Origin: Azolla caroliniana
Taxonomy: Eukaryota; Plantae; Polypodiophyta
DNA length: 64,000 nucleotides
Direction of reading: 5' to 3'
Assembly (NCBI GenBank): GCA_043228905.1
Contig: JBHGNT010000005.1
Coordinates: 15,562,001 to 15,626,000, forward strand
Numbering within the stretch: position 1 is the first letter of the stretch; each line of letters opens with the position of its first letter. Made by a program: the position numbers and the translations under genes. The notes under the pieces were generated by a model. That model was not told the origin of the DNA. It did no database searches and worked only from the letters and a program-made list of their open reading frames with translations. Of this stretch, positions 1-64,000 are shown in pieces.

Positions 1-616
1 GAAGTGAAGGGGGAGTTTGTTGGGATTACGGTCCCTTCGGATGGGATGGTCGGATGTCGGAGATGAATGCCGACAAGCCCGGTTTCGGTTTCGGAACCGG
101 ATGATGAAGACCCCGACTTCGGAGCCGGACGACGAATGTACCCGGAGAGAGATCCGGATGCGGGGACATATCTGTGAATATGTTTGCCAAGGGCCCTTGA
201 GGCTATAGTTGTAAATAGCCCCAAAGTCATATGTGTATAAATATGACTTAGGGCAAACAGTTTTAATGTTGCTACTCATTTTTCTATTTTTCCACTCAAG
301 AGGAGTGAAGAGAGAGCAGCCGTGAGAGAGATAGAGCGTGAGAGAGGAAGAGGTCGACGCCTCTGTGTATTTCCGCCGCCTATGGCGAGGACAGCGTGCT
401 CAAGGTCGTCGCCTTGCAGCTCGCCATTGTATACTTCTCTGTGCATAGTTTTGGTTTGGAGTCTTGTACTCCCGTGGTTTTTCCCGTACAGGGTTTTCCA
501 CGTTAAATCGTGTGTCCACTCTATTTTTCGCATTTCCTATTTTCTGCAACAACGATTCGTGTGTTTCCTTGGTTGTGGCCGAGAGGTGAAGTTTGGAAAG
601 TGACGATTATTTTCCA
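1..616 (+). mobile_element. 3' end of a Ty1/copia element (PPT 1-17, 3' LTR 18-616), same family as the 11789-17200 element
   Basis: GAAGTGAAGGGGGAGTT followed by TGTTGGGATTACGGTCCC is the reverse complement of the PPT/LTR junction at 12450-12467. The LTR body aligns by eye to that LTR and ends ...TTTCCA at 616, directly against the gag-only element sequence it interrupts. Confidence 0.85.
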
Positions 617-3392
617 TCAGTAATGCATGCTTCGTGTTATGCCCTTCATCCACCGTAGACCTAACCTCCGCGTCGGCCACTTCTTCCTTTGTTGCCGTAG
701 CTCGTTCCGACTCGGGATTGCCATCTTGGACCCGCTCGTCCATCATCTCATACCGAATACCCGTTCCGATAACTTTGTCCGCTTCGGCCTCCGACTCCTC
801 GCCGCCACCCGCCGTCTCTCCGGTCTCACGTTGATCCGCAACCGCCAAAGTCTCTAGAATGGGTGTGGAAGGTCCCTCTCGCTCTCGGTCTTCCACCAAG
901 CCGTGATCACCGTACCTGCTAGGCCTCCTCAATACGCTCACTGGCTCTCGTCGCGTTTTGTGATCCGTCCTCCCCGATCTCCAATCGGACCGGCATAGCC
1001 TTCGCTCGGATCGGTCTCGACCGATCGTGATCTGGTTCGGTCCTCTCTCTTTCACAATTGTCACCGACCGAACGATTCCGACCTTGCCGACTCTTCTTCA
1101 GTTTGGGCCCGGTTCGCCGGCCCTCGCTCCATTCTTCTTTCGCACTGTCTTCCGATTCCCAACTCTCCCCTTTCCACTCCCGACCTCTCTGTCGATCCTG
1201 TCGTATATGCCCGTTCCGGGCCTCGCATCCTCATCTTCGTACGTACTCGCTCCGGGCCACGCCTCCTCACGGCCACCGCCCATCTCTCTGGTCTCACGTT
1301 GACACTTGGGCACAACCGCTGAAGTCTCCGGCCCCGGTGTCGAGGGGTCTTGCCTCCGTCCGCTCCAATCTTCCTCGTCGTCATTTCGGTCACCCGCCTT
1401 GCCGCCGCCACCGCCTGTCACTGTAGGCCACACGCCGCCACTCGGAGCCTCTAGGACTGGTGTGGGTAAGGTCCCGGCACCTCCACTCGTCGTTGTTGTA
1501 GCCGCCTCCGTCCGGACGTCGTTGTTCGCGGCTCCCCCATCTCCGATTCCGCAAGCCTCGATTATGCTTGCCACCCCTTCTTCCTCGCTTTCCTTGCCAT
1601 TGTCTTGGTTTCCCTCCTTTCCAAGCCAACCGCCGGAGCCTCTAGGACCGGTGTGGGTAAGGACTCAGCACCGCCACTCGTTTTGTTCGTAGCCACCTCC
1701 ATTCGGTCATCGTCATCTGTGGCTACCTCGTCTCCATTTATGCTTGCCGCCACCTCTTCCTCGTCGTTCTCGCTGTTGTGGTTGCCCGCCTTGCTGCCGC
1801 CACCGCTCGTCGCTCTAGGTCTCATGCCGGCGCTCGGGCCAGCCACCGGAGCCTCTAGGACCGGTGTGGGTAAGGACCCGGCACCGCCGCTCGTTGTGTT
1901 CGTAGCCGCCTCCGTTCGGATGTCGTTGTCCGCGGCTAACCCGCCTCCGATTATGCAAGCCTCAATTACGCTTGCCGCCTCCCCTTCGTCGTCGTTTCGG
2001 CCACCCGCCTTCCCGCTTGATGTTTTGGGCCACCGTGCCCCGAATCCTCCGCCCACTCTCAAATTGGCGCTTCCCGCTCCGTAGTCATTGGCCTCATCCA
2101 TGGTTGTCCATTCGTCACAAGACGAGAGGGTCGCTCGCTCCACACCCTCTCCCATGTCGCCGTTGCACGCTCTTTCGGCCTCCGCATAGGCCTCGTCCTC
2201 CACGCGTATGGAGGCTTCTTACTCCACATCCTTCGATCCGCTTGGGCCCAACTCCGTAATAAGCCCTTCCTCGGCTTCGAACTTCACCTTCACGCTCTCG
2301 CACGCCTCCCATACCAATGCCTCAAAGTCGTACTCCTCTGGTTGATTACGCGTCAAGCTCCTTTTCGGTGGTGGTGTGTAGCCGCCCACCGCCCTCTCTT
2401 TTCCGTCACTCGCGGGCCAAGTCGTTGCCGACTGCTCCCCATCATATTGCCGGCATACCCACTTTGGTTTCGTGTATCCGTATGCCTCCATTAGAGCTCC
2501 CTCGAAGGACTCCCACGACTCGTGAGCTTCTTGAAGCTCCTTGACCTCTTTATGCACCGATACGGCCGCCACTCAATGAAAATACTCTAGCCGCATCGCC
2601 TCGTCCACACCCCCTTTCGCCATCTCGGCCTTGTAGGCTCCCCAAAATTTTGGGACCTCATTCCCATTGAACCGGCCGACTCGATCGACCACCCTTTCGA
2701 TGGCTTGTTGAGCCGCATCTCGCTTCGCCATCTTCCGTCCTGCTTCCATCACGATCTTTGCCATCATCTCCTCGAAGTCAAAGTCTTCTTCCATCTCCAT
2801 GCTCCCTTGCCGCCCTTCACGTCGGGTTCACCAAAGATGTCGCGTTGTTACGCGCGTGCGTGTAGAAGGGGCGGGACCACGAGGGTCTTGGACTAGGGAG
2901 TGGAGGAGAAAGAATAAGACACAAAAGGGAAGCTTAGCTCAAGAGGGGATGAGAAAGAATAAGACAATAACATAGAATAGATGGAGGCAAGATACTCAAC
3001 AAGTTAGTTTAAAGAAACATAAACGCTTTACAATGTTGGCCGCCATGGCCGCACCAAACGACTATGAGAAAACCCTAGAAGAATAAGCAAGTAGCGAAGT
3101 ATAGTAAAACCCTAACTGAAACCCAAGAAGAAAACCCTAACCAAAACCCTAAAACCGAATAGGAAACCCTTGACCTAAGTGGTATGCCTCTCCCTCAAAA
3201 TAGGCAACCCCTTCATAAGTGACCCCTCCCTTCCTTTTATAGCCCAAGGGAGGGGGGGACCTTACAATGTGGGATAAAATCCCCCCTCTTATTTCTATAC
3301 ACCATTTCCTAGTATACATGTTCACATGGTGCACACCACCGATTTGCCTATTCCACCCCGGTTTCCGCCTATGGACAAAAATCTTCACGACA
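617..3392 (-). mobile_element. Degraded copy of the gag-only (TR-GAG-like) gypsy family; 5' LTR 2838-3392, tRNA-Trp PBS 2816-2833, broken repeat-rich ORF 617-2800
   Basis: LTR ends TGTCGCGTTGTTACGCGCG...AATCTTCACGACA are shared with 52508-57984. The PBS TTCACGTCGGGTTCACCA is identical. ORF fragments (MEMEEDFDFEEMMAKI, HESWESFEGALMEAYG, GGAGSLPTPVLEAP) are homologous to the 1357-aa ORF but broken by stops and frameshifts. Confidence 0.85.
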
Positions 3393-6300
3393 TTGTTTTT
3401 TTGGACCTTTTCAAGTCCTCAAATGCATTGGTTCATCAGCCTATCGCCTCGCTCTTCCCGATGGCATTGAAATTCATCCAGTTTTTCATGTAAGTCGTCT
3501 AAAAGAACTTCTAGGTTCTAGACGGTTACAATTGAAACTCTAGTTACTTCTAAAGAATTATCTTCTAAACCACATGTACCAGAAAGAATTCTCGATGTTA
3601 AAACCAAAATCTGCGTACTAAAATAATACGAGAATTTAAAATTAAATGGATGGATAAATCTATCAAAGATGCCACATGGGAACGTGAAAATACTCTTAGA
3701 ACTAACTTCCCTAATTTTCCATTGCAAGAGTGCAATGTTTTAAAGAGTGGGAGTATGCTACGAGCATGACCATATAATATCTGGTGGTGAGAATTTACCG
3801 TAGTATTCTATACACGTGGGTTAAACGAGACTGTAAAGAAGGGGAGGAGTACTTTTAATCCTCGAGATTGAGACAACCCATTAGGCTAAGTGTGAACTTG
3901 CTTGGGGGCCTTGGGTCTCGCTATAAATATGAGGTGTAGTTACCCTCATTGGATCATCTCTTGACTACGTCGAGACTCTGTTTCATGGTGGGTCAACTCC
4001 TGTAGCGAGTGTGCCAGCACCAGGTACGACTTGACGCCACGACGGTGGTATGGGGCGTCGATCGAGGCTCGAGTGAATCTCGATCCCTTTGCTCGGGGGT
4101 GGTTGGGTGGATCGTGTTGGGAAATCGGTCCCTCTGGATGGGATCTGGCTGTGAATGAAGAGATCTGGAAACCGGATCGGATGGACCCGATGAGAACTGG
4201 AAGAGAAGACAGATTTGTAAATATGTCTTGAGTAAGCCTATTGAGGCTACATTTGTAAATAGCCCTAAGTTCATATAAGTATAAATATGACTTAGGGCAA
4301 TCACTTTATGCGTAAGTGAGAGTTGTATGTTGTAGTTTTTCATATCGTTGTAATTGTTGTACAGAGATAGATAGAGAGGGAGAGAGTGTGAGATACAGAG
4401 GGATACTCTGTTGTAACCGCCAGTTGGCAAAGATATAGAGCTCGAGGTTGTTGCCTCCGAGGCTCTGATTGTACCTTTGTCCTATAGTGATAGTTGGAGT
4501 CTGTGGGCTCTCGTGGTTTTTTCGCATTTAGGGTTTTCCACGTAAACATCCTGTGCATTTCCGTTGTCTACTCTCGACTACCCATTTCTGTGCTCTCCAT
4601 TCTCATCGAAGTGATTCAAGACTCGGTTTTGACCGAGCAATATTCCGCGTGATTCTCTTCAAACTGGTATCAGAGTGAACAAAACAGGAAACAGAAGAAT
4701 CGTTTGGCGGCATGTTCAAGCTCACCGGCTCCAACTACTCAATGTGGAAGTTGAAGATGAGGGATATGCTGGTGGGTTAAAGATCTTTGGTTTCCGGTTC
4801 AGTTCGGGGACAAGAGACCGGACAAGATCGACGCCACAGTGTGGGAGGTGATGCACATGAAGACTACTACGGCATACATCTGGTGCTTCATCAACATTAG
4901 CCTGTACAACAACTTGAATGAAGAGAGCAAGGCTCATGAAATCTAGGAGAAGATCGGCATCATGTTCGAGAACAAGAATGCCGTTAATCGGGTTTCGGTA
5001 TTCCGGAAGCTAGTGAGGTTCCGGTACCAGGACGAATCCAGTATGGCGGAGCACATGAATTCCTTCTAGGGGCTGATACATCAAGCAACCTCTTTGGAAG
5101 TACCTCTCGCCGATGAGGTACTCGCATTGCTCCTGCTCAGTTCCCTCCCGGATAGGTGGGAGACATTAGTTGTCACGTTGGACAACGCCGGGCCAGAAGG
5201 AAAGCAGTTGTCCCAAGCAAGGGTAAAATTAAGCTTGCTAGATGAAGAAGCTCTCCAGAAGGACCAAGAGTCTGGAACTGATCCGAAGGCCTTGGTCATG
5301 GAAGATGACCACAACCGGGGAAGAGGCCGGTATCAGAATCCCCAAAACCGAGACAAATCGGGGAAGAGGCCGGTATCGGAGTCCCCAAAACCGAGACAAA
5401 TTGGGGACGAGGTCGAAGTCAAGGGGGAGGCCCATTTCCTTCTATTGCGGGAAGCCGAGACACTTCCAGAAGAACTGTCGACATTTCCGGTAGGAGAAAG
5501 AAACCGGCACTGTCGATTCGAAGAAGAGTTTGGACCGAAACGGTTGAGACTGGAGAGGCCCAGATTGGAAGGGAACGTTGGCAATCACGACAAGTGAAGA
5601 AGAATTGATGCTCATTACCTAAGAGAATGAGTTAAACCTTGTCGGCGACGAGACAACGAGGGTTTTCGATTCCGGAGCGTCGTTCCACCTGACACCGGTC
5701 GGAAATACTTCTGATCCTACATAACCGATGATCATGGTTGTGTCCGGATGGGGAATGAAGGTACATGCCAAATTATCAGCATAGGAGATGTGTTGTTGAA
5801 GACATCAACCGGATGCAAATTGCTACTGAAGGATGTCCGACACGTTCCGGAGGTTCGATTGAACTTGATATCTGTCGGTCGTCTAGATGATGAAGGCTAC
5901 ACGGGTAGCATCCGGAACGGAGTTATGAAGTTCAACAAGGGAAGCTTGATAGTGACTTGAGCCCGGAAGATCAACACATTGTACTTGATGAATGCCCAGA
6001 TATGCCGGGAACAAGTGAACATAGCATCTGACACTGCCGGTGAGCTGTTGCACACAAGACTGTGTCACATGAGTGAGAAGGGGATGAAGAGGCTTGCCGA
6101 AGACAACCTCATTCCGGTGAAGGACATGCAACTTGAGAAGTGCACCAATTGCTTGGTCGGCAAGCAAAACCGAACCTCCTTCCAGTCAAGACCACCGATG
6201 AGACGGAATGCACCACTTGAGCTGGTGCATACCGATGTGTGTCAAGTGGACACGAAGTCACATGCCGGATCACAGTACTTCGTGACATTCATTAGATGAC

Positions 6301-9300
6301 CACAACCAGAAGCTCTGTGTCTCACCATTGAAGACAAATGATAAAGTGTTATCCGTTTTCAAGGAACTCCACGCGAGAATGGAAAGAGAAACCGGCTGGA
6401 AGCTGAAGGCAGTTCGAGGAGTCTTGCTGGTCGAAAGGAATCCGGCTCGAATGTACCGTGCCGAAGATGCCGGAATTGAACAGGCTGACCGAAAGGATGA
6501 ATCGGACCATAATGGAGAGATTTTGGAGCATGCTCACACATGCCAAGTTACCCAAGTCATTTTGGGTTGAGGCGCTGACGACGGCAACCTATGTGATAAA
6601 CAAATCACCCTTAGTCCCCTTGGGAGGAGACTCACCTCAAAAAGTATGAACCGGTAAAGATGTGTCTTACCGGCATCTGAAGGTGTTCAGGTGTCTCACA
6701 TACGTGCATGTGGCAAAGGACAAGAGAGCAAAGTTGGATCCAAAGTCCCGGCCATGCATATTCCTTGGATACGGCGATGATAAGTTCAGTTACCGGGTGT
6801 GGGATTTGGTCAACAAGAAGGTGTTCCGGAGTCGGGACATAGTCTTCGTGGAAGACAAGACCATTGCCGACTGGGAGTTGGAGAAGAAGATGATCAACTC
6901 TGGATCATCCAATGAAAACCGTCTTGAGGACATAAGGACCTACCCGGTTGAAAACCAGATGACACTAGACGAACCGACCGGATACGAACAGGAATCCGAA
7001 CCGACCAAAGAAGAAGACGAAGAAGAAGAAGAAGACACCGGAACCAAACAAGATCCCGAATTGGATTCGGATTCGGAACAGACGGAAGAACTGGTCGTCA
7101 GAAACCAGGGATGGAGATATCCTCTCCGAGAGAGAAGAGCCCCCCGGAGATTTCCGGATGCAGAGCATGTGTTGCTAACCAAGGAGGGGGAGCTGGAAAG
7201 CTTTGAAGAAGCGAAGGGAGACACCCACAACCGCAAGTGGTTGAGTGCCATGCAAGATGAGATGGATTCCCTTCATGAGAACCACACATATGAATTGGTG
7301 GAGTTGCCGAAAGGAAATAGGGCACTCCGGAACAAGTGGGTGTACAAGCTAAAACCGGGAGATGCCGGAAATCCACTAAGGTATAAAATCCACTAAGGTA
7401 TAAGGCCCGAATCGTGGTGAAGCGCTTCCAGTAGAAGAAAGGAGTGGACTTCAATGCGATCTTTGCCCCAGTAGTAAAGATGACATCCATCCGGAGGGTA
7501 TTGGGCATAGTGGCAAGCATGGACCTCGAGGTAGAGCAATTGGATGTCAAGACGGCATTCCTACATGGCGACCTCGAAGAAGAAATCTACATGCATCAAC
7601 CAGAGGGATTTGAAAGGAAAGGGAAGGAGGTGTGTTAGCTGAAGAAGAGCCTATACGGACTGAAGCAAGCTTCCCAGCAATGGTACCAACAGTTTGACTT
7701 GTTCATGACCGACCAAGGGTACCACAAAATGCAAGCCGATCACTGTGTGTTTGTGATGAAATTTGATGAAGGAGATTTCTTGATACTCCTCCTGTATGTG
7801 GATGATATGATGATCGTCGAACAAGAACAAGGCAAGATTTGGATGTTGAAGAAGGCCCTGAACTGGACCTTCTCAATGAAAGACTTGGGACCGGCAAGAC
7901 AGATATTGGGAATGCACATCATCCGGGACCGGTCAAAGAAGCTATTGTGGTTGTGACAGGAGAAGTACGTGACGAAGGTGCTTCAATAGTTCAACATGTC
8001 GGAGGCAAAACCAGTTGGATCGACACTTCTGGCAAACTGCAAGCTATTCGGAAAACAAAGCCCGAGAACAAAGGCGGAGAAGGCGGATATGATGAAGATA
8101 CCATATGCCTCTACAATCGGTAGCTTGATGTACGCGATGGTATGTACCCGGCCGAATATCGGATATGCAGTCGGAGTGGTGAGCCATTTCATGAGCAATC
8201 CTAGCAAAGAGCACTGGAACGCGGTCAAGTGAATACTCTAGTACTTGAAAGGCATGTCGAGTATGTGCCTCCGGTTCAGCTCTAGTAATCCCCAACTTGA
8301 CAGATTCACGGATTCAGATATGTCGGCTGATGCGAATACCAGCCGGTCTACGTCCGGATATGTCATGACCTATGTAGGGGGAGCTATATCATGGCAGTCG
8401 AGGCTGTAGAAGACGGTTACATTGTCAACCACAGACGCGAAGTACATGGCAACTGTAGAAGCCAGCAAGGAGATAATCTAGATGAAGGACTTCATCGAAG
8501 AGCTAGGGATCCAACAGGAGGAATACCTGCTCTACTGCGATAGTCAAAGTGCCATCTAGCTTGCAAAGAACGCGGCCTACCATTCCTAGACGAAACATAT
8601 CCAGCGGAGGTACCACTGGATCTACGAGAGAGTAGAAGATCATTAGTTCATGTTGACGAAGATCCACACGGAGGAGAACGGGTCGGATATGCTGACCAAG
8701 GTGTTGAAGACCAACAAGTTGGACACGTACTGAAAGCGGATCAGGCTAACAAGACATCCTATGCCGGAGCGAAGGGGGAGATTGTTGGGAAATCGGTCCC
8801 TCCTGATGGGATCCGGCTATGAATGAAGAGATCCGGAAACCGGATTGCATGGACCAGGTGAGAACCGGAAGAGAAGACAGATTTGTAAATATGTCTTGAG
8901 TAAGTCTATTGAGGCTACATAAATATGTCCTGAGTAAGCCTATTGAGGCTACATTTGTAAATAGCCCTAAGTTCATATAAGTATAAATATGATTTAGGGC
9001 AATCACTTTATGCGTAAGTGAGAGTTGAATGTTGTAGTTTTTCATATCGTTGTAACTATTGTACAAAGACAGATAGAGAGGGAGAGAGTGTGAGATACAA
9101 AGGGATACTCTTTTGTAACCGCCGGTTGGCAAAGATATAGAGCTCGAGGTCATTGCCTCCGAGGCTCTGATTGTACCTTTGTCCTATAGTGATAGTTGGA
9201 GTCCATGGGCTCCCGTGGTATTTTCCCATTTAGGGTTTTCCACGTAAACATCTTGTGTATTTCCTTTGTGTACTCTCGACTTCCCATTTCTGTGTTCTCC

Positions 9301-9450
9301 ATTCTCATCGAAGTGATTCAAGAGTTGGTTGTGGTCGAGCAATATTCCGCGTGATTCTCTTCAGATCGGCACCCTTCTTTCTCTCTCTCCTTTCTTATTT
9401 ATCTATCCTATATCCTTATCATATACTTACATTAGATTATCACTCTAACA
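3393..9450 (+). mobile_element. 3' end of a gypsy chromovirus: integrase C-terminus/chromodomain remnant (about 3393-3740), PPT, and 3' LTR 3756-9450 interrupted by the copia at 4115-9363
   Basis: Plus-strand translation gives IHPVFHVSRLKELL...PERILDVKTK...FKIKWMDKSIKDATWE. The purine tract AAAGAGTGGGAGTA precedes TGCTACGAGC. The two LTR halves (3756-4114, 9364-9450, ending CTCTAACA) match the solo LTR at 28629-28955. Confidence 0.75.
4115..9363 (+). mobile_element. Full-length degenerate Ty1/copia element; LTRs 4115-4661 and 8783-9363, tRNA-iMet PBS 4665-4675, TSD GATCG
   Basis: TG...CA LTRs; GATCG at 4110-4114 and 9364-9368; PBS TGGTATCAGAG; PPT GAAGGGGGAGA before 8783. Gag-PR-INT-RT-RH order with motifs CGKPRH, ELVHTDVC, LDVKTAFLHG and LLLYVDD, broken by many stops and frameshifts. 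Confidence 0.95.
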
Positions 9451-9639
9451 CTTGTGAATGCAAATGTGTTTTTCGGATACCTGTCCGGATGCCTTCCGGC
9501 CGGTCCAGGTCCGAATTGGGGTCTGGGTCTGGGTCTAGGTCCGGTCTCTATCTCCTTCTGACCTATCTGATCGGGTTCTTGAACTTCAAAGTCAAATCCA
9601 CCTCGTGCTCATCCCATTTGGAGGGACCTATCTCCTAAC
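9451..9639 (-). mobile_element. Partial copia-type LTR (host of the chromovirus insertion)
   Basis: Ends CATCCCATTTGGAGGGACCTATCTCCTAACA, resembling the reverse complement of the copia LTR starts TGTTGGGAAATCGGTCCCTC and TGTTGGGATTACGGTCCCTC. Contains CCGG-rich repeats like those LTRs. Confidence 0.55.
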
Positions 9640-11788
9640 ACTACACATCCTCGAAGGATTGGGATTTTATGCTCAATTGACCTTTGTAGTGGAAGACTTT
9701 TGGGTAGCTCCCATGTTAATACATCCTCGTATTGCTCTAATATTTCCTTGATTTTCTCTACCCTTAGTTATACCTTCCTCACAGTTGTTGTGATGCTTGG
9801 AGTGTGGTGCAAAGAAAAAGTTGACCACCCTTCCTCAAGACTCGGTTTGCTATTTTTACCGTGCAAAGTTTTGCAATCACGATTGTTTCCTTTGCCTTTG
9901 TATTCCTCATACACATGCTTACAGTAACACCCGCCTTGCCATCTTCGTTATCTAATAACCCCTTATCTACCATTTTGCCGAATTGGTTGATGACGTACTT
10001 GTCCACCAATTCTAGACCTAAGATCACTTAGCACCCATCCATGTCCACCACTAGAAAAGGTGTCCGGCCCTTCCATTCTCCCGCTTCAAAGATATCCACG
10101 GCCAATGAACACTTCTTAGTGTATTCCTACACAAAACTCACAGAGATGTTGGTTAAAGGCTACAATTTTAATCCCCACTTCCTGGTGTGTGCAAGTGTTA
10201 TGAAGTTGTGTGTTGCTCCATTGTCTACCATTGCCTCACAACTATGTCCATTAATTTTTATGTTGAGAAAGAGATTACTTGTGTTGTTGAGTTTGATTGT
10301 GAGATAGGTGGGTCATGCGGTGGCAGCTATTGCACGTACAACAACTTCTTCTCCTTCTTCATCATATTGTGTTGTTATTGCTTCCATGTCTTGCGTGAAA
10401 CCTTCCTCGAGTTCTGTTAACTCGAGTTGCGAGGTGGTTGTCTATATGGTTAGTTGCTTCCTTTTTGGACAATTAGATGCCAAGTGAGGGCCTCCACACT
10501 CAAAACAACCTCTCTTAATTAGTGGGACTCCCCAATTTTCCTCCTCCCATGCTAGTTGTCCAACTCGATCTAATTGGATCCCCTCATGTTATTCCTCTTG
10601 CTATTGAGCTGGTGGTAGTCATCCACCCACGATTGTTAGGTGTACTTCCTATATTGTTGTAGAAAGGTTGGGAGCTCCCTTCTATATCAGGTCCTATCCT
10701 TTCTCCCACCCTCATGGCTTCCTCACAAGTGTGTGGGTTCACCTTCTCTACCTCTAGCATGATGTGAGGCTCAAATCCAGTTAGGAACTTGTGGAGTTTG
10801 GGGATTTGACGAAGATGCAACAACTGCAATGTCACCTGGCGGTACCTGTCAGTATACATTATGAGTTGCCCGTCCCCTTGTCTCAACATCCTCCATTCAT
10901 CCATGATACGGAGATGTTCATTTTGTGGTATGAAGCAATGACACAACTCCCGTTTGAACTCCGTCCAAGGCATGAACTCAAACACGCTTTCTCCGCATGT
11001 TGGCCCATGATCCAAAAAAAACATGGAGACCATCACCCACAAGTCGGGTTCTACCTGACTTTGGACAAGGAATAGTTTGGTTTCCCTGATCCATCTTGTA
11101 AGTAACACTAAGTTCCTCTCCCCACATACATTTTTGGTTTGTTAGGCTTGAATGATCCCAAGTTGTTGTGGCGGTTATCAGCATTACCTACTTCCAACCT
11201 ATGCATGATCTCCTCCAAATGCCCCAGTCCTCCTTATGCGTGGCTTCTCCTTGTAGCTCTCCCATTTGCACGCTCGATCCCTCTTCTTCTCTCTACCATC
11301 TCTAATCTTCCATACTGCGCCTTTCGCTCTCTAATTCCCTGCCCTCTTGGTTGTCTCTGTCTAGTGCGATCTGCCCCAATGGTGTGCCTCCTCCATTCCT
11401 TGGCTCCCTCAAGTTGATCCCTCTTCTCTACCTTCTTTTTGCCATTGGTTAGCTAAAAGGGGGGCGGAAATCAGTCTAATATCTTTGTGGTTACCTTGAC
11501 TCCTTCCATGGTGTTCGTTTGCCACTTCTTCGTACTCTATTTTCCTTGATTCTTCAATATCCTCTTGTTCGAATGGCCTACCAATCCTAACCTAGCTCTG
11601 ATACCAAGTTTTACACCAATGGCACAGAATGAGAGGAAACAGTACATTCAATGGAAGTGGAAAACATAAACAGTAAGTACTAACAACTAATGACACTAAA
11701 TTTCCCCATCGGGAACCCCCCATTGAGGATCACAACTACTTCCTTAAATAGAGTTTTATTGGAATCCCAAACATTCGTGAGATGAAAC

Positions 11789-14700
11789 TGTTAGAAATCG
11801 ACGCTTTCAAAACCTTCACCTCTCGGCCACAACCGAGGAAACATGAGTCAATGCAGCAGTAAATCGAAAACACAGAGAGAGACTCGAATGCACAGGGTTT
11901 AGCGTGGAAAACCCTAGACGGGAAAAACCACGGGAGTGCAAGACTCCAACTATCACTATACGCAGGGAATGTACAATGGCGAGCTGCAAGGCGACGACCT
12001 TGAGCTCGCTGTCCTCGCCACAGGCGGCGGTATTACACAGAGGCGTCGACCTCTTCCTTTCTCTCTCTCTCACTCTCTCTCTCTCGGCTGCTCTCACTTT
12101 GCTCCCTCTAAGTGAAAACAGAAAAATGACCAACAACAACAAAACTGTTTGCCCTAAGTCATATTTATACACATATGACTTTCGGGCTATTTACAAATAT
12201 AGCCTCGAGGGCCCTTGGCAAACATATTCACAAATATGTCCCCGCATCCGGATCTCTCTCCGGGTACATTTGTCATCCGGCTCCGTAGCCGGGGTCTTCA
12301 TCATCCGGATCCGAAACCGGGTCTTCATCATCCGGTTCCGAAACCGGGTCTTCATCATCCGGTTCCGATACCGGGTACTCCTCATTCGGGTCTTCATTCC
12401 CGATTCCCGGACATCTGACCATCCCATCCGGAGGGACCGTAATCCCAACAAACTCCCCCTTCACTTCGGCATGGGATGTCTTTCCAGTCCGACCCTCTTC
12501 CGGCACGCTTCCAGCTTGTCGGGTGTGAGCACTTTCGTCAGCATATCTGACCCGTTCTCGTCCGTGTGGATCTTCGTCAGCACAAACTCCTGGTCTTCTA
12601 TCCTTTCCCGGATCCAGTGATATCTTCGCTGGATGTGCTTCGTCCGTGAGTGATAGGCCGCGTTCTTCGCAAGGTGGATGGCACTCTGACTGTCGCAGTA
12701 GAGTCGGTACTCCTCCTGCCGGATACCGAGCTCTCTAATGAAGTCCTTCATCCATATTATTTCCTTGCCGGCTTCAACAGCCGCCATGTACTCCGCCTCC
12801 GTGGTCGACAACGCAACCGTCTTCTGCAGCCTCGACTGCCACGAAACAGCTCCCCCTGCATACGTCATCACATACCCTGATGTGAACCGGCTGGTATCTG
12901 CATCAGCCGACATATCCGAATCGGTAAAGCCGTCGAGTTCGGGCTTACCGGAGCCGAATCGGAGGCACACGTTTGCCGTGCCCTTCAGGTATCGGAGTAT
13001 CCACTTGGCCGCGTTCCAGTGCTCTTTCTCGGGATTGCTCATGTACCGGCTCACCACTCCGACTGCATATCCTATGTCCGGTCTTGTACACACCATTGCG
13101 TACATCAAGCTTCCGACGGCAGAGGCATATGGTACTTTCATCATGTCCTCCTTCTCAGCCTTTGTCTTGGGGCTTTGCTTGCTGGACAACTTGCAGTTTG
13201 CCGGGAGGGTTGACCCGACCGGTCTTGCTTCCGACATGTTGAACCGGTGAAGCACCTTTGTCACGTACTTCTCCTCTGACAGCCACAACTGCTTCTTCTT
13301 CCGGTCCCGGATGATGTGCATCCCTAGTATTTGCCTCGCCGGACCCAGGTCCTTCATTGAGAAGGTTCGGTGAAGCGCTTTCTTCAGCATCCGTATCTTG
13401 ACCTGGTCCCGTCCGACGATCAACATGCCGTCCACGTACAGGAGGAGTATTAGAAAGTTTCCTCCTTCGAACTTCTTCACAAACACGCAGTGATCGGACT
13501 GCGTTTTGTGGTACCCTTCGTCGGTCATGAAAGAGTCGAACTTCCAGTACCATTGCCGGGGAGCCTGCTTCAGTCCGTAAAGGCTCTTCTTCAACCAGCA
13601 TACCAGGTGCTCCTTCCCTTTCTTATCGAATCCTTCCGGTTGCTGCATGTAGATCTCTTCTTCGAGGTCACCGTGAAGGAATGTCATCTTCACGTCCATC
13701 TGTTCTACCTCGAGGTCCATGCTTGCCGCTATGCTCAGCACCGTCCGGATGGAGGTCATCTTCACTACCGGGGCAAATATCTCGTCGAAGTCGACGCCCT
13801 TCTTCTGCTGGAACCCCTTCACCACGATCCTGGCTTTGTATCTCGGGGGGTTTTCGGCATCTCCCGGTTTCAGCTTGAACACCCACTTGTTTCGAAGTGC
13901 CCGCTTTCCTTTCGGCAACTCCACAAGTTCATATGTGTGGTTCTCATGCAGGGAATCCATCTCCTCCTGCATGGCACTTAACCACCTGTGGCTATGGGTG
14001 TCAAGCTTTGCTTCTTCAAAACTCTCCGGCTCCCCCTCGTCGGTTAGCAGCACGTGCTCTGGTTCCGGAAATCTCTGGGGGGGCCTTCTCTCTCTTAGAG
14101 GATATCTTCGTTCCGGAGCTTCGGTAACCGGCTCCTCCGTTTCCTCTTCATCCGAATCCATTTCGGGATCGGGGCCGGTTCCGGTATCAGTTTCATCTTC
14201 CTCGGCCGGTTCTGTATCTTCACCGTCTTCGGCCGGATCCTCGAGTGCTAACCGGTCCCTTGCCGGTCGGGACTGCTCCTCGTAGAGTTGATCCTCACCG
14301 GTCGACTTGGAGCTCTTCATCTTCTTCTCCGACTCCCAGTCGGCGAGTGTCTTGTCCTCCATGAAGATGATATCACGACTCCTGAATATCTTTTTGTCGA
14401 CCGGGTCCCATACTCGGTAGCCGAACTCGTCATCGCCGTAACCGAGGAATATGCATGGCCGGGTCTTTGGATCTACCTTTCCTCTCCGGTCCTTTGCCAC
14501 ATGCACATATGCGAGACACCCGAACACCTTCAGATGCCGGTAGGATACTTCCCTACCGGTCCACACTCTCTGCCGCGTGTCTCCGTCCAAAGGTACTGAG
14601 GGTGATCTGTTTATCACGTATGTCGCCGTCGACATTGCCTCAGCCCAAAACCCCTTGGGTAATTTCGCATGCGCCAGCATACTCCGGACCCTCTCCATTA

Positions 14701-17200
14701 TGGTCCGGTTCATCCTCTCGGCCAGCCCGTTCAGTTCCGGCGTCTTCGGCACAGTAAACTCGAGCCGGATTCCCTTCGAGCGACAATACTCCTCGAACTG
14801 CCCTCAGTATTCCCCTCCGTTATCCGCTCGTATCGCTTTCAGCTTCTTGCCGGATTCCCTTTCCACTCTCGCGTGGAGTTCTTTGAAGGCGCACAACACT
14901 TGGTCCTTTGTCTTCAACGGTGCCGTCCACAGCTTCCGGCTGTGGTCATCAATGAATGTCACGAAGTACTGGGCCTCGCCATGTGACTTCGTTTCTACTT
15001 GACACACGTCAGTGTGCACCAACTCCAATGGTGCGCTACGTCTCGTCGGTGGCCTTGAGTGGAAGGAGGTTCGGTTCTGCTTACCGGCCAGGCAATCGGT
15101 GCACTTCTCCAGGTGCACATGCTTCACTGGAATAAGGTTGTCTTCTGCAAGCCTCTTCATCCCCTTCTCACTCATGTGGCACAGTCTCTTGTGCCACAGC
15201 TCACCGGTAGTGTCGGCTGCCACGTTCAACTCCTCCGGACACAACCAGGCATTCATAAGGTACAGTGTGTTGACTTTCCGGGCCCGGGCCACTATCAGGC
15301 TCCCCTTGCTGAACTTCATTACGCAGTTCCGGATGCTACCTGTGTAGCCTTCATCGTCTAGCCTCCCGGCCGAAATCAGGTTCAATCGAACCTCCGGAAC
15401 GTGTCGGACATCCTTCAGCAACATTTTGCATCCGGTCGAGGTTGTCAACCACACGTCTCCTATGCCGGCAATCCGACATGTACCTTCATTTCCCATCCGA
15501 ACACAGCCATGCTCACCGGCTGTGTAGGATGAGAAGTATCTTCTTTCCGGGGTCAGGTGGAACGACGCTCCGGAATCGACCACCCAGGTAGTCTCATCGC
15601 CGGCAATGTTTAGTTCACCTTCTTCGGTGATGAGCATGATCTCCTCTTCACTTGCCGCGAGTGCCGTCGTTCCTTTCCGGTCCTGCCCTCGCCGATCCGA
15701 ACCATTCCGGTCCGTGGCTCCCCGGTAAGCACCGTTCCGTTCCGAAGACTTCTTCGAATCGGTGTCGTCGGCTCCGTTGTCTTTTCGGTAATGCCGACAA
15801 TTCTTTCGGAAGTGCCCCGGCTTCCCACAGTGGAAGCATGTGGGCCTTCCTCTTGACTGCGACCGGGTCCCCGACTTCTCCCGTCTTTGCGGACTCCGGT
15901 TCCGTTGTCTTCCCTGATCCGATTCGGTAAGCAGCATCTTCGGATCGGAGGCCGGTTCTTTATCTCTCTGACGCGCTTCTTCGTTCAAAATGCTTGTCTT
16001 TACCGTTTGTAGGGACAAGTTATCTTCGGTGCAGGAGGTGCTGAGAGTCACCACCAAGTTCTCCCAGCTTTCCGGCAATGTACACATTAGCATGATGGCT
16101 TGCATTGCATCCTCCAACGGGAACTTGATCGCCGCAAGCTGGTTCACGAATCCCATGAACGTGCTTACGTGTTCCACCATACTCTCGCCGTCCCGGTACT
16201 TGAGGTTCACTATCTTCCTCATCAGGGAGGTCCGGTTCAACGCATTCTTCCTCTCGTAGAGGCCCGACAGCTTCTGCCACATCTCATATGCGTTGGTGTC
16301 GTTCGCCACATGTTGTAGAACGCTCACGTCGACGTATTGCCGAATGGTTGCAACGGCTTTCCGGTTCAGAAGCCTCCATTCCGTCTCAAGTACCCCCTTG
16401 GGTATTTCCGACCTGTCGATCGGTTCATACAGGTCCCGAACGATGAGCAGATCCTCCATCTTTATCTTCCAGTCGGCGTAGTTCTGCGCATTCAGCACCA
16501 TCATCCCCGGCTGCCCGCTGCTGCCACCTTCCATTTTCTGCACTGCAGTCGCTCTGATACCAGATTGTTAGAAATCGACGCTTTCAAAACCTTCACCTCT
16601 CGGCCACAACCGAGGAAACACGAGTCAATGCAGCAGTAAATCGAAAACACAGAGAGAGACTCGAATGCACAGGGTTTAGCGTGGAAAACCCTAGACGGGA
16701 AAAACCACGGGAGTGCAAGACTCCAACTATCACTATACGCAGGGAATGTACAATGGCGAGCTGCAAGGCGACGACCTTGAGCTCGCTGTCCTCGCCACAG
16801 GCGGCGGTATTACACAGAGGCGTCGACCTCTTCCTTTCTCTCTCTCTCACTCTCTCTCTCTCGGCTGCTCTCACTTTGCTCCCTCTAAGTGAAAACAGAA
16901 AAATGAGCAACAACAACAAAACTGTTTGCCCTAAGTCATATTTATACACATATGACTTTCGGGCTATTTACAAATATAGCCTCGAGGGCCCTTGGCAAAC
17001 ATATTCACAAATATGTCCCCGCATCCGGATCTCTCTCCGGATACATTAGTCATCCGGCTCCGTAGCCGGGGTCTTCATCATCCGGATCCGAAACCGGGTC
17101 TTCATCATCCGGTTCCGATACCGGGTACTCCTCATTCGGGTCTTCATTCCCGATTCCCGGACATCTGACCATCCCATCCGGAGGGACCGTAATCCCAACA
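11789..17200 (-). mobile_element. Young, nearly intact Ty1/copia element; LTRs 16566-17200 (5') and 11789-12450 (3'), PBS 16551-16562, PPT 12451-12467, TSD GAAAC
   Basis: GAAAC at 11784-11788 and 17201-17205. The LTRs differ by about 4 substitutions seen by eye plus one 27-bp repeat unit. tRNA-iMet PBS. Confidence 0.97.
12461..16543 (-). pseudogene. Copia Gag-PR-INT-RT-RNaseH polyprotein interrupted by one in-frame TGA (14804-14806)
   Basis: ORFs 14804-16543 and 12461-14752 are in the same frame and read ...ADNGGEY*GQFEEYC.... Motifs: zinc knuckle CFHCGKPGHFRKNC, protease WVVDSGAS, integrase LVHTDVC. The RT motif reads YVDG instead of YVDD. Confidence 0.92.
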
Positions 17201-18300
17201 GAAACATTTGTGCTTCCAAGATTTATTTTAATAATCTATTCTTTTATTTTATGTAATTGTACCGGTCATAACAGGAACTATCAAGTGGAGTTAAGTTTCT
17301 TTGTATATCATGGATAGTACTAAAAAAATTTATAATCGAGTTTCATTGTCGAAATGAAACAAGTGGATGTATATGTAGTTGTGAGAGGATTTGAGTGAGG
17401 CAAATGTTATACATTTTAATCCATTGTGTAGCATCGTGTCATATAACGTTTACAATTGGAAAGATCTCTTAGGGGTCTTGTTTGTTTATGTTAACCTAAA
17501 AGCTTTGCCAAAAAATTTGAATGTAATGAATTGGGAAGAGTTGAAAATAAAAGTACGTGAAACTTTGGGTGTCCATTAAAATACTCTTTTTTATAAGTTA
17601 TTATGGTTGACATATTAGTGTCATGTTTTAGTTAATATTGTGACAATTTCTTGTATTGAGGAGTGCAACTGAGTTTAGTGTGTTATCTACACTAACAAAG
17701 ATAATTATCTAGTTTAGAAAAATGTAATAGTAGTTTTATAAGAATCTCACTTAACAAATTCAATTTGGTAATGGCAAATAATACAATTGATTTTGAAGCA
17801 TTTCAATTGTTCTATGAAGAACATGGAATCCAACAAGAGCTAATGAGTTAGCTTTTTAATGACTCTAGATGTACAAAAATTAAAGGGGACTAATTCATCT
17901 TTGGATAATGAGAGAGAATGATTAAGGATCTAGTTGTAGCTCATAAAATGAGGAGATCAAGAAGAAGTGAAAAAAGGTGAAAGTTATGACATTGAACCTA
18001 ACCTAATGAGTTCAAACACTTGGAGTAAGATTGTGTTCATGTTTGAACTTGTTTTTATGCATATGATTGTGCTCGTGTCATTATATGTGTGTAAGTGTGC
18101 ACGTAAAGGGCGATTGTAGTTGAAATTGTGTGTGTAAATATGTATTGTGTTTGTAGGTATATACATGTATGTTGGTGCAACAATTATTGTTGCAATGGTG
18201 ATTGTGGGCAAGCAGAGAGAATGACTAGCTCCTTTCCTTTTGTGTTTAGTAATAACTTATCACCTTAACATGTAGACTCGTTGTATTTGAAGGCTCATTG

Positions 18301-18625
18301 TTTTACAATGATTGCGTCATAGGTCATTTTACAACGATGATTCCTTGTTTTTTAGTAATGGTTCACCATTTTTTCTTTCTTCTTTGTGGAATTTCATGGA
18401 TTTGTCATTTCTCACATGCATTGGGTAAACAATTCAAATTAGTTGATGATTTGCTAGCTTTTTACAATGATTGCGTCATAGGTCATTTTACAACGATGAT
18501 TCCTTGTTTTTTAGTAATGGTTCACCATTTTTTCTTTCTTCTTTTCCTTGTGGAATTTCATGGATTTGTCATTTCTCACATGCATTGGGCAAACAATTCA
18601 AATTTGTTGATGATTTGCTAGCTTT
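18301..18625. repeat. Direct tandem duplication, about 159-bp unit, 2 copies
   Basis: TTTTACAATGATTGCGTCATAGGTC... starts at 18301 and again at 18460; the units are nearly identical. Confidence 0.9.
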
Positions 18626-19249
18626 TTAATAACAAATTGCATTAGTTCACTTGATAGTAAACCTATCTTATTTATAGGAATCAAGGGAAATGGAGAAGTA
18701 TAGCCGCATGTATTTGCCATATCATAAAAATAGGGTGAAACACAAGACCAGTTGTGTAAATTCAATATAAAACACGTTCGCATTCACAAGTGGAAGGATC
18801 ACGCACAAATGGAAGGATACGTAATATTCCGTCTAATGTTGGGGCTTTTTTGGCCATTTCACAAAACACCTTAATACTGATTTCACATGTTCTTGAAAAC
18901 TTGATGAAAAAGCTAAAAATTTCACCATTTGGTAAAATTGAAAAATGCCAAAATTTGGCCAAACACGAAAAGTAACTTTATGTATTTCCAAGGAAAAATG
19001 ACAACAAATAATTTTTCAGATCTTAAAGAAATTAAAAAATAAAGTTTTCAAAACAATTAACTTTTTTATATCATTCAATAAAATGTTGTTTAAATTTGTT
19101 ACAGATTGTTGCACAAAATATACATTCATGAGTTATTTGCATCATTGTGATCACTCCTTTCATGAGAGCCACTACTATAGTTAATATACAATAATGACTC
19201 TTCCTCCTCATTTTCTTTTTTCCAAAAAAAAGCTCCTTCCATTAGTTAT

Positions 19250-19980
19250 AAAATTTTACAAATGAGACAATTATGTACAAATCCCTGTAGGGACGCAATA
19301 GTTCCATCTTATGTGGATGCCCACTGACTCAAGAAAGGGAGAGGACAACCATTGTTGGATGAAGGCTATTCATTGTCTTTCAACTCCATCGGAGCCACCC
19401 TTGAGGCCATCATATTGGCTCTTTAGAGTGGCTACAATTTCATTCCATATCTCTTGCAGTAACCTTGTTGGATGTGTGGTTTGGTTGGAGAAGACCCATC
19501 TACATCGTTGTTTCCATAGAATCCAAAGGGTTATTGGGCTGACCAATTCCAACACAACTTGAGATTTGTCATTAAGAGGAGTTGAGTGGACATTGCTGCT
19601 GGTGGAGAAAAAAACCTCTTGTGCTTTTATCACCAAAGTCATCCCCTCCTCTTGGTGCTCATATTTGCCAACTGGGGTCTGCTATGATAGCCAACATATA
19701 TTTCCCCACTTGATTGAGCCTTGCACCTGGCATAATTGCAACAAGCCGTCAACCCCCCTTCCTCCTCATTTTCAAATGTACCAATCAAAGCATTGTCTTC
19801 ATCTAAAACCAAATGGTGTCTTCAAATTATGTGCACTAAATCTTGTTCGCCATCAATCTAAGACACCTTCTAGACTTGGTAATTTTTCTTTAATTATGTC
19901 TATCGTTGACTTCCTTAAATGTCCAACTTTTGTTAGTGTAAAGTCATACACAATGATATCCACCTGAGTTCTACTCTCTT
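19250..19980 (-). mobile_element. L1-type LINE ORF2 3' remnant
   Basis: ORF 19370-19642 contains ITLWILWKQRCRWVF, matching the WxIWxxRNxxVF motif at the C-terminus of plant L1 ORF2. Boundaries are approximate. Confidence 0.55.
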
Positions 19981-20216
19981 TGTCATCCTTGGTCCCACAC
20001 AAATGTTTCTATGTTGTGGATGGACCAAACTATCAAGATCCGCATTAGTTAGGTGCTTGAAGTGGTGATTGAGAACCACGAGAATATTTTATAGACCATA
20101 TGTAAACGGCATTTGTAAGGTCCAATTACTATTGACACAATTATTTTATAAACAAAGATTTCAGTACAATTCGATACAGTTTAACAATTTTATTTTTATT
20201 TTATTTTCATGAAAAA

Positions 20217-20408
20217 AAAAACTTTCAACATGAACTCAGTACATTATATCGAATTGTGATGAAAAATAGGAGTTTTCATCACAATTCAATACAATGTACC
20301 AAATTCATGTTCACAGTTTTTTTTTTCGACATTGTATCGAATTGTGATGAAAACTCCTATTTTTAACATCAATTTGATACAATGTAACGAGTTCATGTTT
20401 AAAGTTTT
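20217..20408. repeat. AT-rich nested inverted repeat (foldback-like)
   Basis: AACATGAACTC...ATCGAATTGTGATGAAAA-ATAGGAG-TTTTCATCACAATTCAAT...TTCATGTT forms a hairpin, and the whole unit recurs inverted immediately downstream. Confidence 0.7.
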
Positions 20409-23400
20409 ATAAAACACATCTCTCTCATCATGTGCATGTGGTACTTTATAAAGAATAATAGTATTGTCCAAAAGAACTAGATTAGAGGCGTTTTCCAAAA
20501 GTAGAAAAAGCAAGAAAAAAGATAAAAGAAGAAAACGCATAAAAAAGACAGAAAAAGCAAGGTAGAGAAAAAAGCTCATAACTTCTTCATCTCATATCCA
20601 AATTTCAAAAGAAAAGATTTATAAGAAAGATAACAAAGAGAGCTTTCTTGTATGACAAATTTGGAAGACAAACCAAAAATAATGATATGAAAAACGCATC
20701 ACACAAACTCGACGATATGTACAAAGAAAAGAAAAGAAAAAAGCAAAAATAATGCAACTAAAAACCTATAACTATGAGGGTATTCTTAGCAATTGGGAGA
20801 AAATGAGAGGAATAGAATATCTACAAGAAGAAGTGAGGAAGAATAAGAAGATTAAAAGAAGTGAGAAGAAGATTAGTTAAAGAAAGAGAGAAGAAGGAAA
20901 GACTATTTTGGCTAATAGTATATTGAAGTAGTTATTTTGGGTTGTTACTTTTGGAATCTAAGAGGATTGTATTGTTTTCCTAATAGTATATTGAAGTATT
21001 CTTTTCTCTTCCTCTTCTCTTCTCTATCTTTTTTCTTTCTCTCATCATCATATATCATCCACACATGTGCAAAAACACATACATAAACACATCAAAGGCA
21101 ATTACCAACCACACATGAGCTCACATATATATGCAACCACATATACACTTATAAAGATAAATTTAGGTAGAGACGGATGCATGCGCACAGTGAAACACAG
21201 AAACCAAATACTTACTATGCATATGTATTTTCATCCACATTGACATATAACCACAAGTTAAATCTGCAAACGTTCTGCACAGTTAAAATATGGAAACAAA
21301 TACTTACTATGCATATGAATTTGCATCCGCAAACGTTCTGCACAATTAAAATTTAGAAATTTGTATCATCTCTTGCCATTGCTCGCATAGTATATCATAT
21401 ATTACTACTCAAAAAAGCCTGAGATCTTTTCTCACTAACCACAACATGATTGATCTTTTCTCTCAAATCCCTGTGATATTCACTTTGTGCAATCCTCTTT
21501 GATAATTAGTGTGGCATTTATTGTCAAACACCATGATGTTTTTCTCTAATAACTGAGATCATTATCAAGGAAATTTCTGTGGTATTCTTTACTAATTGCA
21601 GTGATTTCATCTCGTTCATTACAATGACCTATTCTCTCTAATCAAGACAAATAATTGTGTTGATATCTATCACTAATCACTAAGATTTGCTTTTGTTAAT
21701 CATAGTGCTTTTCTTGCTAATATTTTCCTCTAGTCACTATGACATTTTCCCATTAATAGTTCTGAACTTCTCTAGTTTGTCCAAGTGATATTTTCTCATC
21801 TCACAACATGCTCTGATCTTTTTAATCATCGAGTTAACCCTAGCTATTATAAAAATATAAAAATAGATTAGTATTAACTCTCCTTTATAGTTTCAATTAA
21901 AAAGGGGAAGAGTTTATAAACCTTTATTTTATTTTATTTATTTATTTATTTAAAAAACAAATATTTTTATATTTATTATAGAAATATGATTAGTGTGAAA
22001 GTTCCATTTTTAATGTCAGATAAAAATATCCATAAATTTTGGGAGAATAAAAGTGAGGACTTAATGAACCTTTATTTTATTTTATTTATTTATTAAAAAT
22101 AAATCGAATACTTTTACATTTATTATAAAAATTTATTAGTGTCAAGTCCCTCTTTTATTGTCCCCTTTTTAATGTCAAGTCCCCTTTTTTATATCAAGGA
22201 AACTAAAAAGGAGGTCTTTTTCAAAGTTTTTTTTTAACGAATACTTTACCATGCATTCGTATACGTATTCGTTTGCATTCGAATGGGAAACCCCACAAAT
22301 GGGAATATTCCAATCTATGGCAGTAGTCTCTCTCTCTTCCCCTCCCACCCTCTCAATACTCACAAAATAAAGAAATCACAAAACTTGAAATAGATGTTTG
22401 TTTCGTTCAAGATCTAAAACCTTTTTCTCAACTTTTAAGATCTGGCCATGTTGAATTCCTCTCAGATATGGCACCCTTTTTCTGGCTATTTTGACAAAGA
22501 CAGATAAAGGAAATTTTCTTTTCTTCCCCTATTAGCTGAGAGAGATTTTCCTCTCGAATTACTAGAGAAAGTTGGAGGGATCCAAAAGTATGGTATTTAC
22601 CATCCTTCGAGGTTGTTTACCATACTCGAATGCGAATGCACGTATGGTTCATACTATGCACTCGATGGCTCTCTCTTTTCTACCTTACCTAGATTGATCT
22701 ATGTTTGCTTATAATTGTGGGATGTTTTACCGGCTTTCCAATTACTTTCAAACTTATAACACGTCTGCATTCACAAGTGGAAGGATCGTGCATTCCATTT
22801 GTAGATTCCTTTTATAATCTTACGATTTTACGCAATTTTTAGAACTTGATATACCAGTACCACATATCTTAAATAGCATATAAAATTTGCTAATTTTTTG
22901 AGATTTAACAAGTATCAAAATTATCATTTCTAAAGTTGAATAGTTTTTTGATAAATGTTTAAATGTTGATAGTGTGCAGATATGAAATGTAGTTAACTTA
23001 AAGAAAATCACAATGGTTAACTCAAAACACAAGTTAAGATTAATGGTTTCACCATCTTAAGGAGATGTAGGTTCCAGAAGTGGAAGTGACATTTATTGTT
23101 AGTGAAAATGTTTTACGTATAATGGGTAACACTCTAATCCTTAATGTCATTAACAACTATAAATTTAGTGCTCATCAACATCCATAAATCCACAACTCCA
23201 AAAATGTATATAATATTCCTTAACTATCAAACATAGATGTGACCATTAATATATCATTGGAACATATCACATAGTTATAAGGGTATCCACACTACTCTCC
23301 TCTTCTTCCTTTTGAGAGCTCTACTCCAAAATTATGCAGTAGTATTTATTCCACATAGGCTAGTGATGGTAGGGTCCTCTAATAGCTCATCGTGAAAATC

Positions 23401-24699
23401 AATAAGCTCCCTACTAGGTTCACCAAGTAATGGAGGAATAAGTTCATGAGATGCAGGTTTTGAAAATGTTAAAGCTTTAATCCTCATGTTAATGAAACTC
23501 ACTTGCTCATCATCCTTTTCTAGTGCAACAATATTTCCGAATAGCTTCAATGTAGATGCATATATGTAGTACCTATTAACATTTTTAAATGAAGATTGTT
23601 TTAGCTAAACATAAACTATATTGATTTCGTTGGAGAACATTTCAAATGATAAATATCAATATTAGATAGAATGTATTGATGGGTAAATCAAAATTCTTCA
23701 TGTAAGATCAATATTCCTTACCATGCAAGGTTTCCTATCCCACGACAACGGGATCTCAAGGCTTGTGTTGTAGAGTATCCTTGGTCCATGCTATGGATTA
23801 CGACAATTCTCCATAAGGATTTTGCCGTCAACTATGCGGAATCTTTTACCATCTTCTCAAGTTGTTTGAACCTAAATGATTCATCATCGTATATTGATCC
23901 AACCAAATGCTATGACAACAATAAATAATATGTATTTCTTCATTGGCAATATGATAATGTCATCTCAACCACATCACCACAATAGACATTATAGTATAAA
24001 TCCCAGGTGATATCTGTTTTGTGGCCAAATTTCTTAAAAGTGCCATCATCTTCTACACCATATGCCTTCACTAAACGTCATTCCTTTCCTTTCCAAACTC
24101 TTTCAAGATGTCCAAGAAATGATGTAGGAAAATCATGAATATCTTTCACTTCTCTCGATTTCTTACTATCATTGTCTTGGTATAACATCATTGAACAATA
24201 TTTCTATGCTCTCTAACTATAGGTGGCTTCCTCACATTGAGAGATTCTAAAGGTGAGCCTCAATTATTCAAACGAATTTTCTTTACCGTATGCTCATCTG
24301 ATATTCAATTGACCTTGTAGGCGCAAGATCGAAAAATATGGAGAAACTCAATTATATGAACCAATAAGTAATTTCTAACATCTTATATGTTTAAAGAAAT
24401 ATTAACTCTAGGAAAGGGCTCTAAATGCCAAAAAGGGACTGTTAGATACAAAATATGCCAAAAAATCATGAGTTTTTGTTAAATAATATGCAAAACAAAC
24501 ACTAAATAGTGTAGTAAAAACATTGAGAGAAAACGATTTTCCGGTGGAAAAACTTGGGAAAAAATAGAAATTCATTACAAAAATAGAGATTATTTGTGAA
24601 AATATACTTACAAGCAAAAATTGACTTCACAATATAATTTGTGTCTACGAAACTACTCTTACATATGATTGTGCATGCATGGAAGTGACTATGTATAAT

Positions 24700-25050
24700 T
24701 GTGTATTTGTGTGTGTGTTTATATTACAATGTAATTGTGTGTCCATGTGCTTATGTCGAACTTGTTTAGGGCAAAGTGTGCATAGTCGACCACTCTCATC
24801 ACTTGTGCCCCAACGGCCCGTCTCACATCGCAATGCATGTGAGCTAAGTCGCATGGAAGCAATGGTTTGAATAGAAGCAACATGTATCGATGTGTACAGT
24901 TTCCCTATTCTGCAAAGAATATGGTTTTATAGTTAGGTGGAACATTTGTAGTATAATGTATGAAGCATGAGCCTCCACATTTTTCCCATGTCATGATACA
25001 TTGGCATTGCAAAAAGGCCTCATTTACAGAATGTTTTAGCGTCTTAAACA
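24700..25050 (-). mobile_element. RTE-X-like LINE 3' fragment
   Basis: MRLSSHALRCETGRWG...RLCTLCP matches the RxxxHxLxxExGRW...CxxC motif of RTE-X/CR1-like ORF2 C-termini. It runs into a GT-rich simple repeat. Confidence 0.6.
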
Positions 25051-25089
25051 AGCCAATATTGACCACAAAGACCTAATTACAAAAGTTAT

Positions 25090-25710
25090 CTTGATGTGTG
25101 CCTCTTTCCTAAGAAGGGATATTCATACTTTGAAGCACCAAATCTCAATGTGTGAACAAGGTGCATACACATATGAGCTCAACCTTCTAGGTGTTCTCTT
25201 TAGTATGATACTCACGTCATCGCCCCCTCTTAATATATCATCATATCTTTCAGGAATTGCACTATATGTAAAGCATGTAAAAAGCAAGTGATATTCATCC
25301 TCCACTAGCCCTTCCTTGCATACCTTACATGTCTTTATATTTGGTTGATTTTGATTCCATAATGCAACTTCAATACCTAGGTTGTGTGATCGAGTATGAA
25401 GGAGTGTTAGGGTTGTACGAGAGTTAATACTCATGTTAGTAATGAGGTAAGGTTGAATATTATTAATAGGCCTTCTTGTCTTATATAGAACCCACCATTC
25501 GGGATTGATGTTTGCAATGTAATACTCTAATTTTGTCCTTTTGGCATCTTTCCACTTCTTCCTTAGTGGGCCTATTAATCTTTCCCCAATAACTGGATAT
25601 TTCATAGCATCACTTGCAAGCTCTAGGAGATCTTGCATATCCAATCTTTTGAACCATTTTTTGATGTCAACTTGAGAGATAGAGAGAGATTCTATTATCA
25701 TCTTTAGAGG
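25090..25710 (-). mobile_element. RTE-X-like LINE 3' fragment (C-terminal zinc finger)
   Basis: ORF 25123-25701 reads TRSHNLGIEVALW...CKVCKEGLVEDEYHLLFTCFTY (CxxC...EDExH...C zinc finger). Confidence 0.7.
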
Positions 25711-27659
25711 TCAAATATGACTTATGAGACCAAAAATATTACATTTTACGTGATACATGTGAAAGTGAGTAGCAACTCTCGATGTTCAAGAACTTTACCA
25801 AGGATTGTTGCAATCAAAAGTGCACATTGTGGTTGTGTGTGTGTGAGAGAGAGATCTTCGTTCAAATATTTTTGTACACCTTTACCTCAACATTAGCACT
25901 AACAGCTTTAGATATTGGAAAAGACAAGGAGAGACATGGAGAGATTTATAAATAGTGAGAGGTTGTGTGTTCGATAAAAAAAATCATATTATATGTGACT
26001 TTAAATTTTAGGAGTGGTGGTGTATTTTTAGATACATTTCTTAGATTAATCTTTAGTTTTTATGCTTTTTAGTTTCAACAAATTAGAACTAAAATTTTGG
26101 CCCACACCTTGTTTTCACCCATATACATTTATAATTACAATAAGATTCTAACCAGATATTGTGAGAATCTCATTCCTAAGAAACTACTCTCAGCTACCTA
26201 ATCTCGTACTCAACTAATAATGTGAAGATTAACTTAAATATCTACCTAATCATCATAACAAGCAATTAAAGAGGCACAAAATAGAATCTATGGTTATGTT
26301 AGTTTACGTTACAAGTGATTAGTACAAGGCTTATTGAATGTCCTTAGTACCAATCCATTAAGAGATAGTTAAGAGAGAGGGGAAGTGTAGAGAATGAGGA
26401 CACAGCTAAACTGCCACAAAAATGCTCTTAGTAGTTTTCCATAAAGTTTCCACCTTTTTTGCACTAGGGTGGCCATAATGACACCAAAATCTTCTTTATA
26501 GTTTTCCATTAAGTTTTTGCCCTTTTGGCCTATACTTCTAGCTTTTCCTCCTTTTGGCCTATACTTCCAATTGCAAAATGTATCCTAATGCCACAATTTA
26601 TGCCGCTAAAATGTACAAGAAGTATTAATATTCTTCGTAGTATTCTATTGCAATTGCAACTATTGTTATAACTTAAATATATTAATGCGGTTTCACACTA
26701 TCATGAAGCTTATTGTCATATAGCTAATTATGTTATACCCTTTTACAACCATTGTTATAATGCTTCCTAACTTACACGAGTATTCAAGGGCATCCCAATC
26801 TAGTGGAACTCCAATCAATGTGCTTTTATTACACATGTGAAGTTAATTTGTGCAGGGTCATTGTTCCCAGACCAGGTTGCTTCATTTAAACAAGCAATAA
26901 TCAATCATCGTCTCAACCCACAAACTTTCCTTATATTTTCCTCTCAAATTAAAGACATGTGATAACCATACAATTTCTGAAACATTAGTGATATAAATTT
27001 GGAATAGGATTACCACACTAAGACATCCTCACAAAGTTTCAACCGGTGAAGGGCAACAAGAATTTTATTTCATATTGGTGGATGACTTTCCTTGGTGAAG
27101 TACCGCTTGAAAGAATTGTTTCTTCAGAAGATGTAATCTTGTATGGATCACATAAATAAGGTTCGTGCATATAGAATTAAAATGAATTCAGTCAAATCAG
27201 GAGAACATCTTATAAAAATAAGTATGAGATAAACTAGCAAAACAAGATCAAGACCGAAGGATAAACAAAGCAGTCTTAAAAGAAGCTAGCATACAAGCAA
27301 TATTATTTATTAGATGGAAACACTTCCTCATCTGCAAGGGTATTCAATTTGAGTAAAAACGCATGTGATTTCCTTGCAGCACTATAACTTGGCTAGCCAT
27401 ACAATCGAGGAAATATGTGACTAAATGATTTGTGGATATTCAAGTTCAAAGAGCACAATAAAGAGCATGATCTTTACAGTACTACATGAGAAATAAGATA
27501 TGCTAAAATGCACATGGATCACATAGGAATCTAAGAATAAGGCAGAAATCACATAGATGTCAATAACAATCCATGGCACTCTCTTTATGTCCAGATGTAT
27601 ATATGTATATATGCGAAAAGAAGTAGGCATTTACAGTCATGTTTCCCAAAACACTCTGG

Positions 27660-27690
<31 letters not shown>

Positions 27691-27827
27691 GAGTAATACA
27701 GAAATAATTAAGAATGTCGTATTACTGTCTCACTGGGTTCCTAGAGAAACAAAATTGTGAGCACAGCACCTTACATAATCTATCATCTATCAGTTTCACC
27801 TGTAACCCATTAGAAAAGACAGGATCA

Positions 27828-28211
27828 CTATTTGTGTCCACCACGATCTTTTCCACAGCCCCGAACTCCAGTTCCACCCCGGCTTCGGCCACCACCATGA
27901 TCCCAGCCACGCCCCCCACCGCCAAATTGTCTCCCCTTTCTTGCTCTATCATTTTGTTTTCTCTTGTGGTGCTTGCTTGTACCACTTACATTTGCTTTCA
28001 AGTTATTTGGCAAAGGTAGTATATTATCAACACACTTCCTATAACTGAAATCCTCTACTGAGCCATCTTTCCGGATAATATAAAAACAGCGGCAGTGGGG
28101 TTCAAAGTCTCGATTTAATCTCACTTGAAAAGCCTTAATTCCTACACCAATCTTTCTCTTTGCTTCTTTGTGGCCCTTTTTGAGTAAGTCTTCCAGCATC
28201 AGATGTTCATA
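27828..28211 (-). CDS. DOM1: Exon 2 of DOMINO1/EMB514-like DCL-domain (DUF3223) protein with Gly/Arg-rich tail; implicated in rRNA processing and ribosome biogenesis
   Basis: Acceptor CAG|TAT at 28212/28211. YEHLMLEDLLKKGH...KIGVGIKAFQVR...RCFYIIRKDGSVEDFSYRKCVDNILPLP is the DCL-family signature, followed by an RGG-like tail and a stop at 27828. Confidence 0.92.
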   Translation of the reverse strand, partial: YEHLMLEDLLKKGHKEAKRKIGVGIKAFQVRLNRDFEPHCRCFYIIRKDGSVEDFSYRKCVDNILPLPNNLKANVSGTSKHHKRKQNDRARKGRQFGGGGRGWDHGGGRSRGGTGVRGCGKDRGGHK

Positions 28212-28628
28212 CTGAGGTAAATGCACATACATGTATATATATTATCTTATAAGTCATCATAAAATCGACATCAAGATTCATGAGAGGGATATGTCAAATC
28301 AGCATAAAATTGACATCAAGACTTCCTGAGAGGGACCATCACAAAAATTATCAGCAATAATAGATATAAAAATAGTACAAAATTGCATCAACGTATTAAC
28401 AGGTTTTTACATCTTCAGTAAAGAAATATTGTTTTAGTCAAACTCTCAGATAGAGAGGAGTTTTCTAAGAGGATTAATCCATTTATAATGAGAATGATAT
28501 CAGTAATAGTATAAACAGAAACATCTCCAGGTTATATTTCAGTGAGGAGTAAAGTAATAAAGTTACCTGGACCAATCTAGTCTAAACTTTGATGTGAGGC
28601 AATAACATTCAATATCATGCATCACAAT

Positions 28629-28955
28629 TGTTAGAGCTAGATCCTAATGTAAGCATGAGATAAGGATATAATAGATATATAGAAAAGAAAGGAGAGAGAA
28701 AGAAGGGTGTTGATCCGCCCGACCACTCTTCAGCGAAGGGATCGAGACAGACTTGAGCCTTGCGTCTCATATTTATAGCCAGACCTAAGGCCTCCAAGCA
28801 AGTTCACACTGGCCTTAATGGGTTGTCTCAATCCCAAGGATTAAAAGTAATCCTTCCCTTCTTTACACTCTCGTTTAACCTAAACCCTTAATCCACAAGT
28901 ATAGAATACTACGGTACAATCTTACCACGGGATATTATATGATCATGCCCTAACA
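28629..28955 (-). mobile_element. Solo LTR of the chromovirus family seen at 3756-9450, in the DOM1 intron; TSD ACAAT
   Basis: TGTTAG...CTAACA termini, with ACAAT at 28624-28628 and 28956-28960. Homologous to 3756-3900 and 9364-9450. Confidence 0.9.
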
Positions 28956-29099
28956 ACAATGGTTTTCGTAAAATTCTAGTTCAAATTAAGTTGTTGGAAC
29001 CACAATGCAATGCAATGCAAAACATGGAATTTTTCATTGCCTGATATTGAATTTTAGTTTCCAAATCAAAATGAAAGTTTGTGTACATTTACAAGCATC

Positions 29100-29604
29100 A
29101 AACTATAAGCACCTATTTATAACCTACCCTACACTTTGACCACAATACTTAATCTTGTTCACTTATTACAAATACAAACATTATCCTACTTATATTTGTG
29201 CATGTTTGGCATCTTTGGCCATGATGCATTTGTGCATGTTAGACATGAGTTTAGGAATAAACTTGATGCAAAATCCATTAAGGGCATCTTCCTCAGGTAT
29301 GGCGAGGAAGGTGAGAAGAGTTTTAGAACACCTTAACTTACCCAAGGCTGTGCACAACTGGGATGTTCTCTTTCATGAGGCTAAACTGCTTGAATATTGT
29401 TGTGTCTCTAAGAAACATAACAAAAAGGATAAATTTCAGCATAACCAGTCAGCCATTGGTGATGATAATGTGCGTAGAATGGAACCACGAAAAGCTAAAA
29501 ATCATGATGATACTGTCGCTATGTTGCCAGAAAGTGATGAAGAGCCATTACATGAGAAACCAACAAATAATTCTGAAAATAGGGCAGTAAATGTTGGAGG
29601 GTGA
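29100..29604 (+). mobile_element. Copia integrase C-terminal fragment in the DOM1 intron
   Basis: AFVHVRHEFRNKLDAKSIKGIFLRYGEEG and WDVLFHE motifs. Confidence 0.7.
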
Positions 29605-30755
29605 CAGCCCCAACAATAATCTCTCCCTTCTACACTTTCAACACATTTTCTCTCTCTAGATATACTTTATTCCAACATTTATTTCAGTTGACATTTTTGA
29701 ACCTAGTATCTCATTACAGTATTTACTACATTTTTGAGCCTACAAGGTAATGGAATATGAGGACCAACTGAGCTTGGGGTTCTTCTAGTTAGAACTCAAG
29801 AGATACAGGGAGAACTAGTTGAAGGACAATGATACAAACATACAAGTTCATCAACAAAGAACAATCACAACTTTCTGCAGCCTTATCACTCCTAATGTTA
29901 GAAGTCAAGTAAGGACTACACTAGTGGGCTCCCAACCAAAACATTGCAAAGGGATTACAACAGATTGGGCAATAGCAACTTGTTGCGTATGTCGGCCCCA
30001 GCCTCTTCGACCACGACCTCACCACCCTTAACATCAAGTGATTAAGACCATTATCTCCAACCATCATAGATGCTTCTCTCACTTCAAAGATCTTTCCATA
30101 TTGGATCAACCTATGCTAGAGATCTATCGAAGGCAAAACATTTAACCTATTTAACTTGAGAATCTATGGAGCAGATCACAGATTTTGTCTCTCTCTAAAA
30201 CCAGCTTGTTTCCTTAGGAAGCAAGACCATTGAAGAAGAGTTTGTGCATCGCTTGATGACATAGGTTCCAGAATGTTTAGAGACATTTTGTGACACAATT
30301 TCCCTTCTTCCCACAACTCCGTGTTTGAATACATTTGTAGGGATGTTACAAGATAGGGCTGCGAGACGTACTAGCACTTCAAGTTCTGGTCAGACTCTTC
30401 TCTACGTTAAAGGCAAAGGAAATTTGGAACGCCTCTCCAAACTATAGTAAATCTTCTTGAAAACCAGCCCACAAAGAGCTTACTTGTCACTATTATGGCT
30501 AAAATGGGCACTCCCAGCTTGATTGCCGGAAAAAGAAAAGGAATTTTACGACCACAGCTGTCAGGAAAGAGAAAGTCAGAATTATGTTCGCACTTGAATG
30601 TCCACTTTCAACACAACACGAAAAACTTGAACAATTTGAATTGTAACAGAATAAACAAGGCAACAAGGTTGCAGAAAACTGTCCACTTTAGAATACATTA
30701 CCGTGACTTAAACAAGCTGGAAAACAAGGCAATAGAGAAGAGGGAAAAAGCGCAC

Positions 30756-31205
30756 CTTGTTGATGTCGAGAACGAGTGGCCATCCATTAAGCAAATGATA
30801 GAAGTAATCGAGCATCTCCTTAGAAGAATCAAAGTGCCGAGGTCCAATTGTAGCTTGCTTGGGAGGCTTCCTCCTCCTTCCAGTATTCGTGTCTTGACCG
30901 CGTATATCCAGTTTGGGGTGGACTTTATCACCATTAAAAGGAGCATCATCGCCATCCTTGTTAGCACCATCATCAATACCAATTCTATTGTGACCTTCAT
31001 CAATACCCGTCTTTGCATCAACATCATGAGCTCTGACTCTAGCATCGATTTGATCAGGATCAGCTTCTGAGTGTGGGGCACCATCTCCATCGTTTTCAAG
31101 GCGGGGCTTCTTGGCTACGACTGAGAGACCAGTGTCTTCGGGATGCAGATCAGTGATCCTGTCTTGTGGGCGTGCTCGCTTCAGCCCTTCCCCTGTTTCA
31201 CCCAT
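30756..31205 (-). CDS. DOM1: Exon 1 of DOMINO1/EMB514-like gene (spliced product about 277 aa)
   Basis: ATG at 31205; IGPRHFDSSKEMLDYFYHLLNGWPLVLDINK followed by donor AAG|GTGCGC at 30756/30755. The 450-nt exon joins exon 2 in phase 0 to give LDINK-YEH, as in the DOMINO1 family. Confidence 0.9.
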
Positions 31206-31494
31206 TTCCCTCCTCCCACAAAAAAGAAATGAAGCCCCCCGCTAATTCCTAGACTACTTACTTAATATGTATGTACATACATATAGGCATGACTAATGTT
31301 TAGCATTAGCTCAAAGTAATTAATTAGTTCTCAGCCATTACCTAACTTTTAGTATTGCCTCAAGATAATTAATTAATACACAAACATTCATTCATTCTTT
31401 CACCTCCTCCTCCTTTCACAGTTCGCGTCACTTTTCTTTCTAAGTACAATTTCCAAACTCTTTCGAGCTCAAAACTTCGGAGTGGCATGTTTAC

Positions 31495-34400
31495 TGTTGA
31501 GATTTTGATACAGGGTACAAGATTATGACAAACAGGAATTATGGAATAACTTGGAAAGCAACAAGAAATTTGATTTTTAAAAAAACAAGCCAGTAATACA
31601 GAAACTAAGAGTGATGGCTAAAAGATGCAAGGATGCAAAGAGCGCACCAACAGGTTCCCCAACTTCCTTTTTATATAGCAGAGGAAGTGGAGGGAAAAAT
31701 GTGGAAAGCTTCTTTGAATTACAACTATCATGAAAATTGTTTTCTTTTACTAATAATAACTTGGAGTGTGGGGTTATATTTAGTAATTAACTAAGTAGTT
31801 GCTCACTGACAACTAATTAGTTAATTATAACTTCTAATAGCCCCCCATTAACACCAACACCACACTTGAGGCCAATGTTTTGACAACATGACCAGTGTTT
31901 GAGAGAAGGGACTAGTTTTGTCAAAAAATCAGCCCACATGGTAAGAGTGGGAGTATAACCAATTTGCAAGACACCATCTTCAAATAATTCACACAAGAAA
32001 TGATATCGAGCCCGAATATGCTTATTCTAATCAGTGATTTTAGGATTCCGTGAAATCTTTATGCATGATTGGTTATCACACCAAAGTCGAAATTCGGTTA
32101 TGTGGATGATGTTGAGTTCCAAAAAAATTGATTGTAGCCAAAGTCCCTCCTTAGCCACCAAAGTAGCCACAATATATTCTGCTTCAGTGGAGGATAATGC
32201 CATGGTAGCTTGTTTCTTGGTTCTCCATGTAATGGCACCGCCAACAAAAGTGAAAACAACCCAGATGTGGACCGAGATGTGTCCCTGTCACCTCCCCAAT
32301 CCGCATTTGTCCATCCTTGAAGAACCACCATGTCTTGTTTAGAGGAGGGAGATAAGGTTTTATAGGTTAGTGTCATATCTCTTGAATATTTCAAGTAGCG
32401 GAGGACACGTTTCAAAGCTTCCCTATGACGGGGGCCAGGGTTCTCCATAAACCTAGATAAAAATCCCGTAGAATAGGATAGATTTGGCCGAGTGCAGCTC
32501 ACCAAGCATCTTAAACTCACTAGAATATGGCGGTAGGGTATACTTTGCATGAAGGATTCTTCTTCATTTGGAGAGGGAGAGTCAGAGGTGGAGAGATGAC
32601 AAGGGACTCTGAGGGGAGTGGCAGCTAGAGAACAAGTCATCATATCATATTTATGCAAGATCTTGTCAATTAGTTTGCATTGAGATACTAATAGAGTGCC
32701 AAGACTTCGATTCCTGACCTCTAGTCCAAGGAAATATTCTATCTCACCAAGATGTTTGGTGAGAAAATTTTGTTTTAAGTCGTTGACAAATTGAAGAGTG
32801 TCGGCCTTAGAGGTGTCGTGCCAACAATAGGAAGGTCATCCACATAGACACCCAAAAGAAGAAAATTATGATCTTTCTTTCGAATATACAAAGTTGGATC
32901 AGACTATAATTGAGCAAAGCTATTTGTGAAAAGAAATCTATGAAGTTTTGCATACCATTGCCTAGGAGACTGCTTTAAACCATATAATGGTTTGTGCAAT
33001 TTGCAGACATAGTTGGGATGTAATTCGTCCTTCAAGAGTTGTGGTTGCTCCATGTACATTTCTTCCTTCAAATCTCCATGTAAGAAGGTTGTCTCAATAT
33101 CAACATGATGCAATTCTAAATTTAAGTAGGCAGTGATTGCAAAAAATAGGACTGAGAGAGATGAGTTTGAGTGTAGGAGAAAAAGTCTCATGATAATCCA
33201 CATTGGGAATTTGAGTAAAACCCCTTGCAACAAGTCGTGCCTTAAAATGAATATTCACGTGGCCATCATATTTCTTTGTAAACAATAACTTACAACTTAT
33301 CACATTTGAGTTAGGTGGTTTTTGGACAACTGTCCATGTGTGATTCTTGTATAGTGCATCAGCCTCAACTTGTACTGCCTCTAGCCATGTGTCTTTGTTT
33401 GGACTTTGTAGAACATGTCTCAGTGTAAGTATGGGAACAAATGCAATAGTATCATCTGTAACATACGAATGTAATGCAGAAACATCTGAATCTACAATAG
33501 ATACGAAGCAATTCTCTACCATATTTGTAGCATCATAGATTTCGCGTAGAGACTGAGTTTTCCCTTTCTTTGTCCGACCTTGTGTTGATGTTGCCATTGT
33601 AATAGATATCGATCGTGAGCAAGGTGGTGAGTTTGCCCGAGCACGTACTGCCTACTTCCCAAGCATGAATCCATTCCCATGTGGTCTTGTACTTGTTTCA
33701 TTCTCTGAGCATCCTTAATTGTTGTATCTCCTTCAGCAGCATCAGGTTGTAATTCTTGTATAGATGCTCCTCCATCCATATGTAGGGTTCCCGATGACGA
33801 TTTACCTTCATCAAATAACTAGTCTTCATCAACTATATACCACCTTACCAGTCTGTGAGTTGTAGATTTTGTATGCTTTCATGCCGTTGGAGTCACCATA
33901 TCCAATGAATATTCCTTTGAAACATCGATCATCTAGTTTGGATCTATGGTGCTCAAGGACATACACATAACCAACTACACCAAATACTCTAAGATGAGAA
34001 ACATTAGGTGGATAACCATACCATAATGTAAAAGGGATTGCATTTCGTAATGCACTGTGTGAAAATCTATTTTGCAGGTAGCAAGCAGTGGAGATTGCCT
34101 CCTTCCAAAAGTGTTGCTCCATGTGGCTAGTTTTCAGCATGTAGCCGGCTGCATTAAGCAAGGTTCTATTTTTTCTTTCTGTTGTGGTGTGTAGGGGATC
34201 GTTTTCTAGTGAAGTATACCATTTTCTTGACAAAAATTTTCCCATTCATGAGAGATATACTCCCCGCCATTGTTGCTGTGAAGTATCTTGATGTTTGTTT
34301 TTCTGCATATTTTTTATACTTGCAGAATGCTGCGAATGCTTGATTTTTTTTCTTAATAAAGCTTACCATTGTGAATCTAGTAGTATGATCTATGAAAGAA

Positions 34401-36665
34401 ATGAAATATCTTGCACCTGATAAGGATAGTATTGGGAATGGCCCACATAGATATGTATGGACGAGTTGAAGTAGACGCTTTGTCGTTGTACAACGGTCTG
34501 TAAATGGTTGGTGTGTCATTTTTCCAAATAGACAACTTTCACACATGAAATCTGAATTGAAGATTTTGGATGGCAATCCTTGAACTCTTTTCTGTTGTTG
34601 ACATTGTTGTACTGCTTGATAGTGTACATGCCCAAGCCGACAATGCCATAATTGAGTTAGTGAAGATCTTTTCTTGTGTTGTATTTGCAAGACTGCTGAG
34701 AATGCATTTGGAGGATGACTCTGTATTGGATATAAGTGATTCACATTAGGACACACCAACTGTGTACTTGTGTTTCCATTTTTGAAAAATAGAATTGCTT
34801 TCTCTTTACAGAATTGTATTATTAGTACATATACAGTTGCTTGTCCAACTGATTTTTTTTAGTAACACTTTTATTACTAGTGGGAAACCTCAAAGTGAGG
34901 TGAAAACCCACAAAGATTAAAGAAAAATATACAAGTATCAATTAGACACTAAAGAGCTTAAAAGCACTCAAAGCAAAGGTTGTAAATTTGGAGTGTGATG
35001 TCTCTAAGTTGCAACTGATAACAGGTGCTTAGCTAGTCCTGGTACATAATAGACATTTGGGACAGTAATCTCGTGATTATCTGACAATCTGAGTTGAATG
35101 CTTCCTTTACTGATTGCTGTTTTCTATCCGTTGTCTCCAAAAGTAACTAATAGTGGACTAGACAAAACCTGATAGCAATTTAACTAGTCCTTCCGATATG
35201 TGAGGTAATGGTCTAGGTACAGTGTATCATGTTCAGTTTTTGTCTCTTCTGTAGTGACATGGTATGCTTGCAAAATATTGTCGTCTTTTGGTATTTCATC
35301 TGAATCTCCTTCCAAATTTTGTGTATTCTTCTGACTTCGAGTTTGATTTTTCTTCTAATGTTGCATTATTTACTTGTGATTGTCTTTTGTTTTCCACACC
35401 TTGCTTGAATTGACACACCCTTTTTATATGGCCTTCTTTCTTACAGTATTTGCAAATCAGTTTGAAACCACCATTGGACTATTTTGTTGAAGCTTTCCAA
35501 GCATCATTTACCTTGCTGGTACTTGATATTTCTGCACTTTTGTAAGCATCTGATTTAGTTCTATATCTATTATTATAAGATGTTTTTTGTGTTTTGCTAA
35601 ATGATGCAGTCATTTCCAGAGACGGAGTGGATTCTTTTAATTGCCGCCGAAGTTTTTCATGACGGATATTGGTAATCAAATTAGATAAAGAGTTACCTTG
35701 GCTATTCATGGTGACAAACGCGCTCCAGGATTCTAGAAGTTTACTCAGTAGTAGCCCAATCTTCATTTTTTCTGAGATTTCATTTCCCCCATAGGTGGCT
35801 TCTTCGAGATATATCTCCCAGGTATCCAAGAAGGTAAGAACATCTTCTTCTTCCTACAAAACACACATGTGAAACAGGGTAGCAAGAGTATGGATTCTAG
35901 TAGTACCATCTTGTGGTTCAAACATTTTTTTATAGTTTGGACCATATTTTAGTTGCAGTTGTGAGTTTTTGAATGACATCAACTTGCTTGTCTTCTACAT
36001 GTAGCAGTATTTCAAGCTTTGCCCTTTTGTCTTTGTTTTTCCAATCTTTCCATACTTTTGATTGTGTATTTTTCGGTGCCTAACAGGTTTCAGTGGTGAC
36101 TTTAAGTAGCTCCTCTAGATCAAGTAGTAGCTCCATCCTTGGTTTCCAAATTCTGTAGTTCTTTGTGGTAAGTTTATCTACCAAGTATTTCCTTTAGTCT
36201 GAGTGGAGCTTGCCATAATGTTGAGGTTGTTGTCTTTTTGTTATGTATATATATATATATATATATTTGAACAACAAAAGTAGAGTATGAGCAGGTGATA
36301 TATTTCTAGGCTTCGTACTACTAACGCTCTGATACCATGTTGAGATTTTGATACAGGGTACAAGATTATGACAAATAGGAATTATGGAATAACTTGGAAA
36401 ACAACAAGAAATTTGATTAAAAAGAAAACAAGCCAGTAATACAACAACTAAGAGTGATGGCTAAAAGATGCAAGGATGCAGAGAGCACACCAACAATTAT
36501 ATAGTAGAGGATGTGGAGGGAAAAATTAGGTAAGCTTCTTTGAATTACAACTATCATGAAAACTGTTTTCTTTTACCAATAATAACTTGGGGTGTGGGGT
36601 TATATTTAGTAATTAACTAAGTAGTTGCTCACTGACAACTAATTAGTTAATTATAACTTCTAACA
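31495..36665 (-). mobile_element. Full-length degenerate AT-rich Ty1/copia element; LTRs 36338-36665 (5') and 31495-31839 (3'), PBS 36326-36337, TSD TTTAC
   Basis: TTTAC at 31490-31494 and 36666-36670. The PBS TGGTATCAGAGC abuts the LTR; PPT ATGGGGGGC. Fragments LWHCRLGH, FKARLVARGFTQ, TFLHGDLKEEMYMEQP and ADWGGD are present. Confidence 0.93.
34854..35011 (-). mobile_element. 158-bp retroposed insert (5'-truncated LINE or SINE 3' end) inside the copia protease region; TSD CAACTGAT
   Basis: CAACTGAT at 34846-34853 and 35012-35019. The minus strand ends ...GTAATAAAAGTGTTACT followed by an A-tail. Removing the insert restores the copia motif VPGLAKHLLSVGQAT. Confidence 0.8.
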
Positions 36666-37381
36666 TTTACCATATACAAGAGTGTGCCTTGTTCCATTAT
36701 CATATAGCATCGTCATCACACCTTCCCTTCTAGATTCCCCTCTCTAACCTCCAAACATACTCCATTCCTCAACCCCATCTGCTTACACATATCCCCTGGA
36801 TTCCCGTTCCCCTTCATCATAGAAGATTACATTTGTAGCCAAAATGTACTTACACCCATACCCCTAATTGTCCCACATGCCTTAAGTATCAAAGGTGTAC
36901 TTCCATCTACACACATCCAAAAAACTTTATGCCTGATTATGCCACATACAATTTTCAGCAAAAATGGATATGTTTCAATCTACGAAGTTCTAGAAGAACC
37001 TCTTGCTTAGTTATCTCACCAACTTTTAGTGAGATAAGGACACTCCTCACATACTGCATTGAAGCCATTTGTGGATCTCCTATGTCGAGTTCCCTTTATT
37101 CCATTGCACCTTATGTGGCATTGTTTCTTCCTTGTCAAGTTTCCTTCTATCATCGTAGTCGAAGACTTCATATTGTGTTCATTGGCTCATCATAGTTCGA
37201 ATCAAAATATTCTTCTAACACCGACTTTTATTTAGTTTCTATTGTTGCAAGCTAAGGAGCTTTGGGCTTGGAAGATTTTTGAATGGTATTTCACAAACAT
37301 GTATAGACAATGACAACAATATTCAAATAGGTGTAAAGAATCAGATATGATTTTGTGCAGCGGAATAGACATGTCTGTGTG

Positions 37382-37384
<3 letters not shown>

Positions 37385-37420
<36 letters not shown>

Positions 37421-38127
37421 TTAATGTCTTCTAAGACAAAATTTGGCCCATGAGACAAATGTTTTACAACAAAAATGGGGTATTTACCCATTCATCCAAA
37501 GTAAAAATAAAATAAAATAAGACTTAAGCTAAAGCGTTCTAGTAAAAAATGTTCTAGAAAGGAAATGACTTTATACTAGGCCTAGTTTCATTTCCATCCA
37601 AGTCTCTCAAAAAGAAGCGGGTGGTCAAAGGGTTTCGATGTGGATGTGACCCATGGTCCCAATGTAAAAGGTACCCCAACCATAGCTTCTAGGTGGCACA
37701 ACTCACATTCCCTTATCTTGTTAATTGTTTCTACTCCACGTTGAGTTGCTTTGAAACCCAACATCCGAGGGAGTTTGGTTGTTCTTGGCTTTTCTACGTC
37801 GGCAAGGGAGAGGCTGAGTGGTGTAGGTGTGTCCACATTCATCATCTCCCCTTGTTCCTGAAAGGTTTCATTAGTTACATGCTGGTGAATATTAGAATGG
37901 TTATGGTTAACATTTTGTAGTTTTCTCTCTCTATGTTGTTTTAGCTCTAAGATATACCTACCTAGTCTCTTTATATCCGGGGTATCTAAAAGTTTGGAGA
38001 GGGTGGGAGAGGGTCCTAGTATGTTTTGATATTTCGTCCTTATTTCGACGTAAGTTGGACACTTGCATGTAAAGTTATACTCATCCTCTATCTCTATGTG
38101 ATATAATCTACATATCCTTTCGGTCAT
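37385..38127 (-). mobile_element. RTE-X-like LINE 3' segment with (TC)n tail, copy 1
   Basis: ORF 37588-38133 reads ERICRLYHIEIEDEYNFTCKCPTY...FERLGWK*. The 3' UTR runs into (GA)n at 37385-37418 on the plus strand. Homologous to 41011-41717. Confidence 0.8.
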
Positions 38128-40815
38128 TGACATACGACACAGAGGATTGAACCCAAGACCTCATGGTCTCTATTGGGCAACCCTACCAATTGAGCTACAT
38201 ATGCATCCTTGTACCAAATCCAACTTCATGTAGTGTAGATTGAACATTGGAAGTTCCTAGCTTGCATGCATCCTCATTTCTAGCTTGCACACAATCTCAT
38301 GCATTCTATATTGCATGCATCATCATGCATTCTCTATTGCATGCATCCTCATGCATACTCTATTTCTAGTTGGCTTACATAGCCCTACCTTCTTGTATAA
38401 ATACTCAGGTGCACCTTGATTCTAATCAAGGTGAACAACACCATTTACAGATTCTATAAGTTGAGTTCTTGTTCTTTTCCTCTCTCTTGTTTCTAGCTTC
38501 TCTTCGCTATGCTCTATTATACTTGTCCGTGACAGTTTGTTCACCTTGCTCTTCTTGCTACCATGTCCGGCTCCGTCGACAACCTAAACCAAGTCATGGC
38601 AACCTTGCAACAACATCAACTAGAGAATGAAATCCTTCGGGAATCATTACGAGAGTTGCAATCCGTCACATCAAGAAATCCACCACCCGCCGAGTCACAA
38701 CCACCGTCGGCACCTAGCCCGAGAACATTCTCTTCCCATCCATATGTCCTCGAACCAACCATCAGCCTACCAGACAAATTCAATGGCACGAGGGCATATC
38801 TTCGCGGCTTCATCAACCAAATTCGGCTTATCATCTGGTTATAGCCCCTACGGTATGCTAGAGACTTTTCTCGGGCTGGGCTTGTCGGCGTGCTTCTCTC
38901 CGGGCCGGCGCAAGCATGGTTTGCACCCTTGATCGAGACCTCATCCCCTCTCTTAGAAAACTTCACCGCTTTTATTGAGGAGCTCGAAGCGACATTTGGC
39001 GAGACAGACTGGTGACGAACGACACCCACAAAGCTTTATTCTTTCCAACAAGGCTCTCGTCCAACCTCGGTCTACACCTCAGAGTTCCGTCAGATTGCCT
39101 GCGATGTCAGTTGGGATGACCAAGCCCTATGTGACCATTTTCTTCACGATCTCCGAAACGACGTCAAGACTCTTCTCTTAAACTTCCCGGAGCCCACATT
39201 GTTGTCTCAAGTAATCTCCCAAGATGTCCAGTGTGACAATCGTCTCTTTGAGCTTCATCAAGAAGAACGGGGGACTCACGGGTCTCAAGCTTCTTCCCGA
39301 AACGCATCAATCGCCAGGCCCTACTTGTCTCCCACACCAACCTTACCATCACCCAGTGATACCCATACCATGATGGAGGTCGATTTCCATACCCCGATGG
39401 AGATCGACCACGCTCGGTTCCGACCACTAATTGAAGCCCAACGCCAACACCGTCGGGACAATGGACTTTGTCTCTATTGTGGCAACCTTGGCCATGTCAT
39501 CCGCCACTACCCGGTGCGGGGCCCGCGAGACCAATTCCATCATGCACGTCTTGCGGAGGTTCCTCGACAATAGGAAAATGACCAAGTCCGGTTGCAATAG
39601 GAGCCATGCCGTTGGATGCTTCCTGTTACTCACCTTCTCCATGCTCCTACAAGTCCATTCCGCCATTAGGAGGGTTTTCTTTGCAAGTAAGTCTTTGTTT
39701 TGGTTCGACTTCAATACATTCTCATGCCTTGCTTGACTTCGTAGCATCTACTTGCTTTATCGATAAATCATTTGTCCGTGCACATAATATCCCCACTGTC
39801 CGCACATCACAACCCATATCCGTTGAAGTGATCGACGGTTGGGTTCTCTCTTCGGGGGCGGTTACCAAAGCCACTATCTCGTTGGTACTTCAAGTCGGGG
39901 CGCATCAGGAGGAACTCACTTCTACCTCATCACATCCGATTGTGTTGGGGCTATCTTGGTTGGAGACACATAATCCTACGGTGGATTTGTGTAACCGCTC
40001 CATCATGATACTCTCTTGATTCCGTTGCGGTTGACTCCGGTTTAGTCGCTACATAGGCTGTTGTGTCGGGGGACGTCACCGTTCCTGTCAACAATTTACC
40101 CTCTGATATAACGACTTTTCTGACATCTTCGAAAAGCAGAATGCCGATCGGTTACCCGCTCATCTCCCCTTCGATTGCCCATTGAACTCCAAGCTGGTGA
40201 GCATCCCCCATTCGGTCCTATCTATGGGTTATCTGAACCCGAACTTGAGGCTCTCCGCACATATCTGACTGAGAATCTCGTGATGGGCTTCATTCAACCC
40301 TCTAGATCACCGGATGGGGCCTCAATCTTAATTGTCAAAAAGAATGATGGACCCTTACACTTATGTGTGGATTATCAGGGTCTTAACAAAGTTACCGTGC
40401 GTAATCATTTCCCCCCTCCCTTAATTTCAATGCTCCTCGATCGACTCCGAACTAGGGATATCTTCTCCAAAATCGACCTTCAGGATGCCTACAATTTGGT
40501 GCGCATCAAGCCTGGGGATGAGTGGACAACTGCTTTTCGGACGCGCTATGGACATTTCGGTACAAAGTGATGCCATTCGGCCTTACTAACGCTTTGACCG
40601 TCTTCTAGCACATGATGAACGATATTTTTCGAGAGTATCTCAATCATTTTGTGGTCATCTACCTTGACAACATCCCAGTCTTTTCTTCCAACTGGGAGGA
40701 GCATACACACCACGTCCGGTTGGTTCTCACCAAACTCCGGGAATATGGGCTCTTCGCCAAAAGTGAGAAATGCGAATTCGATCAGAGCTCTATCGAATTC
40801 CTGGGTTACATGATT
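38128..40815 (+). mobile_element. Tcn1/Tf1-sushi-type gypsy, 5' part: 5' LTR about 38128-38534, gag 38563-39573, protease, RT; truncated
   Basis: TATAAATA at 38396; LTR end ...GTGACA at 38534. Gag EPTISLPDKFNG, PMEID and CLYCGNLGH; RT PPFGPIYGLSEPELEAL, LCVDYQGLN, TAFRTRYGHF and VIYLDN. The LTR start is approximate. Confidence 0.85.
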
Positions 40816-41008
40816 GCCGCTACCTTGCATTCATAGAGGATTTTCGCCACAAGCACCCTAGCTAGAAAGGTTTAGCTCAAACAAGAGTTGAGCAACGTCC
40901 GACAAAGAGACATGTCAGTGGCTGACTACACCTCCAAGATCAAGGAGATCGGCGATTCCCTCGCCTCCGTCAATGTGAATGTCGAGGAGGACGAAATGGT
41001 GCAAGTTG

Positions 41009-41010
<2 letters not shown>
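40816..41010 (+). mobile_element. Copia gag fragment (first piece of a copia split by later insertions)
   Basis: LKQELSNVRQRDMSVADYTSKIKEIGDSLASVNVNVEEDEMVQV is typical copia Gag. Confidence 0.7.
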
Positions 41011-41042
<32 letters not shown>

Positions 41043-41717
41043 TATATTAACGTCTTCTAAGGACAAATTTGGCCCATGAGACAAATGGTTTACAAAAAAG
41101 GGGATATTTACCCATTTATCGAAAGTAAAAAAATCAAAATAAGATAAAAAATAGTTCTAAAAATAAACATGTTCTACAAAGAAAAGATGTTATACTAGGC
41201 CTAATTTCATTTCCATCCAAGTCTCTCGAAGAGAAGCGGGAGGTCAAAGGGTTACAATGTGGATGTGGCCCATGGTCCCAATGTAAAAGGTACCCCTACC
41301 ATAGCTTTTAGTCGATGTAACTCACATTCCCTTATCTTCTTAATCTTTTCTACTCCACGTCAACTTGTTTGGAAGCCCAACATCTGTGGGTGTTTGGTTG
41401 CTCTTTGTATTTCTGCTTCCTCAAGGGAGACGCCGAGCAACATAAGTGTATCCACATTCATCGTCTCCCCTTGTTCCTGAAAAATTACACTAGTTACATG
41501 TTGATGAATAGTAAAAGGGTTATGATTAACACTTTGTAATTTATTCTCCCTATGTTGTTTTAGCTCTAAGATATACCTACCTAGTCTTTTTACACTCAGG
41601 GTATCTAATAGTTTGGAGAGGGTGGGAGAGGGTCCTAATATGTCTTGGTATTTCGCCTGTATCTCGGCATAAGTTGGGCACTTGCATGTGAAGTGATACT
41701 CATCCTCTATCTCTATG
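41011..41717 (-). mobile_element. RTE-X-like LINE 3' segment with (TC)n tail, copy 2
   Basis: HIEIEDEYHFTCKCPTYAEIQAKYQDILGPSPTLSKLLDT; same 3' UTR and (GA)n tract (41011-41038) as copy 1. Confidence 0.8.
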
Positions 41718-44700
41718 TGTGAGACAGAGAGAATTGAAAGGAAAGTATTATATTGCACTATAAGAAGGATTACAAAGAGTAGGGAAAAGAGAGCTATAGA
41801 ATTACATTGAACCAATTTGGTTATGGGATGATTGATAGGTCCCTATATTATAAGTCCTTCTAGAGTAATATAGAACATTCTAGAGTATAGAGTATCTAGA
41901 AGGTTTCTAGAGTATTCTAGAATGTTCTAGTATACAGAACACTCTAGAATATTCTAGGTCATTCTAGAATGTAGATTGATAGAATATGCTTATGATATTA
42001 GATTATATATTCTAATAATTATACATAGAAGCATATTATTACAATGGTTAAGGATTTGATATGTGTATAACGAGGTCATGGGTTCAAATCCTTTCTATCC
42101 CCTTTCTTCAACAAGACATCTCATGGGTCCCTAGGGTTTGTACTAGGACCTGGTTTATGAGGATATTAGAGATGAAATGTGGTGACCATGTCCATGACGT
42201 TGGAAAGATTTGCTGTGTCCATGACGTTGGAAAGATTTGCTGTAGGGTCCCAAGTTCGATCATTGGGGGTATAGCCTAACCAATCAATGAAGTAATACAA
42301 CTTGTTGTGCACGATTTTAGAATTGAGAATGGCAACAACATCGAATTCGGGTCCTTCTAAGAACTCAACAGGTGGGGGCGGGGGAGTTGTAAGACGGCCC
42401 GGAATTGAACTTGTGGTGTAAGGTTCCAAAAGGGATACATGAAGACGCATGTGCGGAGGGAGGCCAAGACGAAATGCAACATCACTTACCTTACTAGTGA
42501 TCATGTATGGGCCAAAATGTTGGTAATCCAATTTACCACAAGGCTGAGTGGTCTTGATGTGCGGTGGAGAAGTCATACACGATCCCCAACATGGAACTTT
42601 TTGGAGGAGTCTAGGAGATGGCGATCCGCAAGCCTCTTGTGTGTAACTTGAGCATCATGAAAATTGTGGAGAATGGTAGCGTGAATTTGTTGGAGGCGAC
42701 TAAGATGATCCTCAACAACAAGGCTGGTAGGAACATCTGGATGCGCAATCATCGTCCACTAAGGATGACAACCCGTATTTGCGAAAAATGGGGAATATCC
42801 TGTAGAAGAATGGACTGAGTTATTGTAAGCGAATTCAGCCAAGTACAAAAAATCAACCCAATCATCTTGTTGGTAGTTGATGAAACAACGAAGATATTGC
42901 TCCAAAGTCTGGTTGGTACGCTTAGTTTGGCCATTAGTCTCAGGATGATAGACCGAAGAAAGCTTAGCCGAAATTCGGAGAAGTTTGAACATGTGCTTCC
43001 AAAACTTTGAGATGAATTGTGGACCACGATCACTAATAATATCATCTAGAAGACCATGATGTTTAAATACCTCCTGCATAACTAGATCGATCGCCTCTTA
43101 ACTAGTAATAGACTTCGTACATGGCAAGAAATGTGCCATTTTGGTAAGTCGATCAACCATCATGAGAATTGCATGAAAAACTTTTGAAACGGGAAGATTG
43201 GTAATGAAAACCAAGGATTTTCCGGAATGGGAAGTGGTTGTAGAAAGTCATAGAATTGGTGTTGAGGAATCTTTGATCGACAACATGTATCACAACTGCG
43301 AACATACTCCTCAACAAAATGAGGAAGGCGAGGCCACCAATATTGTCGAGAGACTAATTCTAGAGTTTTGCAAACTCCAAAATGTCCATCCATTGGTGAG
43401 TCATGGAAAGGATGCGATAGGACACTCCCTAGTGCAAAATCGGATGCATCAACTTCAAGGATGAAGCGTTTTGTTGGGTCGACATGTGCTAAAATAGGTG
43501 CCATTGTAAAAGCTCGTTTTAAGCGTTCAAATGCCTCCGCTACATCTGTACTCCATATGAATGGTTGATTTTTGTGTGTGAGTTGAGCGGAAACACGACC
43601 TTCGAATAATTGTTAATAAATTTTCGATACAAATTTGCAAACCCAAGAAAACATTGCACATCGCACACTGAAAGGGGCATCTACCTTTGTAAAATTTCTT
43701 GAACCTTCATGGGGTCCATCCATACAGATACCATCCGATGATACAACATACCCCAAAAATTCCACTTGATTCTAGTTGAAACTACACTTTTCTAATTTTG
43801 TGTCATCTAGGTAAACTATAGTCAAGATATCGAGAAAATCTCGAAAAATATCATTCACCATATGATGGAGAATTGTAGGTGCATTCGTGAGACCGAATGG
43901 AATCATAGTATACTCAAATGTCCATACCGAGTGCGAAAAGCAGTCTTCCATTCATCCCCCAAACGAATCCGTACTAGATTATATGCACTGCGGAGGTCCA
44001 ACTTCGTGAAATATTTTGTTCCATTGAGACGTTCCAAAAGATTCGGGATTAACGGTAGAGCATATCTATTCCGGATAGTCACTTTGTTTATCCCTCGATA
44101 ATCCACGACCAACCGAAGAGACCCATTCTTTTTCATAACGAAGAAGATAGGTGCACTGTCAGGGGATCTAGAATGCTGAATGAATCCGTTTGCCAGATTC
44201 TTGTCGATATATTCCCGCAAAGTCTCTAGCTCTACAAGGGAGAGATTATAAATTGGGCCCCATGGAGATTCTTTCCCTGGTTGTAAGTCAATAGGGCGGT
44301 CGTATGGCCTATGCTCCGGCAATGTATTGGCCTTTACCTTATCAAGGACGTTTGAGAACTCTTTGTATTTCTCTGGTAGTTTAATGTCTACTTCATGTAA
44401 GGTGGATGATGGAATTGCTACTATTGCAAATACGAACATGTCCTCGTTCCCCCCTTCCTCACGTAATTGACGTAGAGAGATGGTTGATAACTTATGGGAT
44501 CTAGTATCAAATGTCGGAGATTTGAGGGATGTGATCCTTGTCCTTGTTTCCTAGGTGTCCTCAATTGTTCTTTTCATCCAATCAATCTTCGGGTTATGGA
44601 GTTCAAACTAAGGGAGACCTGGAACTATTGGGTGTTTCAGACTATGAATAATGTTGAAAGAGATTATGCTTGGCAAATCGCCAAGAACTATACGAATTGG

Positions 44701-44930
44701 CTTAGACTCCTCGACTATATCACCTGATCCTATGGGACGACCATCAATGACTCCTACGTCTACTGGGTTTGGGAGCTTATCAAAGAGTATGTTCTGTGAC
44801 AATGCAAATTCACGATCCATGAAACAAGAGTTGGTTCCAGAATCTAGGAGGGCAGAGGCTAGGACTCGATGACATGTAGACTTGCTAAGCTCAACTTGTG
44901 CAGAAAAAACTCTACTCGATTTGTTGAAAT
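41718..44930 (-). mobile_element. Tcn1-type chromovirus, 3' part: PR-RT-RH-INT-chromodomain pseudogene, PPT about 42095-42110, 3' LTR about 41718-42094
   Basis: LLDSGTNSCFMD, WGPIYNLSLVEL, LVVDYRGINK, EVDASDFALG, DRGPQF, HPETNGQTKRTN, and chromodomain YFIDWLGYTPNDRTWDP. The purine tract GAAGAAAGGGGA lies on the minus strand. The LTR contains many TCTAGA repeats. Confidence 0.85.
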
Positions 44931-44939
44931 GGAACCACG

Positions 44940-45123
44940 ACTAGGAACTAAATCTACATAGCTAGGATGGTCCAACCAAATGGCTCCTATTTTGGCCTCT
45001 AATGGTCTACCAGTTACTATCCGATCTGGCTCCTGGTTCCAGATACTTATTCGGTTCTCTATTCCGGATCCGGTTGTGGCTTATTCAGCCGATCCGGATC
45101 TGGTTGAGCTTGTCCATTCAACA
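44940..45123 (-). mobile_element. LTR fragment (CCGGAT-rich, terminus TGTTGAA on minus strand)
   Basis: Ends ...CCATTCAACA at 45123, between the Tcn1 protease and the resumed copia gag. Confidence 0.4.
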
Positions 45124-46417
45124 AAGATGTTGTACACGAAGGCGGATCGGCCCTGTGGACGTGGTGGATGAGGTGGGTCAGCATGTAATGGAAGCGGCTG
45201 ACTGGAACAGAACTCGAGGCATAATCGAAATGCCAACAACAGTTCCAGACCTTCCACGAGTAGGGGGAGTCAAGGCGGCGCTAGAGGTTGGCAAGGAAAG
45301 GCCGTGACGGACTGTTGGTACTGTGGCAGGAAGGGCTATAGAGAGAGCAAGTGCTGGAAAAAATGAGCCAATTCAGACAAGGCCGAATCAAGCCGAGATG
45401 ACGCGGATAGGTGCCAGAGATCGCAGTATGCTGAAGGTTCAAGGCGAGCCAAAACGGGCCCAACCTTCATAATGAAGCACAAATCCAACTCGATGGCAGT
45501 GAACACCTCAAGGTTGAACGAGGCGCATCAAACCACATGATGAATCACAAGGAGTGGGTCTCGACTTTGGAGAAGCCGGAGCAGTCGGGGGTGTCGTCGA
45601 AACTGGCGATGACACCCCTCACCCCATTGAACACATAGGAGATGTCCCTCTCAGCCATGTTAGCCAGAAGGGAATCATGAGAAATGTCTTGCATGTGTCG
45701 ATCAGGGCATGCAAGTTCGATTTACTCATCTCGGGTGCTTCACCGAAGAAGAAGGAAAGATCATCACGCAAGGGCACTGAGAAGGGAGGATTTTCATCAT
45801 CGAAATGAATGACGTCGGCACCACTATGTTTGCGAAGGACCAAAAAGTCGAATCAGACATTGACTTGTGGCACAAGTGGTTTGGTCGCATGAACTTCCCA
45901 CGGCTATGGCGATCGGAGAAGCGGACGATCGAAGAAGCGGCTAGGGCAATGCTTGAGGAGAAGCATATGCCAAAGTTTTATTGGGTCAATGCGGTCCGGA
46001 TAGTCATCTACCTGCAAAACCGGGCATCTGCATATGGAGGAGTGTCGCCACATGAGCTGTATTTCAGGAAGAAGCCGAACTTGGCACACTTGTGGGTATT
46101 AAGTAGCTTTGCATATGTGCATGTGCCGAAGGAAAAATGGAGGAAGTTAGACGTGAAAGCTGAAAAATGTGTTTTGGTCGCCTACTCGGATGGGCAGAAG
46201 GGTTATAAGTGTTATAACCCTTGAACGAAAGAGGTCTGAGTAGGCAAAGATGTCATTCTCGACGACTTAGCTTCGTGGTAGATGCCTTGACCTTCAATCC
46301 CCATCCACACCATTCTAAATTCAGAGGATGAGGTCAGTGAGGCCGAGATGCCCCTTGAGGAAGAGGAAATCGGAACTCTAGAAGAGAGTCCAATCTCATT
46401 TTAGCTAAGTGGGCCGA
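45124..46417 (+). mobile_element. Copia gag/protease/integrase remnant (host of the 46418-60811 element)
   Basis: GASNHMMNH-like protease motif, DLWHKWFG, EAARAMLEEKHMPKFYW and KLDVKAEKCVLVAYSDGQKGYKCYNP. The sequence resumes at 60812 after TSD GCCGA. Confidence 0.8.
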
Positions 46418-47106
46418 TGTTGCCTCTTAGGAACACGGTCCGTGGTCAGTCCTTCGACCTAGACCCCAAGGTGGGTGGGAACAACGAACAGAGCTTAAGC
46501 GTACCGTGTAAGGAGAGAACCGTTGTGGTTCCTCCGTGTGTAAGGGGAGACGGCTACAACCGACTCCTTATCACAGGTTGCACTTATGTACTACTACGCT
46601 TACGTATCCGAGACACAGACACTGAATTAGCCGTAGCTATACACAGAAACTCAGAGAAGATAGTATTCTATTATCATGTGTTCTTTTACAATTCTCAAAA
46701 TTTACACGCGCCTCCTTAAGAGGTTTTCTGCCCTTTATATATGCAGGGTCTAATTAGCCGTTCACGCTTCCCCGCGTGAACTGTTACATACGTTACGCTT
46801 TATATAGTTTCTTATTCCTACGCTTTTGGCCGTCGGTTACTATTCCGGCGGACAACACCTGGCACGCCTGTGGGACAGTGCCTTTGCACGTCGGACCCAT
46901 CACGTTAATCTTCTTCCAAAATGCCCCGGATGTTCGGCTCTATTGTGGTGTCCTCGACCGGAGTTGATGTAGGGCACATAGGTGCATTGTGGTGCGGCTC
47001 CTCTGCTTGGTCGGCCTGGTTTCTCCCGGAGTCGCCTTCGCCGTGTGCGGGTGGTCTGGGTACGGTGGGCTTTTCTTGAGTTAGTGGGCTGGGCTCCGCC
47101 GGTAGC

Positions 47107-49765
47107 GTGCTTGCAGTCGGCTGCTGCTCCGCCTCTATTGTTACATCCTCCGCGGTGTTGGCCGTTTTTGTGTGTCCCTGGGCATGGGGCGGGGATTCCG
47201 CCTGGTCCGCACTATTTTCCGCGTTTTCTGAAGATGGTGTGAGCTGGACCTTTTGTTGGTTAATGGTTTCGCTGTCTGGTCTTGTGGGGAACTCCGCTCG
47301 TTCGTCCCCGCTATTCTCCCCCGTTGTCCTCGCTGGTGATCGGGCCTAAGGTTCCTCTTCTTCGGTTGTGATCGGAATTGGTGTCCCGCTAGGTTCCTCG
47401 TTTGTGTGCGTGTTGCCGGTTTGTGTGATCTGGTGAAATAGCTCCAGTTGACTTTCACCAAAATCATCTAGGAGTTGTGCGAGTTCTTCGGAGTGTTGAT
47501 CTGCTAACGCGCGATAGTCTTGCGCTAGGTCCTCCCGTACGGTCGCAATGATCTCCTCGTTTAGCTTATAAAACCCTCGGCCGTCTTTCTGCCGGTTCTC
47601 CCAGTCCGCACGATACGCGTGCAATTCCGCTGCACCTTGCCCATGCCATCCATCCTTTGTCCAGCGCCGTTTTCAATTGCGCTGTGAACCTTTCCCGGTT
47701 GGTTTGGAGAAGGATGCGCACGTTATCCGTGATGGCCTGGCAGCGGTTGCGTGCGTCTTCCATCGACTTCTGGAGATTCGCGATTTCCTGCAGTTTAACG
47801 GCCGCCGCTTCCTCATATGTGGCCTTCAGGCCCGCCCACAGTTGGGATTCCTTTTCATGTTGTTTTTCTAATTTCCCCATTTCATTGTTTAGGCGGATTT
47901 CGAGTTGATGCCTTCTGTCTTGTTCGACTACCAACTGTTCATTGAACCATACCTTCTTTTTCTAACAAGGCCCGAAGTCTTGCTATTGCCGCCTCTGATT
48001 TCTTCGCGTCCTCTCGTAATTGGGCGTTGTCGTCTTTTGTCCGGATGTGCTAAGCCACCTCCGTAGCCAGTTTCTCTTCAAGCTTTTCGTCCGTTAGCCC
48101 GTATCTCCTTTTCTCTGTCGGAGGATTGGCGTAGTTCTGCTCGAAGACGGTCAATTTCGGATTCCGCTAGCTGCACGACCCTGTTTGTTTTTGAGGTGAT
48201 GGTGGTCTGAGCCTTGATTTCTTCTTTGAGAGCGTTGATAACGTGGTTTGGTGGTGGGGTTTCGTGTTGCGCCGTAGTCGTGTGAGCTTCCAACTCCGCG
48301 ATGCGTGCGTTGGCCTTTTGTAGTTCAGCTTCGGTCAGTTTAACCTTCTTCTAGACATTCTTATTTTTTATGGCCACCTCCTTGGCGCCCGTACTGACCT
48401 TTGCTAGTTCCCGATGGAATTCGACTAGGGCCGTGTTTAAGGGTGGTATCTCCATCCCTACTCGCCGTACCCCGGCGTTCCTCTGTCTGCCGACCCTGGG
48501 TAGCCGGTCCTCATTGTTGCTCTCCGTTGTTTGTGTTAGGGCGCACTCTATCATCTGACGTTCTGCATGTTCCTCGGCCATTCATTGGGCGGCTTTGACC
48601 TGTTGTGTTGCCAGGAACTCGATGAGCTCGAAAGAGGTACCGAACTGCAAGAGGGCGCTGAATTCGTGGGCCGTATCCGAAATATCCGGATATGCCAAAA
48701 CCTCGCTTTCCGCTGTCAATACGGCTTTCCCTCGCTGGGACTGAGTCGTAATAATCGGCCGCGGCTCCTGGATGATTTCGAAGCTGGTATTCGGCTCTGT
48801 TGTTGCGGGGCCTTTGCCTGCGGTCGGTGCCTCCGGATTCGTGGGGGCATTTTTTACCAACCCCTGCCCATCTTTACTGTCCAATCTGTGCCGTTTTGGT
48901 CTAGGGCTTTCCCCCCGTGCTTTGGTGTCTGGTTCTGGGGCTGCCTCCATGGGGTGTCTCGGTTGTTCCTCCTACGTCGCCCGTGTATCCGGTTGGTCGG
49001 TAGGAGGTGTTGTCCTTGGGCCTGCTGGGCCGGTTGGGGTTCCTCCTCCCACTCTGGGGCCGCTAACTCCGCTAACCTGCGTTTCGCGGAGCGGGGCAGA
49101 GCCATGGGTTGGTTGGGCTGTGGTGCTTGGTACGCATGCAAGCCTTCCCTTAACGCCGGCCCTATGATGACCCCCCAGTCGACTGTACGCCCCTCAACGG
49201 TGTCAATAATGATGCCCGCCTTCTGTTTAGGCATCCCGTAAGCGTTGACATGGACGCAGCCTACTTCCAGTAGGAACTTGGCAACTTCATGGAAGAAGGG
49301 ATCCAGAATCTGTTTTGTTCTATAGGCTTTGGCGGAGGATGAGTATCGACCAAAATACCGCTGGAGCGCCTCTGTAGGAGGTATTTCGAAATGTCTTTCG
49401 CCTAGTGAGGATAGGTCTAACTTCTTCCGAATGGAAGAGTTGGTGACCGTGTAGATGTTAAGCCGCCTGGCAATGTCCATGGCGTCCGGGTGCGGAGGTG
49501 CTTCTGCGACCCGAATGTAACCATCCAGGCGCTTCTCCACGAGCCATCGGTGTAGGGCAGTAGAGATGAAGATCGGCATCGCTAGAGTAGGTTCGTGGAG
49601 AGGAGACGGGTAGCAGTGGTGAGTTGGAGCTCTGAGATGTGATAGGGAAGAAGGTGAGGAGGAGCGATGGGAGCGCTGATAGCTAGACGCTGTGTTTCTG
49701 CTTTGTGCAGAAAACCTTCTATTTCCTTCTTTTTGTGGCTTAGGGTTCATTGGGCGGTGAGCCAT
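47107..49765 (-). pseudogene. Extra ORF downstream of pol in the Athila-like element (N-terminal globular domain plus long coiled coil), fragmented
   Basis: The 303-aa ORF 48854-49765 (VDWGVIIGPALREGL) is followed by Glu/Lys/Gln/Ala-rich helical fragments (48078-48293, 47566-47934, 47346-47624) in the sense orientation between INT and the 3' LTR. Confidence 0.6.
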
Positions 49766-52507
49766 CGTGGTGCCGCGTGTTCTTGAACTAGGAGTTTGTG
49801 CATGCCTTTACTCGTTTTAATAGTCACTATCTTCTCTCTTTTTTTTTTTCTTTTTTTTTTTTCATTTTTTTTTTCATAACGGTTAGTTACCCCCTATTTT
49901 TACATTATAGTACAATTGGGCCTGTCCCTTTTATGCTGCGGGTTCTCTGGCTTTGTCCCGTTCGGCGGTGAATGGGTTAGGTGGCGTAGGTCCTAGGTAA
50001 GGTTTGAGCCGAAACCCATTAACTTTTTGCCGTACTATTTCTCCAGCCAGTGTTCCTAGTTGGAACGTGCCCTGTTCCACTCCAATTATCCAGTATGGGC
50101 CGGTCCAGTTGAAACGTAGCTTACCCGGCATCTGGCCCATGCGCATTTGAAAAACTAGCACCGCTCGGCCCACGACGAACTCTTTTTCCCTTGTGCTCCG
50201 ATGTCAATCGACAAATGCTTTACGCCGTCGCTGTTCTTCTTCCAACACAGCCATGCTGTGGAAGCGTTTCTCCCCTAGTTCGAGGAGTTGGTAGAGCCGT
50301 TCCTCCTCTGACTTGGCTTCTGATAATCGGTTCCGTACCTGAATGCGCAAACTAAGTACCCGAAATTCGACCGACATCACAGCTTCTAGTCCAAATGCTA
50401 GCCGGAACGGTGTTGACTGTATGCTTGTTTTGTAACTAGTTCTGTACGCCCATAACGCACTCTGGAGTTTGGTATCCCAGTCCGTTCTATTTTCATTGAC
50501 GGTTTTCTTCAAAATGGTCTGTAAAGTTTTGTTCGTGGATTCCGCTAATCCATTCGCCTGCGGGTAGTATGGCGTGCTTTTCTTGTGGACGATTGCGTAA
50601 TGCTGTGTTAGTTCCCGAACCACCATATTGAGGAAGTGGCTCCCTTGGTCACTGATGAGATCAATCAGGCAGCCGAACTGGCACCAGATGTGCTCGTACA
50701 GAAATTTGGCTGTGACGGCCGTCGTATTTTCCCGTAGTGCCTTTGCTTCTACCCATTTGGTACAGTAATCCGTGGCTACCAATATGTATTTGTTGCCCGT
50801 ACGGGCTACTGCTGGTGTGAAGGGCCCCACAAAATCCAATCCCCACTTTTGGAAGGGGTCCAGTGGTAATACGGGTTGGTGTGGCATCCTTGCGTCCTCC
50901 GCGGGTTGACCCATCCGCTAGCACAAATCACACTTTCTACAATACTCTGATGTGTCCTTCTGCGTTGTTGGCCACCATAAGCCCGCCTGCCATATTTTGC
51001 GGGCTGTCACGTTGCCCGCGTAATGGCCGTCGACCGTGCCGCAGTGTGCCTCCCGTAAAACTGCTTCTTTTTCATCCTGACGGACTCCACGTCGCCAAAT
51101 GCCGTCACTTCCTTTGTGATATAAATACCCTTCGACCAGGCAGAAGTGACGGCTTCAGACGGCTAGTCGTTTCTTCTCGTCTATGCGTAATTGTGGTGGA
51201 GGTAGTCCTGTAGTAAAAAAGTACGTCATTTCCATAAGCCATCGTTCCGGAAAGGTGGATTCCGTTTTTTCTGCAAATGTCGCTACTCGCCAGATGTCGG
51301 CGTCCGGAAAATCGTCGTCATCTTTCTGTACTGTTTCTCCATTCTCAAGTCTGCTCAAAAAATCCGCCACTGGGTGTTGCGTCCTTGGCCAGTGCTGAAT
51401 TACGAACTCGAATTCCTGGAGTAGCAGCATCCACCGCGCCAATTTCCCTGTCAGGGCTTGTTTCTCTACCAAATACAATAATGCCGAATGATCCACGTGG
51501 AAAGTGAATTTCCGTCCTAGTAAATAATGTCAGAATTTATTGATGCTATAGATCATCCCTAGCGCCTCCCGCTCTGTTGTGGAATAGTTACGCTCTGCTG
51601 CTGATAATTTACGACTTGCGTAGTATACTGGCCTGTACCAGTTTGGTTCGGTGAGTTGCATTAGCGCGCTTCCTATTGCTATGTCTAAGGCGTCGACGAG
51701 CATGTGGAATGGCTTCGCCCAAACTGGAGGTTGTACTATGGGAGCCTGCGTGAGCATTATCTTAAGTGCCTCATAGGCCTTATCCTCTGTTGCAGTCCAT
51801 TGGAAAGGAGTTCGATGTACGGCAGCGTGTAGTGGCGTGGCGAAGTTCGCCAAATACCGTATCATCCGACTATGCCATCGTATTTGGCCCAGAAACCGGC
51901 TTGTTTGGGTTGACCGCTATTCCTTCCTTGCTGACTATGTGGCCTAGGAGAGTCCCGCTGGTCACGCCGAAGGCACATTTCACGGGATTCAAGCTTAAGC
52001 GTGCGGTGCGGCAACGTTCCAGGCAGAGACGTAAGTGCGAGAAATGGTGTTTTGTTCGCCCATATACCGCAAAATTGTCTAAAAAGACTTGCATGAACGC
52101 CGGAATGTATTTCCCAAAGCTCTCCGTAATCGTTCGTTGGAATGTTGTCGGTGCTGTCTTTAGCCCAAACATCATGACGACCGCCACATATACTCCCCAG
52201 TCCGTGACAAATGCCGTCTTCTCCTGGTCGTTGGGGTGCATGCGTACTTGGTTATAGCCACTGAAGCCATCTAAGAAATTGTACATGTCATGGCCTGCGA
52301 TGACGTCCAGCACGCTATCGGTGAAGGGTAAGGGAAATGCGTTTGTAATGGTTATGGCGTTTAATTTCCGGTAATCCACGCATACCTGTATTTTGCCGTT
52401 TTTCTTTGGGACAACCACTATCAGGCTAAGCCATGTCGCTTGTTTTACTGGCCATATGATCCCAGCCCTGAGCAGCTTGTCAATTTCTTCTTTCACGCGG
52501 GTTGCGT

Positions 52508-55500
52508 TGTCGCGTTGTTACGCGCGTGCGTGGAGAAGGGCGGAACCACGGGGGTCTTGGACTAAGGAGAAGGGGAGAAGGAATAGGACTTCGGAATGGA
52601 GCTTAGCACAAGAAGAGAAAGAATGAACAAGAGGAAGATGGAGGCCAAATGCTCAACAAGATATATTAGAACCGAAAACCGATTACAAAATGGCGGCCGC
52701 GTAGGCCGCACCAAACGACTATGATAAACCCGAAACCCTAATCCGACGAAGAGGAAAAGAAACCCTAACCCTAAAACGAAATGGTATACCTCACTCACAC
52801 TCAAAAATAAGGCAACCCCCACAATGGTGCTCTTCCTCTCCTTTTATAGCACAAGGAGAGAAGACCGTTTTCAAAAAGGGTGCTACAAAATATCCCCTTT
52901 TCAATCAATGGAGATATTTCCCTTGATTTTAGGGGAGGTGGGAAGGATGGGTCTTAACTCCCACCTCTACACGAACTACTATGTACCTATCTCTCTCTCT
53001 CACGTGGATGTGCACGCAAAAGCACATCACCTTTACACTTTACAAATCCTAAGGTGCATTTCTAGCACCATACTTATCACTATCGGTAAATAGAAATACA
53101 ACATGTTGATGTGCAACGTTGCACATCGCGGGTTTGCTTGCTTCGCTCGGTTTTCCGCCTATGGACGAAAATCTTCACGACATCCGCCCCCACCTAACCG
53201 CACATCCACCGGTATGTGCCAAAAGGGGAACAAAACGCGAGATTTTCGGCCAAGGCGGCCAACCGAGCCCTTGACAACCTCGTGGGCTTGCCCGGCTTTG
53301 TCTTCCACTTTGAGCAAGGCCACCCCGTCGACACAAACCACCGTCGCCTTCCGGCCCACCATCTTCGTCGAATGGTCTCGAACCGTCGGCCCCATCCGAT
53401 CCGCCACACTCGACGACGTTCGCCGAGTCGTTGCCTCCACCCGATCCGCCACACTTGACGACGTTCGCCGAGTAGTTGCCTCCACCCGATCCGCCACGTC
53501 CACCGTGTTTCCTCGAACCACCGTCTACATCCGGACCGCCATTTCCGATGCCCGCGTTTTCTTCCCCGATCGGTCCTCCCGAACGCCGTTGCCGACCCTT
53601 TGTCCGCCTCGTATATCCTCCGGATCCGCCTTTTTCGTGCCGCGCACCTCATCGTGCCGACTCTTCTCGCTCCGCGCTTGCCTTCCGTGGGCTTTCCTCG
53701 TACGTCGGTGTCGTCCTCCGAATGCGTGCTCGTGCTTCGGTCCTTCGATGACCCCATCACGCATTTTTCGCCTTCCCTTTGCTTGCCGTGCTCTCTCGCC
53801 GTAGAGCATACCATCGTTCCCGTGCTCGTTGCTTGGCCCTCATGCGGCCGCATTGCACGTTTCGCATTCCGCTCCTCTTCGCGTACCCTTTCGGAAAGGT
53901 ACCCTTCTTCCCCGACCTCCGTTTCGCTCGGAGGAACACCCTCTTGGCCCTCTTGGCCCGCTCGACCGTACACATCCTTCGTGATGTCGTGTTCGTTCTT
54001 TCGGGGGCATACATCTTCGTTCTCCGCGACCTCCCGTATGCCTCTCTCGGTGCCTTCATCCGTTGTGGCCTTCGTCCCCTCGCCGCCACCGTCCGCCACT
54101 CTTGGTCTCACGTCGGCACTCGCGCCGACCGCCGGAGTCTCTATAGCCGGTGTAGAGGATCCCTCTCGGGCCTTATCTTCGTGGCCGCCGGTCTTAGCCT
54201 CTCCGTAGGCCACCTCTTCCCACCAATCTTCCCTAGCATCGTGCCAGGTCTCGTCGTCGCCGCCTTCCTCCTCGTATTCGCCTCTCGAAGGCGTGATCCG
54301 ACCGTCATCTTCGGTCGCACGATGTGGCTCCTTCGTAGGCATGCATGTGTCTTGGCCCTCCATCGGCCGTATTGCATGCATCTCGTCTCGCTCTTCCGCC
54401 GTAGACCCGACCTCCGTGTCGGTCTTCTCCTCCTTTGTCGCCGTAGCCCATTCCGACACGGGCTCGCCGTCTTGGACCCACCCGTCCACCATCTCGTACC
54501 GGATATCCGTTCCGGCAACCTCGTACGCTCCGGCCTCCGACTCCTCGCCGCCACCCGCCGTTTCTCCGGTCTTATGTTGATCCGCAACCGCCGTAGTCTC
54601 TAGAGTGGGTATGGAGGGTCTCGTTTGTTTCCGTTTTTCCCCCGAACCATGGTCGTCGTGCCCGGTTAGCCTCCATCTCGCGCTTACCGGCTCCCATCGT
54701 AACCGTAACCGTAACCGTAACCGTAACCGGCCAATCGGTCTCGCCGGCTTCCTTCGGTTTGGGCCCGGTTCGCCGGCCCTTACTCTCTTCTTCTTCCGTG
54801 CCGTATTCCGGTCGGGTCGGTTCCCGACTCTCTCCTCGTTTCCGCTCCGGTCCTCTCCGTCGGACCCACCGTATACGCCCATTCCGGGCCCCGCGTACTC
54901 GTCTTCGTATGCGCTCTCTCCGGGCCTCACCTCCTCACGGTCACCGCCCATCTCTCCGGTCTCACGTTGGCATTTGAGCACAACCGCCGAAGTCTCCGGC
55001 CCCGGTGTCAAGGGGTCTTGCCTCCGTCCGCTCCAATCTTCCTTCTCGTTTTCGTTGCCCACCTTGCCGCCGTCACCTCCCGTCGCACTAAGCCTCATGC
55101 CGGCACTCGGGCCGGCCATTGGAGCCTCTAGGATTGGTGTGGGTAAGGACCCGGCACCGCCGCTTGTTGTCTCCGTAGCCGCTTTCGTTCGGACGTCGTT
55201 GTCCGCGGCTCCCCCATCTCCGATTCCGTAAGCCTCTAGTATGCTTGCCACCACCTCTTCTTCGCCGTTCTCCGCATCATTTTGTTTGCCCGCCTTGCCG
55301 CCGCCACCGCCCGTCGTTCTAGGTCTCGTGCCGGCACTCGGGCCGACCGCCGAAGCCTCTAGGGCCGGTGTGTGGAAGGTCGCGGCACCACCGCTCGCCT
55401 CCTCTCCGCTCGATGTTTTGGGCCGCCGTGCCCCGAATCTTCCGCCCACTTTCGAAGTGGCGCTCTCCGCTTTGTAGTCACCGGCCTCATCCTTGGCCGT

Positions 55501-57984
55501 CCATTCGCCGCAAGACGAGAGGGTTGCTCGCTCCGCACCCTCTCCCATGTCGTCGTCGTTTCGGTTGCCCGCCTTGCCGCCGCCACCGTCCGTCACTCTA
55601 GGCCTCTCGCCGGCTCTCGGGCCGGGTGCCGGAGTCTCTAGGACCGGTGTGTGGAAGGTCGCGACACCACCACTCCTCTCGTTCGTAGCCACCTCCATTC
55701 GGACATCGTCGTCCGTGGCTACCCCGTCTTCGGTTTCGCAAGCATCGAGTATGCTTGCCGCCGCCTCTTCTTCGCCGGACTCGTCCTTATCTCGGTTGTC
55801 CGCCTTGCCGCCGCCACCGTCCGTAGCTCTAGGTCTCGTGCCGGCACTCGGGCCGACCACCGAAGCCTCTAGGGCCGGTGTGTGGAAGGTCGCGACACCG
55901 ACGCTCGTCTCCTCTTCCTCCTCCATTTCGCAAGCCTCGAGTATGCTCGCGAAATCCTCGTAGAACGTTTCGGGCAACCGCGTCCCGAAACTTCCGCCCA
56001 CTCTCGAAGTGGCATCCATCGCTCCGTAGATATCGGCCTCGTCCATGGCCGTTCTTTTTCCCCGAGATGAGACGGTCGCTTGCCCCGCACCTTCTCTCGT
56101 GTCGACACCGCGGTCGCCCGCCTTGCCACCGCCACCGCCTTTCACCATAGGTCTTACGCGGGCACTCGGGCCGGCTGCCGGGGTCTCTTGAACCGGTGCG
56201 TGGAAGGTTGCGGTACCGCCGCTTGTCTCCTCCGTACTCGATGATTCGGGCCACCATGTCCCGAATCCGCCATGTCCGCTCGAATCGGCGATCGCCGCCT
56301 CACCGTCCCCGACCTCGTCCTCGGTCGTTCTTTTCCCCCATGTCGAGAGGGCGGCTCGCTCCGCACCCTCTCCTGTGGTACCGATGTACCATTCTCTTTC
56401 GGCCTCCGCATAGGCCCCGTCCTCCATGTGTGAGGAAGCTCCTTCCTCCGCGTCCTCCGATCCGCTCGGGCCCGACCCCGCAATAAGCCATTCTTCGGCT
56501 TCGATTTTCGCCATTACGAGCCCGCACGCCTCCCATACCAACGCCTCGAAGTCGTACTCCTCCGGTTGGTCGTGCATCGAGCTCTCTTCCGGCGGTGGTG
56601 TGTAGCCGCCCACCGCCCTCTCTTCTCCGCCGCTCGCGGGTCGTGTTGTGGCCGACCACCTCTTATCATGTTGTCGGCACACCCGTTCTACTTCGGGCCA
56701 CTCCTCGGTGAGACCATGCGCCCCATAATCGTCTTGAAGCTCGATCATGATGTCCATCCTCTCCTCATGATGGACCGTCTTCAAAAATAGGAGGACTTTG
56801 TCCGCCCCCACCGATCTTCGTTCCCACTCCGAGAGTTGAGAGAAACGACGCTCGAACTCTCGGAATGCCTTTATTGCGCTCCGATGGCGCCTCGCCGACG
56901 CCACCCACCGATCGAATTCTCGCCGACCTCTTACCTCCGATTCCGCGCACCCGTATGCCTCCATTAGAGCCCCTTCAAAGGACTCCCACGATTCGTGAGC
57001 TTCTTGGAGCTCCTTGACCTCCTCGTACTTTGATGCGGCCGCCGCTCGACGAAAGAACTCTAGCCTCGTCGCTTCGTCCACGCCCATCCCCGTCATTTCC
57101 GCATCGTAGGCTCTCAAAAATTTTGGGACCTCCTTCCCATCGAACCGGCCGACTAGACGGACCACCCTTTCGACCGCTTGTTGAGCCGCCTCTCGCCTCG
57201 CCCTCTTCCGTCCGGCGTCCATCAAGATCTTTGCCAACATCTCCTCGGAGTCGAAGCCTTCTTCCATCTCTTTCTCCCTTGCCGCCTTTCACGTCGGGTT
57301 CACCAAAGATGTCGCGTTGTTACGCGCGTGCGTGGAGAAGGGCGGAACCACGGGGGTCTTGGACTAAGGAGAAGGGGAGAAGGAATAGGACTTCGGAATG
57401 GAGCTTAGCACAAGAAGAGAAAGAATGAACAAGAGGAAGATGGAGGCCAAATGCTCAACAAGATATATTAGAACCGAAAACCGATTACAAAATGGCGGCC
57501 GCGTAGGCCGCACCAAACGACTATGATAAACCCGAAACCCTAATCCGACGAAGAGGAAAAGAAACCCTAACCCTAAAACGAAATGGTATACCTCACTCAC
57601 ACTCAAAAATAAGGCAACCCCCACAATGGTGCTCTTCCTCTCCTTTTATAGCACAAGGAGAGAAGACCGTTTTCAAAAAGGGTGCTACAAAATATCCCCT
57701 TTTCAATCAATGGAGATATTTCCCTTGATTTTAGGGGAGGTGGGAAGGATGGGTCTTAACTCCCACCTCTACACGAACTACTATGTACCTATCTCTCTCT
57801 CTCACGTGGATGTGCACGCAAAAGCACATCACCTTTACACTTTACAAATCCTAAGGTGCATTTCTAGCACCATACTTATCACTATCGGTAAATAGAAATA
57901 CAACATGTTGATGTGCAACGTTGCACATCGCGGGTTTGCTTGCTTCGCTCGGTTTTCCGCCTATGGACGAAAATCTTCACGACA
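52508..57984 (-). mobile_element. Very young non-autonomous gag-only gypsy (TR-GAG-like); 675-bp LTRs 57310-57984 (5') and 52508-53182 (3'), tRNA-Trp PBS 57288-57305, PPT 53183-53199, 4-bp TSD GCGT
   Basis: The LTRs are identical by eye and in the ORF track. GCGT at 52504-52507 and 57985-57988. Excising the element with one GCGT restores the host RT frame MNPNYA-TRVKEEIDKLL. Confidence 0.95.
53194..57267 (-). CDS. 1357-aa intact ORF: Gag-like N-terminus (about 200 aa) plus long acidic Gly/Ala/Thr-rich repeat region and Arg/Trp-rich tail; no PR, RT, RH or INT
   Basis: RFDGKEVPKFLRAYDAEM...SWESFEGALMEAY resembles the gypsy capsid N-terminus. The unit GGxATFHTPxLExxxxGPSAGxRPRxTxGGGGKAG is repeated. 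The ORF fills the whole internal region from about 20 nt after the PBS to the PPT. Confidence 0.8.
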   Translation of the reverse strand: MEEGFDSEEMLAKILMDAGRKRARREAAQQAVERVVRLVGRFDGKEVPKFLRAYDAEMTGMGVDEATRLEFFRRAAAASKYEEVKELQEAHESWESFEGALMEAYGCAESEVRGRREFDRWVASARRHRSAIKAFREFERRFSQLSEWERRSVGADKVLLFLKTVHHEERMDIMIELQDDYGAHGLTEEWPEVERVCRQHDKRWSATTRPASGGEERAVGGYTPPPEESSMHDQPEEYDFEALVWEACGLVMAKIEAEEWLIAGSGPSGSEDAEEGASSHMEDGAYAEAEREWYIGTTGEGAERAALSTWGKRTTEDEVGDGEAAIADSSGHGGFGTWWPESSSTEETSGGTATFHAPVQETPAAGPSARVRPMVKGGGGGKAGDRGVDTREGAGQATVSSRGKRTAMDEADIYGAMDATSRVGGSFGTRLPETFYEDFASILEACEMEEEEETSVGVATFHTPALEASVVGPSAGTRPRATDGGGGKADNRDKDESGEEEAAASILDACETEDGVATDDDVRMEVATNERSGGVATFHTPVLETPAPGPRAGERPRVTDGGGGKAGNRNDDDMGEGAERATLSSCGEWTAKDEAGDYKAESATSKVGGRFGARRPKTSSGEEASGGAATFHTPALEASAVGPSAGTRPRTTGGGGGKAGKQNDAENGEEEVVASILEAYGIGDGGAADNDVRTKAATETTSGGAGSLPTPILEAPMAGPSAGMRLSATGGDGGKVGNENEKEDWSGRRQDPLTPGPETSAVVLKCQRETGEMGGDREEVRPGESAYEDEYAGPGMGVYGGSDGEDRSGNEERVGNRPDRNTARKKKRVRAGEPGPNRRKPARPIGRLRLRLRLRLRWEPVSARWRLTGHDDHGSGEKRKQTRPSIPTLETTAVADQHKTGETAGGGEESEAGAYEVAGTDIRYEMVDGWVQDGEPVSEWATATKEEKTDTEVGSTAEERDEMHAIRPMEGQDTCMPTKEPHRATEDDGRITPSRGEYEEEGGDDETWHDAREDWWEEVAYGEAKTGGHEDKAREGSSTPAIETPAVGASADVRPRVADGGGEGTKATTDEGTERGIREVAENEDVCPRKNEHDITKDVYGRAGQEGQEGVPPSETEVGEEGYLSERVREEERNAKRAMRPHEGQATSTGTMVCSTAREHGKQREGEKCVMGSSKDRSTSTHSEDDTDVRGKPTEGKRGARRVGTMRCAARKRRIRRIYEADKGSATAFGRTDRGRKRGHRKWRSGCRRWFEETRWTWRIGWRQLLGERRQVWRIGWRQRLGERRRVWRIGWGRRFETIRRRWWAGRRRWFVSTGWPCSKWKTKPGKPTRLSRARLAALAENLAFCSPFGTYRWMCG

Positions 57985-60811
57985 GCGTAATTGGGGTTCA
58001 TGCGGTAGCGACGCTGCTGGACAGGTTTCGCGTCCGTTGCTAAATTGATCTTATGTTGATTGAACTTGGGATCTAACCCCTTCATGTCCTCATGAGCCCA
58101 CGCGAACACATCTTTATATTCCGTTAGTAGTGTGATCATTGTGGTTCTCTGTTCCGGCCTCAATTCTTTTGCTATGGAGAGGAACTGGGGTTCCGATCCC
58201 GTACCCACATTTACTTCGTCGAGAGCGGAAGCGGTGACCCGTCGTGAAATCTCCATTTCCCTTTTGAAGGCTGCCCGCGCTCTGCTGAGTTCCAATATGG
58301 ACTCTGGGTTTGGTTCGTACGGCTCTTCGCTCGGAACGATGGCCGTAGTATATTCTGCCGCAGTTGCGATGACATCTATCTCGAACAACGGAATAATCCG
58401 AGGATGTTCGTCAAGGTACGCTTCCAATTCAGCATCCTCCACCCCAACCAACATATTCATGTCTTCCGCATACAACGGTGTTATCCCCTTAGGTTGGGGC
58501 GTATTGCCTTCCGTAGGAACACGAACCTTGATGCGTCCCTACCGGAAACTGATACACTCGTGTTGCCAGCTCTACTTGATATTTGTTGTCCGAAGCCATG
58601 GTCTGCCCAGAAGCACTGGGTACGCTCCTGGCGCGTCCAAAGCGAGGACGACCGCTGATATGTCGAAGTGGTGTCCGCCCACGATGATGCCTATTTTGCG
58701 AATTAGCCCCAACGGTCGCACTGATCGGGTATCTGCCATGCGAAGCCAGAATGGACACGCCTCCCATTCGGAAATGCCCAATTGTTCGCAAGTTTTCGCG
58801 CTAATCACATTGACGCCTGAGCCGCCGTCGATTACGCATCCAGGGACTTCCTGTCCGTGCAATATTACTGTAATGGCCGGGTTGTGCTGATCCACCACTA
58901 GTGGTCCCTTGCTGACGTCAGTCAGGTTTGTGGCAATGCTCGCCCCGGTCATGCCCGCCACCTGTGCTTCCATGGTCTGGCGGAAACATGGAACTAGCTG
59001 TAGTAGTTTGTCGGGACGTACACGGTGGCTGCTGTTGATCCCATCGTTGTTCCTGGTGCCGCTCATCCCCTGAGCTTTCGTCGTAACGCCGGTGATCCCT
59101 ATATTGTCGAGGCTTACCCCGATAGCCATTGAAGCCGCCCCGTTTGTTTATCGGGCGTTGATGTTCGTATCGCCGACCCCCTTTGGCGTAACTCGGATGT
59201 CCACGATAATCCTCGTCCTCCGGGTTCTCCTCCTCGAACTCGTTGTGATTCCGGCGATTCCGGTTGTACCTGTCCTCCCGCGGGTTGCGATCCTTATACC
59301 GGGGTCAGTCTTCTTGCCTCCTTTGTTCCGCCCGATGTGGTTGCCGCTGTGTGTCCATGCTGCGGACCACGGGCGTCCCTCTGTTTAACATATTGTACTC
59401 GCATTGGTCGACTGTGTGAACCTTCAAGTGGAAGATTGGGCAGTGGATTCGCATATTGCACTCCACCGCGGAATGCCCCGAGTTCAAGCAAATCGTGCAC
59501 TGGATTGCCTGACGAAATTGGTGTTCCTCATCCTGAGGTCATGCTTGTCGTAAGGATGACATCGAAAACCTCTCCTCCTCGTCATCCAATTCGAGCTGTA
59601 ACGCTCGTTCAATCACCATATCCTCCATTTCCCCTTTCACGCTATTGCTGTTGAGCGTTGCCCAGATGGGCCGGCATAACGTTGCCAGAAATGTCTCCCG
59701 AGCCTCCTCCTCCACAGGGCTTCGATCCAGTTTCCATCGTAAATTTTGGAACCGTAAGCTGAAGTCTGCTATTGTCTCGGTCGGTAGTTGCTTAATTGTA
59801 TAAAACTGCCTGAGAATCTCGCGTTGTGGAACCCTCCGGTGGAAAAAACGCAAGAAGGCGGACTGCAGCTGATCGAAGGTTGTTATGGCTGGTAAATCCA
59901 TCTATGAATGCCAGAACGCCGCATGCCCATCTAATGTTAATCCAAACTCCATCATTTTCGACTGGTGTGCCATCGTCTCGGAAAGGTTCTGTACCATGTG
60001 GTTCGCATTCCAAACGTTTAAGAACATGCGAATATGAGTTGCGGCGTCGGTTTCGCCGTTAAAGCGGGGGTAGGCAAAGGCCATCGTGGGAGCTACGGCG
60101 GATCGGAAAAGGTCACCGGGTGGTTGCGGTAAGCGTGGTCCCCTCGCCTCGTCGAGGTATTTGGGGAGCAAGGAATCCCCTTTGCACTCTTGGCAGGTAT
60201 TACTGGGGTCGTCGATGCACGGCTTTTGCCGGGCGCGTTCTTCTGCCTGGCGTGCGATGGACCTTGTTATTGGTCGGTCTTGTCTTGTTGGTTCTCTGGG
60301 TCGTCTACGGCTAAACATCCATTCGTTGTTGCTCGTCTGTGAGGAAACACAGATCACCAAACGTGCCAAAAGTGTTGCCTCTTAGGAACACGGTCCGTGG
60401 TTAGTCCTTCGACCTAGACCCCAAGGTGGGTGGGAACAACGAACAGAGCTTAAGCGTACTGCGTAAGGAGAGAACCGCTGTGGTTCCTCCGTGTGTAAGG
60501 GGAGACGACTACAACCGACTCCTTATCACAGGTTGTGCTTACGTACTACTACGCTTACGTATCCGAGACACAGACATTGAATTAGCCGTAGCTATACACA
60601 GAAACTCAGAGAAGATAGTATTCTATTATCAGGCGTTCTTTTACAATTCTCAAAATTTACACGCACCTCCTTAAGAGGTTTTCTGCCCTTATATATGCAG
60701 GGTCTAATTAGCCATTCAGGCTTCCCCGCGTGAACCGTTACATACGTTACGCTTTATATAGTTTCTTATTCCTACTCTTTTGGCCGTCGGTTACTATTTC
60801 GGCGGACAACA

Positions 60812-61243
60812 GCCGAATGAGCAACTGAGTCGAATGAACTAGTCGGATGAAGAGTCGGCGAGTAGTGGAGACTCAACCGTGCAGTCCTTGCATTAGAAAT
60901 CAAGGAGATAGTTTATGCGCAAGGAGAAGGGGAAGATGAAGATGTCAGAATACGGCAGTGAGGCCGACACATCGGATCGAAGCAAATTTGATGTGGCCAT
61001 GAGCAATGAGGGACCTCCGAACACGAGGTCAAAGTCGGCCGAGAGGGCCACGTAATCGGCGAACCAGAAGTTACGTTGATCTACCCGCCAGAAGAATCTC
61101 ATTATTTGGTACAGGTATAATGAGTATATGGCGCATCATTATGCATATATGGAGAAAGTGGCAAATGTGCGTGAGCCGGAGAGCTATGAAGAAGCGGCGA
61201 GAGATGCGAATTGGCGTGCCACTATGGAGGATGAGATGCGCGT
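60812..61243 (+). mobile_element. Continuation of the split copia (INT-RT linker)
   Basis: EPESYEEAARDANWRATMEDEM is the copia pre-RT motif; it is interrupted at 61244 by the next gypsy. Confidence 0.8.
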
Positions 61244-61318
61244 TGTCGCGTCGTTACGCGCGTGCGTGGAGAACAAGGTGGGACCACAGGGGTCTTGGAC
61301 CGAGGAATAGGTGAGAAA

Positions 61319-61352
<34 letters not shown>

Positions 61353-64000
61353 TCACACACGTATAGACAAAGAAGAGCACGGTGACGCGGCCCAACAACA
61401 CAAGAGACACGAGTTGGGAACACTTTCGTATGTATATAAATGTATGTAGACGACTTGAACGGTTACAGCCGATCAGGTCGGCGAGATGGATGCCGTCGCC
61501 TGATCACCCACGCACACAGGAGAGGAAGATGGAGATTCTGCCGAAAGCACACGGGCGTTCCACGGAGCAGAATCAGCCTCCTGAGAACTTGTGCAAAAGA
61601 AAGCTATGGAGAACGACAGAGAAGAAGAGCTCGGTTCCAGTCCGACAACACTTCGTTCCTTCTAGCACGGGATATCTTCTTTCCCCCGTCTCCCTCTCTT
61701 TTATAGCTCAAGGAGGGAGGCCGTTTCACCCGTTTACATCACATTAATTCTCTGTCCTTTCAGACAGAGATACTCCTCGATTTCCCTTATAGAATATTGC
61801 TACCTAGGATTTATCCTTTGTGCCTACCTATCTACTATACGACAAGGGACGTGCCCACGTGTAAGGGCCGGTTCACACACACTATACACGGTTTTCACCT
61901 GGGGACGGTTTTCTTCACGACATCTGCCCCCACCTAACCACGCATCCACCGGTATGCGCCAAAATTGGGTTCCTATGGGAGAAAACCGATCCTTGCTTTT
62001 ATTCCTAGTTTACCGGTTCATCCTCTGCCTTGGGCTGCTCGTCGTCGCTGTCCATGCCCCCTAGCCCCGGCTCCCCGTCGTGCTGTTTCTTGAACGCTTT
62101 GATCCTCTTACCCGCTACCGGTATCGCCATTCTCGTACCGTTGAGCTCCGCGAGATGGTACGTCCCATTGCCGTTGGCGCTTGTTACTACGTAAGGCCCG
62201 AACCACCTCCTCGCAAACTTCCGCGTGGCCCTGTGCTAATTGTCGCGGCTGCTGTCGTAGACTAGCACCCAGTCGCCTTCCTTGATCATCCTTGGCCTGA
62301 ACCGGTGTGTTCAGTCGAACCGGGCTTTGTTCCTTATCCTCGCTACCCGAAGTTTCTCCGCGGCTTGCTCTACGTCCTCCGGCCTCCGCTCGAGCTGTCG
62401 AATCCGCGCCGCCAAAAGTTCCTCCCGTCTCATCTCATCCTTCCAGTCCACCGTGGCCCACGAGGAGATCGTTCGCTCTGTTAGCATGATCGGCTTCTGT
62501 CCGAACATCAGCTCGGTCGGCATGAACCCGGTTACCGAACTGTGCGTAGTTCGGTCCGCCCACAAGGCATAAGGTAGCAGCCGTGGCCAGTTCCCGACTC
62601 GGCCTTCGCACGCCCGTACTAGCGCTTTGACAATTGGCCCGTGTCCTCGCTCCACCTTCCCGTTCGCCTCCGGATTGTACGCTGTGGTGAGCGAAAGTTT
62701 GACTCCTAGCCGGTCGAACAACTCTTCGGCCTCTTCTGCGTCCAACTCACCACGGTCAGCCACGATCTTCCCTACGCACCCGTATCGGCATACTACGTCC
62801 TCAATCAAAAACTGGCACACGGCTGCCGTCGTTTTGTTCTGCAGGGCTCGGCTTTCAACCTAGTTCGTTAGATCTTCCTGAGCCAGCACCAGATACCGCA
62901 TCTGTCCTACCCCCATTGGCATCGTCACCAAATCCACCATCCACTTGAAGTGGACGGTCGGAGGGTAGGTCGGGTGAAGCTCGTCCCGATGTCGGATCAT
63001 GGAGTGCACCTGATAGCTTTCGCAAGTCGTCACGAACCGATGCACGTCCCGGTATAGTCCCGGCCACCAGTACTTCCCCTTTAGCTTTTCAAACGTGGCT
63101 CACGTTCCACGGTGTCCAGCCCACGGGCTATCGTGGTACGCCGCCAACAAATCCTCATGTTCCTCCTTCTTCGCCACCACTCGGAGCGGGATGTCGTTCC
63201 TCTTCTTCGGGTGCTTCCATATGTATCTGTACCGGAGAAAGAATCGGTAGGCTTTCTTTTGAATCCGGTTGGCCTCGTTCGTTGTCCATGCCGTGTCCAG
63301 TGTCATTGTTTTCAGGAACCCGCCGATCTGCAGCCACTCCCCGTCGTACTTGCTCTCGTCGAAATCGTTAAGCGTTGGAGAGCATTCCATGCCAGTTGTT
63401 ACATAAGCCGCCTCGAAGAAGTCCACGCCGACTTCCTCGTCCTCTGAAACCATGCCGCCCTCGTTTTCGAATCTCACCCTTGAAAGCATGTCGGCCATGG
63501 CATTATCTTTCCTGGAAATGTGTCGTATTTCTGGATTCAGGGACTTGATATACACTATCCACCTGAGCATTGCCAGGTCCGACGTCGCGCATCCGGAAAC
63601 CATGCCAAGGATCGGCAAGTAGTCCGTCTTGATAATTACCTCTGTCCCGATCAGGTAGTCTTTATCGGCCTTTACCGCCGAAATGATACCCTAGAGCTCG
63701 CGTTTAACCTAGGCGTATCCTCGCTATCGCTCGCTGAGGACCTTCGCGCCGAACCGGATCGGGGAACGCATGCCGTCCTCATCCTCTTGGTTGACGACCC
63801 ATCCGATCCCGGTCGGACTCGTGTCTACCGTTACGTAAATTGGAGTGCTCTTTCCGTAGACAGCCTTTCGGAGTGCTGGAGCCGCGGCAAGCGCTTCCTT
63901 CATCTTCCGGACAGACTCCGTATGCTCGTCTCTCCACTCGAATTTTTGCCCCTTTTTCAGCAACCCATATAACGGCTCCGCGACATGAGCGTAATGCGGG
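61244..64000 (-). mobile_element. 3' part of a pol-bearing gypsy related to the gag-only family; 3' LTR 61244-61922, PPT, degenerate RH-INT
   Basis: The LTR termini TGTCGCGTCGTTACGCGCG...CTTCACGACA and the PPT-adjacent 45 bp match the 52508 element. RH VTVDTSPTGIGW and INT KWMVDLVTMP, ADRGELD, YNPEANGKVERGH are present with several stops. Confidence 0.9.

What the first reader, a model, noticed from the sequence alone, without database searches (positions are those of the whole stretch)
46858..60372. Athila-like retrotransposon with tRNA primer sites at BOTH internal junctions and no polypurine tract
Seen: all ORFs and the LTR TATATAAAGGG read on the minus strand, so 46858-46876 is where the PPT should be. 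Instead the sense strand reads GTCCCACAGGCGTGCCA-GG-LTR, so the opposite strand has TGGCACGCCTGTGGGAC (46860-46876) 2 nt from the LTR. No purine tract adjoins either LTR. At the normal PBS position (60355-60368) the sense strand reads TGGCACGTTTGGTG. Established: TGGCACGCC(C/T)RGTGGGAC is the tRNA-Arg PBS type of Tat/Ogre-group elements, and LTR elements normally prime the plus strand from an RNase H-resistant PPT. Inference: this family may prime plus-strand synthesis with a second tRNA-Arg annealed to minus-strand DNA. Alternatively, its own tRNA-like 3' segment could pair with the 5' PBS (the TTT could pair G-U) or act as the primer. Either would be a non-canonical reverse-transcription scheme, and this is the best candidate for an undescribed system here.
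Basis: partly seen in the sequence, partly recalled or inferred. Interest (0 to 1): 0.85.

Follow-up and report, generated by a model that had tools for sequence, protein, structure and literature searches.

The report
tRNA-binding site replaces retrotransposon polypurine tract
A lineage of plant jumping genes lacks the purine-rich stretch that such elements normally use to start their second DNA strand and carries at that exact spot a conserved copy of an arginine tRNA's tail split by a small hairpin, so a host tRNA likely starts both strands, a way of copying not found in the papers searched.

Summary
Observation confirmed and family-wide. The 8.9-kb gypsy element (minus strand, LTRs 95.9% alike, 5-bp TSD) has no purine tract; GTCCCACAGGCGTGCCA ends 2 nt before the 3' LTR. 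Contigs of four runs from four studies keep the window's letter as majority at every motif position. Of 80 loci found through a neighbouring protein, 54 reach the LTR and 52 carry the motif at the same 2-nt spacing, across four subfamilies whose flanks are 41-57% alike. The match to tRNA-Arg runs over positions 49-76 in two blocks split by a 13-14-nt hairpin with compensatory pairs. Most subfamily-level changes are wobble-compatible with a tRNA bound to minus-strand DNA. Best reading (0.55): host tRNA-Arg also primes the plus strand; rival (0.25): the RNA's own tRNA-like end is the primer. Neither is shown; the host tRNA was not available (bacterial stand-ins used). Athila membership is unproven (Arg PBS). 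This scan has noted the same feature on other pieces of this genome. Not found in 10 literature searches.

The parts
60812..60816 (-). target-site duplication, 5' side (TCGGC)
60373..60811 (-). 5' LTR, 439 nt, TG...CA
60355..60368 (-). minus-strand primer binding site, tRNA-Arg type, 14 nt, 4 nt after the LTR; T at 60361 is private to this copy
60337..60352 (-). small CTGTG...CACAG hairpin just after the PBS, kept with different loops in relatives
   Evidence: seen by eye in 7 loci and the window
59539..60381 (-). gag (broken by stops)
   Evidence: (PF03732)
57985..59147 (-). protease and start of RT (broken)
   Evidence: (PF13975, below cut-off)
52508..57984 (-). nested, unrelated LTR element with identical 675-nt LTRs, interrupting RT
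49930..52507 (-). RT, RNase H, integrase (broken by frameshifts and stops)
   Evidence: (PF00078, PF17917, PF17919, PF00665)
46905..49807 (-). extra 3' ORF in sense orientation, coiled-coil-rich, ending ILEED-stop; broken here, 976 aa and intact in L040; no Pfam family at cut-off
46891..46900 (-). block matching tRNA-Arg positions 49-58 (T-stem 5' strand and T-loop)
46877..46890 (-). 14-nt insert forming a 4-bp hairpin, with compensatory pairs between subfamilies, placed between tRNA positions 58 and 59
46860..46876 (-). 17-nt block matching tRNA-Arg positions 59-76 with CCA, one base lost; on the + strand an inverted PBS; occupies the PPT position
46858..46859 (-). 2-nt spacer (GG; GG 21, TG 19, AG 10, other 2 among 52 loci)
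46418..46857 (-). 3' LTR, 440 nt, with TATATAAAGGG at 46741-46731
46413..46417 (-). target-site duplication, 3' side (TCGGC)

Best explanation
This gypsy lineage has a conserved, inverted, two-block tRNA-Arg site in place of the polypurine tract, and a second host tRNA-Arg likely binds it on the minus-strand DNA and starts the plus strand. Shown: no purine tract; the site, its 2-nt distance to the LTR and its inner hairpin are kept across subfamilies; an ordinary Arg-type PBS sits at the 5' end; the intact relative L040 encodes zinc-knuckle Gag, RT and a complete RNase H. Inferred: tRNA-Arg primes the minus strand as usual; after strand transfer RNase H clears the RNA over the site; the free end of the minus-strand DNA site (about 10 unpaired bases in the predicted DNA fold) catches the tRNA's 3' end; with nucleocapsid help tRNA positions 76-59 and 58-49 pair on both sides of the looped-out hairpin, much as Ty1's split PBS does; RT extends from the terminal A, writing 2 bases and then TG; RNase H removes the tRNA and integrase trims the 2 bases. 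Inferred origin: a tRNA that once primed a plus strand by mistake was copied into DNA together with its added CCA and the 2-base spacer, and this junction was moved to the inner 3' end, making the mistake heritable.
For: Conservation: majority letter at all 17 positions in 4 of 4 runs; 52 of 54 loci that reach the LTR; 88-100% identity between four subfamily representatives against 43-54% upstream and 41-57% in the LTR; outside the reading frame, and in subfamily 4 about 90 nt from the stop codon. Spacing invariant, first spacer base free (G/T/A), as expected when a preformed 3' end is extended (inference). Homology reaches the T-arm: 547 of 594 cells in 22 contigs of coverage 5 or more equal a tRNA-Arg stand-in at positions 49-76; of 47 differing cells 34 are G-to-A or U-to-C (wobble-compatible with tRNA on minus DNA), 4 fit only sense-strand pairing, 9 neither. 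G53A and G49A break the sense-strand T-stem but stay as T-G pairs in minus DNA. The conserved fold is the predicted best fold of minus-strand DNA in 6 of 10 representatives, leaving the TGGCACG end free. Ty1 and Ty3 use acceptor plus T-arm pairing with split sites (PMC5371799, passages).
Against: No priming was observed. The host's tRNA-Arg was not available; the stand-in is a bacterial gene fetched with a pattern built on the motif, and the wobble count depends on it having G at 67. The 47 cells come from about six subfamily-level events (four wobble-type, one sense-type A58G, one neither U55A), and G-to-A is also the common methylation change; the C-to-T over G-to-A excess at the motif's CpG is matched in the LTR, so it gives no signal. 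The universal loss of one base forces a bulge 11-12 nt from the primer end. The compensated hairpin fits a structure in the RNA as well. In 4 of 10 representatives, the window copy among them, the predicted best DNA fold is another one.
Confidence: 0.55

Rival explanations
1. The genomic RNA's own tRNA-like 3' segment is the plus-strand primer: its hairpin part escapes RNase H, the enzyme cuts just after CCA as it does when it removes a tRNA primer, and the remaining hybrid is extended, so the segment works as a non-purine PPT that mimics a bound tRNA.
For: Same position and 2-nt spacing as a PPT; perfect complementarity to its own DNA needs no bulge, which explains the lost base; covarying pairs in the inner hairpin (column pair 28-37: GC 19, CG 12, UA 9) and at 12-47 (CG 11, UA 10); A58G keeps a G-U pair only in the sense strand. 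PPT and RT co-evolve and PPT sequences differ widely (PMC3185511, passages).
Against: Sense-RNA folds are no more stable than shuffles (z from -1.6 to +1.0) and differ between subfamilies. A self-primer need not keep T54 and C56 of the T-loop (22 of 22 and 21 of 22). The base right after the supposed cut varies freely. A pyrimidine-rich RNA:DNA hybrid is normally RNase H-sensitive (recalled).
Confidence: 0.25
2. The segment pairs with the element's own 5' PBS to circularise or dimerise the RNA (or to gate tRNA loading), and the plus strand starts by some other means close by.
For: Duplex energies of -19 to -28 kcal/mol between the two sites; subfamily 4 has the matching C in the PBS and G in the 3' site.
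Against: The commonest variant (15 of 52) mismatches its own PBS; only 7-8 contiguous matches in 6 of 9 elements with both sites; the 3' site matches tRNA positions 59-62 and 49-58 that the PBS lacks; it leaves the exact 2-nt distance to U3 and the missing PPT unexplained.
Confidence: 0.1
3. The tRNA copy is a captured relic kept for another reason (RNA export, packaging, small-RNA decoy), and plus-strand priming uses a short cryptic site.
For: tRNA copies are known to get joined to retroviral ends by accident (PMC12220202, passages on its own case and on Colicelli and Goff 1986).
Against: No purine run over 5 nt in the last 30 nt of any of 54 junctions; a precise LTR end needs a precise start, and the only fixed feature there is CCA plus 2 nt.
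Confidence: 0.08
4. This copy is a one-off recombination or mis-priming product in a family with a normal PPT.
For: None found.
Against:: the motif is the majority state; no locus shows the ORF end followed by a purine tract and TG.
Confidence: 0.01

Closest known systems
Canonical Ty3/gypsy reverse transcription (yeast Ty3; PMC5371799, passages read; PMC3185511, passages read)
   Same: LTRs with TG...CA ends, 5-bp TSD, tRNA-type PBS, GAG-PR-RT-RH-INT order, complete RNase H, a fixed short distance between the plus-strand start and U3.
   Different: No polypurine tract; its place is held by a tRNA 3'-half copy whose complement lies on minus-strand DNA.
Bipartite primer binding sites of Ty1 and Ty3 (PMC5371799, passages read)
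   Same: Two separate blocks that would pair with the acceptor strand and the T-arm of one tRNA, split by a small loop as in Ty1.
   Different: Those sites are on the RNA and serve minus-strand priming; this one has the tRNA's own polarity on the RNA, so it can bind tRNA only as minus-strand DNA.
Athila and Tat (Ogre, TatIII, Retand) OTA non-chromoviruses (REXdb; PMC6317226, passages and Additional file 5 read)
   Same: No chromodomain, 5-bp TSD, about 9 kb, a 3' extra ORF; no aRH as in Athila; tRNA-Arg PBS as in Ogre (89%) and TatIII (64%).
   Different: Athila's PBS types are Asp 72%, Asn 12%, Ala 4%; Tat has aRH in 92-100%. Nearest named RT-RH relatives (Riccia, Marchantia, Adiantum) are only 45-52% identical. 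The passages read give no PPT-less lineage; Additional file 1 (per-element table) could not be read.
tRNA copies joined to retroviral LTRs (Colicelli and Goff 1986, known only through PMC12220202, passages read; original not held)
   Same: A reverse-transcribed mature tRNA with its added CCA abuts an LTR end.
   Different: Single aberrant molecules, not an inherited element feature. PMC12220202 describes the 1986 model as spurious minus-strand priming; I recall it as plus-strand priming and could not check.
Tf1-type self-priming and half-tRNA priming (PMC6317226 and PMC5371799, passages)
   Same: Precedent that LTR elements can change primer type.
   Different: All these alternatives concern the minus strand; the plus strand stays PPT-primed.

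Membership tests
Ty3/gypsy LTR retrotransposon | LTRs, TSD, GAG-PR-RT-RH-INT order | tested here: met
PPT-primed LTR retroelements | purine tract adjoining the 3' LTR | tested here: not met
   longest purine run 3-5 nt in the last 30 nt of 54 of 54 junctions and 5 in the window
Athila | no chromodomain and no aRH | tested here: met
   Pfam scan of the intact 1886-aa L040 polyprotein shows neither
Athila | 5-bp TSD and 7.3-22.8 kb size | tested here: met
   TSD TCGGC; about 8.9 kb without the nested element; ranges
Athila | dominant PBS tRNA-Asp, -Asn or -Ala | tested here: not met
   PBS is Arg-type in window and relatives; Athila types
Athila | placement inside the Athila clade against REXdb references | not testable with these tools
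   no labelled references; tree puts the motif clade among non-seed-plant elements, apart from the Malus/Tasmannia/Pinus branch, with weak deep support
Tat (Ogre, TatIII, Retand) | additional archaeal-type RNase H (aRH) | tested here: not met
   no such Pfam entry among the precomputed domains of 120 long relatives
Tat (Ogre, TatIII, Retand) | tRNA-Arg PBS | tested here: met
   (bacterial tRNA stand-ins)
Phygy / Selgy | 4-bp TSD; tRNA-Trp or -Ala PBS; no extra ORF | tested here: not met
   5-bp TSD, Arg PBS, large 3' ORF
Ty1/Ty3 bipartite PBS | second block complementary to the tRNA T-arm on the sense RNA | tested here: not met
   no consistent sense-strand complement of tRNA 49-62 in LTR or leader of 8 elements; the T-arm block has the opposite polarity
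tRNA gene or Rfam-described tRNA-like RNA | full cloverleaf or a match to a covariance model | tested here: not met
   ARAGORN 0 genes in the window; no relevant Rfam match at E up to 10
dual tRNA-primed element (proposed) | tRNA covalently joined to plus-strand strong-stop DNA | not testable with these tools
   needs particles or an in vitro reaction
dual tRNA-primed element (proposed) | site pairs with a host tRNA-Arg | tested here: inconclusive
   no host genome held; only bacterial tRNA-Arg stand-ins

The most novel reading that the evidence does not exclude
A whole clade of plant LTR retrotransposons has abandoned the polypurine tract and primes both DNA strands with host tRNA-Arg, using a captured tRNA 3' half as a split, hairpin-interrupted binding site on minus-strand DNA: the first retroelement lineage with tRNA-primed plus-strand synthesis.
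Probability: 0.55. Interest if true: 0.9.

Novelty: new variant of a known kind. Interest (0 to 1): 0.78.

Why it matters
PPT priming of the plus strand is treated as universal for LTR retrotransposons and retroviruses; known primer variation concerns only the minus strand. A successful, high-copy lineage without a PPT would show that the step can be rewired, would offer a natural test of what RT and RNase H need to define an LTR end, and would explain why PPT-based annotation misses or mis-orients such elements. Either leading mechanism (second tRNA, or a built-in tRNA-like primer) is undescribed in the papers searched, and the one-base difference between site and tRNA makes them directly distinguishable by sequencing.

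Tried and rejected
No own genome held, so no host tRNA set and no count of intact copies. No RNA holder listed: says nothing on expression. Four scans of viral contigs found nothing. ARAGORN and Rfam found no tRNA or RNA family at the site; a relaxed ARAGORN run on the 80 loci gave only noise. Literature: 10 full-text searches, mostly seen as listings only; none describes a PPT-less or doubly tRNA-primed lineage; two sequence-word searches were useless for tRNA identity. Subscription papers, the 1986 J Virol paper and REXdb Additional file 1 could not be seen and may bear on novelty. The model-rich tree did not finish; FastTree was used. Plus-strand transcription of the element was rejected: gag-pol and the extra ORF run the same way in the window and in intact L040. 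Depth differences along the stretch were not used (edge effects). C-to-T versus G-to-A asymmetry gave no signal against the LTR control. 26 of 80 loci gave no junction: 10 end within 250 nt, 2 are cut inside the site by other sequence (L061, L079), 14 end early or are interrupted. LTR seeds came from motif-bearing loci, so a PPT-bearing subfamily with a different LTR could be missed, though none was seen by eye. 3' junctions of outgroup elements (P0285-P0291, Riccia, Adiantum) could not be fetched, so PPT loss is not mapped on the tree.

Full report
Observation. The element lies on the minus strand from 60811 to 46418, with LTRs of 439 and 440 nt that are 95.9% identical and a TCGGC duplication on both sides. 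A younger, unrelated LTR element with identical LTRs sits inside RT (52508-57984); without it the element is about 8.9 kb. Gag, protease, RT, RNase H and integrase pieces and a long 3' extra ORF all read on the minus strand. Inside the 3' LTR the sense strand reads GTCCCACAGGCGTGCCA, GG, TG; inside the 5' LTR it reads CA, CTTT, TGGCACGTTTGGTG. The longest purine run within 30 nt of either LTR is 5, whereas four other LTR pairs in the window have ordinary G-rich tracts.

Is it a family trait? No own genome was held. Fourteen public runs hold part of the 3' end; I laid four, from four studies and two organism labels (one may be the window's source). On 46781-46960, 1472, 1482, 1210 and 291 contigs were laid; the window's letter is the majority at all 17 motif positions, listed variants reach 3-16% of depth (one 34%), and no insertion or deletion is listed in the motif. 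At the 5' PBS the T at 60361 is private to the window: 99.3-99.7% of depth has C. For whole junctions I searched with the end domain of the extra ORF, which does not presuppose the motif: 199 stretches were confirmed and the best 80 kept, from 13 assemblies that look like one study and partly repeat each other. Of these 80, 54 show the LTR start; 52 carry the 17-nt motif ending exactly 2 nt before TG (three common variants 15, 14 and 5 times, the rest with one to three changes), one keeps only its last 10 bases and one lacks it; the longest purine run in the last 30 nt is 3-5 in all 54. The other 26 end early or are interrupted. The 52 fall into four subfamilies by LTR start. Between representatives the motif is 88-100% identical, against 43-54% upstream and 41-57% in the LTR. 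It lies outside the reading frame. High-coverage contigs are collapsed repeats, so they describe families rather than single copies; in these the 5' PBS reads TGGCACGCC followed by TGG or CGG, 4-5 nt from the LTR.

What the site is. A pattern for this 3' end found 36 loci in prokaryote genomes, 32 of which hold an ARAGORN tRNA-Arg gene. These are stand-ins, not the host's tRNA. Against them the element matches in two blocks: positions 49-58 (T-stem 5' strand, T-loop) and 59-76 (with CCA, one base at 65/66 always lost), split by a 13-14-nt insert. Eukaryotic tRNA genes do not encode CCA (established knowledge), so the copy likely came from a mature tRNA through RT. The insert lies at position 58, the methylated A at which RT normally stops (recalled). 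It forms a 4-bp hairpin with three pair types at one position (GC 19, CG 12, UA 9 of 47 sequences) and two at another; 0 of 500 shuffles reach the covariation score, although the tool warns that related sequences inflate this, and the count of pairs with double changes was not above shuffles (162 of 500). No full tRNA or Rfam family is present.

How it likely works. The site has the tRNA's own polarity on the RNA, so a tRNA can bind only its minus-strand DNA copy. In 22 contigs of coverage 5 or more, 547 of 594 cells equal the stand-in; 34 of the 47 others are changes that keep a wobble with a tRNA on minus DNA, 4 fit only sense-strand pairing and 9 neither. That is about four against one against one independent events, depends on G at tRNA position 67, and overlaps with methylation decay, so it is a hint only. 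The conserved fold is the predicted best fold of minus DNA in 6 of 10 representatives, leaving the TGGCACG end unpaired, while sense-RNA folds vary and are no more stable than shuffles. The intact relative L040 encodes a single 1886-aa polyprotein with a zinc knuckle, RT, RNase H and integrase. Ty1 and Ty3 bind acceptor strand and T-arm at split sites, and their PBS is not refreshed from the tRNA (PMC5371799, passages), which fits both the two-block site and the drifting 12-14-nt PBS. I therefore put second-tRNA priming at 0.55. The RNA's own segment acting as an RNase H-cut primer (0.25) explains the lost base and the hairpin more simply. Pairing with the own PBS (0.10) is weakened by the commonest variant, which mismatches it.

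Family. RT-RNase H of five motif-bearing elements form one branch (FastTree support 0.91; 1.0 with four relatives whose junctions are unknown; 126 rows, 423 columns) among elements from Riccia, Marchantia, Adiantum and unnamed samples, 45-52% identical for the named ones. No aRH or chromodomain. This works like Athila in domain content but has the Arg PBS typical of Ogre and TatIII (PMC6317226, Additional file 5); membership is not established. The host is likely a non-seed plant; earlier notes disagree on moss or fern and I did not test it.

Novelty. Ten library searches and passages of five papers (PMC6317226, PMC3185511, PMC12220202, PMC13332604, PMC5371799) gave no PPT-less or doubly tRNA-primed lineage; subscription papers and REXdb's per-element table were out of reach. 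The nearest precedent is single aberrant tRNA-LTR joints in retroviruses. This scan has reported the same feature on other pieces of this genome, and mirror-image PBS motifs in two decayed fungal elements; these are unchecked AI notes and are not counted as support. Verdict: a real, conserved, lineage-wide replacement of the polypurine tract by a tRNA-Arg-derived site; mechanism inferred, directly testable through the one-base difference between site and tRNA.

Noticed in passing
window 52508-57984: Young nested element (identical 675-nt LTRs) with a 4-bp GCGT target duplication (NCGN type), a normal G-rich tract, a PBS that I recall as tRNA-Trp type, and one 1364-aa repetitive ORF with no Pfam match: Phygy-like hallmarks but no pol. 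A second, older copy lies at about 646-3074.
   Followed up: partly
window 60337-60352; L014, L024, L030, L038, L039, L062, L073: CTGTG...CACAG hairpin right after the 5' PBS, kept in all four subfamilies with different loops.
   Followed up: partly
window 46905-49807; L040 6958-9888; P0169: Large sense 3' ORF (about 1000 aa) with no Pfam family, a conserved domain near its end (170 relatives) and a conserved acidic C-terminal tail (ILDILEED-like); function unexplained.
   Followed up: partly
L001-L080 junctions: The GAG variant of the site dominates high-coverage contigs (11 of 22) while AGG dominates low-coverage ones (A at 67 in 21 of 25), and both variants occur in two subfamilies, hinting at parallel change or recombination.
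   Followed up: partly
window 4115-9363, 11789-17200, 31495-36663 and 86-608: Ordinary LTR elements with TGGTATCAGAG-type PBS and G-rich tracts; two are related and lie in opposite orientation.
   Followed up: partly
window 37385-41719: Direct repeats of about 715 nt, 84% alike, each starting in a GA microsatellite, without TG...CA ends.
   Followed up: no
window 20211-20408: Short tandem and inverted 55-80-nt repeats, possibly a MITE cluster.
   Followed up: no
L003 (junction at 1000), L042 (4815): L003 has lost most of the site but keeps its last 10 bases and the 2-nt spacer; in L042 the LTR start is preceded by unrelated sequence.
   Followed up: partly
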